From Candidatus Nanopelagicales bacterium (lineage in GTDB: Bacteria; Actinomycetota; Actinomycetes; S36-B12): DNA of 43,401 bases. The notes under the pieces were generated by a model that made no database searches, was not told the origin of the DNA, and saw only the letters and a list, made by a program, of their open reading frames with translations. Below, piece by piece: positions 1 to 43,401 of the stretch (position 1 is its first letter; every line of letters begins with the position of its first letter). The DNA lies in contig JBIIOS010000001.1 of the NCBI GenBank assembly GCA_044336805.1, positions 1-43,401 on the forward strand, in the 5' to 3' direction. A program made the translations under genes and the position numbers.

Positions 1-942
1 CTGGTCAATGTCCCCATTGCATTGATCGCAGTGTTTCTTGGAATCGCGTATGTAAGCGAAAGTCGGGCAACGGGTGATACAAAATATGACATTCCGGGTG
101 CTGTTACGGCGACCCTTGGGCTCGTTTCACTGGTGTACGGAATTACCAGGGCTGAGTCAGAAGGTTGGACGGGTGGAAGCACCCTATTCTTTATCGGCAT
201 ATCCATTGTTTTGTTGGTCTTGTTCTTCATCATTGAGAGTCGGTCCAGCCACCCCTTGCTACCGCTAGCAATTATCAAAAATCGAAATCGCGGTGGCGCT
301 TATCTCGCAAGCTTCTTTGTCGGTATTGGGCTTTTCGCTATGTTCCTCTTCCTGACTTACTTCTTCCAAATTGTTTTGGGTTACACGCCACTTAAGGCTG
401 GCTTGCTGTTTCTTCCGTTCTCAGCCGGTGTGATCATCAGTGCAGGTGTTGCCAGTCAGTTGCTCCCACGCTTTGGTCCACGCTACGTGACTTTTGGTGG
501 ATTCGTGTTGGCGACTGTAGGAATGCTGTTGCTAACACAATTGGGCGCCGCAAGTTCCTACTGGCCAAATATCTTGCCTGCTCTCATCATAATTAGCCTC
601 GGTATGGGATTAATCTTCGTCCCACTATCGGCAACGGCACTGTATGCGGTGGGAAATCATGATGCGGGTGTTGCATCAGCCGTGTTAAACACCAGTCAGC
701 AAATTGGTGGATCAATTGGTATCGCATTTTTGAATACGATTGCCACTAGTGCTACGGCCGCCTACGTTATTGCAAACAATGTGGATCCATTTGATGCGAA
801 CGCGCAAGTTGAAGGCTATGTTGATGCATTCATGTGGGGTGCCGGTATTTTGGCGGTGGCTGGAATCATTTGGGTGGTTTTGGTTCATGTTTCCAAGAAG
901 GACATGGCCGCGGGGGACACTGCCGCAGCAGTTCATGTTTAA
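1..942 (+). CDS. MFS transporter (DHA2/EmrB-QacA-like drug:H+ antiporter type), C-terminal part; 5' end lies outside the window
   Basis: The reading frame is open from nt 1 (LVNVPIALIAV...), so the ATG at 22 is probably internal. The product has many hydrophobic helices and a TSQQIGGSIG motif typical of the late helices of 14-TM MFS pumps. Confidence 0.8.
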   Translation: MVNVPIALIAVFLGIAYVSESRATGDTKYDIPGAVTATLGLVSLVYGITRAESEGWTGGSTLFFIGISIVLLVLFFIIESRSSHPLLPLAIIKNRNRGGAYLASFFVGIGLFAMFLFLTYFFQIVLGYTPLKAGLLFLPFSAGVIISAGVASQLLPRFGPRYVTFGGFVLATVGMLLLTQLGAASSYWPNILPALIIISLGMGLIFVPLSATALYAVGNHDAGVASAVLNTSQQIGGSIGIAFLNTIATSATAAYVIANNVDPFDANAQVEGYVDAFMWGAGILAVAGIIWVVLVHVSKKDMAAGDTAAAVHV

Positions 943-974
943 TTAATTGGAGGTTTCAATTAACCGAAAGGTAG

Positions 975-1820
975 GTGCGCGTGGCCGCGCTGCTCGCACT
1001 TCTCTCTAGCCTGTCGTGGGGTGTAGCCGACTTTCTCGGTGGTTTGGCGGCTAGGCGAGCGGGAACAGCTCAAGTTTTGGCTGTGTCTTATCCCGCAGGC
1101 GCCATTTCGATTACTGTCCTAGCCATCTTTGTTGTTCCGGGAACATTTACTACCGAACTGATCGGTATCTCAATACTCGCGGGGTCAGCTGGTGTGACCG
1201 CGGTCTCCTTACTTTACGCCGCAATGGTCCGCGGACAAATGGGAGTGGTCGCACCCATTACGGCGGTGATGAGCTGCGCAGTACCAGTTCTGGTCGGGTT
1301 GTTTCGAGGAGATCAACCATCGGCGTATGCATTTTTCGGAATGGGATTTGCGATAATTGCAGTTGTTCTGGTGAGTCGCGAGTCGGCCCACCACCATGGA
1401 AAGACACCGATTTTGGCAATCGGGTTTTCGATCGCATCTGGCTGTGCCGGTGGTGTATATCTCACCGTAATTGGCCTGGCACCGGTTGAATCCGGTGTAT
1501 GGGTCGCAGCCTTGGGGCGCTGGTTTTCCACCATCATCATGATCACTTTCGTGCTGGTAGTCGTTCGATCATTTAATAAGTCAACTTTTCCCTGGAAGCT
1601 GGCAATAATCACGGGAGTTCTTGACTCGACTGCAAACTGCCTCTTTCAACTGGCAAGTCAGCGAGGGCTGTTCTCTGTTGTTGCCATTCTCGGCTCGCTG
1701 TACCCCGTAGCAACGGTTCTACTTGCTCGTGTTGTGATCAAGGAGCGGATGAATCGAGTGCAGAGCGTGGGCGTGGTGTTGGCTCTTGGTGCCGCTGTCT
1801 TGCTTGCATTTAACTCGTAG
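975..1820 (+). CDS. EamA/DMT-superfamily transporter (10-TM)
   Basis: GTG start follows GAAAGG. The N-terminus LLALLSSLSWGVADFLGG and the two-fold repeated 5-TM layout are typical of EamA domains. Confidence 0.8.
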   Translation: MRVAALLALLSSLSWGVADFLGGLAARRAGTAQVLAVSYPAGAISITVLAIFVVPGTFTTELIGISILAGSAGVTAVSLLYAAMVRGQMGVVAPITAVMSCAVPVLVGLFRGDQPSAYAFFGMGFAIIAVVLVSRESAHHHGKTPILAIGFSIASGCAGGVYLTVIGLAPVESGVWVAALGRWFSTIIMITFVLVVVRSFNKSTFPWKLAIITGVLDSTANCLFQLASQRGLFSVVAILGSLYPVATVLLARVVIKERMNRVQSVGVVLALGAAVLLAFNS

Positions 1821-1826
1821 CTTGAC

Positions 1827-2063
1827 TTAATTCTGCGAAAGTGACTTCATTGCTTTGCGAATAAAAATGAAGAAGACAATATTGGCGGTAGCTAGCGCGA
1901 TAAAGACCGCAGACATAATCCCCCAGCCTTGGGCTGATCCAATGATGAATGCAGCGCCAGCGAAAAAAATCGCAGCAAAAATTTGTAGTGTTGCCGAGAA
2001 CCGAAGTTTGCGTAACTCCCGTACCTTGAAATCAGTTTGAGGTTTTTGATCTTCCGGATCCAT
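1827..2063 (-). CDS. small hypothetical membrane protein (two predicted TM helices)
   Basis: 78-aa ORF with a charged N-terminus followed by two hydrophobic stretches. It fits exactly between neighbouring genes. I recognise no family. Confidence 0.45.
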   Translation of the reverse strand: MDPEDQKPQTDFKVRELRKLRFSATLQIFAAIFFAGAAFIIGSAQGWGIMSAVFIALATANIVFFIFIRKAMKSLSQN

Positions 2064-2072
2064 GTGAAGATC

Positions 2073-2996
2073 TTACTTGTGGGGAGAGGAAACGATTGGC
2101 ATGAGTAATTGTTTAATACTGGTAGAGAGTTCGAGCAGCCTGTCCTTCTGGACTGCATTTTTACTCCAGGCTAAGCCAATCGTGCGAAATGGTTGAGGAT
2201 TAGCAATTCGTGCAATCGCGATGCCGGTGCCAGTTCTTGCCTCGAGTTCAACCGCACATTCTGGGAGGAGTGTTACTCCGTTTCCCGCGGCCACCATTTG
2301 ACACACGGTGGCAAGGCCAGCCGCACCAACGTCGTAAGTATTCGAGATCTTTGCATTCGCGCAGATCTCTTCTGCTTGCCCGCGCAGGCAGTGACCATCT
2401 TCAATTAAAAGGACAGGAAATTCATTAACGTCCCCGAGGTCTACACCGGTTGCGCCGGCCCAAGGATGGTCGACGGGAACTGCGAGGTGAAATGTGTCGG
2501 TGAAGAGCTCCATGGTTTCAATGTCGGAGTTGGTGATCGGGAGCGCCAGCAGGGCTAGGTCGATTGAGTGATCACGTAGTGAACTGACGAGTACGTCTGT
2601 GCGCTGTTCCGAAAGTTGCAGGGATATTTTGTTGCCCAATCCCGCCACTATTTTTGGTAGTAAATATGGCGCAAGTGTGGGGATAGCCCCGAGCCGCAGA
2701 ACCGAGTCAACTCCGTGCGGGGCTGCTGCGGTGGTGAAATCTGCGAGGGCCTCAAGTGCGCGGCGGGCAAACGGGATAAGCCCGGCCCCCACCGAGGTCA
2801 GTTCAACACCGCGGGATCCCCGCTGCAACAGGGGAAAGCCGAGTGCGGCCTCCATATCTCGAATTTGGACGCTGACCGCGGGCTGACTAATCCCTAGGGC
2901 ATTGGCGGCGGCGCCGAAACTGCCCTCCTGGGTCACGGCAACAAATGCTCGAAGTTGGGGATAGGTAGGGTGCCATTTTCGGCGATCAAAGTCCAT
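2073..2996 (-). CDS. oxyR: LysR-family peroxide-sensing transcriptional regulator OxyR
   Basis: N-terminal LysR HTH (LRAFVAVTQEGSFGAAANALGISQPAVSVQIRDME). The motif EDGHCLRGQAEEIC places two Cys 9 residues apart (aa 203 and 212), as in E. coli OxyR C199/C208. The gene is divergent from katG. Confidence 0.85.
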   Translation of the reverse strand: MDFDRRKWHPTYPQLRAFVAVTQEGSFGAAANALGISQPAVSVQIRDMEAALGFPLLQRGSRGVELTSVGAGLIPFARRALEALADFTTAAAPHGVDSVLRLGAIPTLAPYLLPKIVAGLGNKISLQLSEQRTDVLVSSLRDHSIDLALLALPITNSDIETMELFTDTFHLAVPVDHPWAGATGVDLGDVNEFPVLLIEDGHCLRGQAEEICANAKISNTYDVGAAGLATVCQMVAAGNGVTLLPECAVELEARTGTGIAIARIANPQPFRTIGLAWSKNAVQKDRLLELSTSIKQLLMPIVSSPHK

Positions 2997-2998
2997 AA

Positions 2999-5296
<2,298 letters not shown>

Positions 5297-5327
5297 ATAG
5301 TTCACGCCATTAATTGGTGGGCTTTAT

Positions 5328-5372
5328 AAGTTGGGTGCTGTGAGTTGTTAACTCGCAGCACCCAACTTTTTT
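5328..5372. terminator. intrinsic terminator hairpin between the convergent katG and membrane-protein genes
   Basis: AAGTTGGGTGCTGTGAG / CTCGCAGCACCCAACTT forms a 17-bp stem with one G-U pair, followed by TTTTTT. An A-rich 5' flank could let it act in both directions. Confidence 0.8.
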
Positions 5373-5390
5373 GTCTGTAGGGATCCACCG

Positions 5391-6095
5391 TTAGGCATCG
5401 AGTTCTGGTTCCTCATCGGTTTCGATTACTGTTTTTGCACCGGCAAGCACACCGACCGCTTTTAGTCCATAGGCAACAAAGGGACCCACGAGTACCGCGA
5501 AGAGAACTGTTCCAATTCCCACGGTTCCACCAAGGAACCAGCCAATGGCTAAGGCGCCAATTTCAATACCCAATCGCACCCGCGCAACCGGCCATCCGGT
5601 TCGAAAATGGATTCCGGTCATCATGCCATCGCGCGGCCCCGGTCCCAGGTTGGTGGTGAGATAAAGCCCGCTGCCAATTCCCACACAAGCGATTCCAGCA
5701 ATGACAACGAGGAATTTCACAAATGTATTCGTTGGGTGCGGCAGGATCGTGCTCATCACTTGAAGTGCGGTTGCTATCACTATTGCGTTGGCAATGGTGC
5801 CAAGTCCGGGGCGTTCCTTCAGCGGGATCCAGGCTAGGAGTACAAGCACGCTAATAATAAATGTGGTTACTCCAATACTCAGACCTGTTTTGACATTGAG
5901 GCCTTGGGCGAAAACGGTCCAGGGACCAACCCCAAGATCAGCGATGATTAAAAGTGCCTCGCCGGTGCCAAAAATCCACAACCCGATAATGAGAATCGCT
6001 AGGGTGCTCGGCTTGGAGCTCCAGCGTGATTCCGAGCGCCAACGGGTGACCGGCACGCTGCGCGAGGGGGTGAGGAATCCTGGTAAAAATGCCAT
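5391..6095 (-). CDS. polytopic membrane protein, YczE/YitT-like (function unknown)
   Basis: 234 aa with about 6 TM helices. The LGVGPWTVF motif near TM2 resembles YczE-type membrane proteins. The family assignment is from memory only. Confidence 0.55.
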   Translation of the reverse strand: MAFLPGFLTPSRSVPVTRWRSESRWSSKPSTLAILIIGLWIFGTGEALLIIADLGVGPWTVFAQGLNVKTGLSIGVTTFIISVLVLLAWIPLKERPGLGTIANAIVIATALQVMSTILPHPTNTFVKFLVVIAGIACVGIGSGLYLTTNLGPGPRDGMMTGIHFRTGWPVARVRLGIEIGALAIGWFLGGTVGIGTVLFAVLVGPFVAYGLKAVGVLAGAKTVIETDEEPELDA

Positions 6096-6135
6096 TTTTT
6101 GTTCGAGAACTCCTCAGTTGGGTTAGGTTGTTACC

Positions 6136-6615
6136 GTGTTGTTATCAAAATATGGACCAACTGCACGGGGACTAATTGCATTGGCGTTAGTGGGAACTCT
6201 AGTGAGCGCATGTGGTGGAGGGGGTGACCCGGCAGCCACTTCATCTGATGTGCCGACCACCGTTGAAGTTACCGGAACCCAGCAACTCATGATCGATCAG
6301 AAGATCACTGTCCTTGACCAGAAGTTGGTTTATCCCAAAAAGGGTGACGCCCAGGTGTCCAGTGCGATTACCACACTTGAACCTGGTCAAGAAACTGGCT
6401 GGCAGTTGCACCCGGTTCCCGCATTTGTCTACGTGCTTAGTGGCACCTACACCGTTGAATATGAAGCCGGCGTCACCAAGGAATTCCCAGCTGGCAGTTC
6501 GATAATGCAGGCGACAAAGACCAATTACAACGGGATCAATAAAAGTGAAGAAACGGTTCAACTGCTCACCGTATTTATGGGAGCGAAGGGCAAAAGAAAT
6601 ACGGTGATGCGTTAG
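6136..6615 (+). CDS. cupin-domain lipoprotein
   Basis: Signal peptide with lipobox LVSAC-GGG. The C-terminal part has a cupin-like beta-barrel pattern (GWQLHPVPAFVYVLSGTYTVEYE...G). Confidence 0.7.
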   Translation: MLLSKYGPTARGLIALALVGTLVSACGGGGDPAATSSDVPTTVEVTGTQQLMIDQKITVLDQKLVYPKKGDAQVSSAITTLEPGQETGWQLHPVPAFVYVLSGTYTVEYEAGVTKEFPAGSSIMQATKTNYNGINKSEETVQLLTVFMGAKGKRNTVMR

Positions 6616-7163
6616 GCCGGTCGATAGTCCAAATCGGTATTGGTTGCTAATTCCCCTAGCTCAACGCGAGTGGCGTTATTTCTCGTGAGGTAATCTTTAG
6701 CTCCCACATCACCGGATACCTCGTTTATCAGTGCCGCCCAATGTTCGCGGCCAATGACGACAGGGTGAGCGATTTTGCCCTCGTAGGTTGATTGAATGAG
6801 GCCCCCCTGCGCACTGGCAATTTCGGTGATGGCTTCTGTACTGAGGCCAATGTGATCCACGAGAGTGATAACAACTCGTTCCAGTTGTGGTTCTTCGGTC
6901 GAGAGAAAGACAAGTCCTGCGCGCAGACTGGAAGCCATGCCGCTAGCAAAGTCGGGATTTTCAATCACCGTTGCCTGCGGAACTTCACCAACCCATGCGC
7001 CGAGCACCACGAAGACTTTGGTTAGTCCGGCTTCTCGCAGAATCCGAACAGCGCGATCAACAAGGCGTTCGCCTTCGAATACGAATGGCGCTTTTGGCCC
7101 ACCGAATCTTTGGCCACTGCCCGCAGCGAGAACGAGACCGGCAGTATTGCCTAAATCGACCAT
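6612..7163 (-). CDS. mocA: MobA/MocA-like nucleotidyltransferase (probable Moco cytidylyltransferase)
   Basis: N-terminal LVLAAGSGQRFGGPK nucleotide-binding loop of the NTP_transf_3 family, about 183 aa. It neighbours cox-type accessory genes of XDH-family enzymes, which use the cytosine dinucleotide cofactor in many bacteria. Confidence 0.65.
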   Translation of the reverse strand: MVDLGNTAGLVLAAGSGQRFGGPKAPFVFEGERLVDRAVRILREAGLTKVFVVLGAWVGEVPQATVIENPDFASGMASSLRAGLVFLSTEEPQLERVVITLVDHIGLSTEAITEIASAQGGLIQSTYEGKIAHPVVIGREHWAALINEVSGDVGAKDYLTRNNATRVELGELATNTDLDYRPA

Positions 7164-7184
7164 GCTCCACCATAATGAGGGACC

Positions 7185-7343
7185 ATGTCAGCCATTGTTC
7201 ACCATGCCGAAGTGATCGAGTCAGAGATTGACGCCCTGGCGATAAAGGTCCTGGGAACCGAGGTTAATGACTTTCCTGCAGGATCGGTATTGCACTGGGC
7301 AGGCCAGGGCCTTAGGCTGGCCCGGTCCCTAGAAATACCATAG
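7185..7343 (+). CDS. possible 52-aa ORF (MSAIVHHAEVIESEIDALAIKVLGTEVNDFPAGSVLHWAGQGLRLARSLEIP), below the ORF-track cutoff
   Basis: I translated it by hand from the sequence. CATAAT at 7171-7176 ends 8 nt before the ATG, which fits a near-leaderless start. No family recognised. Confidence 0.25.
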   Translation: MSAIVHHAEVIESEIDALAIKVLGTEVNDFPAGSVLHWAGQGLRLARSLEIP

Positions 7344-7458
7344 GCACAAACCGCAAATCGTAGTACCAATATTTAGCGCGACCCCGCGGGCAACCATCTT
7401 TGTACCCAAAAATTTGCATCCCAAAAACCAAATGTGGCATTTAAACAGAGGAGAGTCT

Positions 7459-8067
7459 GTGGAGCTCGAAAATTCGTTTACTATCTCGACTGATATTGAG
7501 ACGGCATGGAAAACCATCCTTGACGTAGAGAAGATTGCTCCATGTATGCCCGGTGCAACTCTTGAGTCCATCAATGGCGATGAATTCTCGGGAAACGTTA
7601 AGGTCAAATTAGGCCCAGTCTCCATGGTCTATGGCGGCGAAGCCCGCTTCACAAGCAAGGATGACGCCACTCATACTGCGATCATCGATGGCACGGGCAA
7701 GGAATCACGCGGAACAGGTACAGCCACTGCACATGTTGCTATCACGCTGGTTGCTGAGAGCACTAGCGTGACTCGAGTTGATGTCACCACTGAATTGACC
7801 ATCACGGGCAAGGCAGCCCAGTTTGGGAGGGGCGTCATGCAAGATGTCGCTGGTCGATTGGTCACTCAATTTGCTGGGAATCTCGAGCAAGTGATTACCA
7901 TCGGTGATGGCACTGCAGCCGATGGAGCACCAGCACCGATCAAGACCGCTGACAGCGTGAATCTGCTGGCAACTGCGGGTGCTCCAGTTCTCAAGCGAGT
8001 CGTCCCAGTGGTCATCGCCACTGCTGTTGTCGTGGGTGTGGTCATATTCTTCATCTCCAATCGTTGA
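7459..8067 (+). CDS. CoxG-like SRPBCC protein with C-terminal membrane anchor
   Basis: ELENSFTISTDIETAWKTILDVEKIAPCMPGA...VKVKLGPVS is the CoxG/SRPBCC signature. The C-terminus VVPVVIATAVVVGVVIFFI is a TM helix. GTG at 7459 follows GGAGAG. Confidence 0.8.
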   Translation: MELENSFTISTDIETAWKTILDVEKIAPCMPGATLESINGDEFSGNVKVKLGPVSMVYGGEARFTSKDDATHTAIIDGTGKESRGTGTATAHVAITLVAESTSVTRVDVTTELTITGKAAQFGRGVMQDVAGRLVTQFAGNLEQVITIGDGTAADGAPAPIKTADSVNLLATAGAPVLKRVVPVVIATAVVVGVVIFFISNR

Positions 8068-8112
8068 AGTGGGCCGAGTACTATTTCCCGGTGACTCGCT
8101 AACGTGTGTCCT

Positions 8113-8997
8113 ATGAGTTCCGCAGGTGAGATCGAGTCACCCCAGCAATTGGTTCAAGAATTAGCGAAAGTTGACTACTTGGCTGATCTGGGGCTGGCAA
8201 CGGCGCTGTTTTGTGCGGTCCGATTACCCCAGCCCCTGCTCCTGGAAGGCGAAGCTGGTGTGGGCAAAACCCAGGCCGCCAAAGCCCTCGCCCAACTCCT
8301 CGATACCCCGTTGATTCGGTTGCAGTGCTTTGAGGGGATTGATGCATCCGAGGCACTTTACGAATGGAACTACCCTCGGCAATTGTTAAGTATTCGAATG
8401 GCGGAGTCCCAGGGAAAATCAATTGAGGAAAGTTCACTGTTCAGTCGTGAGTTCCTGATTGAACGGCCCCTATTGCAAGCGTTGGAATACGTTGGACCAA
8501 ACCCGGCCGTGCTGTTAATCGATGAAGTGGATCGGGCGGACGAGGAATTTGAAGCATTTCTGTTTGAGATGTTAGCCGAATCAACCATTAGTGTTCCTGA
8601 GCTGGGCACACTGACGGCGCAGCAAAAACCTATCGTTATTTTGACTTCGAATCGAACCCGAGATTTGCACGACGCACTCAAGCGGCGTTGTTTGTATCAC
8701 TGGATTGATTACCCAAGCTTGGATCACGCTACGGAGATTGTTAAATTGCGGGCGCCGAAGGCAAGTAAGGATTTGGCCCAGCAAGTTGCTGCAGCGGTGT
8801 CACGCATTCGAACTCTCGACATGCAGAAGCCGCCAGGGGTTGCGGAAGCAATTGACTGGGTGAATGCGGCAATGCTTCTTGGGGTGAGCACACTTGATGC
8901 CGTTAGCACAGAGCAAACCATTGGATCGGTATTGAAGTACCGTGACGACCAGGAACTTGCTCGTGAGCACGGCTTGGCCTGGATCGCCGGTGAATGA
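8113..8997 (+). CDS. MoxR-type AAA+ ATPase (CoxD-like)
   Basis: Walker A GEAGVGKT and Walker B LLIDEVDRA, with MoxR-like length. The start is uncertain (GTG 8104 or ATG 8113). Confidence 0.85.
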   Translation: MSSAGEIESPQQLVQELAKVDYLADLGLATALFCAVRLPQPLLLEGEAGVGKTQAAKALAQLLDTPLIRLQCFEGIDASEALYEWNYPRQLLSIRMAESQGKSIEESSLFSREFLIERPLLQALEYVGPNPAVLLIDEVDRADEEFEAFLFEMLAESTISVPELGTLTAQQKPIVILTSNRTRDLHDALKRRCLYHWIDYPSLDHATEIVKLRAPKASKDLAQQVAAAVSRIRTLDMQKPPGVAEAIDWVNAAMLLGVSTLDAVSTEQTIGSVLKYRDDQELAREHGLAWIAGE

Positions 8998-10189
8998 TTT
9001 ACCTTTAGCGCAGATCTGTGCAGCATTTGGACATCTGCTGCACCAGTCGGGAGTCCCCGTAACACCTGAGCGCAGTGTCAGATTCGCGAGTGTCATTGAA
9101 TTGGCTCAACCCACGCAACTTGATGAACTGTATTGGTTGGCACGGGTGACTCTCTTGAGTGACAACAGTCAAGCGGAAGTGTTTGATCGAGTTTTCCAAC
9201 AAGCTTTTCGTGGGATGTGTGACTTTACGGATTTCCGCAGCGAATTAAGTGGCTTAGAGCCGCTGTCTGGAGTGCCTGCGGCGGAGCGAAGTCTAGGCGA
9301 ATCTGAAAAGTCAATGGAAAACGAGTCGAGTCCCCGGGTAACCAACGAAACTCCTGGTCCTGCGAACAGTCACCACGAAGATGCAAGCGAAATTAGTGTT
9401 CTCGCAGCCATGAGTGCCCAAGAACGAGTTAATGAACGCGATTTTTCCACATTAACGCTCGACGAGCTCGCACTTATTCGTCGCTTGGTTGATCAATTGC
9501 CGCTAGTTCCACCTTTGCGAACTCGCCACCGAACTCAGCAAGCACGCAAGGGCAACCAACTTGATCTGCGAGCAACCCTTCGCGCATCACATCGAACCGG
9601 TGGAGATCCGATCCACTTGATCAAGAGGTCACATACAACGAAACCTCGTCGGGTCGTGTTGTTAGCCGATGTTTCGGGGTCAATGGAGCCTTATGCACGG
9701 ATTTATCTGCACCTGATGAGAGGCGCGGTGCAGGCATTGGGTGCCGAAGCGTTTGTTTTCGCAACCCACCTGACCAGACTCACCCGACCGCTTGCCACTT
9801 CGCAAACTAACTTGGCTTATAAAAAAGCAGCAGATGCCGCAACAGACTGGTCAGGTGGCACCCGCATCGGCTCATCGATAAAGACCTTCATTGATGATTT
9901 CGGTCGACGTGGAATTGCCCGCGGTGCGGTGGTGGTAATTGTTTCTGACGGTTGGGAGATTGAGGATCCAGAAATTCTCGCGATGCATATGGCGCGACTC
10001 TCCAGACTCTCGCACCACATCATTTGGGTTAACCCGCGTAAAGCCGCGGACTCCTACCAGCCGCTCGTCGGCGGGATGGCCGCAGCGCTGCCGTACGTTG
10101 ACACATTCGTGTCCGGACATTCGATGAATGCCCTCAATGAAGTGATGGCTGCGATCGCTGGCGCCTCCGAGCGCCGATCGCACAGGTAA
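8990..10189 (+). CDS. VWA-domain protein (CoxE-like)
   Basis: MIDAS motif LLADVSGSM with the C-terminal VWA layout typical of CoxE. GTG at 8990 overlaps the CoxD-like stop by 8 nt. The in-frame ATG at 8942 would sit deep inside the upstream gene. Confidence 0.85.
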   Translation: MNDLPLAQICAAFGHLLHQSGVPVTPERSVRFASVIELAQPTQLDELYWLARVTLLSDNSQAEVFDRVFQQAFRGMCDFTDFRSELSGLEPLSGVPAAERSLGESEKSMENESSPRVTNETPGPANSHHEDASEISVLAAMSAQERVNERDFSTLTLDELALIRRLVDQLPLVPPLRTRHRTQQARKGNQLDLRATLRASHRTGGDPIHLIKRSHTTKPRRVVLLADVSGSMEPYARIYLHLMRGAVQALGAEAFVFATHLTRLTRPLATSQTNLAYKKAADAATDWSGGTRIGSSIKTFIDDFGRRGIARGAVVVIVSDGWEIEDPEILAMHMARLSRLSHHIIWVNPRKAADSYQPLVGGMAAALPYVDTFVSGHSMNALNEVMAAIAGASERRSHR

Positions 10190-10218
10190 TCAACTCGCTC
10201 GTGATGTTATGAAATCCA

Positions 10219-10248
10219 TTTACAATCCTATTTGTATGACATAGGATT
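10219..10248 (+). promoter_or_regulatory. candidate promoter (TTTACA-17 nt-TAGGAT) with an embedded 25-bp palindrome AATCCTAT-N9-ATAGGATT centred on TGTATGACA
   Basis: Perfect 8-bp inverted arms at 10224-10231 and 10241-10248. The core 9-mer at 10233-10241 is the reverse complement of the TGTCATACA found at 18164, 33761 and 43343. Confidence 0.45.
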
Positions 10249-10286
10249 AAAGCCCCGGATGGGTGAAAAGTAGAGAGGTTATAGGT

Positions 10287-11738
10287 GTGCATCAGGGTTT
10301 GAGGTTGACTGATCCACCTTCGGACGCTCCTGGCTTAACAGCGCGGGGTCTCCGAGACGCCTTACACAATGGTGAGATCAAGGCTTCGGATGCCATTGAG
10401 GAATTTCTCGCCAGGTCTGCTGAGGTGCAGCAAGCCATCAATCCCTTCACTTTTATCGATGCCGAGGGTGCGCGCACCAAGGCTCGCGAGTCCGACAAGC
10501 GGATCGCTGACGGCAATCCGCGAAGCCTTGAGGGTGTGCCTGTTGCAATCAAGGACCTAACCCCAATGGCTGGGCATCCGCACACAATGGGCAGTTTGGT
10601 TATGCGTGATGTCGTCGCCACGATGTCAGACCCCGCAGTTCAACGGCTAGTTGATGCCGGCGCCATTCCCTTTGCCAGGACAAACACAGCGGAATTTGGA
10701 TGTGCAACCGTGACAGATAACCTGCTTTACGGCGAAACGCTCAACCCGTGGAACATGGATTACAGCCCGGCAGGTTCATCAGGAGGAGCTGCAGCAGCGT
10801 TAGCGTCTTTTGCAACGCCACTGGCACAAGGCACGGATTCGGCCGGTTCTTTACGCATGCCAGCTTCTGCTTGCGGGGTGGTCGGCATGAAGCCTTCCTA
10901 CGGCGTTGTTCCTGTAAGCGCGCCCGCGTACCTTGATCCCTTCGGTCACAACGGGCCAATGGCGCGAAATGTTGATGACGTCCGTTTAATGTTTGATGTC
11001 ATGGCAGGTATCGACGACAGACAAGGATTTGGCTACGAAGTGCGACGCCGTGACACTGTCCGATCGCTATCGGGACTTCGCTCTCGGGTCTTCAAGTCGA
11101 TTTTGGGTCTCAGTATTGATCGCGATGTAGCTAAGAATTTAGATGTGGCATGTGGTGAACTTTCGAATGCTGGTGTTGAAATTGTGGAAGTTGATTTTCC
11201 TTGGGATTTTGAACGTCTCTTCAACTGCGTGAAGAATGCTTTCGCGATGACCTACATGCCGTTGGCTCGCTCAGCACGTGATAGCGGAATTGCCGTCACT
11301 GACCTTACGAATGCATTCATCGAGGACGTCATGCCTTGTACCACCGACGGCATGCAGGCAGTTCGCGCGCAGTCAGAGATGGCTGAACTCCACGCAGCCA
11401 TAGGCAAGCACCTATCCGAGTCAGATTTTCTGATGCTGCCTACCCTTGCGATGCCTGCACCGATAGCTCATGATCATTTCATCGATAGTGGGCCGTTGGT
11501 TAATGGTGTTGAACATGAGGACAGGTGGATCGTGGCGTTGACCGTGCCCTTTAATCTGATGAGCGCTTGTCCAGCGATCACAATTCCGTCAGGGATATCG
11601 AAAATGGGTGTACCTACGGGGTTACAACTCGTGGGCCAACCCTACGAGGACTACCGACTCCTTGACATCGCTGAACTTGCCGAGTCAGTGATGCCGGGGC
11701 TTTCAAGCCAGTTGGACCGCATGAAAATTGGAGAGTGA
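10287..11738 (+). CDS. amidase-signature (AS) family amidase
   Basis: GSSGGAAAALAS, the conserved GTDSAGSLRMPA Ser-cisSer-Lys region and the early Lys in VAIKD. GTG at 10287 follows AGAGAGG; 10263 is an alternative start. Confidence 0.85.
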   Translation: MHQGLRLTDPPSDAPGLTARGLRDALHNGEIKASDAIEEFLARSAEVQQAINPFTFIDAEGARTKARESDKRIADGNPRSLEGVPVAIKDLTPMAGHPHTMGSLVMRDVVATMSDPAVQRLVDAGAIPFARTNTAEFGCATVTDNLLYGETLNPWNMDYSPAGSSGGAAAALASFATPLAQGTDSAGSLRMPASACGVVGMKPSYGVVPVSAPAYLDPFGHNGPMARNVDDVRLMFDVMAGIDDRQGFGYEVRRRDTVRSLSGLRSRVFKSILGLSIDRDVAKNLDVACGELSNAGVEIVEVDFPWDFERLFNCVKNAFAMTYMPLARSARDSGIAVTDLTNAFIEDVMPCTTDGMQAVRAQSEMAELHAAIGKHLSESDFLMLPTLAMPAPIAHDHFIDSGPLVNGVEHEDRWIVALTVPFNLMSACPAITIPSGISKMGVPTGLQLVGQPYEDYRLLDIAELAESVMPGLSSQLDRMKIGE

Positions 11739-11739
11739 T

Positions 11740-12207
11740 ATGAAGATCAACGGTTCGCCTGCGAATCCAGAGCACCTTCGAGCCGACACCCGTCTCTTGG
11801 ATTACCTGCGTGAAGAACTGGGTCTGCGCGGAACGAAAGAAGCGTGTGGGCGCGGTGAATGTGGTGCATGCACGGTGCTCATTGATGGTCGACCGGTGCT
11901 TTCGTGTATCACGTTGGCGGTACGGGTCGACGGTGCCGTCGAGACCATTGAAGGAGTAACTCCAGAATCTGCTGAACTTCGACGTCAGTTCGCCGCACAT
12001 GGCGCCTTTCAATGTGGCTTCTGTACTCCTGGACAGATCGTGAGGGGTGTGGCCCTTCTACGGGAGGGGCTACCCGCCGACGATACCGCCCTGAGAATTG
12101 CAATCAGTGGAAATGTTTGCCGATGTACGGGGTATTCCGGCATCGTGGCAGCACTGCGGGCGGCAGAAAAGAACATTGGTAAGTCCGTCGCTGGAGACGG
12201 TTCATGA
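11740..12207 (+). CDS. [2Fe-2S]-binding small subunit of an XDH/CoxS-family molybdenum hydroxylase
   Basis: Cys patterns CGRGECGAC, CGFCTPGQI and CRCTGY. The ATG lies 2 nt after the amidase stop, preceded by GGAGAG. Confidence 0.9.
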   Translation: MKINGSPANPEHLRADTRLLDYLREELGLRGTKEACGRGECGACTVLIDGRPVLSCITLAVRVDGAVETIEGVTPESAELRRQFAAHGAFQCGFCTPGQIVRGVALLREGLPADDTALRIAISGNVCRCTGYSGIVAALRAAEKNIGKSVAGDGS

Positions 12208-15200
12208 CCGCCGTTCTTGGAGCAGAGCGCAGTGTCGGCAGTGTTGGCAGTGTTGGCAGTGCTGACGGAGCCGTTGGACGACCGATTCCAAATATTGATG
12301 GTGAGGCGAAGACCTCAGGATCTTCGATTTATGCAGGAGATGTAGACCTGCCTGGGCTACTTCATGCCCGTATCCTGCGAAGCCCACACCCGCATGCGCG
12401 AATCCGCAATATTGACCTGTCTGGGCTAAAGAGCTTGCAGGGTGTTCACGGTGTCGTCACTGCGCAGGACCTTCCCGATCGTACGTATATCCATCACGGC
12501 GGTCCGTTGTCTGATCGTCGAGTACTTGCATCCGATGTTGTGCGTTTCGTTGGTGAAGAGATTCTCGGAGTAGCTGCGGAAAGCGCAGCAGCGGCAGATG
12601 AAGCTATCTCCCGCATTGTTGTGGACTACGAGTTGCTGGCAAGCGCGGTGTCGGTATCGGAGGCACTTGCACCCGAAGCTCCACTTATTCATTCCAACGG
12701 AAATGTGCCAGTGCGCCATGCACGTCGGTGGGGATCCTTGGCCGAAGGCCAAGAACCCGAGGTCGCGGTTTCAGGCACTTATCGATTTGGTCGACAGACC
12801 CATGCGTGTATGGAGACAAACACGGTCACCGCATCATGGAATTCCACTCTTGGAATGCTTGATGTCTGGATCAGTACCCAGTCTCCATATCTTGTGCGTA
12901 AAGAACTCGCTCACGTCCTTGACTTAGATCCACATAGCATTCGCGTCCACGAAGTGTCTGTCGGTGGCGGATTTGGATCCAAGTCGAAAATTTCCGAATA
13001 CGAGGCAATTGCCTGTGCGTTGTCGATGAAGACCGCGAGACCGGTTCGGCTGGCGCTGACACGGGAAGAAGAGTTCACGACCGTGAAGTGTCGGCACAAT
13101 TTTGAGATCACGTTGGAAACTTCCGCGACGGCACAGGGGAAACTTCTTCGTCGAGATGCTCGAATGACGGTGGACAACGGCGCCTACAATCATTCAGGCC
13201 CTTCCGTCATGGCTTATGCGGGCCAAGTGCTCGGAAGCCTCTACCGGATTCCTGCAGTTAATGTGGATGCCGAGTTGGTGTACACAAATAAACAGCCTGG
13301 AGGTCAATTCCGTGGCTATGGCGGTCCACAAGCAATCTTTGCACTCGAGTCGCAAATGGATGAACTCGCCGATCAACTCGGTATGGACCCTGTTGAGCTT
13401 CGAATTCTCAACGCCAACAAGGAAGGCGACACCACGCTAACGGGCTGGCGCCTTGATTCGGCCCGTCTGGTGGAATGCCTTGAGACTGCACGAGATTTGA
13501 TCGGATGGCAGGGCCGAAGTGCCAAAGCGGCTGATGGACGCGGAATTGGATTTGCAGCTGCGATTCATGTGAGCGGTGCAAATATTTATGAAGGTGCAGA
13601 TAAAAGCAGTGCAACCATTGAAGTTGATACCGATGGGCGCGTGCTTTTGCGATTCGGCGCTGCCGACGCAGGAACCTGGCAAAACACCGTGGTGGCGCAG
13701 TTCGTCGCGCAGGAGTTAGGAATTCAGCCCGAGGACGTTCAGTTAATAACCATGGACACTGAAGAAACTCCAACTGAGCTGGGTTCCTGGTCAAGCAGGG
13801 GGACCTACATGAGCGGCCATTCAGTTGGCCAGACCGCGCGTGATATTGCCGATGTACTTCGCCAGCATGGCGCCGCGATCCTTGAGTCACCAGTTGACGA
13901 AGTGTGGCTCGATACAGGATCAGTCACAAACGGCGTGAATTCGGTGAGTTTTGGGACCGTCGTTGCAGAACAACTCGGTGGAAGTCTCACTCGTACCCGA
14001 GAAATCACTTTGACTAACGTTGATGCAGTCAATCGAGAGACCGGCATTGCCAATCTTTCCGGAGCCTATTCCTTTGCTGTTCATGCAGTAGAAGTGAGCG
14101 TTGACGAAGGCACTGGGAAGGTCAAAGTTGAGAGGTATATTGCGGTTCACGATTCAGGCAAGATAGTGAACCCAATAGCGGCGCGCAGTCAAGTAATTGG
14201 GGGAGTCGCAATGGGCATTGGCTATGCCCTGAGTGAAGAGCTCCTGTACGAGGAGGGTCAGTCCATGACGCGCTCGTACATACAATATCCATTGCCTCGT
14301 GCTGCAGACCTACCTGAAATCGAAGTTGTCTTCATTGAGGGTGAAGATCCACACGGACCCTACGGGGCCAAAGCAATTGGTGAGATTGTTCTCATTCCGC
14401 CGGGTGCAGCAATTGCTAATGGCGTTGCAGATGCTACGGGCACGCGAATACGAGAACTTCCTCTGACGCCGGATCGGGTGCTTGCATCATTGCGCCAACG
14501 TGACTCGCGCTCCAAGCGAAATTACCGAATTCTCCTGCGTCCTTCGCGGTGGCAGATCGCGGTGGTCAGAGCTTGGTATCCACGCGGGCTGCACCGGTTA
14601 CTTCATAGATTTGGCACCAAATGGTCTCGCCCGGTTCCGCGCGCCGATTTGATATCCATTGAAGCTCCCAGTGACGAAGCTGAGATGAGTGCTGCCCTCG
14701 CGCGTCCCGGTACACGAGTTATCGCAGGAGGTACCGACCTCATGCCTGCACGACGACAGGGCATCGTCCAGCCGTCGGTCATGGTTGACATCATGACAGT
14801 TCCCACTGTGGGGAGAATTGAGGAGCGTGGCTCGGCGGTTTTAGTTGGTGCAGCCGTAACCCTCTCTGACTTGGCGAGTTGGTCGGAGTTCCGGTTACCT
14901 GTTTTACATGGTGCAATCAATGAAATTGCAACGGAACAGATCCGGCTCATGGCTACTGTCGGAGGCAACCTTTGCCAGCAAAATCGTTGCTGGTTCCTTA
15001 GGAATGATTTCATGTGTTACAAAAGAGGTGGCATTTCATGTCCCTGTTATGCGGTCACAGGAGACCATCGCTTCTATCACTCTGTGATCGACAGTCACCG
15101 CTGCCAATCGGTTACACCATCTGATCTATCAACTATTTTGAGCGCTCTCGACGCGACAATTGAAATTGCTGGCGGGGACCGCAAGCGTTCGGTGGCTGTT

Positions 15201-15644
15201 GCTGATTTCTATAGCGGACCTGGTGAGGTGCGGCTTGGGCATGGGGAGTACCTGCGTTCCGTCGTTGTTGAGACCAACCAGTTCTCAGGCCACGATTACC
15301 GAAAATTGAACCGGGGTCAAGGTGATTTTGCCATGATTTCAGCAGCCGTGTCGGTAGCGACAGATGCTGACGGGTTGGTTACCGATGCCCGAGTGGTGCT
15401 TGGAGCAATGGCGCCTGTTCCGTACCGGGTACGTGATGCCGAGCACCTGCTGGTGGGACGCAAATTCAATGCCGTAAATGTAAGTGCAGCTTCCGAGTCG
15501 TGGTGTCGCCGCGCTCATCCGCTCGAGGCAAACGAGTGGAAAGTGCAAGCTGCAACTGTACTTCTCGAGCGAAGCATTGCAGCGGCACTGCAGCGATCTC
15601 AAGCAGGAGGAGATCTCAACCAGGAGGACAATCATGATTGTTGA
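12204..15644 (+). CDS. fused molybdopterin-binding large subunit (aa ~1-760) plus FAD-binding medium subunit (aa ~815-1146) of an XDH-family hydroxylase
   Basis: N-terminal part has GGGFGSK, QPGGQFRGYGGPQ and ELPLTPDRV near the usual large-subunit C-terminus. C-terminal part has AGGTDLMP and TVGGNL, FAD-domain hallmarks. It is one uninterrupted 1146-codon ORF with an ATGA overlap to the small subunit. Confidence 0.85.
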   Translation: MTAVLGAERSVGSVGSVGSADGAVGRPIPNIDGEAKTSGSSIYAGDVDLPGLLHARILRSPHPHARIRNIDLSGLKSLQGVHGVVTAQDLPDRTYIHHGGPLSDRRVLASDVVRFVGEEILGVAAESAAAADEAISRIVVDYELLASAVSVSEALAPEAPLIHSNGNVPVRHARRWGSLAEGQEPEVAVSGTYRFGRQTHACMETNTVTASWNSTLGMLDVWISTQSPYLVRKELAHVLDLDPHSIRVHEVSVGGGFGSKSKISEYEAIACALSMKTARPVRLALTREEEFTTVKCRHNFEITLETSATAQGKLLRRDARMTVDNGAYNHSGPSVMAYAGQVLGSLYRIPAVNVDAELVYTNKQPGGQFRGYGGPQAIFALESQMDELADQLGMDPVELRILNANKEGDTTLTGWRLDSARLVECLETARDLIGWQGRSAKAADGRGIGFAAAIHVSGANIYEGADKSSATIEVDTDGRVLLRFGAADAGTWQNTVVAQFVAQELGIQPEDVQLITMDTEETPTELGSWSSRGTYMSGHSVGQTARDIADVLRQHGAAILESPVDEVWLDTGSVTNGVNSVSFGTVVAEQLGGSLTRTREITLTNVDAVNRETGIANLSGAYSFAVHAVEVSVDEGTGKVKVERYIAVHDSGKIVNPIAARSQVIGGVAMGIGYALSEELLYEEGQSMTRSYIQYPLPRAADLPEIEVVFIEGEDPHGPYGAKAIGEIVLIPPGAAIANGVADATGTRIRELPLTPDRVLASLRQRDSRSKRNYRILLRPSRWQIAVVRAWYPRGLHRLLHRFGTKWSRPVPRADLISIEAPSDEAEMSAALARPGTRVIAGGTDLMPARRQGIVQPSVMVDIMTVPTVGRIEERGSAVLVGAAVTLSDLASWSEFRLPVLHGAINEIATEQIRLMATVGGNLCQQNRCWFLRNDFMCYKRGGISCPCYAVTGDHRFYHSVIDSHRCQSVTPSDLSTILSALDATIEIAGGDRKRSVAVADFYSGPGEVRLGHGEYLRSVVVETNQFSGHDYRKLNRGQGDFAMISAAVSVATDADGLVTDARVVLGAMAPVPYRVRDAEHLLVGRKFNAVNVSAASESWCRRAHPLEANEWKVQAATVLLERSIAAALQRSQAGGDLNQEDNHDC
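12231..12266 (+). repeat. in-frame 9-nt tandem repeat (AGTGTCGGC AGTGTTGGC AGTGTTGGC AGTGCTGAC) encoding SVG-SVG-SVG-SAD
   Basis: Read directly from the sequence: four consecutive units, two of them identical, at codons 10-21 of the fused hydroxylase gene. Confidence 0.9.
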
Positions 15645-16569
15645 TGTGCACGCTCACCTCTACCCTTTAAGTTGGGCAAGTGCTGGCCGCATGCCCGATG
15701 ACATGTTCGATGTTGAAGGTTTAATAGCGCGACTCGATGCGGGTGGTGTAGATGTCGCCATCGTCTCGGATCCACACATTTGGTACGGAGATCTTGACGT
15801 GTGTGACATCGCCAAGGTGCGGGAATACAACGATTTTGCTGCAGGACTTCGTGCACAAACGAATGGCCGGCTTATTGGATTGGGTACCGTGGTTCCTTGG
15901 CGCGGCGATGAGCACATTGCAGAGGCCCGCCGAGCCATATCCGAGCTAGGACTCGTCGGTCTTGCAGTTCCGACGAGTGATCAAGGGCACTACTTGGACA
16001 CGGTGCCCGATGAATTCTGGGTGACGGTCACTGAATTGGATGTACCGGTTTTCATCCATCCTGGCGGAACTGTCATTGGGCAGGAGCTGATGGGTGAATA
16101 CAGGATGAGTGAGGTGTGCGGAAGGCCGCTCGATACGACAGTAACTCTTGCACGGGCTATTTTAACCGGTGTTCTCGAACGCCATGAGAGTCTTAATATT
16201 TTGTGTTCCCATGCAGGTGGAGCTATCTGCATGATTGCTGATCGGTTGGACTTTGGACACGAACTACGTGACTACGCCCCGCTTGGCCCGTGGGGCGAGG
16301 TTCGACTCGCCCGTCCACCAAAAGACTATGTGCGTCGGCTTTGGCTCGACACGGTCGTATATGGATCTGATCCACTGCGGCTTGCATTGGCGACGGTGGG
16401 TGCTGACCGGTTGTGCTTCGGTAGCGATGGACCGCCAGTGCCTTTCCCAATGTCTCGCCACTTGGCGATGGTAGATGAACTTGGGTTAGCGGAAGATGCG
16501 CGTCACGCTGTGCTGGGTGCTAACGCGCAAGCTTTGTTTCGACTCGAAGATGCGAGATCTGCAACGTGA
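15634..16569 (+). CDS. amidohydrolase_2-family metal-dependent hydrolase/decarboxylase (ACMSD/LigW/PicC-like)
   Basis: MIVDVHAHLYP (HxH metal motif at the N-terminus), later H and D ligand contexts (FIHPGG, CSHAGG, FGSDGP), 311 aa. The ATG follows AGGAGGA and overlaps the upstream stop by 11 nt. Confidence 0.8.
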   Translation: MIVDVHAHLYPLSWASAGRMPDDMFDVEGLIARLDAGGVDVAIVSDPHIWYGDLDVCDIAKVREYNDFAAGLRAQTNGRLIGLGTVVPWRGDEHIAEARRAISELGLVGLAVPTSDQGHYLDTVPDEFWVTVTELDVPVFIHPGGTVIGQELMGEYRMSEVCGRPLDTTVTLARAILTGVLERHESLNILCSHAGGAICMIADRLDFGHELRDYAPLGPWGEVRLARPPKDYVRRLWLDTVVYGSDPLRLALATVGADRLCFGSDGPPVPFPMSRHLAMVDELGLAEDARHAVLGANAQALFRLEDARSAT

Positions 16570-18131
16570 GCGATCTTTCCCGCAATTTGCTTGACGTATT
16601 GGGTCCTTTCGATGTCAGTGCCGTAGCCCCGGTTGGCCTAGACCGGATGGAATCCCGATTGATGGTCGCCGGAGAGCTGCGACCATCTTCCGATGGAGGA
16701 CTACTCATCAACATGAACCCTGCCACGGGTGAACAAGTGGGTGTGGTTGCCGATGCTTCGCCTGATGACGCACAGGCCGCCGTGGCTGCAGCTCGGCGAG
16801 CATTGAGCAGTACAACGTGGTCTTCGGACTCGGCATTTAGAGCACAATGTTTACGCCAATTGTGCTCGGCACTTGAACGCAACGCGTCTGATTTCCGAAC
16901 CGCTCTCGTCACAGAGATCGGATGTCCTGCGCGAATGACCTTTGCCGATCAGTTTGACTTTGCGGTGACGAAACTTGCCTTTTACTCGGAACTCCTTGAG
17001 ACCTACGAGTTCACTGATCCGTTGGGCGACCTGCCAACGTTCGGAGCGGTGCTTCACCGGCAGCTCTGGCGTGAGCCAGTGGGTCTCGTTGCAGCAATCA
17101 CACCGTGGAATCTTCCGGTGGAGCTCATGCTTGCGAAAGTTGGTGGAGCCTTGGCGGGCGGGAACGCAATCATCCTTAAGCCTTCGCCCTTGGCCCCATG
17201 GTGTGCCACGATCCTGGGCCGCATCATTGTTGAGGAAACTGATATTCCTGCTGGTATCGTTGCAGTTCTTCCATCAGCCAGGATGGAGACTGCCCAAGTT
17301 CTCACATCGTCTCCTGACGTCGATGCCATCGCCTTCACCGGTTCTACTCAGACGGGTGAGGCTGTCATGCGTGCGGCGAGCTCGAAGCTCACCAAGGTAT
17401 GCCTCGAACTAGGCGGCAAATCCCCTTCAGTCTTCCTTCCTGACGTAGACGCGGCTGCGGTCCTTCCATTTGCCGCAGGAATTGCCATGTTTAACGCTGG
17501 GCAAAGTTGCATCATGCCGAGCCGAATGTTGGTGCCGATTGAGCAATTTGAACAGTGTTTGGATTTTGCGGTTGAGGGCCTGAAAGCGGTTCATTGGGGG
17601 GATCCCTGGTCGCCAGATACATTCTTGGGCCCACTCATCAGTTCAGAGCGCCGCAACGAAGTTTTGGGAATTGTCAGTCGATCTGCTGATCAAGGAGCTC
17701 GGATTGTCTATGGAGGAAATGCGATCCCCGGACCCGGTTACTTCATGGAACCAACACTGATCGCGGATCTCGATGGAGCCTGTGAAGCTGCCCGGCAGGA
17801 GATTTTTGGCCCGGTAGTTGTTATGACGCCCTACACATCCGTTGAACACGCGATCGAGTTGGCCAATGACACCGAATTTGGCCTGGCTGCTTATGTGTGG
17901 GGAGCGTCAGCAGAGAGAGCGGAACAGGTTGGCAGACGCATTCGGGCCGGGATGGTGGGAATAAACGGTGGTCAGTTTACATCTGCCGAAATGCCCTTCG
18001 GTGGCATGCGGCGAAGTGGAATAGGACGAGAGTGGGGCGTTGCCGGCATGGAGGAGTTCCTTGAAACCAGGACGATGGCCACACGACTCCCGCTCGAAAA
18101 CGGAGCTCCAAACGAGGCCTCTGGTAACTAA
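16566..18131 (+). CDS. NAD(P)+-dependent aldehyde dehydrogenase
   Basis: ALDH motifs (ITPWNLP, FTGSTQTGE, ELGGKSP, catalytic-Cys context NAGQSC, PFGGMRRSGIGRE). GTGA overlap with the upstream gene. Confidence 0.9.
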   Translation: MSDLSRNLLDVLGPFDVSAVAPVGLDRMESRLMVAGELRPSSDGGLLINMNPATGEQVGVVADASPDDAQAAVAAARRALSSTTWSSDSAFRAQCLRQLCSALERNASDFRTALVTEIGCPARMTFADQFDFAVTKLAFYSELLETYEFTDPLGDLPTFGAVLHRQLWREPVGLVAAITPWNLPVELMLAKVGGALAGGNAIILKPSPLAPWCATILGRIIVEETDIPAGIVAVLPSARMETAQVLTSSPDVDAIAFTGSTQTGEAVMRAASSKLTKVCLELGGKSPSVFLPDVDAAAVLPFAAGIAMFNAGQSCIMPSRMLVPIEQFEQCLDFAVEGLKAVHWGDPWSPDTFLGPLISSERRNEVLGIVSRSADQGARIVYGGNAIPGPGYFMEPTLIADLDGACEAARQEIFGPVVVMTPYTSVEHAIELANDTEFGLAAYVWGASAERAEQVGRRIRAGMVGINGGQFTSAEMPFGGMRRSGIGREWGVAGMEEFLETRTMATRLPLENGAPNEASGN

Positions 18132-18163
18132 ACAGCAACAAATATTCGATCTGCTTGACTATT

Positions 18164-18193
18164 TGTCATACAGAAGGCAGTGTTCTCCATATT
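18164..18193 (+). promoter_or_regulatory. operator/promoter-like element TGTCATACAGAAGGCAGTGTTCTCCATATT upstream of the second hydroxylase
   Basis: The first 13 nt are identical to 33761-33773, and a CCATA(A/T)T -10-like hexamer region sits at the same offset within 1 nt. It lies in the only sizeable gap (18132-18222) between operons A and B. Confidence 0.5.
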
Positions 18194-18222
18194 CTGCAGC
18201 ACCCCCAAGATCAGGAGACGAG

Positions 18223-19083
18223 ATGAGACCAGGAGCTTTCCGGTACGTTTCGGCGATCTCGTTGGATGAAGTGCTTCAGAATCTGTCGGAGTTCGGTGAT
18301 GAAGCGACCCTTCTGGCCGGTGGGCAGAGTCTGATCCCCCTCATGAATCTGCGCTTGGCTCGGCCTGAGGTGTTGATTGATCTCAACCGGGTTACGGGCC
18401 TGGCTGGTATCGACCTTGTCGGCGGTGAACTGCGAATTGGGGCCATGACGCGTGCCGTTGATGTAGTCACTAACTCTACGGTCACCGGCTCGTTGCCCGC
18501 ACTATCCCGAGCGACAGCATTTATTGGCCATCCGCAAATTCGTAATCGAACGACCATCGGTGGCAACATTTCCCATGCCGACCCATCTTCTGAATTGCCT
18601 GGAGTCTTGGCAGCCCTCGAAGGAAGTGTCACCTTGAGGTCTATCCGAGGTGAGAGAAGTGTTGGTTGGAACGACTTCATCGTGTCTACGTTTACCAACT
18701 CCCGAGAGGCCGATGAAATGGTCGTCGATGTGCGATTCCCTCTTCGGACTGGGTGGACTTTCGCGTACGACGAGGTGGCGCCGCGCCACGGTGACTACCC
18801 CCTTGCCGGAATTTGTGCGGGGGTGCAGATCGTTGATGGTGTCGTTCGCGAAATGAGAATTGTTGCTGTAGGCGTATCTGACCGACCGGTCGTGCTGAAT
18901 GAGGCTGCGCAAGCATCCATAGGTAGAGAGCTTGATGAAACATTGATCAAGGAACTCAGCAAAATCGGCCGCGAAGAGCTGCACGCAAATGGTGATGCGC
19001 ACGCATCTTCTGAGTACCGCAAGTGGCTCGTTGGAACACTCATCAATCGAATTCTGGGTAACTTTGCATTGGAGCCACGATGA
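18223..19083 (+). CDS. FAD-binding medium subunit (CoxM-like) of the second XDH-family hydroxylase
   Basis: FRYVSAISLDEVL..., LLAGGQSLIPLMN and TIGGNISHADP. The ATG at 18223 follows CAGGAGA. The longer ORF from 18040 overlaps the ALDH gene and is not conserved-looking. Confidence 0.85.
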   Translation: MRPGAFRYVSAISLDEVLQNLSEFGDEATLLAGGQSLIPLMNLRLARPEVLIDLNRVTGLAGIDLVGGELRIGAMTRAVDVVTNSTVTGSLPALSRATAFIGHPQIRNRTTIGGNISHADPSSELPGVLAALEGSVTLRSIRGERSVGWNDFIVSTFTNSREADEMVVDVRFPLRTGWTFAYDEVAPRHGDYPLAGICAGVQIVDGVVREMRIVAVGVSDRPVVLNEAAQASIGRELDETLIKELSKIGREELHANGDAHASSEYRKWLVGTLINRILGNFALEPR

Positions 19084-19565
19084 ACGCGCCGCAAACTGTG
19101 ATGGCAATCAATTTCGTCGTAAATGGAGTTCAGGTTGCGCGAGAAGTTGAGGTGCGCACACTCCTGTCGACTTTTTTGAGAGATGATTTGGGGCTCACTG
19201 GCACACACGTTGCCTGTGAGCATGGTGTCTGTGGCTCGTGCACGATTCTTGTCGATAGTCAGTCGGTCCGGTCCTGCCTCCTCTTGGCGGTGCAGGTGGA
19301 CGGCGCTAACATCGAGACGGTTGAAGGATTGGGAAGCCAGGGCTCACTTAGCCCACTTCAAGATGCCATGTGGCGCGAGCATGGTCTGCAATGTGGTTTT
19401 TGCACACCGGGAATTCTCATGTCGATTGAAGGCGAGGCGCGCTCAGGTGCATCCGCAGAAGCCATTTGCGATGAAGTTCTCTCTGGCCATTTGTGCAGGT
19501 GTACTGGCTACCAAAATATCCGCACCGCGATTCATGCCTACTTTGCAACGAAGGATGAATCATGA
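19080..19565 (+). CDS. [2Fe-2S]-binding small subunit (CoxS-like)
   Basis: CEHGVCGSC, CGFCTPGIL and CRCTGYQNI. ATGA overlap on both sides. Confidence 0.9.
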   Translation: MNAPQTVMAINFVVNGVQVAREVEVRTLLSTFLRDDLGLTGTHVACEHGVCGSCTILVDSQSVRSCLLLAVQVDGANIETVEGLGSQGSLSPLQDAMWREHGLQCGFCTPGILMSIEGEARSGASAEAICDEVLSGHLCRCTGYQNIRTAIHAYFATKDES

Positions 19566-21913
19566 CTGCATCAATTGACGCCCAGCGACCAAGTCTTGTT
19601 GGTTCCAGTGTTCGACGGGTTAATGACCCCAGACTCCTGACTGGCTCTGGTCGGTTCGTAGACGATATCTCTCTGCCAGGAACGTTACATGCATTCATCC
19701 TCCGCAGCACGGTCGCGCACGGCCGGTTGATCAGTTTTGATTCTGGCGATTCACCTGCAGACATCGTTTTGGGTCCGGACGATATTGCAGCCTCTACTGA
19801 GCCACTTCCGTTTGTTTGGATCGCACCTGATCAACAGCACCTGAGCCTTCCAATGGGTGACAAAACCGTGAGGTATGTAGGTCAACCGCTGGGTATAACC
19901 GTGGCGAGGACGAGGGCTGCGGCAGAAGATGCGGCCGAATTAGTTGAGATGACCATCGATCAGTTTCCGGGAGTGGCTGATTCATTGGCAGCTCTTGAAG
20001 CAGATGCTCCGCTGCTCTATCCGGATCATGGGTCAAATCTTGCTGTTGATTTCAATATCGGTGATGACCCTGACGTCCTGGAGGCGGCGATGGCCGCTGC
20101 ACCGATCATTGTGAGTCGACGACTGCGGATTCCGAGGATCGCACCGATTCCCATGGAAACTAGAGGCGTTTTGGCTGATTGGAATGTTGGCACCGAGACC
20201 CTGACCGTATGGATGTCGACCCAAACCCCACATCACGTCCGCGACCAATTAGCCCATGTCTTACGCCTGAGAATTGACCAGGTCCGGATCATTTCCGGTG
20301 ACGTAGGTGGAGGATTTGGAGCGAAGGAACATCTGTACCCCGACGAAGTCATGGTCTGCTTGGCAGCTATTCGTTTGGGTGTTCCGGTCAAATGGGTTGA
20401 GGACAGAAACGAACATTTCACGGCAACTTGTCATGCCCGAGATGCGGTTCATGACGCCAGACTCGCTATGACGCAAGATGGCGTCTTCCTGGCAATTCAC
20501 ACAAAGGTGACGGGTAATTTAGGTGCCCATTTCTCAAATGTTGGAACCGGCCCGTTCAGGGTTTCCGGTCTCATGCTCCCGGGCCCCTACCGTGTGGTCA
20601 ATGCTGGAGCGAAGATTTCGGGTGTCTTTACCAACACGACCCCAACCGGTGCCTATCGAGGCTTTGGCATGCAGGAGGCAGCGTGGGTCAGAGAGCGGCT
20701 AGTTGATGAGGCAGCTCGAGAATTAGGTGTTGATCCATTGGAACTTCGCCTTCGCAATGTGATCAGCTCAGAGGAGTTACCTCACCTGACGCCGACATTC
20801 CAGGAATACGACTCGGGAGACTATGCCCGCAGTTTGACCATGGTGAGAGATCGAGTCCGGGAACACGTCCCCATCGTTGACCCGAATCCGCGCATTCGAC
20901 GAGGAATTGGCTTCGCTACCCATGTTGAGTTCACGGGCTTAGGGCCAAGTGTGATGCAGGAGATTGTGGGATTCCGCCTCGGTGGCTATGAGACCGCCAT
21001 CGTCCGGATGGAGCCCGATGGCAGTGTCTACGTCTCGTCAGGCGTCATGGGCATGGGTCAGGGGATTGAAACGACCCTGGCGCAGTTGGCGGCGGATTGT
21101 CTCGGGGTTGAAATGGGAAGAGTAAGTGTTCACCTCGGCGATACGGCTCAGGCGCCCTACTCCGCTGCAGGGTCAATTGCCAGCAGGTCAATGACCGTAG
21201 GAGGTGGCGCGGTTGTCAGGGCAGCCAACACTCTTCGCGAGAAAATATTGCGAATTGCCGCACATCGTTTAGAAGCAAGTGCCCAAGACCTCGTCATCAC
21301 AGAAGGTCGAGTGTGCATCAAGGGTGATTCATCGGTCGGGATAAGCCTCGAGGAATTAGCTGAGTATTCATGGCTGGGATGGAAGTTGCCAGAAGGCGAG
21401 ACCCCGGATCTTGAAGTCAAATTTGTTCATGATCCCACGAACATCAGTTACCCGTATGCGACTCATGCGGCAGCAGTGGCAGTAAATCTTGACACAGGGC
21501 AGATCCAAATCGAGCGTTACTGGGTCGCCCACGACAGTGGAGTTGTTGTGAACCCACAGATTGTTGATGGCCAAATTGCGGGAGGTGTTGCCCAGGGGTT
21601 GGGGATTGCGCTCTTTGAAAAGGTTCTCTACGAAGAGAATGGTCAGCCGAATAGCACGACGTTTCTTGACTATCTCATCCCACTTGCCAGCGATGTTCCA
21701 GACATCGTGATGGATCACTATGTAACACCTGCTCCGCACATTCCTGGTGGCATGAAGGGTGTCGGAGAGGGAGGCACCATTGTCGCTCCAGTTGCCATAG
21801 GGAATGCGGTGGCGGCTGCCGTGCCAGAAATCGCCGGTCTGATTCTGGAAACTCCATTGTCGCCGGGGCGGTTGTGGGAACTTCTCCGCATAGGTGGCTT
21901 AATCAATGAGTAA
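19562..21913 (+). CDS. molybdopterin-binding large subunit (CoxL-like, not a CO-dehydrogenase type)
   Basis: 783 aa with GDVGGGFGAKE, TPTGAYRGFGMQE and GVGEGGTI. It lacks the VAYRCSFR form-I CODH loop. Confidence 0.9.
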   Translation: MTASIDAQRPSLVGSSVRRVNDPRLLTGSGRFVDDISLPGTLHAFILRSTVAHGRLISFDSGDSPADIVLGPDDIAASTEPLPFVWIAPDQQHLSLPMGDKTVRYVGQPLGITVARTRAAAEDAAELVEMTIDQFPGVADSLAALEADAPLLYPDHGSNLAVDFNIGDDPDVLEAAMAAAPIIVSRRLRIPRIAPIPMETRGVLADWNVGTETLTVWMSTQTPHHVRDQLAHVLRLRIDQVRIISGDVGGGFGAKEHLYPDEVMVCLAAIRLGVPVKWVEDRNEHFTATCHARDAVHDARLAMTQDGVFLAIHTKVTGNLGAHFSNVGTGPFRVSGLMLPGPYRVVNAGAKISGVFTNTTPTGAYRGFGMQEAAWVRERLVDEAARELGVDPLELRLRNVISSEELPHLTPTFQEYDSGDYARSLTMVRDRVREHVPIVDPNPRIRRGIGFATHVEFTGLGPSVMQEIVGFRLGGYETAIVRMEPDGSVYVSSGVMGMGQGIETTLAQLAADCLGVEMGRVSVHLGDTAQAPYSAAGSIASRSMTVGGGAVVRAANTLREKILRIAAHRLEASAQDLVITEGRVCIKGDSSVGISLEELAEYSWLGWKLPEGETPDLEVKFVHDPTNISYPYATHAAAVAVNLDTGQIQIERYWVAHDSGVVVNPQIVDGQIAGGVAQGLGIALFEKVLYEENGQPNSTTFLDYLIPLASDVPDIVMDHYVTPAPHIPGGMKGVGEGGTIVAPVAIGNAVAAAVPEIAGLILETPLSPGRLWELLRIGGLINE

Positions 21914-23441
21914 CTCTGAAGCGCTTGTTGCTGAGCAAGTAACCAAGGCGTTCGGCGATGCCCTTGCATTAAAATCTGTGAATTTCACGTGTAATGCCGG
22001 CGAAGTGCATGCGCTCTTGGGAGAAAACGGTGCGGGTAAGAGCACCCTCGTAAAGATTCTCACGGGTGCGATGGTGCCGGATGCAGGGAAGATAGTTGTT
22101 GATGGAAGGAGTCACAACTTTCGAAGTCCACTTGAAGCTCAGGCTGCTGGGATCGGCGTGGTCTACCAAGATTTCCAACTTTTCCCAAGGTTAACTGTCG
22201 CGGAGAACATTTGTGCCGCTTCCGTCGGTGACGTCTCGCGTGCCGGGTTCCTATCGCGACGCCGGATGAATGAAAAGGCCGAAGGAATTCTTGCGAACTT
22301 CGGTATTGATGTCGATCCTCGACGTGAAGTTCGCACTCTAGATGCGGCAGAGCGAAAATTGGTTGAGATCTCTCGCGCACTTCAGAGTGATCCACAGTAC
22401 CTGTTCCTTGATGAACCAACGGCAGCGCTTGAACCGAAGGAAACGCATCGACTTCTCTCAATGATTGATCGACTTCGAGAGCATGGCAAGGGAATAATTC
22501 TGGTAACCCATCGCCTACAGGAGATCAGTGAAGTGGCTAATCGAGCTACTGCACTTCGCGATGGTGAATATGCAGGGACTCTGAGTCGTGACCAGTTCTC
22601 TCGAGAGGCTCTGTCAGAGCTCGTTGTGGGTAGGTCGGTTGAGCAACATCGAGGTCCAGGCCACGCGCCAGGCGAAGTCCGTATGCGACTGCGAGGTTTG
22701 AGGGTGCGCGAGGGTTCCACTGAGATTGACATATCAGTGTGCGAGCGGGAGTTAGTGGCTGTCGTTGGACTTATCGGCTCTGGGGTCCCGAACATCATGA
22801 AAGTTGCCGGTGGTGCAGTAGCGACACCCAAGGGAGCATCAATCTATCTTGATGGCGCTGACCTTGAATTGCATGGTCCCTCCGATGCCCAGAGCAGAGG
22901 AATCGGCTTTGTGAGTGATGACCGTAAAGGTCAAGGAATTATTGCGAAGCGCTCAGCCGCGGAGAACATTGCACTGCCATCGCTGAGTCGTTTCGGCGGG
23001 CCTTTCGTGCATCGCGACGCCTTTCGCAAGGCGGCTGACAACTGTCAATCAACTTTTGATATTCGGTGGAGTTCCCCGGACCAGGCGGTCGGTTCACTTT
23101 CCGGGGGAAACCAGCAAAAAGTAGTACTCAGCCGATGGCAGGTTCGTGGGTCCACTTTGTTAGTGATCCAGGAACCATCCCAAGGCGTGGATATAGGTGC
23201 TCGTTTACAAATTCATGAGTACCTCGTGGAGTTTGCAAAGTCTGGCGGTGCTGTCCTGTTTTCAAGTTCAGACCTAGATGAAGTAAGAGACATTGCTCAT
23301 CGCATTTATGTAATTCACTCTGGTGAAGTTGTTGCTGAGTTCGTCAACAGCAGCGACCATCCTGTTACCCGAGGCCAACTTGCGCAAGCTATGGCGGCCA
23401 TGATCGATAGTGATGAGAAACAAGGAGTTTTTAATGACTGA
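21906..23441 (+). CDS. CUT2-type (ribose/monosaccharide-like) ABC transporter ATP-binding protein, tandem NBDs
   Basis: Walker A GENGAGKST, signature-like region and Walker B LFLDEPTAAL in NBD1. NBD2 has a degenerate loop GLIGSGVPN and LSGGNQQK, as in RbsA/MglA-type proteins. It overlaps the hydroxylase large-subunit gene by 8 nt. Confidence 0.9.
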   Translation: MSNSEALVAEQVTKAFGDALALKSVNFTCNAGEVHALLGENGAGKSTLVKILTGAMVPDAGKIVVDGRSHNFRSPLEAQAAGIGVVYQDFQLFPRLTVAENICAASVGDVSRAGFLSRRRMNEKAEGILANFGIDVDPRREVRTLDAAERKLVEISRALQSDPQYLFLDEPTAALEPKETHRLLSMIDRLREHGKGIILVTHRLQEISEVANRATALRDGEYAGTLSRDQFSREALSELVVGRSVEQHRGPGHAPGEVRMRLRGLRVREGSTEIDISVCERELVAVVGLIGSGVPNIMKVAGGAVATPKGASIYLDGADLELHGPSDAQSRGIGFVSDDRKGQGIIAKRSAAENIALPSLSRFGGPFVHRDAFRKAADNCQSTFDIRWSSPDQAVGSLSGGNQQKVVLSRWQVRGSTLLVIQEPSQGVDIGARLQIHEYLVEFAKSGGAVLFSSSDLDEVRDIAHRIYVIHSGEVVAEFVNSSDHPVTRGQLAQAMAAMIDSDEKQGVFND

Positions 23442-24417
23442 AGTACGCATGGATACCTCTGCAATAGACCGTTCCTCTCGGCGCAAGCTGCGTGTGCCTT
23501 TTGATGCAGCCTTCGTTCCATCCATCATCATCATCTTGCTTGTGATTTTGTCTGTGGCTTCACCTGTCTTTCTCAGCTCGCGCAACCTCGCCCAGATCTT
23601 GTTGCAGATCTCGACTCTGGGTATCGCGGCGGTCGGTGCGACATTCGTCATCATAAGTGGAGATTTAGATCTTTCGATTGGTGCAAATGTTGCAGTATCA
23701 GGGGTCATCACGGCCATAGCGACCATGAATTGGTTCGGTGGCAACTGGGTCCTTGGCGTTGCACTTGGTATTGGTTGCGGGGTTTTTATTGGATTGGTCA
23801 ATGGTTTTCTTTCAGCAATCCTTCGAGTACCGGCTTTCATCGCGACTCTAGGCGTGGGAGTTATCGCAGGCGGGCTTGCGCTGTGGCTGACTAATGGACT
23901 CACGGTGTCCGGACTGCCGGAAGATTTCGCCGCCTTGGCAACAACGAATTTTCTCGGTCTGCAGAGTTTGGTGTGGTTCATGCTTGCGACGTTCCTCATT
24001 GGCGGAATCGTGCTGCATTTCACCAACCATGGCCTTCGAACATTTGCCGTAGGAGGCAATAGGGAAGCAGCTTTTCTCTCTGGCGTTCCAGTTTCTCGGG
24101 TGCGTATTACAAATTTTGTCATAGCTGGACTCTGCGCAGGGCTTGCCGGAGTTCTGCTCACGGCTCGAGTACAAGCGGGTCAACCGAGCATTAGTACGAC
24201 ACTCACCCTTTATGCGACGGCTGCTGTAATTCTCGGTGGCACATCACTTCTTGGCGGTGAGGGATCCATGCTCAGGACGTTCTTTGGCGTCCTCCTGATC
24301 GGTGTCGTACAGAACGGCCTCGACATTTTGCGCGTCGATTATGCGCTGAAGGAAGTCGCGGTCGGCACAGTCTTCGTCCTCGCAGCAGCCTCTGAGGCTC
24401 TGAGGCGAAGGAGGTGA
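23434..24417 (+). CDS. CUT2-type ABC transporter permease (RbsC-like, BPD_transp_2)
   Basis: About 10 TM helices, with DLSIGA and TGGR-like motifs typical of RbsC-family permeases. The ATG at 23434 follows AAGGAG and overlaps the ATPase stop by 8 nt. Confidence 0.85.
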   Translation: MTEVRMDTSAIDRSSRRKLRVPFDAAFVPSIIIILLVILSVASPVFLSSRNLAQILLQISTLGIAAVGATFVIISGDLDLSIGANVAVSGVITAIATMNWFGGNWVLGVALGIGCGVFIGLVNGFLSAILRVPAFIATLGVGVIAGGLALWLTNGLTVSGLPEDFAALATTNFLGLQSLVWFMLATFLIGGIVLHFTNHGLRTFAVGGNREAAFLSGVPVSRVRITNFVIAGLCAGLAGVLLTARVQAGQPSISTTLTLYATAAVILGGTSLLGGEGSMLRTFFGVLLIGVVQNGLDILRVDYALKEVAVGTVFVLAAASEALRRRR

Positions 24418-24481
24418 ACCTTTCAAGTTCACTGAACATCGGTGTACACGCATTAACCAATTAGTTGAAGGAGTCAAAGGT

Positions 24482-25543
24482 ATGAATCGAATGAGAAATA
24501 GAAGGGTATGGACGGGTTCAATTGCAGCCTTGTCCATGACTCTTGTACTTGCAGGTTGCTCATCGAGCGGTTCTGACGAGGCAACAAGTGCTGAAGCTAC
24601 CGTCTCTGAAGAGGCAGTAGCTGCTGAATCATCAGCCGGGGAAGCCGCTTCTGAAGGTGAGCCACTCACCATTGGGGTAAGCTTCTATTCGCAGCAGATT
24701 CCGTTGTTCGTTGAAATGCTCGAAGGCGTTAACGACCTAGCGGCAGAGTTGGGCGTTGAAATCATCTTTGCTGACGGTGGCGGAAGCGCCGAGGAGCAGA
24801 CCAATCAGATCGAAAACATGATCACCAGCGGCGTAGATGCAATTATCGCGTCTCCTGTTGATGCCGCCGCAATGGTGCCTGCTTACCAGAGTGCAGCAGC
24901 GGCAGGTATTCCGATCTTCTCTGCAGCGAACAAGGTCGCCGATGAGTACGAGACTGGTTTCGTTGGTCCCGACTTGGTCGGATACGCGGCCCAGACTATG
25001 GATCGCATCATCGAGTGCATGGGTGGTGAGGGCGAACTGGTGCTCATTACCGGGCCACCACAGATCTCATTCGTGCAGCTTCAGCAAATGGGCTGGGATG
25101 CTTCGCTCGAAAAGAATCCTGGTATCAAGGTTGTCCAGACTCTTGTTGACGAGGATCTTTCAACCGCAAAAGCTGTCGACCTTGCCAACGCCGCTTTGAC
25201 GGCTAATCCCAATGCCACTGGAATTTTGAGCAGCACGGACAACATTGGTGTCGGTGTTGAGCAGGCAATTAAGGGCCAGGGCATCGATCCTAAGACGATT
25301 TGCACTGCGGGTTGGGATGCACAGCCGAATGCAATCGAATTGGTCAAGGCAGGGTCATACGACCTGACTCTCTCCTACCTTTCATACAAGTGGGGACAGA
25401 TCGCACTTGAAACAGCGATCGCAGCCGCTAAGGGCACATTTCCTGAGTCACATTATGTCGTTACCGATGGTCTCTTCATTGACTCATCGAACGTTAATAA
25501 TTTGACTGCCGATCAAATCAAGGGCAAGACACCAATCTCTTAG
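24482..25543 (+). CDS. periplasmic-binding-protein type I (RbsB-like) solute-binding lipoprotein
   Basis: Lipobox LAGC-SSSG, an acidic Ser/Ala-rich linker, then a typical PBP-I pattern (IGVSFYSQQIPLFVEM..., VDAIIASPVD). Confidence 0.85.
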   Translation: MNRMRNRRVWTGSIAALSMTLVLAGCSSSGSDEATSAEATVSEEAVAAESSAGEAASEGEPLTIGVSFYSQQIPLFVEMLEGVNDLAAELGVEIIFADGGGSAEEQTNQIENMITSGVDAIIASPVDAAAMVPAYQSAAAAGIPIFSAANKVADEYETGFVGPDLVGYAAQTMDRIIECMGGEGELVLITGPPQISFVQLQQMGWDASLEKNPGIKVVQTLVDEDLSTAKAVDLANAALTANPNATGILSSTDNIGVGVEQAIKGQGIDPKTICTAGWDAQPNAIELVKAGSYDLTLSYLSYKWGQIALETAIAAAKGTFPESHYVVTDGLFIDSSNVNNLTADQIKGKTPIS

Positions 25544-25570
25544 CCCAAGTTAGTTCAGCGTAGGTGTGGT

Positions 25571-25597
25571 GTGGTGGCGTCAATCCGACGTCACCAC
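25571..25597 (+). terminator. stem-loop after the ABC transporter genes (possible weak or attenuating terminator)
   Basis: GTGGTGGCGTC-AATCC-GACGTCACCAC gives an 11-bp stem with one G-U pair and a 5-nt loop. Only a short CGTTT tract follows, so this call is tentative. Confidence 0.4.
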
Positions 25598-25667
25598 ATC
25601 GCCGTTTGAGCGGCGTTATCGGTTCGATGCTCCGTAGTGTGAGCACAATCTGGCGAAGGAGTAACGC

Positions 25668-26705
25668 ATGGCCAATTTTGACTTTGATTCAATACCTGCA
25701 TTTCGGTCCGGGTCGCCACCTCAGTATCTCGGGTACCACGAGGAGGTTGATTTTCTCGATGAAATTGAAGCCGTCTGGGGTCAAAAGTGGGGCGCGCAAG
25801 GAATCGGGCGATTACGCCAGGTAGCGATGAGTACTCCCACGGCGGTGGAGGTTCTTGCCGAGTACGACCTCGAGCGAGCGTTCTTCCTTTATGGCGGAGA
25901 TTTACCGAACCTTGAATTAATGCAAGAGCAGCATGCCGGACTTATGGCGGCCTATCGTGATCTCGGCATAGATGTCCGCATTTTTAAATACCCTGAAAGT
26001 CCCAAGTCAGCCTATGGCCCACTCAAGCGTGCAGTGTCGGCCGCCGCAGGTTTCGTGATAAATGGCGGAGCTGTGATTGCCAGGGAGGGAGCTCCATACT
26101 GGCGCGGCCGCTCGCGGTACGTGTCACAGTACCTGCAGTCCATCAACTGCCCGATCCTGCTCACAGTGCACGGCAAGGGAGTCTGTGAAGGCGGCGCATT
26201 CACTCGGATGGCTGATGACTTCATCATCGCAATGCTGAGCCAGGACTGTAATCAAGAGGGAATTGATCAAGTTCGGCCGGTGCTCGAGCGCGCTGGCTAT
26301 CGTGTCTGGATCGCCCGATCACCCGGGCCTTTGCACAACTATCATCCGGAGATTTTCGGATGGATGCACGCTGATATGTGGATTGCACCTTTGGACCGTC
26401 GACTTGCATTGGTATACCCGCCGTGGTGTGACTTTGAGACACTCAGGTACTTGCACTCGATTGGTTACGAGCTCATTGAGGCCGATCGCGGGGAGATGGA
26501 GTCTGTGGCAGCAGCAAATCTCATTACTATTGAGCCCAATGTGGTCCTGATGTCAAGTGGAGCTCCGCGCACACGGCAACTGCTTGAAAAGAAGGGGGTC
26601 GAAGTGATCGAAGTGCCCTACGACGAAGTGATCAAGTACGGTGGCGGGATCCGCTGCACGACAATGCAACTAGTTCGTGACGCCGGCCCATCTGTCTTCG
26701 AGTAG
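25668..26705 (+). CDS. guanidino-group-modifying (pentein) superfamily enzyme: amidinotransferase / arginine-deiminase / DDAH-like
   Basis: C-terminal GGGIRCTTMQL, the catalytic-Cys context typical of this fold, plus an upstream His/Asp context (WMHADMW). 345 aa, with AAGGAG before the ATG. Confidence 0.7.
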   Translation: MANFDFDSIPAFRSGSPPQYLGYHEEVDFLDEIEAVWGQKWGAQGIGRLRQVAMSTPTAVEVLAEYDLERAFFLYGGDLPNLELMQEQHAGLMAAYRDLGIDVRIFKYPESPKSAYGPLKRAVSAAAGFVINGGAVIAREGAPYWRGRSRYVSQYLQSINCPILLTVHGKGVCEGGAFTRMADDFIIAMLSQDCNQEGIDQVRPVLERAGYRVWIARSPGPLHNYHPEIFGWMHADMWIAPLDRRLALVYPPWCDFETLRYLHSIGYELIEADRGEMESVAAANLITIEPNVVLMSSGAPRTRQLLEKKGVEVIEVPYDEVIKYGGGIRCTTMQLVRDAGPSVFE

Positions 26706-26719
26706 CGAGGAATAAATCT

Positions 26720-27472
26720 GTGATCCAACCCAACCGCCCACGTCGCATACTTGTGACGGGAGGCGCTTCAGGCATTGGCTTGGCAGTCGTGCGCGCATTT
26801 AAGGACGAAGGAGACTTCGTGGTCTCCCTTGACCTAGCAGAATCTGCCGCTGCATCAGAGAGCGTGATCGGCGACGTTCGAGATTTTCAATCTCATGAGC
26901 AAGCGGTTGCAGTTGCCAGCGGGGAGGTCGGGCTCGACGTTCTGGTCGTGAATGCTGGTATCCACGATGGAGGTCTTGGATTGCACTCAGATGTTGATGA
27001 ACTCTCGTCAGGTCTTCGCGCGGTGCTAGAGGTTGATGTTGTGGGATATGTACTTGCGTTGCGCGCTGCGGCCGCGGATCTCAAAGCGGCGTCGGGGGTT
27101 GCACTTCTCACACTCTCGGACGCTTCTTTTCTATCTGGCCAAACTGGGGCCGGAATCGCCTATACCGCGGCTAAACATGCCCAGGTTGGAATTCTTATGT
27201 GGGCTGCCCGGGATCTGGCCCCAGATGTCCGGGTTAATGGAGTTGCGCCCGGTGGTGTCATTACCGGTCTGCGCGCCGTCGATAAAGATGGCGGCAGGCC
27301 CCTGTTTGCAGATGCGCAAGCCAAACGGGACCTTGTCGCTTCCCGCAACCCACTAGGAACGGTGCTTGAGCCTGATGAAGTTGCGCAAATCTTTGTATGG
27401 CTCGCTTCGTCCGCAGCTCGAGGTATGACGGGTCAAATCATTCGCCCCGATGGCGGTTTGGTGGTTCGGTGA
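26720..27472 (+). CDS. SDR-family oxidoreductase
   Basis: VTGGASGIGLA dinucleotide motif, NAG and YTAAKHA (YxxxK). Confidence 0.85.
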   Translation: MIQPNRPRRILVTGGASGIGLAVVRAFKDEGDFVVSLDLAESAAASESVIGDVRDFQSHEQAVAVASGEVGLDVLVVNAGIHDGGLGLHSDVDELSSGLRAVLEVDVVGYVLALRAAAADLKAASGVALLTLSDASFLSGQTGAGIAYTAAKHAQVGILMWAARDLAPDVRVNGVAPGGVITGLRAVDKDGGRPLFADAQAKRDLVASRNPLGTVLEPDEVAQIFVWLASSAARGMTGQIIRPDGGLVVR

Positions 27473-28245
27473 CCTCTCGCCGAATGGTTGTTACGGGCGC
27501 CTCATCGGGTATCGGAAGGGCGTTAGCAGTGCAGGGCGCCCTTTCTGGCTGGAATGTCGTACTCGTCGGCAGGGATCGTGATCGACTCACAAGCGTTGTG
27601 TCGGACCTGTCACCCGGCGACCACGAAATCCTCGTTGCTGATCTCTCACATCGTGAAGGGATAGACATCGTCGTTGCGCGACTCCGTGACGAAGCATTGC
27701 CGTGTACAGGAATTATCAATGCAGCAGGTATGGGAACCACGTACTCGTATCCCTTTGGTCCTCTTGACGATGAAAAACTCATGCTCACACTCAACGTCGA
27801 AGCAGTACTTGAGCTGTCTCAGGTTGCAGCAGAAGTGTTTTGCGCGAGAGGTTCTGGTGTCATCATGAACGTATCTTCAACCGCGGCTTACTGGTCTGCT
27901 GGAACCTATGCTGCATCAAAGACATGGGTACTGGCAGCCACACAAGGACTTGCCGTGCAGTGTAAATCCCATGGCGTTCAAGTGCTGACTCTCATCCCCG
28001 GGTTCACAAGAACGGAATTTCACGAACAGAGTGGGATCGATGCGAGCGGTGTTCGCCCATGGATGTGGCTTTCAGCGGGCGAAGTGGCTCGAGCCGCCTT
28101 TGCTGACCTCGAGTTGGGTCGGTCAGTATCCATACCGGGCTGGCGATATCGACTTCTTGTAGGTACGGTCCGTCATCTTCCGCCAACCGGTCGCAGCCGA
28201 GTGCTTCGCTGGCTTGCTCCTCTGGCGCCACGCGCTGCTGAATAA
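27469..28245 (+). CDS. SDR-family oxidoreductase
   Basis: VVTGASSGIGRA and YAASKTW. GTG at 27469 makes a GTGA overlap with the upstream stop; ATG 27484 is an alternative start. Confidence 0.8.
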   Translation: MTSRRMVVTGASSGIGRALAVQGALSGWNVVLVGRDRDRLTSVVSDLSPGDHEILVADLSHREGIDIVVARLRDEALPCTGIINAAGMGTTYSYPFGPLDDEKLMLTLNVEAVLELSQVAAEVFCARGSGVIMNVSSTAAYWSAGTYAASKTWVLAATQGLAVQCKSHGVQVLTLIPGFTRTEFHEQSGIDASGVRPWMWLSAGEVARAAFADLELGRSVSIPGWRYRLLVGTVRHLPPTGRSRVLRWLAPLAPRAAE

Positions 28246-28258
28246 TTGGAGAAAGACT

Positions 28259-29104
28259 CTAACCCCCTGTGGTAGTTCCATGGGGCCGTTGCCAGAAAAC
28301 AATTCGTCGCTCAGCAAACGAAACTGCCGCGAAGAAGAGATAGCCCAAGACTGCAAGGACAAATCCGTAGGCGTAAACGCGATCGGTGGCTAGCAGATCA
28401 CCAGCGATCTTTGTCTGTTGGCCTAGTCCTCGTCCACCACCAAGAAACTCTCCGATAACTACTCCCACGACGGCCAATACCGATGCTGTCTTCATCCCCG
28501 CAAAGATGAATGGAAGGGATGAAGGTAATTGCAACATGCGCAATGTTTGTGTTCTCGAAGCACGCAGGGAACGAAATAGTTGCGCCTTGTCACGATCGGT
28601 CGTGGCAAGGCCAGCAGCCGTGTCTACCAAGAGTGGAAAGAAGGCGATGAAGGCGCCGAGCGCGACTTTTGAACCAATCCCAAATCCCAGCGCAGCGATA
28701 AACACTGGGGCAAAAACAACCTTGGGAGCCGCATTCAAGGCAACAAGGAAGGGAAGCAAGACGATTCGGCCAAATGAGGACTCTGCGACAATGAATCCAA
28801 AGCCGACCCCGAGTATCACTGCAAGCACGAAAGCGAGAAGGGCCTCTACGACAGTGATCAAGAGAGCCTGACGAAGTGCGCCACCCTCAATGACCGAGAT
28901 ACAGAATGAAAGCAGCGCATCAAAGACTGAAGCGGGTGTGGGCAGGATGAATGGAGAGACCCAACCCGAATTGGCCAGGAGTTGCCACAGCACGAGTACG
29001 GCTATCAAGAAACCGGACAGAGAGAGCCAGCGGGGTATCCGCTCCCAAATTGATCGTCGATCGGCAAGCTTCGTGGACTCCATCGTGTCAGGTTGGGAGT
29101 TCAC
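28259..29104 (-). CDS. NitT/TauT-family ABC transporter permease (SsuC/TauC-like)
   Basis: 6-TM BPD_transp_1 layout with an EAA-like loop (LRASRTQTLRMLQLPSSLPFIFAG). Confidence 0.85.
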   Translation of the reverse strand: MNSQPDTMESTKLADRRSIWERIPRWLSLSGFLIAVLVLWQLLANSGWVSPFILPTPASVFDALLSFCISVIEGGALRQALLITVVEALLAFVLAVILGVGFGFIVAESSFGRIVLLPFLVALNAAPKVVFAPVFIAALGFGIGSKVALGAFIAFFPLLVDTAAGLATTDRDKAQLFRSLRASRTQTLRMLQLPSSLPFIFAGMKTASVLAVVGVVIGEFLGGGRGLGQQTKIAGDLLATDRVYAYGFVLAVLGYLFFAAVSFAERRIVFWQRPHGTTTGG

Positions 29105-29907
29105 GCGGAAATCCTTTCTTCGCCGAAGTCATGTCCGGATTCAAGAAGTGCGCGAACCCTGTTGGTGAGGTCGAGAAACTCCCCGGTCTGCATCATGTCA
29201 AGTGTTCGTGGTCGAGGCAGGTCGACATTCACCACGCCAATGACACGGCCGGGTCTGGCGCTCATAACAAGAACGCGGTCGGACAGGAATGTGCCTTCAG
29301 AGATGCTATGTGTAACGAGTATTGCTGTTTTATGCACACCTTCCACAATGCGATCGAGCTGTAGATTTAACTGCTCACGCGTTAGCTCATCAAGTGCGCC
29401 GAAAGGTTCATCGAGAAGGAGCAATTGAGGGTCGCTGATGAGCATTCGACAAATAGCGGCACGTTGTTGCATTCCACCGGATAGTTCGTGCGGGTACTTT
29501 CCTGAGAAATCGGCGAGTCCGACTGCGGAGAGCAACTCCATGGCTTTGTCAACGTGCCTTGCTGACTCGCGTTTCCCGCTCTTTAATTCGATGGGTAGGA
29601 GAACATTGTTGAGAATTGTGCGCCACTCGAGAAGTACAGGCTTCTGGAACATCATGCCAGCCTCTTCTGGCGGAGCCGTGACAGGCGCTCCGTGTACCAA
29701 TACCTTTCCTGAGGTGGCTGATGTGAGTCCACCGATGATATTCAGCAGCGTGGATTTTCCACATCCAGAGGGACCAATAAGAGAAATGAACTCCCCCGCG
29801 ACAAGAGTTACAGAAATGTCTTGCAATGCCGTGACGTCACCTGACTTCGTATTGAAGATTTTGGTGACGCCTTCGACGTTGACTGCGGGGGAGTCCATAA
29901 CGCTCAA
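29101..29907 (-). CDS. NitT/TauT-family ABC transporter ATP-binding protein
   Basis: GPSGCGKSTLLN, LSGGMQQR and LLLLDEPFGALD. 4-nt overlaps with both neighbours. Confidence 0.9.
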   Translation of the reverse strand: MSVMDSPAVNVEGVTKIFNTKSGDVTALQDISVTLVAGEFISLIGPSGCGKSTLLNIIGGLTSATSGKVLVHGAPVTAPPEEAGMMFQKPVLLEWRTILNNVLLPIELKSGKRESARHVDKAMELLSAVGLADFSGKYPHELSGGMQQRAAICRMLISDPQLLLLDEPFGALDELTREQLNLQLDRIVEGVHKTAILVTHSISEGTFLSDRVLVMSARPGRVIGVVNVDLPRPRTLDMMQTGEFLDLTNRVRALLESGHDFGEERISA

Positions 29908-30977
29908 CTTAGAGACGCTGAATCGAACTGGTTGTAGTCAGGGACAAATTCGTTGTCGAAGAAGTCCGAAGATACAGGCTTAGTGAGGTAACCCTGACTT
30001 ACGAAAGCCGCAATGAGGGCATCGTGACGTTGCGGAACTGAATAGCCCCACTGCCCATCAGCTGATGACGGGAGTGCATATAGGGATTGTGTCTCAGCTA
30101 ACAGTGCCTCCGCAAACGGCATATCGGTGACTTCGTCAGGATATTGCGCACCAATGATGTCGAGAACAGCCTTGGGATTAGATTCTCCGAAAACTGTCGC
30201 CATAGCGCTTCCACGTCCCAAAGCCTTAATCACATCAGGATTTGCATCGACGAATTCTTTTTTCATTACGTAGACCGCGTCAAAGAAAATCTCTGAACCG
30301 GGGAGTTCGACCTGGATAAGTTCCGCGCCGCGAAGTCGCAGAACCGCTGTGTCGATAAAGGCTGCCGCATAGGCTTGAATCTCGCCACGCTCGAAAGCTG
30401 TCAGGGGCGCAGCACCTGGGCCGGTCGCGAGGATTTCATAGTCGACGCCTGGCTCAAGGCCTTGTGCGGACATGAGCGGCACCAGCCAGGACTCCGCACC
30501 GGCGCCAAGGGAGTCGACGCCAATGACCTTACCTCGCAGATCTTCTGCCGTGGTGACTCCTGAGTCTGGTGTTGTCTGCAAAGCGAATACGTCAGATTGG
30601 TACAGGGTGTAAACCGAGACTAAGTCCGCACCTTCCTCGACCGCCTTTAGCGCGGGGCCAGGGCTGCAGATGCAAATATCTGCTTGACCCGAGAGGAGTT
30701 GTTGCATTCCGGCTCCGGAACCGTCTGCGGCTTCAACGGTCAGGTCGATTGCACCGTCGAAGTATCCATTAGCTTGTGCCACGATGGGGGGATAGAACGC
30801 AATTCCGCTGGGAGCGGCAATCACAGCGGTCAGTGAAACAGGAGTGACTCCTTCGGAGCTGCCAGTGCTGGATGACGAATCTGACGAGCCACCGCAGGCG
30901 GTCAGAACGAGACTGGCTACCGCGGCGATTGCTAAGGGAATCCACTTTCGGGAAATTCGGTTTGATGGGTGGGTCAT
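29904..30977 (-). CDS. NMT1/THI5-like (SsuA/TauA-type) solute-binding lipoprotein
   Basis: Lipobox LTAC-GGSS with a Ser-rich linker. The ATG at 30977 follows GGAGGC. The 31070 start would add a non-signal-like extension. Confidence 0.8.
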   Translation of the reverse strand: MTHPSNRISRKWIPLAIAAVASLVLTACGGSSDSSSSTGSSEGVTPVSLTAVIAAPSGIAFYPPIVAQANGYFDGAIDLTVEAADGSGAGMQQLLSGQADICICSPGPALKAVEEGADLVSVYTLYQSDVFALQTTPDSGVTTAEDLRGKVIGVDSLGAGAESWLVPLMSAQGLEPGVDYEILATGPGAAPLTAFERGEIQAYAAAFIDTAVLRLRGAELIQVELPGSEIFFDAVYVMKKEFVDANPDVIKALGRGSAMATVFGESNPKAVLDIIGAQYPDEVTDMPFAEALLAETQSLYALPSSADGQWGYSVPQRHDALIAAFVSQGYLTKPVSSDFFDNEFVPDYNQFDSASLS

Positions 30978-31001
30978 TGTGCCTCCAAGGGACATTGAGT
31001 T

Positions 31002-31012
31002 TTGTATTACAA
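31002..31012 (-). promoter_or_regulatory. near-perfect palindrome TTGTATTACAA (GT-Nx-AC type) 25 nt upstream of the binding-protein start
   Basis: Read directly; it resembles TTGTATGACA at 10232-10241. The role as operator is inferred. Confidence 0.3.
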
Positions 31013-31112
31013 GGTTCGTGTGAGCGTATCCGAGCGGAAAGGCCAGCACAAGTGATTTGGTAAATTGCAATACATCAAAAACCCACTAACAAGACCACTA
31101 AAAAATGTTCGC

Positions 31113-31607
31113 TCAGCGGTGTTGGTAGGTCTTGCCCTCTGGGTAGGTCACCAATTCGATGAATAGTCCCCACGGGGCACGGGTGTAGACAAAGCGCGCT
31201 CGCGGTCCTGATTCGTCGCCGGCGAAAGGGAGCGGTTCCCCCAAAATTTCGACCCCAGCATCCCGGAATTGATCTAGGGCCCCGTCCATGTCTTCAACAT
31301 AGAACGCCACATGGTGTCCCCCAGAATCCGATGTCCGCGGGAATTCCTCACGCTTGTCTGGAGCGTCGTATTCCAGAAGCTCAAGCAAGCTCCCCGCAAT
31401 TTCGATCAGTGCAATTCCATTGACCGCGGTCTCGGGATGCCGGGCAAAATTCTTCACATTTATTTCTGGATTCGGTATGTATGGTGGGTGGCGAACGAGC
31501 ACCCTTGCGCCAAAAATCCGAGTGAAGAATTCGATTGCCTCATTAAGGTTTGGGACCGTGATCCCGATATGGTCGATTCCCCGAATCCCCATCCGGTTTA
31601 CCGTCAC
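31113..31607 (-). CDS. VOC (glyoxalase/bleomycin-resistance/dioxygenase) family protein
   Basis: GIDHIGITVPNLNEAIEFF and HHVAFYVEDMD motifs. GTGA overlap with the upstream SDR. Confidence 0.8.
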   Translation of the reverse strand: MTVNRMGIRGIDHIGITVPNLNEAIEFFTRIFGARVLVRHPPYIPNPEINVKNFARHPETAVNGIALIEIAGSLLELLEYDAPDKREEFPRTSDSGGHHVAFYVEDMDGALDQFRDAGVEILGEPLPFAGDESGPRARFVYTRAPWGLFIELVTYPEGKTYQHR

Positions 31608-32353
31608 CAGGAAACCCGCCCCCCATTAACCGGCAACACCGTTGCGGTGACTTGACCAGAAGATTCACTTATCAAGAACTCGAGTGCCGAGACGAGATCA
31701 CTTGGTCGGGCCAGTGATTTGATGGCCTGGCGCTCCCGATACGCCTCGAGACTCTCGGTGCTCACCCGCTCTTCGATATCAGGAGTGAGCACAATCCCCG
31801 GAGCGATGCAGTTGACGGTGATGTTGTGAACACCCAGTTCGCTGGCGAGAGCACGCGTGAACCCAACGAGAGCGGCTTTGGAAGTGACGTATGCGCTCAT
31901 GTTCTTAACTTGCATGTCCCAAACAACGGTAGATGTCAGGTTGACTACGCGTCCAGCCCCGCTCGTGATGAGGTTATCGAGAAAAGCTTGTGTGAGAAGA
32001 AAGGCACTGTCCAGGTTAACCCGCATGACGCGGTGCCAATCGTCGATCGAGGTCTCTGAAAATGGCAAATAAGGTGAAATGCCAGCATTGTTTACGAGCA
32101 CCCGCACTGGCGGGAGTCGGTCCTGGACCACGTCACGAAATGCACTGACGTCGGCGGGATCCGCAGCATCACCAACAAATGAGATCCCCACGCCCCCATT
32201 GCGTTCAATCGCATCGAGGGTCATGTCACATTCGACTAGATCGAGCATCGCTATAGCGTGGCCGCTTGCCGCGAGTGCTTCAGCAAAGGTTCGACCAAGA
32301 CCTTGAGCCGCGCCGGTGACTACGGCGGTACCTCTAGTTATGTCGGACAACAT
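31604..32353 (-). CDS. SDR-family oxidoreductase
   Basis: AVVTGAAQGLG, NNAG and YVTSKAA. The ATG at 32353 overlaps the 3' end of the GntR gene by 20 nt. Confidence 0.85.
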   Translation of the reverse strand: MLSDITRGTAVVTGAAQGLGRTFAEALAASGHAIAMLDLVECDMTLDAIERNGGVGISFVGDAADPADVSAFRDVVQDRLPPVRVLVNNAGISPYLPFSETSIDDWHRVMRVNLDSAFLLTQAFLDNLITSGAGRVVNLTSTVVWDMQVKNMSAYVTSKAALVGFTRALASELGVHNITVNCIAPGIVLTPDIEERVSTESLEAYRERQAIKSLARPSDLVSALEFLISESSGQVTATVLPVNGGRVSW

Positions 32354-33125
32354 GAAACCTGATGTAGTGATCGTCAACGTGCACTTGCGAGAAGGCGACC
32401 GGTTCACCTTGAGCGGTGTAGTGCGTCTCTAGGAGCATGATGTAAGGCGTTCCCGGCGCCAGGTTCAAAGGGAAGTCTTCGGTATCAGGGACGACCACCG
32501 GCACAATTTCAACTACGACATGATCAATTGTTCGCCCTGGCCATGTTTGGCTAAAAGCAAAGATGGAATCATTGAAGTTGTATCCCTGACCGTCACCTAG
32601 GGCCTCTTGGGTTGCAGCTGAGACATATGAGAAGGGAATCTCGTCTTCGATGTGTAGGGCCACTTGCCCGTCGGCAAAAAAAGTCTTTGACGTCGTTACT
32701 ACTGGTGTGTCTTTGGTAAGTTTCAACGCTCGAGTCGCATCGGGTCCCGAGCTTTCCTCTCGGTGGTAATTGCCGACCACTTGTACATCTTTATAGGCAG
32801 CTTTCAGCATTGCTCTAAAACCAATGAGGCGCTGCAAGATGATGCTCTCGCGTCCGACGTGCGTACGAATTACCGTGCCACGACCCGGTGCGCGACTCAC
32901 CATGCCGAGGCGCTCTAACGACTGAAGTGCCGCACGCAATGTGGTTCGGCTGACATTCAGCATCTCTGCTAATTCGGGCTCAGAGGGAAGTCGGTCGCCG
33001 GGGAACCTGCGTTCCAAGATTGCATCTAGAAGCGCACTCGTCGTCTGGTCCGCGAGGGAGGCAGTCCTGATTCGCGGCAACACGAGATCCACCGGGGTGT
33101 CGCTCGCCTTGACTTTAGCGATCAT
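32334..33125 (-). CDS. GntR-family transcriptional regulator, HutC-like (UTRA effector domain)
   Basis: Winged HTH LPSEPELAEMLNVSRTTLRAALQSLERLGMVSRAPGRGT. The C-terminal domain of about 150 aa matches UTRA in length and pattern. Confidence 0.9.
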   Translation of the reverse strand: MIAKVKASDTPVDLVLPRIRTASLADQTTSALLDAILERRFPGDRLPSEPELAEMLNVSRTTLRAALQSLERLGMVSRAPGRGTVIRTHVGRESIILQRLIGFRAMLKAAYKDVQVVGNYHREESSGPDATRALKLTKDTPVVTTSKTFFADGQVALHIEDEIPFSYVSAATQEALGDGQGYNFNDSIFAFSQTWPGRTIDHVVVEIVPVVVPDTEDFPLNLAPGTPYIMLLETHYTAQGEPVAFSQVHVDDHYIRFHVVRHN

Positions 33126-33138
33126 TGGACTTCACTTT

Positions 33139-33732
33139 CTAAAATGGTCGCTTCACTCCTTCAGGGAGTGGAGTGTTGAACACACGGAGTGTGAGGTCAA
33201 GCGTCTGGTAGTAGCCCACCAGTACGACAAGTTCCACGAACCCATCGGATCCAAATACAGTATGACACTCTTCGGCGAGTAGCGGTGTGACATCGCGGTT
33301 CCTAACGAGGGAACGTGTCACTTGTAAGACCAGAGCTTCAGTCGTGTCGAGTCCCTGCGGTTCGTTCCCCAGACGAATCGCGTCGATGTCCGTGTCCGAG
33401 ATTCCGCAGGCCCGTGCAATAGGTGCGTGTGCGTACCACTCAAAATCGCTGGCAAGTTCGGCGGCGAGAGTGAGGATGGCAACCTCCCGAGCACGGTCGG
33501 TCAAAAGAGTGCGGTAACGGATTGCTGATCCAAGTTCTTGGAGTGGGCCTCCGATAGCAGGTGCGACCACCATGGCATTGAATGGACCTTCTAGGCGCCC
33601 ATTCGAGTCGGTTAACTGGAAGTGTTGCGGTCCCGCGGCCCGCGGCCCACCCGCGATGGAGTTGTAGACGGCGGTAGCATCTGATCCTAGCTCTGTCGGC
33701 GCCAACCATGGCAGATCACCGTGCTTGATCAT
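33139..33732 (-). CDS. carboxymuconolactone decarboxylase (CMD/AhpD-like) family protein
   Basis: 197 aa. REVAILTLAAELASDFEWYAHAPIA resembles the CMD-family helix pair. It is the first gene of the minus-strand regulator operon. Confidence 0.75.
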   Translation of the reverse strand: MIKHGDLPWLAPTELGSDATAVYNSIAGGPRAAGPQHFQLTDSNGRLEGPFNAMVVAPAIGGPLQELGSAIRYRTLLTDRAREVAILTLAAELASDFEWYAHAPIARACGISDTDIDAIRLGNEPQGLDTTEALVLQVTRSLVRNRDVTPLLAEECHTVFGSDGFVELVVLVGYYQTLDLTLRVFNTPLPEGVKRPF

Positions 33733-33760
33733 CGTCCTCCGCTCAATAGTTGCTTTATTC

Positions 33761-33790
33761 TGTCATACAGAAGACAATTCTGCCATAATG
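33761..33790 (+). promoter_or_regulatory. operator/promoter-like element TGTCATACAGAAGACAATTCTGCCATAATG in the divergent region between the CMD-GntR operon and the Rieske dioxygenase operon
   Basis: The 13-mer is identical to 18164-18176. CATAAT at 33784-33789 lies about 35 nt upstream of the preferred GTG start at 33824. Confidence 0.5.
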
Positions 33791-33823
33791 TCGTGCGAAC
33801 TACGTAAAGAAGTGGAGACAAAC

Positions 33824-35146
33824 GTGATTGAGCCTGACGGGCCCGTTTCCGTTCTGCGTAGGACGTGGGGCGACGAAGAAGTCTTTGCCCGTGAGTTGGA
33901 GCGCGTTTTTAAACACTCGTGGCAGTTCCTCGCCCACGATAGTGAGATCCCTGAGCCAGGCGATTACGTGCAGCGCCGGATGGGCCGCGACCGTGTGATT
34001 GTTGTGCGTAGTGAAGATGGTGTCATTCGAGTCTTTCTAAATACCTGTCGGCACAGAGGTGTGCCCTTATGTCGCGCGGATGAAGGGAATACCTCGCATT
34101 TTAGGTGCAGCTACCATGGGTGGACCTACGCAAACACCGGGGTACTTCGGGGAGTGACGTACCAACCTGATGTGTATGGCCCTGATGGAATCGACAAATC
34201 CGAATTAGAGCTTTTCTCGCCCGCACACGTCGACACGTTTCTCGGCATGATATTCGCAACGTGGGATCAAGACGCTGTTCCTCTTCGCGAGTACTTGGGC
34301 GATCTGACCTGGTATCTGGAAGCAATCATGGGTAAATTTGACGATGGACTTGAAGTGGTCGGAACTCCTGTCCGCAATATTGTGAAAGCAAACTGGAAGA
34401 CCGAAGGTGAGAACCTTTCCGGAGACGGTTACCACACGATGGTCACACACGCCACAGCCGTTGAACTGGGACTTTTTGCCACACCCAAGGATCTAGAGAA
34501 ACTCACCGATGTGGTGACGCCGCGCTTTACCGGGCGCACGGTCGATTGCGGCAATGGCCACACCATTCGGGTTCAGCGTCTTCCAGTGGAGATTGACAGT
34601 AATCAGTATTGGGGATACCCCGAAGAGATGTGGGAGCAGTTTGACCGCAACCTCAGTCCGGGGCAGCAACAGGTCATGTCTGCGTTGTCTGTATGTCACG
34701 GGTCCGTATTCCCGAATATGTCTTTCATTGAGAATTTCAAGACAAATGTCGACGGCCCGGGCCTTCATGCCCGCTACTTTCGGATTACTGTTCGATATCC
34801 AATCTCTGCAACACATTGTGAACAATTATGGTTCTTGCTACAACCACGCAATGCGGATCAAAAGTGGCGGCGATTATCGGCACAAGCATATTTGAGAACG
34901 AATGGTCCTTCAGGTATGTTCGAAATTGATGACACTGAAAATTTTGTAGGTATTTCTGAAGCTTCTGTTGGCGAAATTGCTCGTGATAAGCCAATCACCT
35001 ACCTTGGTGGTTTGCAGAATCCAAAGACTCCAAGCGAAGTTGGCTGGCCTGGAGATTCCGTCGATGGCGACAAGACGGAGAAGACACTTCGTGCGTTCCA
35101 CAGACAATGGGCTGTGATGATGGGCGAAAACGAGGTTGTCTCGTGA
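33824..35146 (+). CDS. Rieske non-haem iron ring-hydroxylating dioxygenase, alpha subunit
   Basis: Rieske motif CRH-X17-CSYH (nt 34046-34117) and mononuclear iron motif DGYHTMVTH. GTG at 33824 follows GTGGAG; ATG at 33788 is an alternative start. Confidence 0.9.
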   Translation: MIEPDGPVSVLRRTWGDEEVFARELERVFKHSWQFLAHDSEIPEPGDYVQRRMGRDRVIVVRSEDGVIRVFLNTCRHRGVPLCRADEGNTSHFRCSYHGWTYANTGVLRGVTYQPDVYGPDGIDKSELELFSPAHVDTFLGMIFATWDQDAVPLREYLGDLTWYLEAIMGKFDDGLEVVGTPVRNIVKANWKTEGENLSGDGYHTMVTHATAVELGLFATPKDLEKLTDVVTPRFTGRTVDCGNGHTIRVQRLPVEIDSNQYWGYPEEMWEQFDRNLSPGQQQVMSALSVCHGSVFPNMSFIENFKTNVDGPGLHARYFRITVRYPISATHCEQLWFLLQPRNADQKWRRLSAQAYLRTNGPSGMFEIDDTENFVGISEASVGEIARDKPITYLGGLQNPKTPSEVGWPGDSVDGDKTEKTLRAFHRQWAVMMGENEVVS

Positions 35147-35700
35147 CTTCGAATTTTGCGCCACCTTTCGCGGAAATTTCCCAGGTGTGGGCTTCGCCCG
35201 AAGAGCATGCTGCTGTGGCTGCTTTTCTCGCACACGAGGCTGAGGCCATTGATTCACGTGATTTTGCAACGTGGCTCTCTTTGGTCGATGACGAATTCAC
35301 GTATCAGGTACCGGTTCCCCGAACGCCCGATAACCCCTTCTCACCACACTTCGATTCGCGTTCAATGTTAATTGATGAATCTAAGTGGTCTCTTGAGTCG
35401 CAATGGTTTCGTCGTCTTGATCTTGACCTTTACGAATTGTCTTGGGCGGAGAACCCACCGGTTAGATTTCGCCATTTCGTGAGCAATATCCGGGTCCGTC
35501 GAACCGATGATCCGAAAGTCCTCGATGTACGCAGTAATGTGATGCTTGTCGGTACGCGCCAATCTGATGCTCCTAAGTTCCTTACGGGTGAACGAACTGA
35601 TGCCATAAGTGTGGTGGCCGATGGTTACCGACTGTCCCGACGTTGGGTCGTTCTTGACCAAGTTGTGATTGATTTCCCCCAGCTTCGGATCATGTTGTGA
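35143..35700 (+). CDS. ring-hydroxylating dioxygenase beta subunit (SnoaL/NTF2-like)
   Basis: FLAHEAEAIDSRDFATWLSLV...RFRHFVSNIRV is typical of RHO small subunits. GTGA overlap with alpha. Confidence 0.85.
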   Translation: MTSNFAPPFAEISQVWASPEEHAAVAAFLAHEAEAIDSRDFATWLSLVDDEFTYQVPVPRTPDNPFSPHFDSRSMLIDESKWSLESQWFRRLDLDLYELSWAENPPVRFRHFVSNIRVRRTDDPKVLDVRSNVMLVGTRQSDAPKFLTGERTDAISVVADGYRLSRRWVVLDQVVIDFPQLRIML

Positions 35701-35951
35701 ACGAGAACAATGTGAACAATTCTGGGGTTACCGAGGACACAGTGCGGATAATCATCTCGAATGAATTCGCATCCGTAGAGGTCCGCAAGGTAGCAACCCG
35801 AAACGGAGAGCGGTTGCAGATCCGTTCCATGGGGAAGCAGTCCACTGTTCGCCTTGATGCAATAGCACTCGAGGCATTGACGTGGTCAGACGCAATTGAA
35901 GTTGGGATGGCTCTGGAAAATCCGCTAGGACCTGAAACAGGTGCGTCATGA
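35697..35951 (+). CDS. hypothetical 84-aa protein, translationally coupled to the dioxygenase beta subunit
   Basis: GTGA overlap upstream and ATGA overlap downstream. No motif I can assign, no Cys, and a soluble-looking sequence. Confidence 0.5.
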   Translation: MNENNVNNSGVTEDTVRIIISNEFASVEVRKVATRNGERLQIRSMGKQSTVRLDAIALEALTWSDAIEVGMALENPLGPETGAS

Positions 35952-36424
35952 CACCACTCGTTGTTGGCAGACCTTGTGGAGGTGGGCTTGAGGCACTCGT
36001 GGCGCTTTCGCAGGTCGTGCCTGGAGAAGTCACCCTCGTGTGGAGCGATCGTGAGGAACTCGTTGCAGCTGTCCCGCAAGTTCTCGAGGTTGGCGGAACT
36101 ACGCTTTTGGTCGATGCACAAGATGAAGCCGCTACCTCGCACGCGCTAGCTCACCAATTACAAGTAATGGGAACCCCTCAGTTTGTATGCCTGGTCGCCG
36201 AAGACCCTCGAGATGCCGAGGATCTTGGCATCATCGCGAAGACTTTGCTGAGAACGGTGCCACTATGTGCCGTCCTTGTGGTCGGTGACGAACATACGAC
36301 AATGGTTGTGAGTCAGATACTAGATGAACTTGAACTGCCGGCACCATTGTCAGTGGGTCTTGAAGAGGCAATTACGGCTGCAGGGGAACTTGCCTTATTC
36401 GCACGATGGGAGACGTCTTCATGA
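35948..36424 (+). CDS. hypothetical 158-aa protein (alternating beta/alpha pattern, Rossmann- or flavodoxin-like by eye)
   Basis: ATGA overlaps at both ends. Acidic and soluble-looking. No recognisable cofactor motif. Confidence 0.55.
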   Translation: MTPLVVGRPCGGGLEALVALSQVVPGEVTLVWSDREELVAAVPQVLEVGGTTLLVDAQDEAATSHALAHQLQVMGTPQFVCLVAEDPRDAEDLGIIAKTLLRTVPLCAVLVVGDEHTTMVVSQILDELELPAPLSVGLEEAITAAGELALFARWETSS

Positions 36425-37446
36425 CGACCAAGTACAACAAGGGTGATGCTCGCAGTTGGGCTTTGGAATCTTTGACCGGTTGCTGCGGCTGCATTCAGCC
36501 GACCTTTACTTCTTCACTCGAGTCGCTGAATGAGGAAGCTATTCGCTTTGATGTTCGTCGTGAAATCGAGTTGGGCATGTCCGGCGTTTTGATCGTCTCA
36601 GAGTGTGGGACGACACCGGCCGAATTCGCGGAATTCACCCGCATCGTAATTGATGAGGCGGGCGACCAATTGGTGACTGTTTTGCAGGCTTCAGAACCAA
36701 CGCTGCAGAGTACGGTCGCAGCGGCAGTAATGGGTGCAGAAGCAGGAGTAGACCTCGTCATGCCTTCATATCCCCTGTATTTCAATCCGACGTCGCATGA
36801 TGACGTATTCGGTTTCACAAAGCGCATCGCGGACGAATCCGGTATCGGCATGATCGTTTTCGCCATGGACCAGTGGAACTTTGGTCGGTTGCACGCCGCG
36901 GGCTTCCCTATGTTCCTTCTCGAGCAGATGGTGGACGAGATTCCGCAGGTTGTAGCGATCAAAAATGAGGTCGGAGGCCCTGGCGTTGGCGGCATAGCGG
37001 CAGTTTTTGAGCGGTTCAATGAGGAAGTTGTGGTGACCGACCCACTCGAATTTAACGCGCCAGCTTGGATTGCTAATTACGGCATGCGTTTCATGGGAAC
37101 CTCAAACTATGAATGGATGGGGCCTGTAGTCCCCAAGATGCTCGCCCTTCTCAGTGACCCTGCGACGTGGAATGAGGGAATGGATCTGTACTGGCGTGTC
37201 GCCCCTGCTCGTCGGGCGCACTCAACGGTGTGCACGCCTTTGGTTGCAAATAGCGGGCTTGTTCCACGAATGCATTGGAAATATCAGGGGTGGCTAAACG
37301 GTTTCAATGGGGGACCAATTAGGCAGCCGCACATGCGAATCAGTGCGGCACAGATGGCGATCTTGCGTAATGCGGCCGTAGCTTCAGGACTCGATGTGAC
37401 CGGCGATGACGACGCGCTCTTCTACAGTGGAAGGAATCCCGAATGA
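36421..37446 (+). CDS. DHDPS/N-acetylneuraminate-lyase (class I aldolase) family protein
   Basis: Schiff-base Lys context QVVAIKNEVGG and Tyr context MPSYPLYFNP. The usual GTTGE motif is replaced by SECGTT. Confidence 0.8.
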   Translation: MTTKYNKGDARSWALESLTGCCGCIQPTFTSSLESLNEEAIRFDVRREIELGMSGVLIVSECGTTPAEFAEFTRIVIDEAGDQLVTVLQASEPTLQSTVAAAVMGAEAGVDLVMPSYPLYFNPTSHDDVFGFTKRIADESGIGMIVFAMDQWNFGRLHAAGFPMFLLEQMVDEIPQVVAIKNEVGGPGVGGIAAVFERFNEEVVVTDPLEFNAPAWIANYGMRFMGTSNYEWMGPVVPKMLALLSDPATWNEGMDLYWRVAPARRAHSTVCTPLVANSGLVPRMHWKYQGWLNGFNGGPIRQPHMRISAAQMAILRNAAVASGLDVTGDDDALFYSGRNPE

Positions 37447-38417
37447 GTGAATACGGCTCAATGCTCCTAGTAAACGGTGACGAAGTTGATCGTCTTGCTA
37501 CGGTCCCTGTGGCTTTGGCTGCGGCAGAGGAAGCTGCACTTCTTCTGACTCGTGGCAACATCGTGACTGGGCGCGTACAGGTGAATGGCCCGGTTGCCTG
37601 GATGCGAGTACTCGCCGGAATGGTGACAGATCTTGATCTTCTCGGGTACAAAGAGTTTCACCGTGTCGGGCAAGATGTTCGTTATCACGTTCACCTATAT
37701 CGTGAATCTACGGGAGAGATCCTCGGCGTCGTTGATGGACGACGCATCACAAGTCTTCGCACGGCAGCAACCGCGGCGGTCGCTATTCGCCATTGGGCTA
37801 ACAGCCGCCCGATCCGTGTGGGCTTGATTGGATCTGGCGAGGAAGCTCGTGAGGGTTTGCGAGCGATTGCAGGCTCCGTGGACGTTTCATCTGCATCGGT
37901 CTTTAGTCCAACGGCTGCGAACCGCGAGGCATTCGCCGAGGAGATGTCCGACGAACTCGGCATCCAAGTTGTTGCACGGTCAACCCAAGATGACGTAGTG
38001 GCTGAATGCGATGTGCTCTATGTGGCGACCTCATCCCACAACCAGCCGTTTCTGACGGCAGGTCAAGTAGGCAATGTAGGGATGATTGCTGCAATTGGAT
38101 CGACGCAGCCGGTTCACCGCGAGCTCTTCGGAGATGTCTTCCTGGCTGCAACTCAGACAATTGTCGATACACCTGATGCCACTCACGAGTCCGGTGATTG
38201 CATCGAGGCCACGGCACTAGGTTGGGATCCTTCGTCAGCGATACTGCTGGGTCGTTATCTCGCAGAGGAACCGGCGGCTAGCGGACTAACAATTTTTAAG
38301 TCAGTGGGGAGTGTGGAGCAGGATCTCGTCCTTGCTTACTACCTCGTTGAAGCTGCCCGTACAAACCATGCTGGCGCCGTCGTTCCCGACGTCGCTTCCC
38401 TCCGAGTAATGCGCTAA
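37443..38417 (+). CDS. ornithine cyclodeaminase / mu-crystallin family protein (NAD-dependent; cyclodeaminase or imine reductase)
   Basis: SLRTAATAAVAIRH, GLIGSGEEA (Rossmann) and IAAIGS. ATGA overlap with the upstream gene. Confidence 0.85.
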   Translation: MSEYGSMLLVNGDEVDRLATVPVALAAAEEAALLLTRGNIVTGRVQVNGPVAWMRVLAGMVTDLDLLGYKEFHRVGQDVRYHVHLYRESTGEILGVVDGRRITSLRTAATAAVAIRHWANSRPIRVGLIGSGEEAREGLRAIAGSVDVSSASVFSPTAANREAFAEEMSDELGIQVVARSTQDDVVAECDVLYVATSSHNQPFLTAGQVGNVGMIAAIGSTQPVHRELFGDVFLAATQTIVDTPDATHESGDCIEATALGWDPSSAILLGRYLAEEPAASGLTIFKSVGSVEQDLVLAYYLVEAARTNHAGAVVPDVASLRVMR

Positions 38418-38435
38418 GAGAAAAAGGAGTTAGTT

Positions 38436-39284
38436 ATGCAGATTGTTGACCTGTCCCACAATTGGGGAATGCACACGCCAGGTTGGGTCGGCTACCCAGG
38501 ATGCAAGATTTATTACACGCAGACACTTCAAACAAACCGAATCGTGTCACAGCGAATTGAAACTTCTCTGCACACAGGGACGCACCTTGATGGACCGATC
38601 CATGCTGCTGACGGCGGCGCTGACATGGCTTCGCTACCTTTGACCAAACTTATTCACGAGGGCGTTGTTGTCGATTTGTCTGATGTTCTCAGCGACTGGG
38701 ATGTCATCACACCAGAACACATTCTGTCCAAGGTGGAGGTTAAGAAGGGCGACATCATCATTGTGCACACTGGTTGGCACAAGTACTACACCGGTCAGCC
38801 ACAGCAGGATCTTGTGCGATATTTCTGTATGCACCCAGGCGGTGGAATTGAATTAGCTCGCTGGATGATGGATATGGAGATCGCCTGGTGGGGCATTGAC
38901 GCAGGTAGCGGTGACCACCCGATGAACACCACTATTCGACATATGCGCCCCGATATCGCTAAGCGCTTTGAAGAGCATGTCGGCATGACATGCTTTGAAT
39001 ACTTCGGTGAATATGAGTATGTGCACCATCTCTCTGGGAGGGTAATCAAAGAGGACTTATTCCCCATGCACCACCTCGCCTTCCCTGCCGGATGCATTCA
39101 CGCAGAAAATGTCGGCGGAGACATCGAGGCGGTCTTGAACAAACGCTGCATCATTGGAGCATTCCCCTGGAAAATTGAAGGTGGAGAAGGGTGTCCTTGT
39201 CGGATCATGGCGTTCTTCGACGTAGGTTCAAATGACGTCGTCGATGCAGTGGCCGATGGAATTTTCACCCTACCGAAGGGGTGA
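38436..39284 (+). CDS. cyclase-family metal hydrolase (kynurenine formamidase / isatin hydrolase-like)
   Basis: HTGTHLDGPIH (the HxGTHxDxPxH motif). AAGGAG lies 8 nt before the ATG. Confidence 0.85.
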   Translation: MQIVDLSHNWGMHTPGWVGYPGCKIYYTQTLQTNRIVSQRIETSLHTGTHLDGPIHAADGGADMASLPLTKLIHEGVVVDLSDVLSDWDVITPEHILSKVEVKKGDIIIVHTGWHKYYTGQPQQDLVRYFCMHPGGGIELARWMMDMEIAWWGIDAGSGDHPMNTTIRHMRPDIAKRFEEHVGMTCFEYFGEYEYVHHLSGRVIKEDLFPMHHLAFPAGCIHAENVGGDIEAVLNKRCIIGAFPWKIEGGEGCPCRIMAFFDVGSNDVVDAVADGIFTLPKG

Positions 39285-39294
39285 CGTTCGCACT

Positions 39295-40182
39295 GTGGAA
39301 TTTCCGTTTCGGGTAGCAATGGTCCAGATGCGCTCAGCGCCTCTGGAGCCATTGGCGAACGCCGTGACGACCAGTGCTGCCATTACACGTTGCGCGCAAG
39401 AGGGTTCAACGCTCGTTGTTCTGCCAGAACTTGCCGCTACGGGCTACATCCCAGATCGCGGGGCTCTTGAACCTCTTGCCGAATCGGTGGCTGATCCAGG
39501 CCCTGTGTTATCTGCATGGGTGGAAGCCGCGAGGACGCAACAGGTGGCTGTCATCGGCGGGTTCGCTGAGCGTGAAGGAGACAACCTCTACAACTCCGCG
39601 GTGACGATTGATGCCACCGGGCGGATCATTTCAATTTACCGGAAACTTCATTTGTTTGGCCGCGAGCGAGAATGCTTTGAGCCGGGTGATCTCGGATTGC
39701 CCATCGCTAACGTTTCGGGTGTTGAAGTGGGTGTGCTGGTCTGTTACGACCTTCGCTTTCCAGAGGCGATGAGGATTATGGCTCTTCGGGGCGCAGAAGT
39801 CATCGCGGTTCCTACGGCTTGGGTTTCGGGATTTGATAAGAGGGTCCCGGCGACGGGGAGAATCGGACAAATTGATGGCGTGGTTGTTCAGGCAAATCTG
39901 AATCAAGTTTTTGTTGTGTGTGCTGACACGGTTGGTGTTGTTTCGGACCTTGCCTTTTTAGGCAGGTCGGTCGCGGTAAACCCGTTCGGGGAAATCATCG
40001 CTGGGCCGCTCTCACCCGATCAAGAAGAGTGTACGATCGTGGACGTTGATGTAGCTGAAGTTTCTGCAGCGCGCCATCGCGGTCTTGGCATTGACCCATT
40101 TGCCAACAGGAGAATCGATGTATACGGCGCGGAATTGGGGTATCAGTACGTGTCGCCCCGTGAAAAGAAGGAGAAATCATGA
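39295..40182 (+). CDS. carbon-nitrogen hydrolase (nitrilase superfamily) amidase
   Basis: E-K-C triad contexts VLPELAATGY, YRKLHLFG and VLVCYDLRFPE. The start is uncertain (GTG 39295 preferred; ATG 39232 would overlap the cyclase gene by 53 nt). Confidence 0.8.
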   Translation: MEFPFRVAMVQMRSAPLEPLANAVTTSAAITRCAQEGSTLVVLPELAATGYIPDRGALEPLAESVADPGPVLSAWVEAARTQQVAVIGGFAEREGDNLYNSAVTIDATGRIISIYRKLHLFGRERECFEPGDLGLPIANVSGVEVGVLVCYDLRFPEAMRIMALRGAEVIAVPTAWVSGFDKRVPATGRIGQIDGVVVQANLNQVFVVCADTVGVVSDLAFLGRSVAVNPFGEIIAGPLSPDQEECTIVDVDVAEVSAARHRGLGIDPFANRRIDVYGAELGYQYVSPREKKEKS

Positions 40183-41096
40183 CGCCTACAGCGATAACAC
40201 ACGTTCGCTATGTAGCACTGGGAGTTCGTGATCTGGCTGCACAGGTGGAGTTTTACAAGGACGTATGGGGCCTCAGCCCACGAGAGAGTGACACTGGATT
40301 GCAGTATTTTGGTGCCCCTGCCACCCAGGATCCGCACATACTTCGGTTACGTGCTTCCGAATTTGATCGGGTTGATCTCATTTCATTTGCAGTTCCATCT
40401 GCGAAGCATGTGGATTCTTTGGCAGCAAAGTTGCGCGGTAGCGGCGTGAGATTGATCAGCGAGCCGGGTAGTTCTTCAGCGCCGGGTGGCGGATACGAAT
40501 TCCGATTCTTTGATCACGAAGGCCGCACCATTGAGATCAAGTCTGACGTTGAGAATGTGTCGGCCATTGAATTGCAGGAACGAGACTGGCACCCCGGGAA
40601 ACTGTCACATGTAGTAGTCAACTCTCCCGATATCGAAGCAGCAGCACGTTGGTACGGAGAGCATCTGGGATTGCAAGTATCGGATCGACTGGCTGACAGA
40701 ATGATATTCCTTCGAGGTGACAACAACGTTCATCACACGATGGCCTTTGCGGTTGCGCCACACGTCTCGCTAAACCATGTGGCATATGAATCGAGAGGCA
40801 TCGATGAGTACTTGAGGGCATCTGGCCGACTTATTAGATCGGGGCTGCCATGTGTGTGGGGACCAGGACGTCATGGCCCAGGAGACAACACGTTCGCCTA
40901 CTTCAGTGATCAATCAGGTTTCGTTGCCGAATACACCACCGCTCTTCAGGTTGTTGATGACTGGGAAACATGGAAGCCGCGGGTTCACCCGGTGACCCCC
41001 GAATGGTCTGATCAGTGGGGTACCGCAAACATTCGCGACCCAGAGCCTTTTTTGGGGCGCCCAGACCTTGGAGTGCATGACGCACCACCTATTTAG
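40179..41096 (+). CDS. type I two-domain extradiol ring-cleavage dioxygenase (catechol 2,3-dioxygenase-like VOC)
   Basis: ITHVRYVALGVRDL..., LSHVVVNSPD, LNHVAYE and GPGRHGPGDNTFAYFSDQSGFVAEY, with His/His/Glu ligand contexts. ATGA overlap with the upstream gene. Confidence 0.85.
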   Translation: MTPTAITHVRYVALGVRDLAAQVEFYKDVWGLSPRESDTGLQYFGAPATQDPHILRLRASEFDRVDLISFAVPSAKHVDSLAAKLRGSGVRLISEPGSSSAPGGGYEFRFFDHEGRTIEIKSDVENVSAIELQERDWHPGKLSHVVVNSPDIEAAARWYGEHLGLQVSDRLADRMIFLRGDNNVHHTMAFAVAPHVSLNHVAYESRGIDEYLRASGRLIRSGLPCVWGPGRHGPGDNTFAYFSDQSGFVAEYTTALQVVDDWETWKPRVHPVTPEWSDQWGTANIRDPEPFLGRPDLGVHDAPPI

Positions 41097-41155
41097 CCGT
41101 CTAGCCATCCAGCCATCCAGCACAGACATTCCATTTCTACATTTAGAGAGGTGCC

Positions 41156-41350
41156 ATGAAAGTTGAAATTGATACAAAGCTATGCAAGGCGTATGCAAAC
41201 TGCACTTTTGAAGCACCAGAAATCTTTGAAGTCGATGATGCCACCGGCAAAGCGCATGTCTTAGACGACGGATCATTGGAAAATCGTCGCGACGAAGTTG
41301 AACGCGCTGTCGACGGTTGCCCTGTAGGCGCAATTAGAATTACTGAGTAG
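41156..41350 (+). CDS. small 3-Cys ferredoxin ([3Fe-4S]-type motif CxxYxxC...CP)
   Basis: 64 aa with Cys10, Cys16 and Cys55-Pro, and a CPVGAIRI ending. RBS AGAGAGG. Confidence 0.85.
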   Translation: MKVEIDTKLCKAYANCTFEAPEIFEVDDATGKAHVLDDGSLENRRDEVERAVDGCPVGAIRITE

Positions 41351-42314
41351 CGAGCGCAACATCTACAAGAAGTTTGCCTGTCGATGCTCGCGATTCAAGT
41401 CGCTCGTGCTGGCGGGCAACATCCGACAGGGGCACGTGACTGTCGATATGAATGCGAAGTCGGCCGTCTTCGAGTCGATCCATAACCTCATTGGCGGCTA
41501 CATTCCACGACTTGGCATCGCCGATATAGTCCTTACCTCGCACCCGCCGAACGGCCAACGAGCCAGCCGACAGGAGTTCAAGATCAATGGTGGGCAAAGG
41601 CCCCGCCGCGGTACCGAAGTACACAACGGTGCCGTGTGCCTTGAGCATCTTGAGATCACGGAGTGCTTGAACGCCGCCGTTGGCATCAAAAACGAGGTTA
41701 ACGCCCTCCGGTGCAATCGCTCGAAGATCTTCAATAAGTTGGTCGGAATCGACGATTGCAGCAGTGGCTCCAAGTGCGAGTGGAATGGACGTCTTTGCCT
41801 GGCTGCCCACGATGGCAACAATGCGCGCCCCACGCTCTGCCAGCATCTGGGTGAGCAAGTGTCCGACGCCGCCGGCCGCGGCAAAGACGACCGCACTATC
41901 TCCCACGTGTACGGGAGCACATTGATATGCGAGATACCACGCCGTCGTGCCTTGCATGAGTCCGGCAGCAGCAGTTTCGCTCGTCACCGATTTTGGAATC
42001 GGTACAAAAAATTTCGCTGGCCCCTGTACTTGTTCGGCGTAACTACCGTTAATTTTCGACCAGGCTACGCGGTCACCGTAGGTGAAGTTGGAAACATCGG
42101 TAGCCATCGCGATTACGGAACCCGCTCCTTCTACACCCGGAATTCGGTTTGCCGGCAGTGGCACAAGACCTTTGCGCTGCATGATGTCCCAGTAGTTCAC
42201 GCCCACCGTCTCAACGGCAACCCGGATCTCGCCGGGCATCAGTTCGGGCAACTCGGCTTCACTCAATGCCAAAACTTCCGGTCCACCCGGCTGAGTAACG
42301 ACCACACACTTCAT
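41340..42314 (-). CDS. MDR-family NADPH:quinone oxidoreductase / zeta-crystallin-like
   Basis: MKCVVVTQPGGPEVLAL start and AAAGGVGHLL nucleotide motif. I prefer the ATG at 42314 over 42356. Its 3' end overlaps the ferredoxin gene by 11 nt in convergent orientation. Confidence 0.85.
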   Translation of the reverse strand: MKCVVVTQPGGPEVLALSEAELPELMPGEIRVAVETVGVNYWDIMQRKGLVPLPANRIPGVEGAGSVIAMATDVSNFTYGDRVAWSKINGSYAEQVQGPAKFFVPIPKSVTSETAAAGLMQGTTAWYLAYQCAPVHVGDSAVVFAAAGGVGHLLTQMLAERGARIVAIVGSQAKTSIPLALGATAAIVDSDQLIEDLRAIAPEGVNLVFDANGGVQALRDLKMLKAHGTVVYFGTAAGPLPTIDLELLSAGSLAVRRVRGKDYIGDAKSWNVAANEVMDRLEDGRLRIHIDSHVPLSDVARQHERLESRASTGKLLVDVALATQ

Positions 42315-42328
42315 CTGGGTAGTTTGCC

Positions 42329-43270
42329 ATGGTGAGCCGGATTCCTTCCGTCGCACTGGTCGCAGCGGCCGGTGGGACGATAATTCAGGCTCGTCTCAAT
42401 GCGCAGTTGGTGGAAATAACAAGAAACCCATTGGAAGTTTCACTAATCAATCTCACCGTGGCGGCTGTAGTTGCTAGCTTGGTGATCCTGGTTGCACCCA
42501 CTCTTCGCGCTTCCTGGTGGGTGCTCCTGCGGGCGATCAAGTCAGGAGAACTACGACCTTGGCAACTCACTGGTGGAGCGCTAGGCGGTTATTACATTGC
42601 AATACAAGGAAGCGCCTCTCTTGCCGTAGGCGTTGCTGTCTTCACCATTGCGGTCGTCGCGGGACAAACTGGTACGGCACTCCTAGTTGACCGCCTTGGA
42701 ATCGGCCCTATGGGCCGCAAAGATATTTCTGCCGCTCGGATTGCTGCCGCATTGCTTGCTGTGTTAGCAGTTGCTACGGCGGCTTCTGGGCGGATCGGTC
42801 GAGCTGATATCAGTGCCTTCGCCATTATTGGAGTTCTTAGTCTCGCGGCGTCGGCCGGCGCTGCGAGCGCTTTTCAACAGGCAGTGAGCGGGAGAGTCGG
42901 GGCGGTCACCCGACACGGCATTACTGCAGCATGGCTGAACTTTGTCGTGGGCGCCGGAATCATGGCGGGCGTCGTTGCTATGGTCAATGTGGCGCGGGGC
43001 CCCGCGTGGGCACCGATCCCGACGGATCACTGGTGGATGGTAATTGCTGGAGTTTTCGGACTCATCTACATCGCGACGGTAACTTGGGTTGTTCGAACTG
43101 TTGGGGTGCTGGTGACGTCACTACTTACATTGGTGGGCTTGTTAGTCGGCTCCGTCATTTCGGATGTTGTTGCCCCGACAACGGGGTCGGTCATCACGTG
43201 GCAGTTGATCGTTGGCCTTGTTTTAACCTGGTTTGCCGTCATGCTTGCCTCGAAAACCTCACACAGGTAG
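42329..43270 (+). CDS. DMT-superfamily membrane protein, duplicated YdcZ/DUF606-like
   Basis: About 10 TM helices in two similar halves, each starting with a GG..IQ/QQA..(N/G) pattern like YdcZ proteins. The family call is from memory. Confidence 0.65.
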   Translation: MVSRIPSVALVAAAGGTIIQARLNAQLVEITRNPLEVSLINLTVAAVVASLVILVAPTLRASWWVLLRAIKSGELRPWQLTGGALGGYYIAIQGSASLAVGVAVFTIAVVAGQTGTALLVDRLGIGPMGRKDISAARIAAALLAVLAVATAASGRIGRADISAFAIIGVLSLAASAGAASAFQQAVSGRVGAVTRHGITAAWLNFVVGAGIMAGVVAMVNVARGPAWAPIPTDHWWMVIAGVFGLIYIATVTWVVRTVGVLVTSLLTLVGLLVGSVISDVVAPTTGSVITWQLIVGLVLTWFAVMLASKTSHR

Positions 43271-43342
43271 GGAAGCCCCTTTTCATCAAATCGAACCGTC
43301 TCCGCGACCCGCGGAAGGAAAAATCAAGGAAATTCACAAATA

Positions 43343-43372
43343 TGTCATACAAAAGATCAAATTAGGTATAGC
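43343..43372 (+). promoter_or_regulatory. fourth copy of the TGTCATACA element (TGTCATACAAAAGATCAAATTAGGTATAGC), facing the right window edge
   Basis: It has the same 9-mer, the AAG at positions 11-13 and a TATAGC -10-like hexamer at the same offset as the elements at 33761 and 18164. No gene lies downstream within the window. Confidence 0.4.
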
Positions 43373-43401
43373 GTTTGTCGCGGCCGCACATTCGAAACGA
43401 A

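Follow-up and report, generated by a model that had tools for sequence, protein, structure and literature searches.

A ten-gene Rieske oxygenase operon from a Candidatus Nanopelagicales bacterium, possibly the centre of a regulon for the catabolism of a nitrogen-containing aromatic compound

N-heterocyclic rings can be opened hydrolytically by cyclase-family enzymes, with a nitrilase-family amidase acting next, as in the breakdown of 2-hydroxypyridine and of nicotine (PMC6214936, PMC9304392, PMC6117287). The hpo pathway follows this logic with a dioxygenase, a dehydrogenase, a cyclase-family hydrolase and an amidase (PMC6214936; bioRxiv 10.1101/2020.01.08.898148), while in other bacteria 2,5-dihydroxypyridine and trihydroxypyridine are opened oxidatively (PMC9304392, PMC3831237). 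How, then, does an operon that carries a Rieske oxygenase, an extradiol dioxygenase, a cyclase-family hydrolase and a nitrilase-superfamily hydrolase compare with these systems? Such an operon is found within the 43,401-nt stretch of DNA analysed here, referred to as the window.

The operon consists of ten co-directional genes on the plus strand (33788-41350), in the order alpha, beta, ORF84, ORF158, DHDPS-like, OCD-like, cyclase, CN hydrolase, extradiol dioxygenase and ferredoxin. This is the order given in a preliminary description of the locus; all of the ORFs are present and the Pfam assignments match the families named there. Gene starts follow homologues and the calls made for identical metagenome contigs, and the catalytic motifs of the operon products are intact. 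The nine junctions measure, in order, -4, -4, -4, -4, -4, +18, +34, -4 and +59 nt, such that a recount returns exactly the six 4-nt overlaps previously reported, with 59 nt as the widest gap. No terminator-like sites were found in the three intergenic gaps, and the operon region as a whole holds fewer than expected (7 against 11.5 from shuffled sequence). The overlaps and the terminator-free gaps support the earlier view of a single, tightly coupled operon. The operon is not self-sufficient: the gene for its cis-diol dehydrogenase is 7 kb away on the upstream side (26720-27472). Neither a ferredoxin reductase nor an SSADH-like aldehyde dehydrogenase was found within the window.

The alpha subunit (33788-35146, plus strand; 452 aa; PF00355 and PF00848) carries the motifs CRH..CSYH and ENLSGDGYHTMVTH, and has an alternative GTG start at 33824, preceded by GGAG 6 nt upstream, which was the start chosen previously. 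Its best solved relatives are the Rhodococcus naphthalene dioxygenase 2b1x (2e-90) and the phthalate 3,4-dioxygenase 9jp5 (1e-80). The gene overlaps by GTGA with that for the beta subunit (35143-35700, plus strand; 185 aa; PF00866, 90 bits), which is followed by ORF84 (35697-35951, plus strand), a small oxygenase-associated protein with no Pfam or NCBIfam match. ORF84 is kept 3' of beta in every related cluster, including those around alpha relatives of only 50-53% identity, and 56 plasmids carry homologues of 35-53% identity; in both of the two plasmids examined, the Arthrobacter keyseri pRE1 pht operon and a Rhodococcus rhodochrous plasmid, the homologue lies directly 3' of beta. ORF84 is therefore not peculiar to this operon, but is the small ORF found 3' of beta in oxygenase operons of the phthalate and naphthalene types in Gram-positive bacteria. 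An AF2 model of ORF84 (pLDDT 78) gave no significant match in a fold search. The last gene of the operon encodes a 64-aa ferredoxin of the 3Fe-4S type (41156-41350, plus strand; Fer4_13/Fer4_15) with three cysteines, at positions 10, 16 and 55. The pRE1 phthalate operon shares this oxygenase layout, its alpha subunit being 38%, its small ORF 43.5% and its 64-aa ferredoxin 35% identical. By sequence and layout, alpha, beta, ORF84 and the three-cysteine ferredoxin are thus assigned to a phthalate-operon-like Rieske oxygenase module.

ORF158 (35948-36424, plus strand) is a lineage-restricted orphan, again with no Pfam or NCBIfam match. It is limited to a Nanopelagicales-like subset of the clusters, at 24-72% identity, has only 13 representatives among 1.84 billion proteins, and is modelled, with low confidence, as Rossmann-like. 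Both ORF84 and ORF158 are nonetheless real coding genes, because substitutions in comparison with a relative concentrate at third codon positions (11/7/38 and 29/24/85 at positions 1/2/3, respectively).

The DHDPS-like protein (36421-37446, plus strand) is a divergent member of the DHDPS/NAL superfamily of class I aldolase-like enzymes, matching PF00701 on the borderline (22.2 bits; cut-off 22.1). Its Schiff-base Lys181, within AIK, and Tyr117 are invariant in nine homologues, and it is 73-83% identical to its counterparts in related clusters. Among solved structures only sialate lyase and DapA are related to it (E 4e-4 to 2e-3), and there is no specific similarity to NahE or PhdJ, so the hydratase-aldolase of that type first suggested is not borne out. 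The OCD-like gene (37443-38417, plus strand; PF02423, 98 bits), which always adjoins it, encodes an OCD/mu-crystallin-family NAD(P) enzyme with a GSGEEA motif, closest among solved structures to the delta1-pyrroline-2-carboxylate reductase 6t3e (8e-18). The extradiol dioxygenase (40179-41096, plus strand; PF00903 in two stretches) is a two-domain VOC protein whose best solved relative is 3b59 (2e-66), a structure with no assigned function. The DHDPS-like/OCD pair, usually together with an extradiol dioxygenase and an SSADH-like aldehyde dehydrogenase, forms a separate module that is also found without any Rieske oxygenase. For instance, Streptomyces and Corynebacterium have all four genes, the dioxygenase being 45-47% identical, and Variovorax and Roseomonas have the pair and the aldehyde dehydrogenase. 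In Corynebacterium and Roseomonas the surroundings include a flavin hydroxylase/oxidoreductase and a VOC dioxygenase.

The cyclase-family metal hydrolase (38436-39284, plus strand; PF04199, 108 bits) belongs to a distinct and highly conserved subfamily with the motif HTGTHLDGPIH; among the best 80 of 586 matching genome stretches, identity is 70-98%. The adjacent nitrilase-superfamily C-N hydrolase, an amidase (39319-40182, plus strand; PF00795, 184 bits), has the cysteine motif CYD and adjoins the cyclase in most genomic contexts. Archaeal Nit proteins (3ivz, 1.4e-40) match it better than does Nit2, a solved protein of the omega-amidase type (2w1v, 2.9e-13). This cyclase subfamily stands almost always beside a CN hydrolase and a CMD protein, the last two being fused in locus L100, and often beside Mo hydroxylases, with a quinone reductase also accompanying the pair. 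For one of these Mo hydroxylases the closest match is KDH of the nicotine pathway (7dqx, 5.6e-172).

The genes around the operon extend this picture. Mo hydroxylases act on N-heteroaromatic rings or on aldehydes, and a CoxM/S/L-type Mo-hydroxylase operon (18161-28245, plus strand) lies upstream. It opens with the hydroxylase genes (to 21913), and continues with an ABC transporter (21906-25543), an ADI/DDAH-like protein (25668-26705), an HcaB/BphB-type cis-dihydrodiol dehydrogenase of the SDR family (26720-27472) and a second SDR (27397-28245). Most related loci have counterparts of this Mo hydroxylase (60-70% identity) and of the diol dehydrogenase (47-70%) alongside the oxygenase cluster. Before them, at 11728-18131 on the plus strand, are a second Mo hydroxylase, made up of a small subunit and a 1146-aa fused large/FAD subunit, an aldehyde dehydrogenase and an Amidohydro_2 decarboxylase-type protein (15610-16569); these genes, homologues of which adjoin the oxygenase cluster in L076 (Trebonia) and L038 (Dormibacterota), are probably part of one catabolic island with the operon. 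On the minus strand are a CMD/AhpD-family gene (33139-33732; PF02627, weak match), conserved beside alpha or the cyclase in most contexts, and a divergent operon (31113-33125) that encodes a GntR/UTRA regulator (32334-33125), an SDR (31604-32407) and a single-domain glyoxalase (31113-31607), assigned by Pfam on identical contigs and conserved in L012, L015-L017, L031 and L086. A quinone oxidoreductase gene (41340-42356; TIGR02824, 187 bits; MDR, PIG3 type) converges on the operon from the minus strand, and lies 3' of the cyclase and CMD genes in nicotine-cluster-like loci.

The CMD and alpha genes diverge from a 55-nt promoter region that contains a candidate palindromic operator, TTCTGTCATACAGAA (33758-33772). 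The operator core, TCTGT-N3-ACAGA, occupies the corresponding position in L008, L012, L013, L016, L019 and L029, and also precedes the Mo-hydroxylase operons of L008 and L013 (Actinoallomurus and an Actinomycetales MAG); the background is four matches in 1.23 Mb of unrelated loci. In the window, the operator-like ATTTGTCATACAGAA stands at the start of the Mo-hydroxylase operon (18161-18175). Because of the common palindrome and the cis-diol dehydrogenase in the second operon, the two operons look like one GntR regulon.

The window itself is similar to freshwater 'Ca. Nanopelagicales' MAGs. The gene set of the operon is shared by about 15 Actinomycetota genomes and a single Dormibacterota MAG. 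Its order is the same, at 47-83% protein identity, in Actinoallomurus, Thermomonospora, Nocardia, Georgenia, Trebonia and Jatrophihabitantaceae; in the Dormibacterota MAG the order is changed, and a shuffled set is still present near alpha relatives of no more than 50-53% identity. An SSADH-like aldehyde dehydrogenase is part of the cluster in most relatives. Comparative genomics resolves the operon into three modules: the oxygenase, the DHDPS-like/OCD set, and the cyclase with the CN hydrolase. These can function apart, because the Georgenia cluster has no dioxygenase, the window has no aldehyde dehydrogenase or reductase of the kinds noted above, and in L101 the surroundings of the oxygenase include no DHDPS/OCD pair and no cyclase.

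What substrate might such a combination serve? A nitrogen-containing aromatic, as first proposed, is the most reasonable reading, given the two C-N hydrolases and the operator common with the Mo-hydroxylase operon. That operator, seen in distant genomes as well as here, also supports the suggestion that hydroxylated products of the upstream operon feed this one. Tentatively, and at somewhat less than an even chance, the operon is placed at the centre of one GntR-controlled regulon whose likeliest substrate would be an azaarene or azaarene carboxylate with the ring nitrogen first flanked by a carbonyl; it may be bicyclic, as originally suggested. A benzo-fused or carboxylated pyridine, such as a quinoline- or isoquinoline-type compound, a kynurenate-like acid or a pyridine dicarboxylate, would use every component.

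The steps are all inferred from gene content, motifs, synteny and the operator. Following uptake by the ABC transporter, the CoxMSL-type enzyme would hydroxylate beside the ring nitrogen. The Rieske oxygenase, comprising alpha, beta, the ORF84 partner and the 3Fe-4S ferredoxin, with a reductase presumably encoded elsewhere in the genome, would then cis-dihydroxylate the ring, and the HcaB/BphB-type dehydrogenase would re-aromatise it. Extradiol cleavage of the resulting diol may yield a 2-oxo-acid ring-fission product for Schiff-base chemistry by the DHDPS-like enzyme, either aldol-type cleavage or a related reaction, with the OCD-like enzyme acting on a cyclic imine or enone and, in most relatives, the SSADH-like dehydrogenase next. 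No standard aromatic pathway explains a role for the OCD-like enzyme, a point against the azaarene reading. Finally, the cyclase would hydrolytically open the remaining lactam, hydroxypyridone or cyclic imide and the amidase would hydrolyse the resulting amide to release ammonia, the CMD protein and quinone reductase being putative helpers. Also against this reading, the cyclase substrate is assigned from family and neighbours alone, the CN hydrolase is nearer to archaeal Nit proteins than to Nit2, and the modules can function apart.

A monocyclic pyridine of the 2-hydroxypyridine type is an unlikely alternative, though one with the logic of the known hpo pathway (PMC6214936; bioRxiv 10.1101/2020.01.08.898148). 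Here the Mo hydroxylase would produce a 2-pyridone, for instance from nicotinate, picolinate or pyridine, the oxygenase and diol dehydrogenase would give trihydroxypyridine, possibly with carboxyl loss, the cyclase would open that ring by hydrolysis, and the CN hydrolase would generate ammonia and 2-oxoglutarate. The dioxygenase-free Georgenia cluster and the nicotine-cluster-like loci, where cyclase, CN hydrolase, CMD and quinone reductase occur without a dioxygenase, agree with this. However, it relegates the dioxygenase and the DHDPS-like and OCD-like enzymes to a side branch or a second substrate, leaving no role for the two most conserved non-oxygenase genes, the dioxygenase or the aldehyde dehydrogenase, and the cyclase is not an HpoH orthologue.

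It is improbable that the dioxygenase instead opens a dihydroxy- or trihydroxypyridine, with the cyclase as an N-formyl deformylase akin to kynurenine formamidase and the CN hydrolase as an amidase on a maleamate-like amide. The three genes are consecutive, oxidative opening of such rings has precedent (PMC9304392, PMC3831237), and the cyclase family includes arylformamidases, with a weak match to TIGR03035 (3.8e-9); yet the score for the arylformamidase model, 36.8, falls far short of its cut-off of 223. Furthermore, the cyclase (at least 70% identity) and CN hydrolase occur in many loci without any dioxygenase, which in other taxa co-varies with the DHDPS-like, OCD and aldehyde dehydrogenase genes and not with the cyclase.

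Just as doubtful is a carbocyclic aromatic amide or amine (anthranilate-, kynurenine- or phthalamate-like), where oxygenase, diol dehydrogenase, dioxygenase and aldolase would perform ordinary meta-cleavage, the two hydrolases and OCD-like enzyme would only remove the nitrogen substituent and the Mo-hydroxylase link would be incidental. Among NCBIfam models the dioxygenase comes closest to homoprotocatechuate dioxygenase, the DHDPS-like/OCD/aldehyde dehydrogenase module adjoins phenol-type flavin hydroxylases, and the naphthalene and phthalate substrates of alpha's closest solved relatives are carbocyclic, which also weighs against an azaarene; the common operator and repeated adjacency, however, tie the cluster to Mo hydroxylases. 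An evolutionary mosaic of three independent modules with different substrates, joined by gene shuffling, is very improbable: each module does occur alone elsewhere, but translational coupling crosses the module borders (ORF158/DHDPS-like and CN hydrolase/dioxygenase) and the combination is retained between different classes and phyla, even in shuffled order.

In the literature no published cluster with high-identity synteny to the operon was found, in keeping with the original statement that the combination was not recognised as a described pathway. The 2-hydroxypyridine hpo cluster of Rhodococcus rhodochrous PY11 is the nearest published candidate, and was rejected as a counterpart as its cyclase HpoH, which opens trihydroxypyridine, is only 21% identical to the cyclase of the operon.

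The operon consists of ten plus-strand genes (33788-41350) that encode, in the order given in the preliminary description, the Rieske oxygenase alpha and beta subunits, ORF84 (35697..35951), ORF158 (35948..36424), a DHDPS-like protein, an OCD-like protein, a cyclase-family hydrolase, a CN hydrolase, a two-domain extradiol dioxygenase (40179..41096) and a ferredoxin. With gene starts that are supported by homologues the nine junctions measure -4, -4, -4, -4, -4, +18, +34, -4 and +59 nt, and thus include the six 4-nt overlaps reported earlier. Eight of the ten family assignments are borne out by Pfam and NCBIfam, with ORF84 and ORF158 having no match in either. Shine-Dalgarno-like sequences are found upstream of most of the genes, and the Rieske, iron-site, cyclase metal, nitrilase cysteine and OCD dinucleotide motifs are all intact, as is the Schiff-base lysine of the DHDPS-like protein. 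Terminator-like sites are absent from the gaps within the operon and are not enriched across it, and a split of the operon by internal terminators is rejected on the evidence of these gaps. The substitutions that separate ORF84 and ORF158 from those of one relative are biased to the third codon position, from which it follows that both are translated genes. Long antisense ORFs also lie opposite conserved genes, at 35690-36142 (minus strand), 36495-37019 (minus strand) and 41406-42335 (plus strand); these are probably not genes, since the substitution pattern matches the plus-strand frames of ORF84, ORF158 and the DHDPS-like gene.

Freshwater 'Ca. Nanopelagicales' MAGs provide the closest genomes, with protein identities of 92-98%, and lake metagenome contigs carry identical cyclase genes together with the same ten genes. 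The base composition of the region has no island-like break, for which reason a recently acquired island is rejected. For the alpha subunit the database contains about 60 clusters with an identity of at least 61%, and when all window proteins were mapped onto 94 loci, fetched around named homologues, the same cluster was found in Actinoallomurus, Thermomonospora, Nocardia, Georgenia, Trebonia, Jatrophihabitantaceae and several MAGs, and also, with changed gene order, in a MAG of the Dormibacterota. In these relatives the dioxygenase gene is usually followed by genes for an SSADH-like aldehyde dehydrogenase (ALDH) and a ferredoxin reductase, neither of which is encoded anywhere in the window, and sometimes by one for a CoA-transferase. 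ORF158 occurs in the Nanopelagicales-like subset alone, a search of 1.84 billion proteins giving 13 representatives, and a model made from its single sequence (pLDDT 63) gave only generic Rossmann matches; by these searches it is an orphan. Two MAG records titled 'Bifidobacterium breve' (L015 and L023) hold a Nanopelagicales-like cluster at 75-98% identity and look like mislabelled bins.

Within the 55-nt intergenic region that separates alpha from the divergent gene for a CMD-family protein (33139..33732, minus strand) there is a perfect palindrome, TTCTGTCATACAGAA (33758-33772). The gene for a GntR/UTRA regulator (32334-33125, minus strand) adjoins it, and the palindrome is probably the operator of this regulator. 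Its core, TCTGT-N3-ACAGA, occupies the corresponding position in six distant relatives, and Actinoallomurus and an Actinomycetales MAG have it upstream of CoxM as well, in the adjoining Mo-hydroxylase operon. The window has a second copy, with one mismatch, at 18161-18175, at the start of its Mo-hydroxylase operon, and those two relatives similarly have the palindrome before both the oxygenase and Mo-hydroxylase operons (L008, at 1172 and 9909; L013, at 4590 and 9945), against a background of 4 matches in 1.23 Mb of unrelated loci. The two operons thus probably form a single regulon.

The Mo-hydroxylase operon (18161 to 28245, plus strand) encodes a CoxMSL-type hydroxylase, an ABC transporter, an ADI/DDAH-like protein, a cis-dihydrodiol dehydrogenase of the HcaB/BphB type and a second SDR. 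Most relatives have this hydroxylase and this cis-dihydrodiol dehydrogenase together with their oxygenase cluster, and the co-occurrence, with the palindrome before both operons, supports the earlier guess that the upstream hydroxylase operon feeds the oxygenase operon. The gene content shows where the diol dehydrogenase that is missing from the ten-gene operon would come from, namely from the Mo-hydroxylase operon. The ADI/DDAH-superfamily protein (25668-26705) has a homologue in none of the other related loci and is therefore a lineage-specific addition to this hydroxylase and transporter operon. A second Mo hydroxylase, together with an Amidohydro_2 decarboxylase-type protein, is encoded at 11728-16569, and homologues of the two lie beside the cluster in Trebonia and the Dormibacterota. 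Here the large subunit is fused to the FAD-binding (medium) subunit in a single 1146-aa protein (12204-15644); a 2Fe-2S small subunit and an amidase are encoded before it, the Amidohydro_2 protein and an ALDH after it. Ahead of the hydroxylase genes, at 6612-10189, a MobA/MocA-like gene, CoxG, a MoxR-type AAA ATPase and a 415-aa ORF (read by eye only) look like a maturation set for Mo hydroxylases, while the left end of the window (2073-5296) has a LysR-type regulator divergent from a catalase-peroxidase (KatG-like) gene, unrelated to the operon.

What, then, might such a collection of enzymes degrade? The reading that we prefer, which we hold to be plausible though just short of probable, is that the regulon encodes a catabolic route for a nitrogen heteroaromatic compound, and we infer all of its chemical steps as follows. 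The Mo enzyme would catalyse a hydroxylation adjoining the ring nitrogen, after which the Rieske oxygenase and the diol dehydrogenase would bring about cis-dihydroxylation and re-aromatisation, and the dioxygenase would subject the diol to extradiol cleavage. The 2-oxo-acid product would then pass to the Schiff-base DHDPS-like enzyme, the OCD-like NAD(P) enzyme and, in the relatives, the ALDH; the cyclase-family enzyme would open the remaining lactam or hydroxypyridone ring hydrolytically; and the CN hydrolase would hydrolyse an amide with the release of ammonia. A benzo-fused or carboxylated pyridine as substrate would give every part a use, the second Mo hydroxylase and the Amidohydro_2 protein among them. 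The weakest point of the scheme is the role of the OCD-like enzyme. The finding itself is confirmed and the preliminary description of it was accurate. The interpretation offered there is partly sustained: the idea of a feeding hydroxylase is supported, but the NahE/PhdJ type invoked for the aldolase is not.

The cyclase (282 aa; PF04199 at 108 bits, with the metal motif HTGTHLDGPIH at residue 46) belongs to a subfamily of extraordinary conservation: of 586 matching genome stretches, the best 80 are 70-98% identical. In other lineages it is found with a CN hydrolase, a CMD-family protein and a quinone reductase, adjoining Mo hydroxylases; other contexts are a bare trio of CMD, CN hydrolase and cyclase genes, or the company of CoxS/CoxM and an SDR. 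The window has the CMD gene next to alpha, in divergent orientation, and the quinone reductase gene (41340..42356, minus strand) next to that of the ferredoxin, in convergent orientation. In loci of Nocardioides and Mycolicibacterium the window-type cyclase has a KDH-like Mo hydroxylase beside it, the enzyme of the Nocardioides-type loci being most similar to the nicotine-pathway KDH (7dqx, 5.6e-172). The CN hydrolase (PF00795 at 184 bits, with a CYD motif) has archaeal Nit as its closest solved proteins (1.4e-40), with Nit2 at only 2.9e-13. In L100, a distant relative of the cluster, a CN hydrolase and a CMD-family protein are fused into one 405-aa product (17611-18828), which suggests that the two may act on successive intermediates. 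That the cyclase is a kynurenine formamidase is rejected, its score of 36.8 bits against the TIGR03035 (KynB) equivalog being far under the cut-off of 223.

Cyclase and CN hydrolase partnerships are also found in pyridine catabolism, and it is there that the closest described system lies. In the hpo pathway for 2-hydroxypyridine in R. rhodochrous PY11, as outlined in PMC6214936 and PMC9304392, a dioxygenase and a dehydrogenase generate 2,3,6-trihydroxypyridine, ring opening by the cyclase-family enzyme (HpoH, PKC) then gives 2-oxoglutaramate, from which a nitrilase-family amidase forms 2-oxoglutarate and ammonia; the same outlines give the lower nicotine pathway of pAO1 the same logic, with the PKC cyclase and the NIT omega-amidase (PMC6214936, PMC9304392), and PKC a reported 77% similarity to HpoH (PMC6214936). 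On paper the likeness takes in a multicomponent dioxygenase, a dehydrogenase, a PF04199 hydrolase that opens the N-ring and a nitrilase-family amidase that releases ammonia, and a monocyclic hpo-like route is the first alternative to be weighed, albeit an unlikely one. The sequence of HpoH (RrHpoH, 320 aa), recovered from the supplementary alignment of PMC6117287, is only 21% identical to the window cyclase (E 0.005), which therefore represents a different subfamily, and the operon is not the published hpo cluster. By analogy of family and neighbours, rather than by orthology, the window cyclase may nonetheless work like HpoH. An extradiol dioxygenase, a DHDPS-like gene and an OCD-like gene go unmentioned for hpo in the consulted papers that cite that work; a database search with a Nocardia cyclase returned no match named HpoH; and Rhodococcus PY11 has no entry among the best 120 alpha matches or among the 120 listed of 127 ORF84 matches. 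In Streptomyces the module of DHDPS-like, OCD, ALDH and dioxygenase genes has an HpoH-like cyclase (47.5% identical) at a distance of 3 kb, so that this module meets cyclases of two subfamilies. The operon of that cyclase in Streptomyces sp. NBC_00841 (L098, 9784-13811, minus strand), which also encodes a family III CoA-transferase, an enoyl-CoA hydratase and a 3-hydroxyacyl-CoA dehydrogenase, is divergent from the module.

Outside the oxygenase, the best conserved part of the cluster is the DHDPS-like/OCD-like pair (73-83% and 58-73% identity, respectively). The DHDPS-like protein scores 22.2 with the Pfam DHDPS model, for a cut-off of 22.1; Lys181, within an AIK motif, aligns with the DapA lysine, and both Tyr117 and Lys181 are invariant in 9 homologues. 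Among solved proteins it matches only sialate lyases and one DapA at E<=0.01 (4e-4 to 2e-3), and it is equally remote from all solved members of the family. NahE/PhdJ gave no match in this search of solved relatives, and the proposed aldolase of that type is rejected for lack of specific similarity, even though the catalytic Lys and Tyr are kept. The OCD-like protein (PF02423 at 98 bits, with a GSGEEA dinucleotide-binding motif) has delta1-pyrroline-2-carboxylate reductase as its best solved relative, and is assigned no specific function because all NCBIfam equivalogs fall far below their cut-offs. The pair is found with an SSADH-like ALDH, and without any Rieske oxygenase, in Streptomyces sp. 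NBC_00841, Corynebacterium occultum pCOCCU, Variovorax and Roseomonas. In the Streptomyces and Corynebacterium the adjoining dioxygenase is 45-47% identical to that of the window, and in the Corynebacterium and Roseomonas a flavin hydroxylase or oxidoreductase and a VOC dioxygenase are also nearby. The window dioxygenase, with PF00903 in two stretches, is predicted to belong to the type I two-domain extradiol (VOC) family, matching 3b59 (function unknown) at 2e-66 and homoprotocatechuate dioxygenase at 1e-10. It is also the enzyme that would open the N-ring in a maleamate-type route, an alternative we regard as improbable.

The alpha subunit contains the Rieske CxH...CxxH motif CRHRGVPLCRADEGNTSHFRCSYH at residue 87 (PF00355 at 1.2e-18) and the mononuclear-iron His-His motif ENLSGDGYHTMVTH at residue 208, with the catalytic domain PF00848. 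Its partners in the operon are the beta subunit (PF00866) and a ferredoxin with three cysteines, the pattern of 3Fe-4S ferredoxins; a reductase for the oxygenase is found in related clusters, though none within the window. Alpha, beta and ORF84 are kept together even around alpha relatives of only 50-53% identity, and the best solved relatives of alpha are a Rhodococcus naphthalene dioxygenase and then a phthalate 3,4-dioxygenase. ORF84 is the small ORF of pht-type oxygenase operons, and is thereby ruled out as a novelty of this operon: homologues of 35-53% identity occur on 56 plasmids, and in both plasmids examined, Arthrobacter keyseri pRE1 with its phthalate operon and an R. rhodochrous plasmid, the homologue directly follows the beta gene. 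The family is widespread after Gram-positive oxygenase beta genes (L102, which is A. keyseri pRE1, at 5902-6240; plasmid matches H86 and H87), and its members, of about 80-110 aa, are sometimes misleadingly annotated as 'dihydrodiol dehydrogenase' while having no dehydrogenase fold; a fold search with ORF84 returned weak PUR/Whirly-like matches only (E>=0.04).

The pht operon of pRE1, one of the phthalate 3,4-dioxygenase operons of Gram-positive bacteria to which the nar/nid-type oxygenases are related, shares with the window alpha, beta, the small conserved ORF and a 64-aa three-cysteine ferredoxin, identities being 38% for alpha, 43.5% for the small ORF and 35% for the ferredoxin. In pRE1 the ferredoxin and the reductase come after the ORF84 homologue; this glutathione-reductase-type reductase is part of the pht layout, whereas on the side of the window it is found only in the relatives. 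Unlike pht operons, the window has neither a pht-type decarboxylase nor an IclR regulator, and its oxygenase is set among C-N hydrolases and linked to Mo hydroxylases. With identity below 40% it is a clade separate from pht, and from the conserved position of ORF84, the alpha identity and the solved relatives the oxygenase is, as far as such comparisons go, a new clade that shares the pht/nar layout of Gram-positive bacteria. That the substrate is a carbocyclic amide or amine, for which the naphthalene and phthalate dioxygenase relatives might be adduced and to which the linked Mo hydroxylases may be opposed, has in our estimation little likelihood. That the genes form a mosaic serving no single pathway is hardly credible: although each module is met alone elsewhere, the combination recurs in distant genera.

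In the naphthalene/PAH upper pathways (NahA-F/PhdJ), oxygenase, diol dehydrogenase, extradiol dioxygenase, pyruvate-class aldolase and aldehyde dehydrogenase form an established enzyme logic, to which our preferred heteroaromatic scheme bears a likeness; however, the aldolase-like protein of the window differs in sequence from NahE/PhdJ, the isomerase is absent and the OCD-like partner is obligate. The hydroxyproline pathway brings together the same three protein families as the DHDPS-like/OCD-like/ALDH trio, as a DHDPS-family pyrroline-4-hydroxy-2-carboxylate deaminase, an OCD-family pyrroline-2-carboxylate reductase and a 2-oxoglutarate semialdehyde dehydrogenase. Here the similarity is remote, the trio goes with ring-cleaving dioxygenases and, unlike in the hydroxyproline pathway, proline epimerase and dehydrogenase are absent beside it.

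A literature search found no relevant gene clusters for the degradation of kynurenate or quinoline, and no paper describing the OCD/DHDPS/extradiol combination. The operon is a widely conserved variant of known aromatic and N-heterocycle catabolic clusters, built from recognisable modules. It does not constitute a new category, and what gives it value is that it offers a well-defined, testable candidate for an azaarene pathway that is still without genes. Nitrogen heterocycles are common, both natural and man-made, and include vitamin and cofactor fragments, the dipicolinate of spores, quinoline acids derived from tryptophan and the azaarenes of coal tar, and to our knowledge several bacterial routes for their degradation exist only as metabolite lists from the 1960s to the 1980s. 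Since the cluster occurs widely among soil Actinomycetota and is also found in Nanopelagicales-like bacteria that are abundant in freshwater, and has cultured carriers, a recognisable candidate regulator site and an enzyme set matching no described pathway, it provides a concrete and testable entry to such a gene-less route, as well as a way into the function of the recurrent DHDPS-like/OCD-like pair and the very conserved cyclase subfamily. If an ordinary pyridine carboxylate proved to be the substrate, what is already known of pyridine catabolism would still be extended, though only incrementally.

The classical azaarene pathways, defined by their metabolites, include those of quinoline via 5,6-dihydroxy-2-quinolinone (Rhodococcus), kynurenate via the 7,8-diol and the aerobic oxidation of dipicolinate. 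They need a Mo hydroxylase and/or a dioxygenase, a diol dehydrogenase, extradiol cleavage, side-chain removal and a decarboxylase, and they release 2-oxoglutarate or glutamate together with ammonia. We know of no sequence attached to them, so sequence comparison with the window is impossible and the likeness is one of enzyme inventory. Horibata 1961, which appears among the references of PMC11354673, belongs to this literature. That the regulon is one of these gene-less pathways together with two new enzyme functions, those of the DapA-like/OCD-like pair and of a new PF04199 subfamily, is a doubtful proposition, for which the candidates would be the aerobic oxidation of dipicolinate or quinolinate, the '7,8-diol' route of kynurenate and the 5,6-dihydroxy-2-quinolinone route of quinoline. 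The pair would then dismantle a nitrogen-containing ring-fission product or dihydro-ring, and the new PF04199 subfamily would open a hydroxypyridone or cyclic imide hydrolytically. The enzyme inventory that these classical pathways require is just that of the window.
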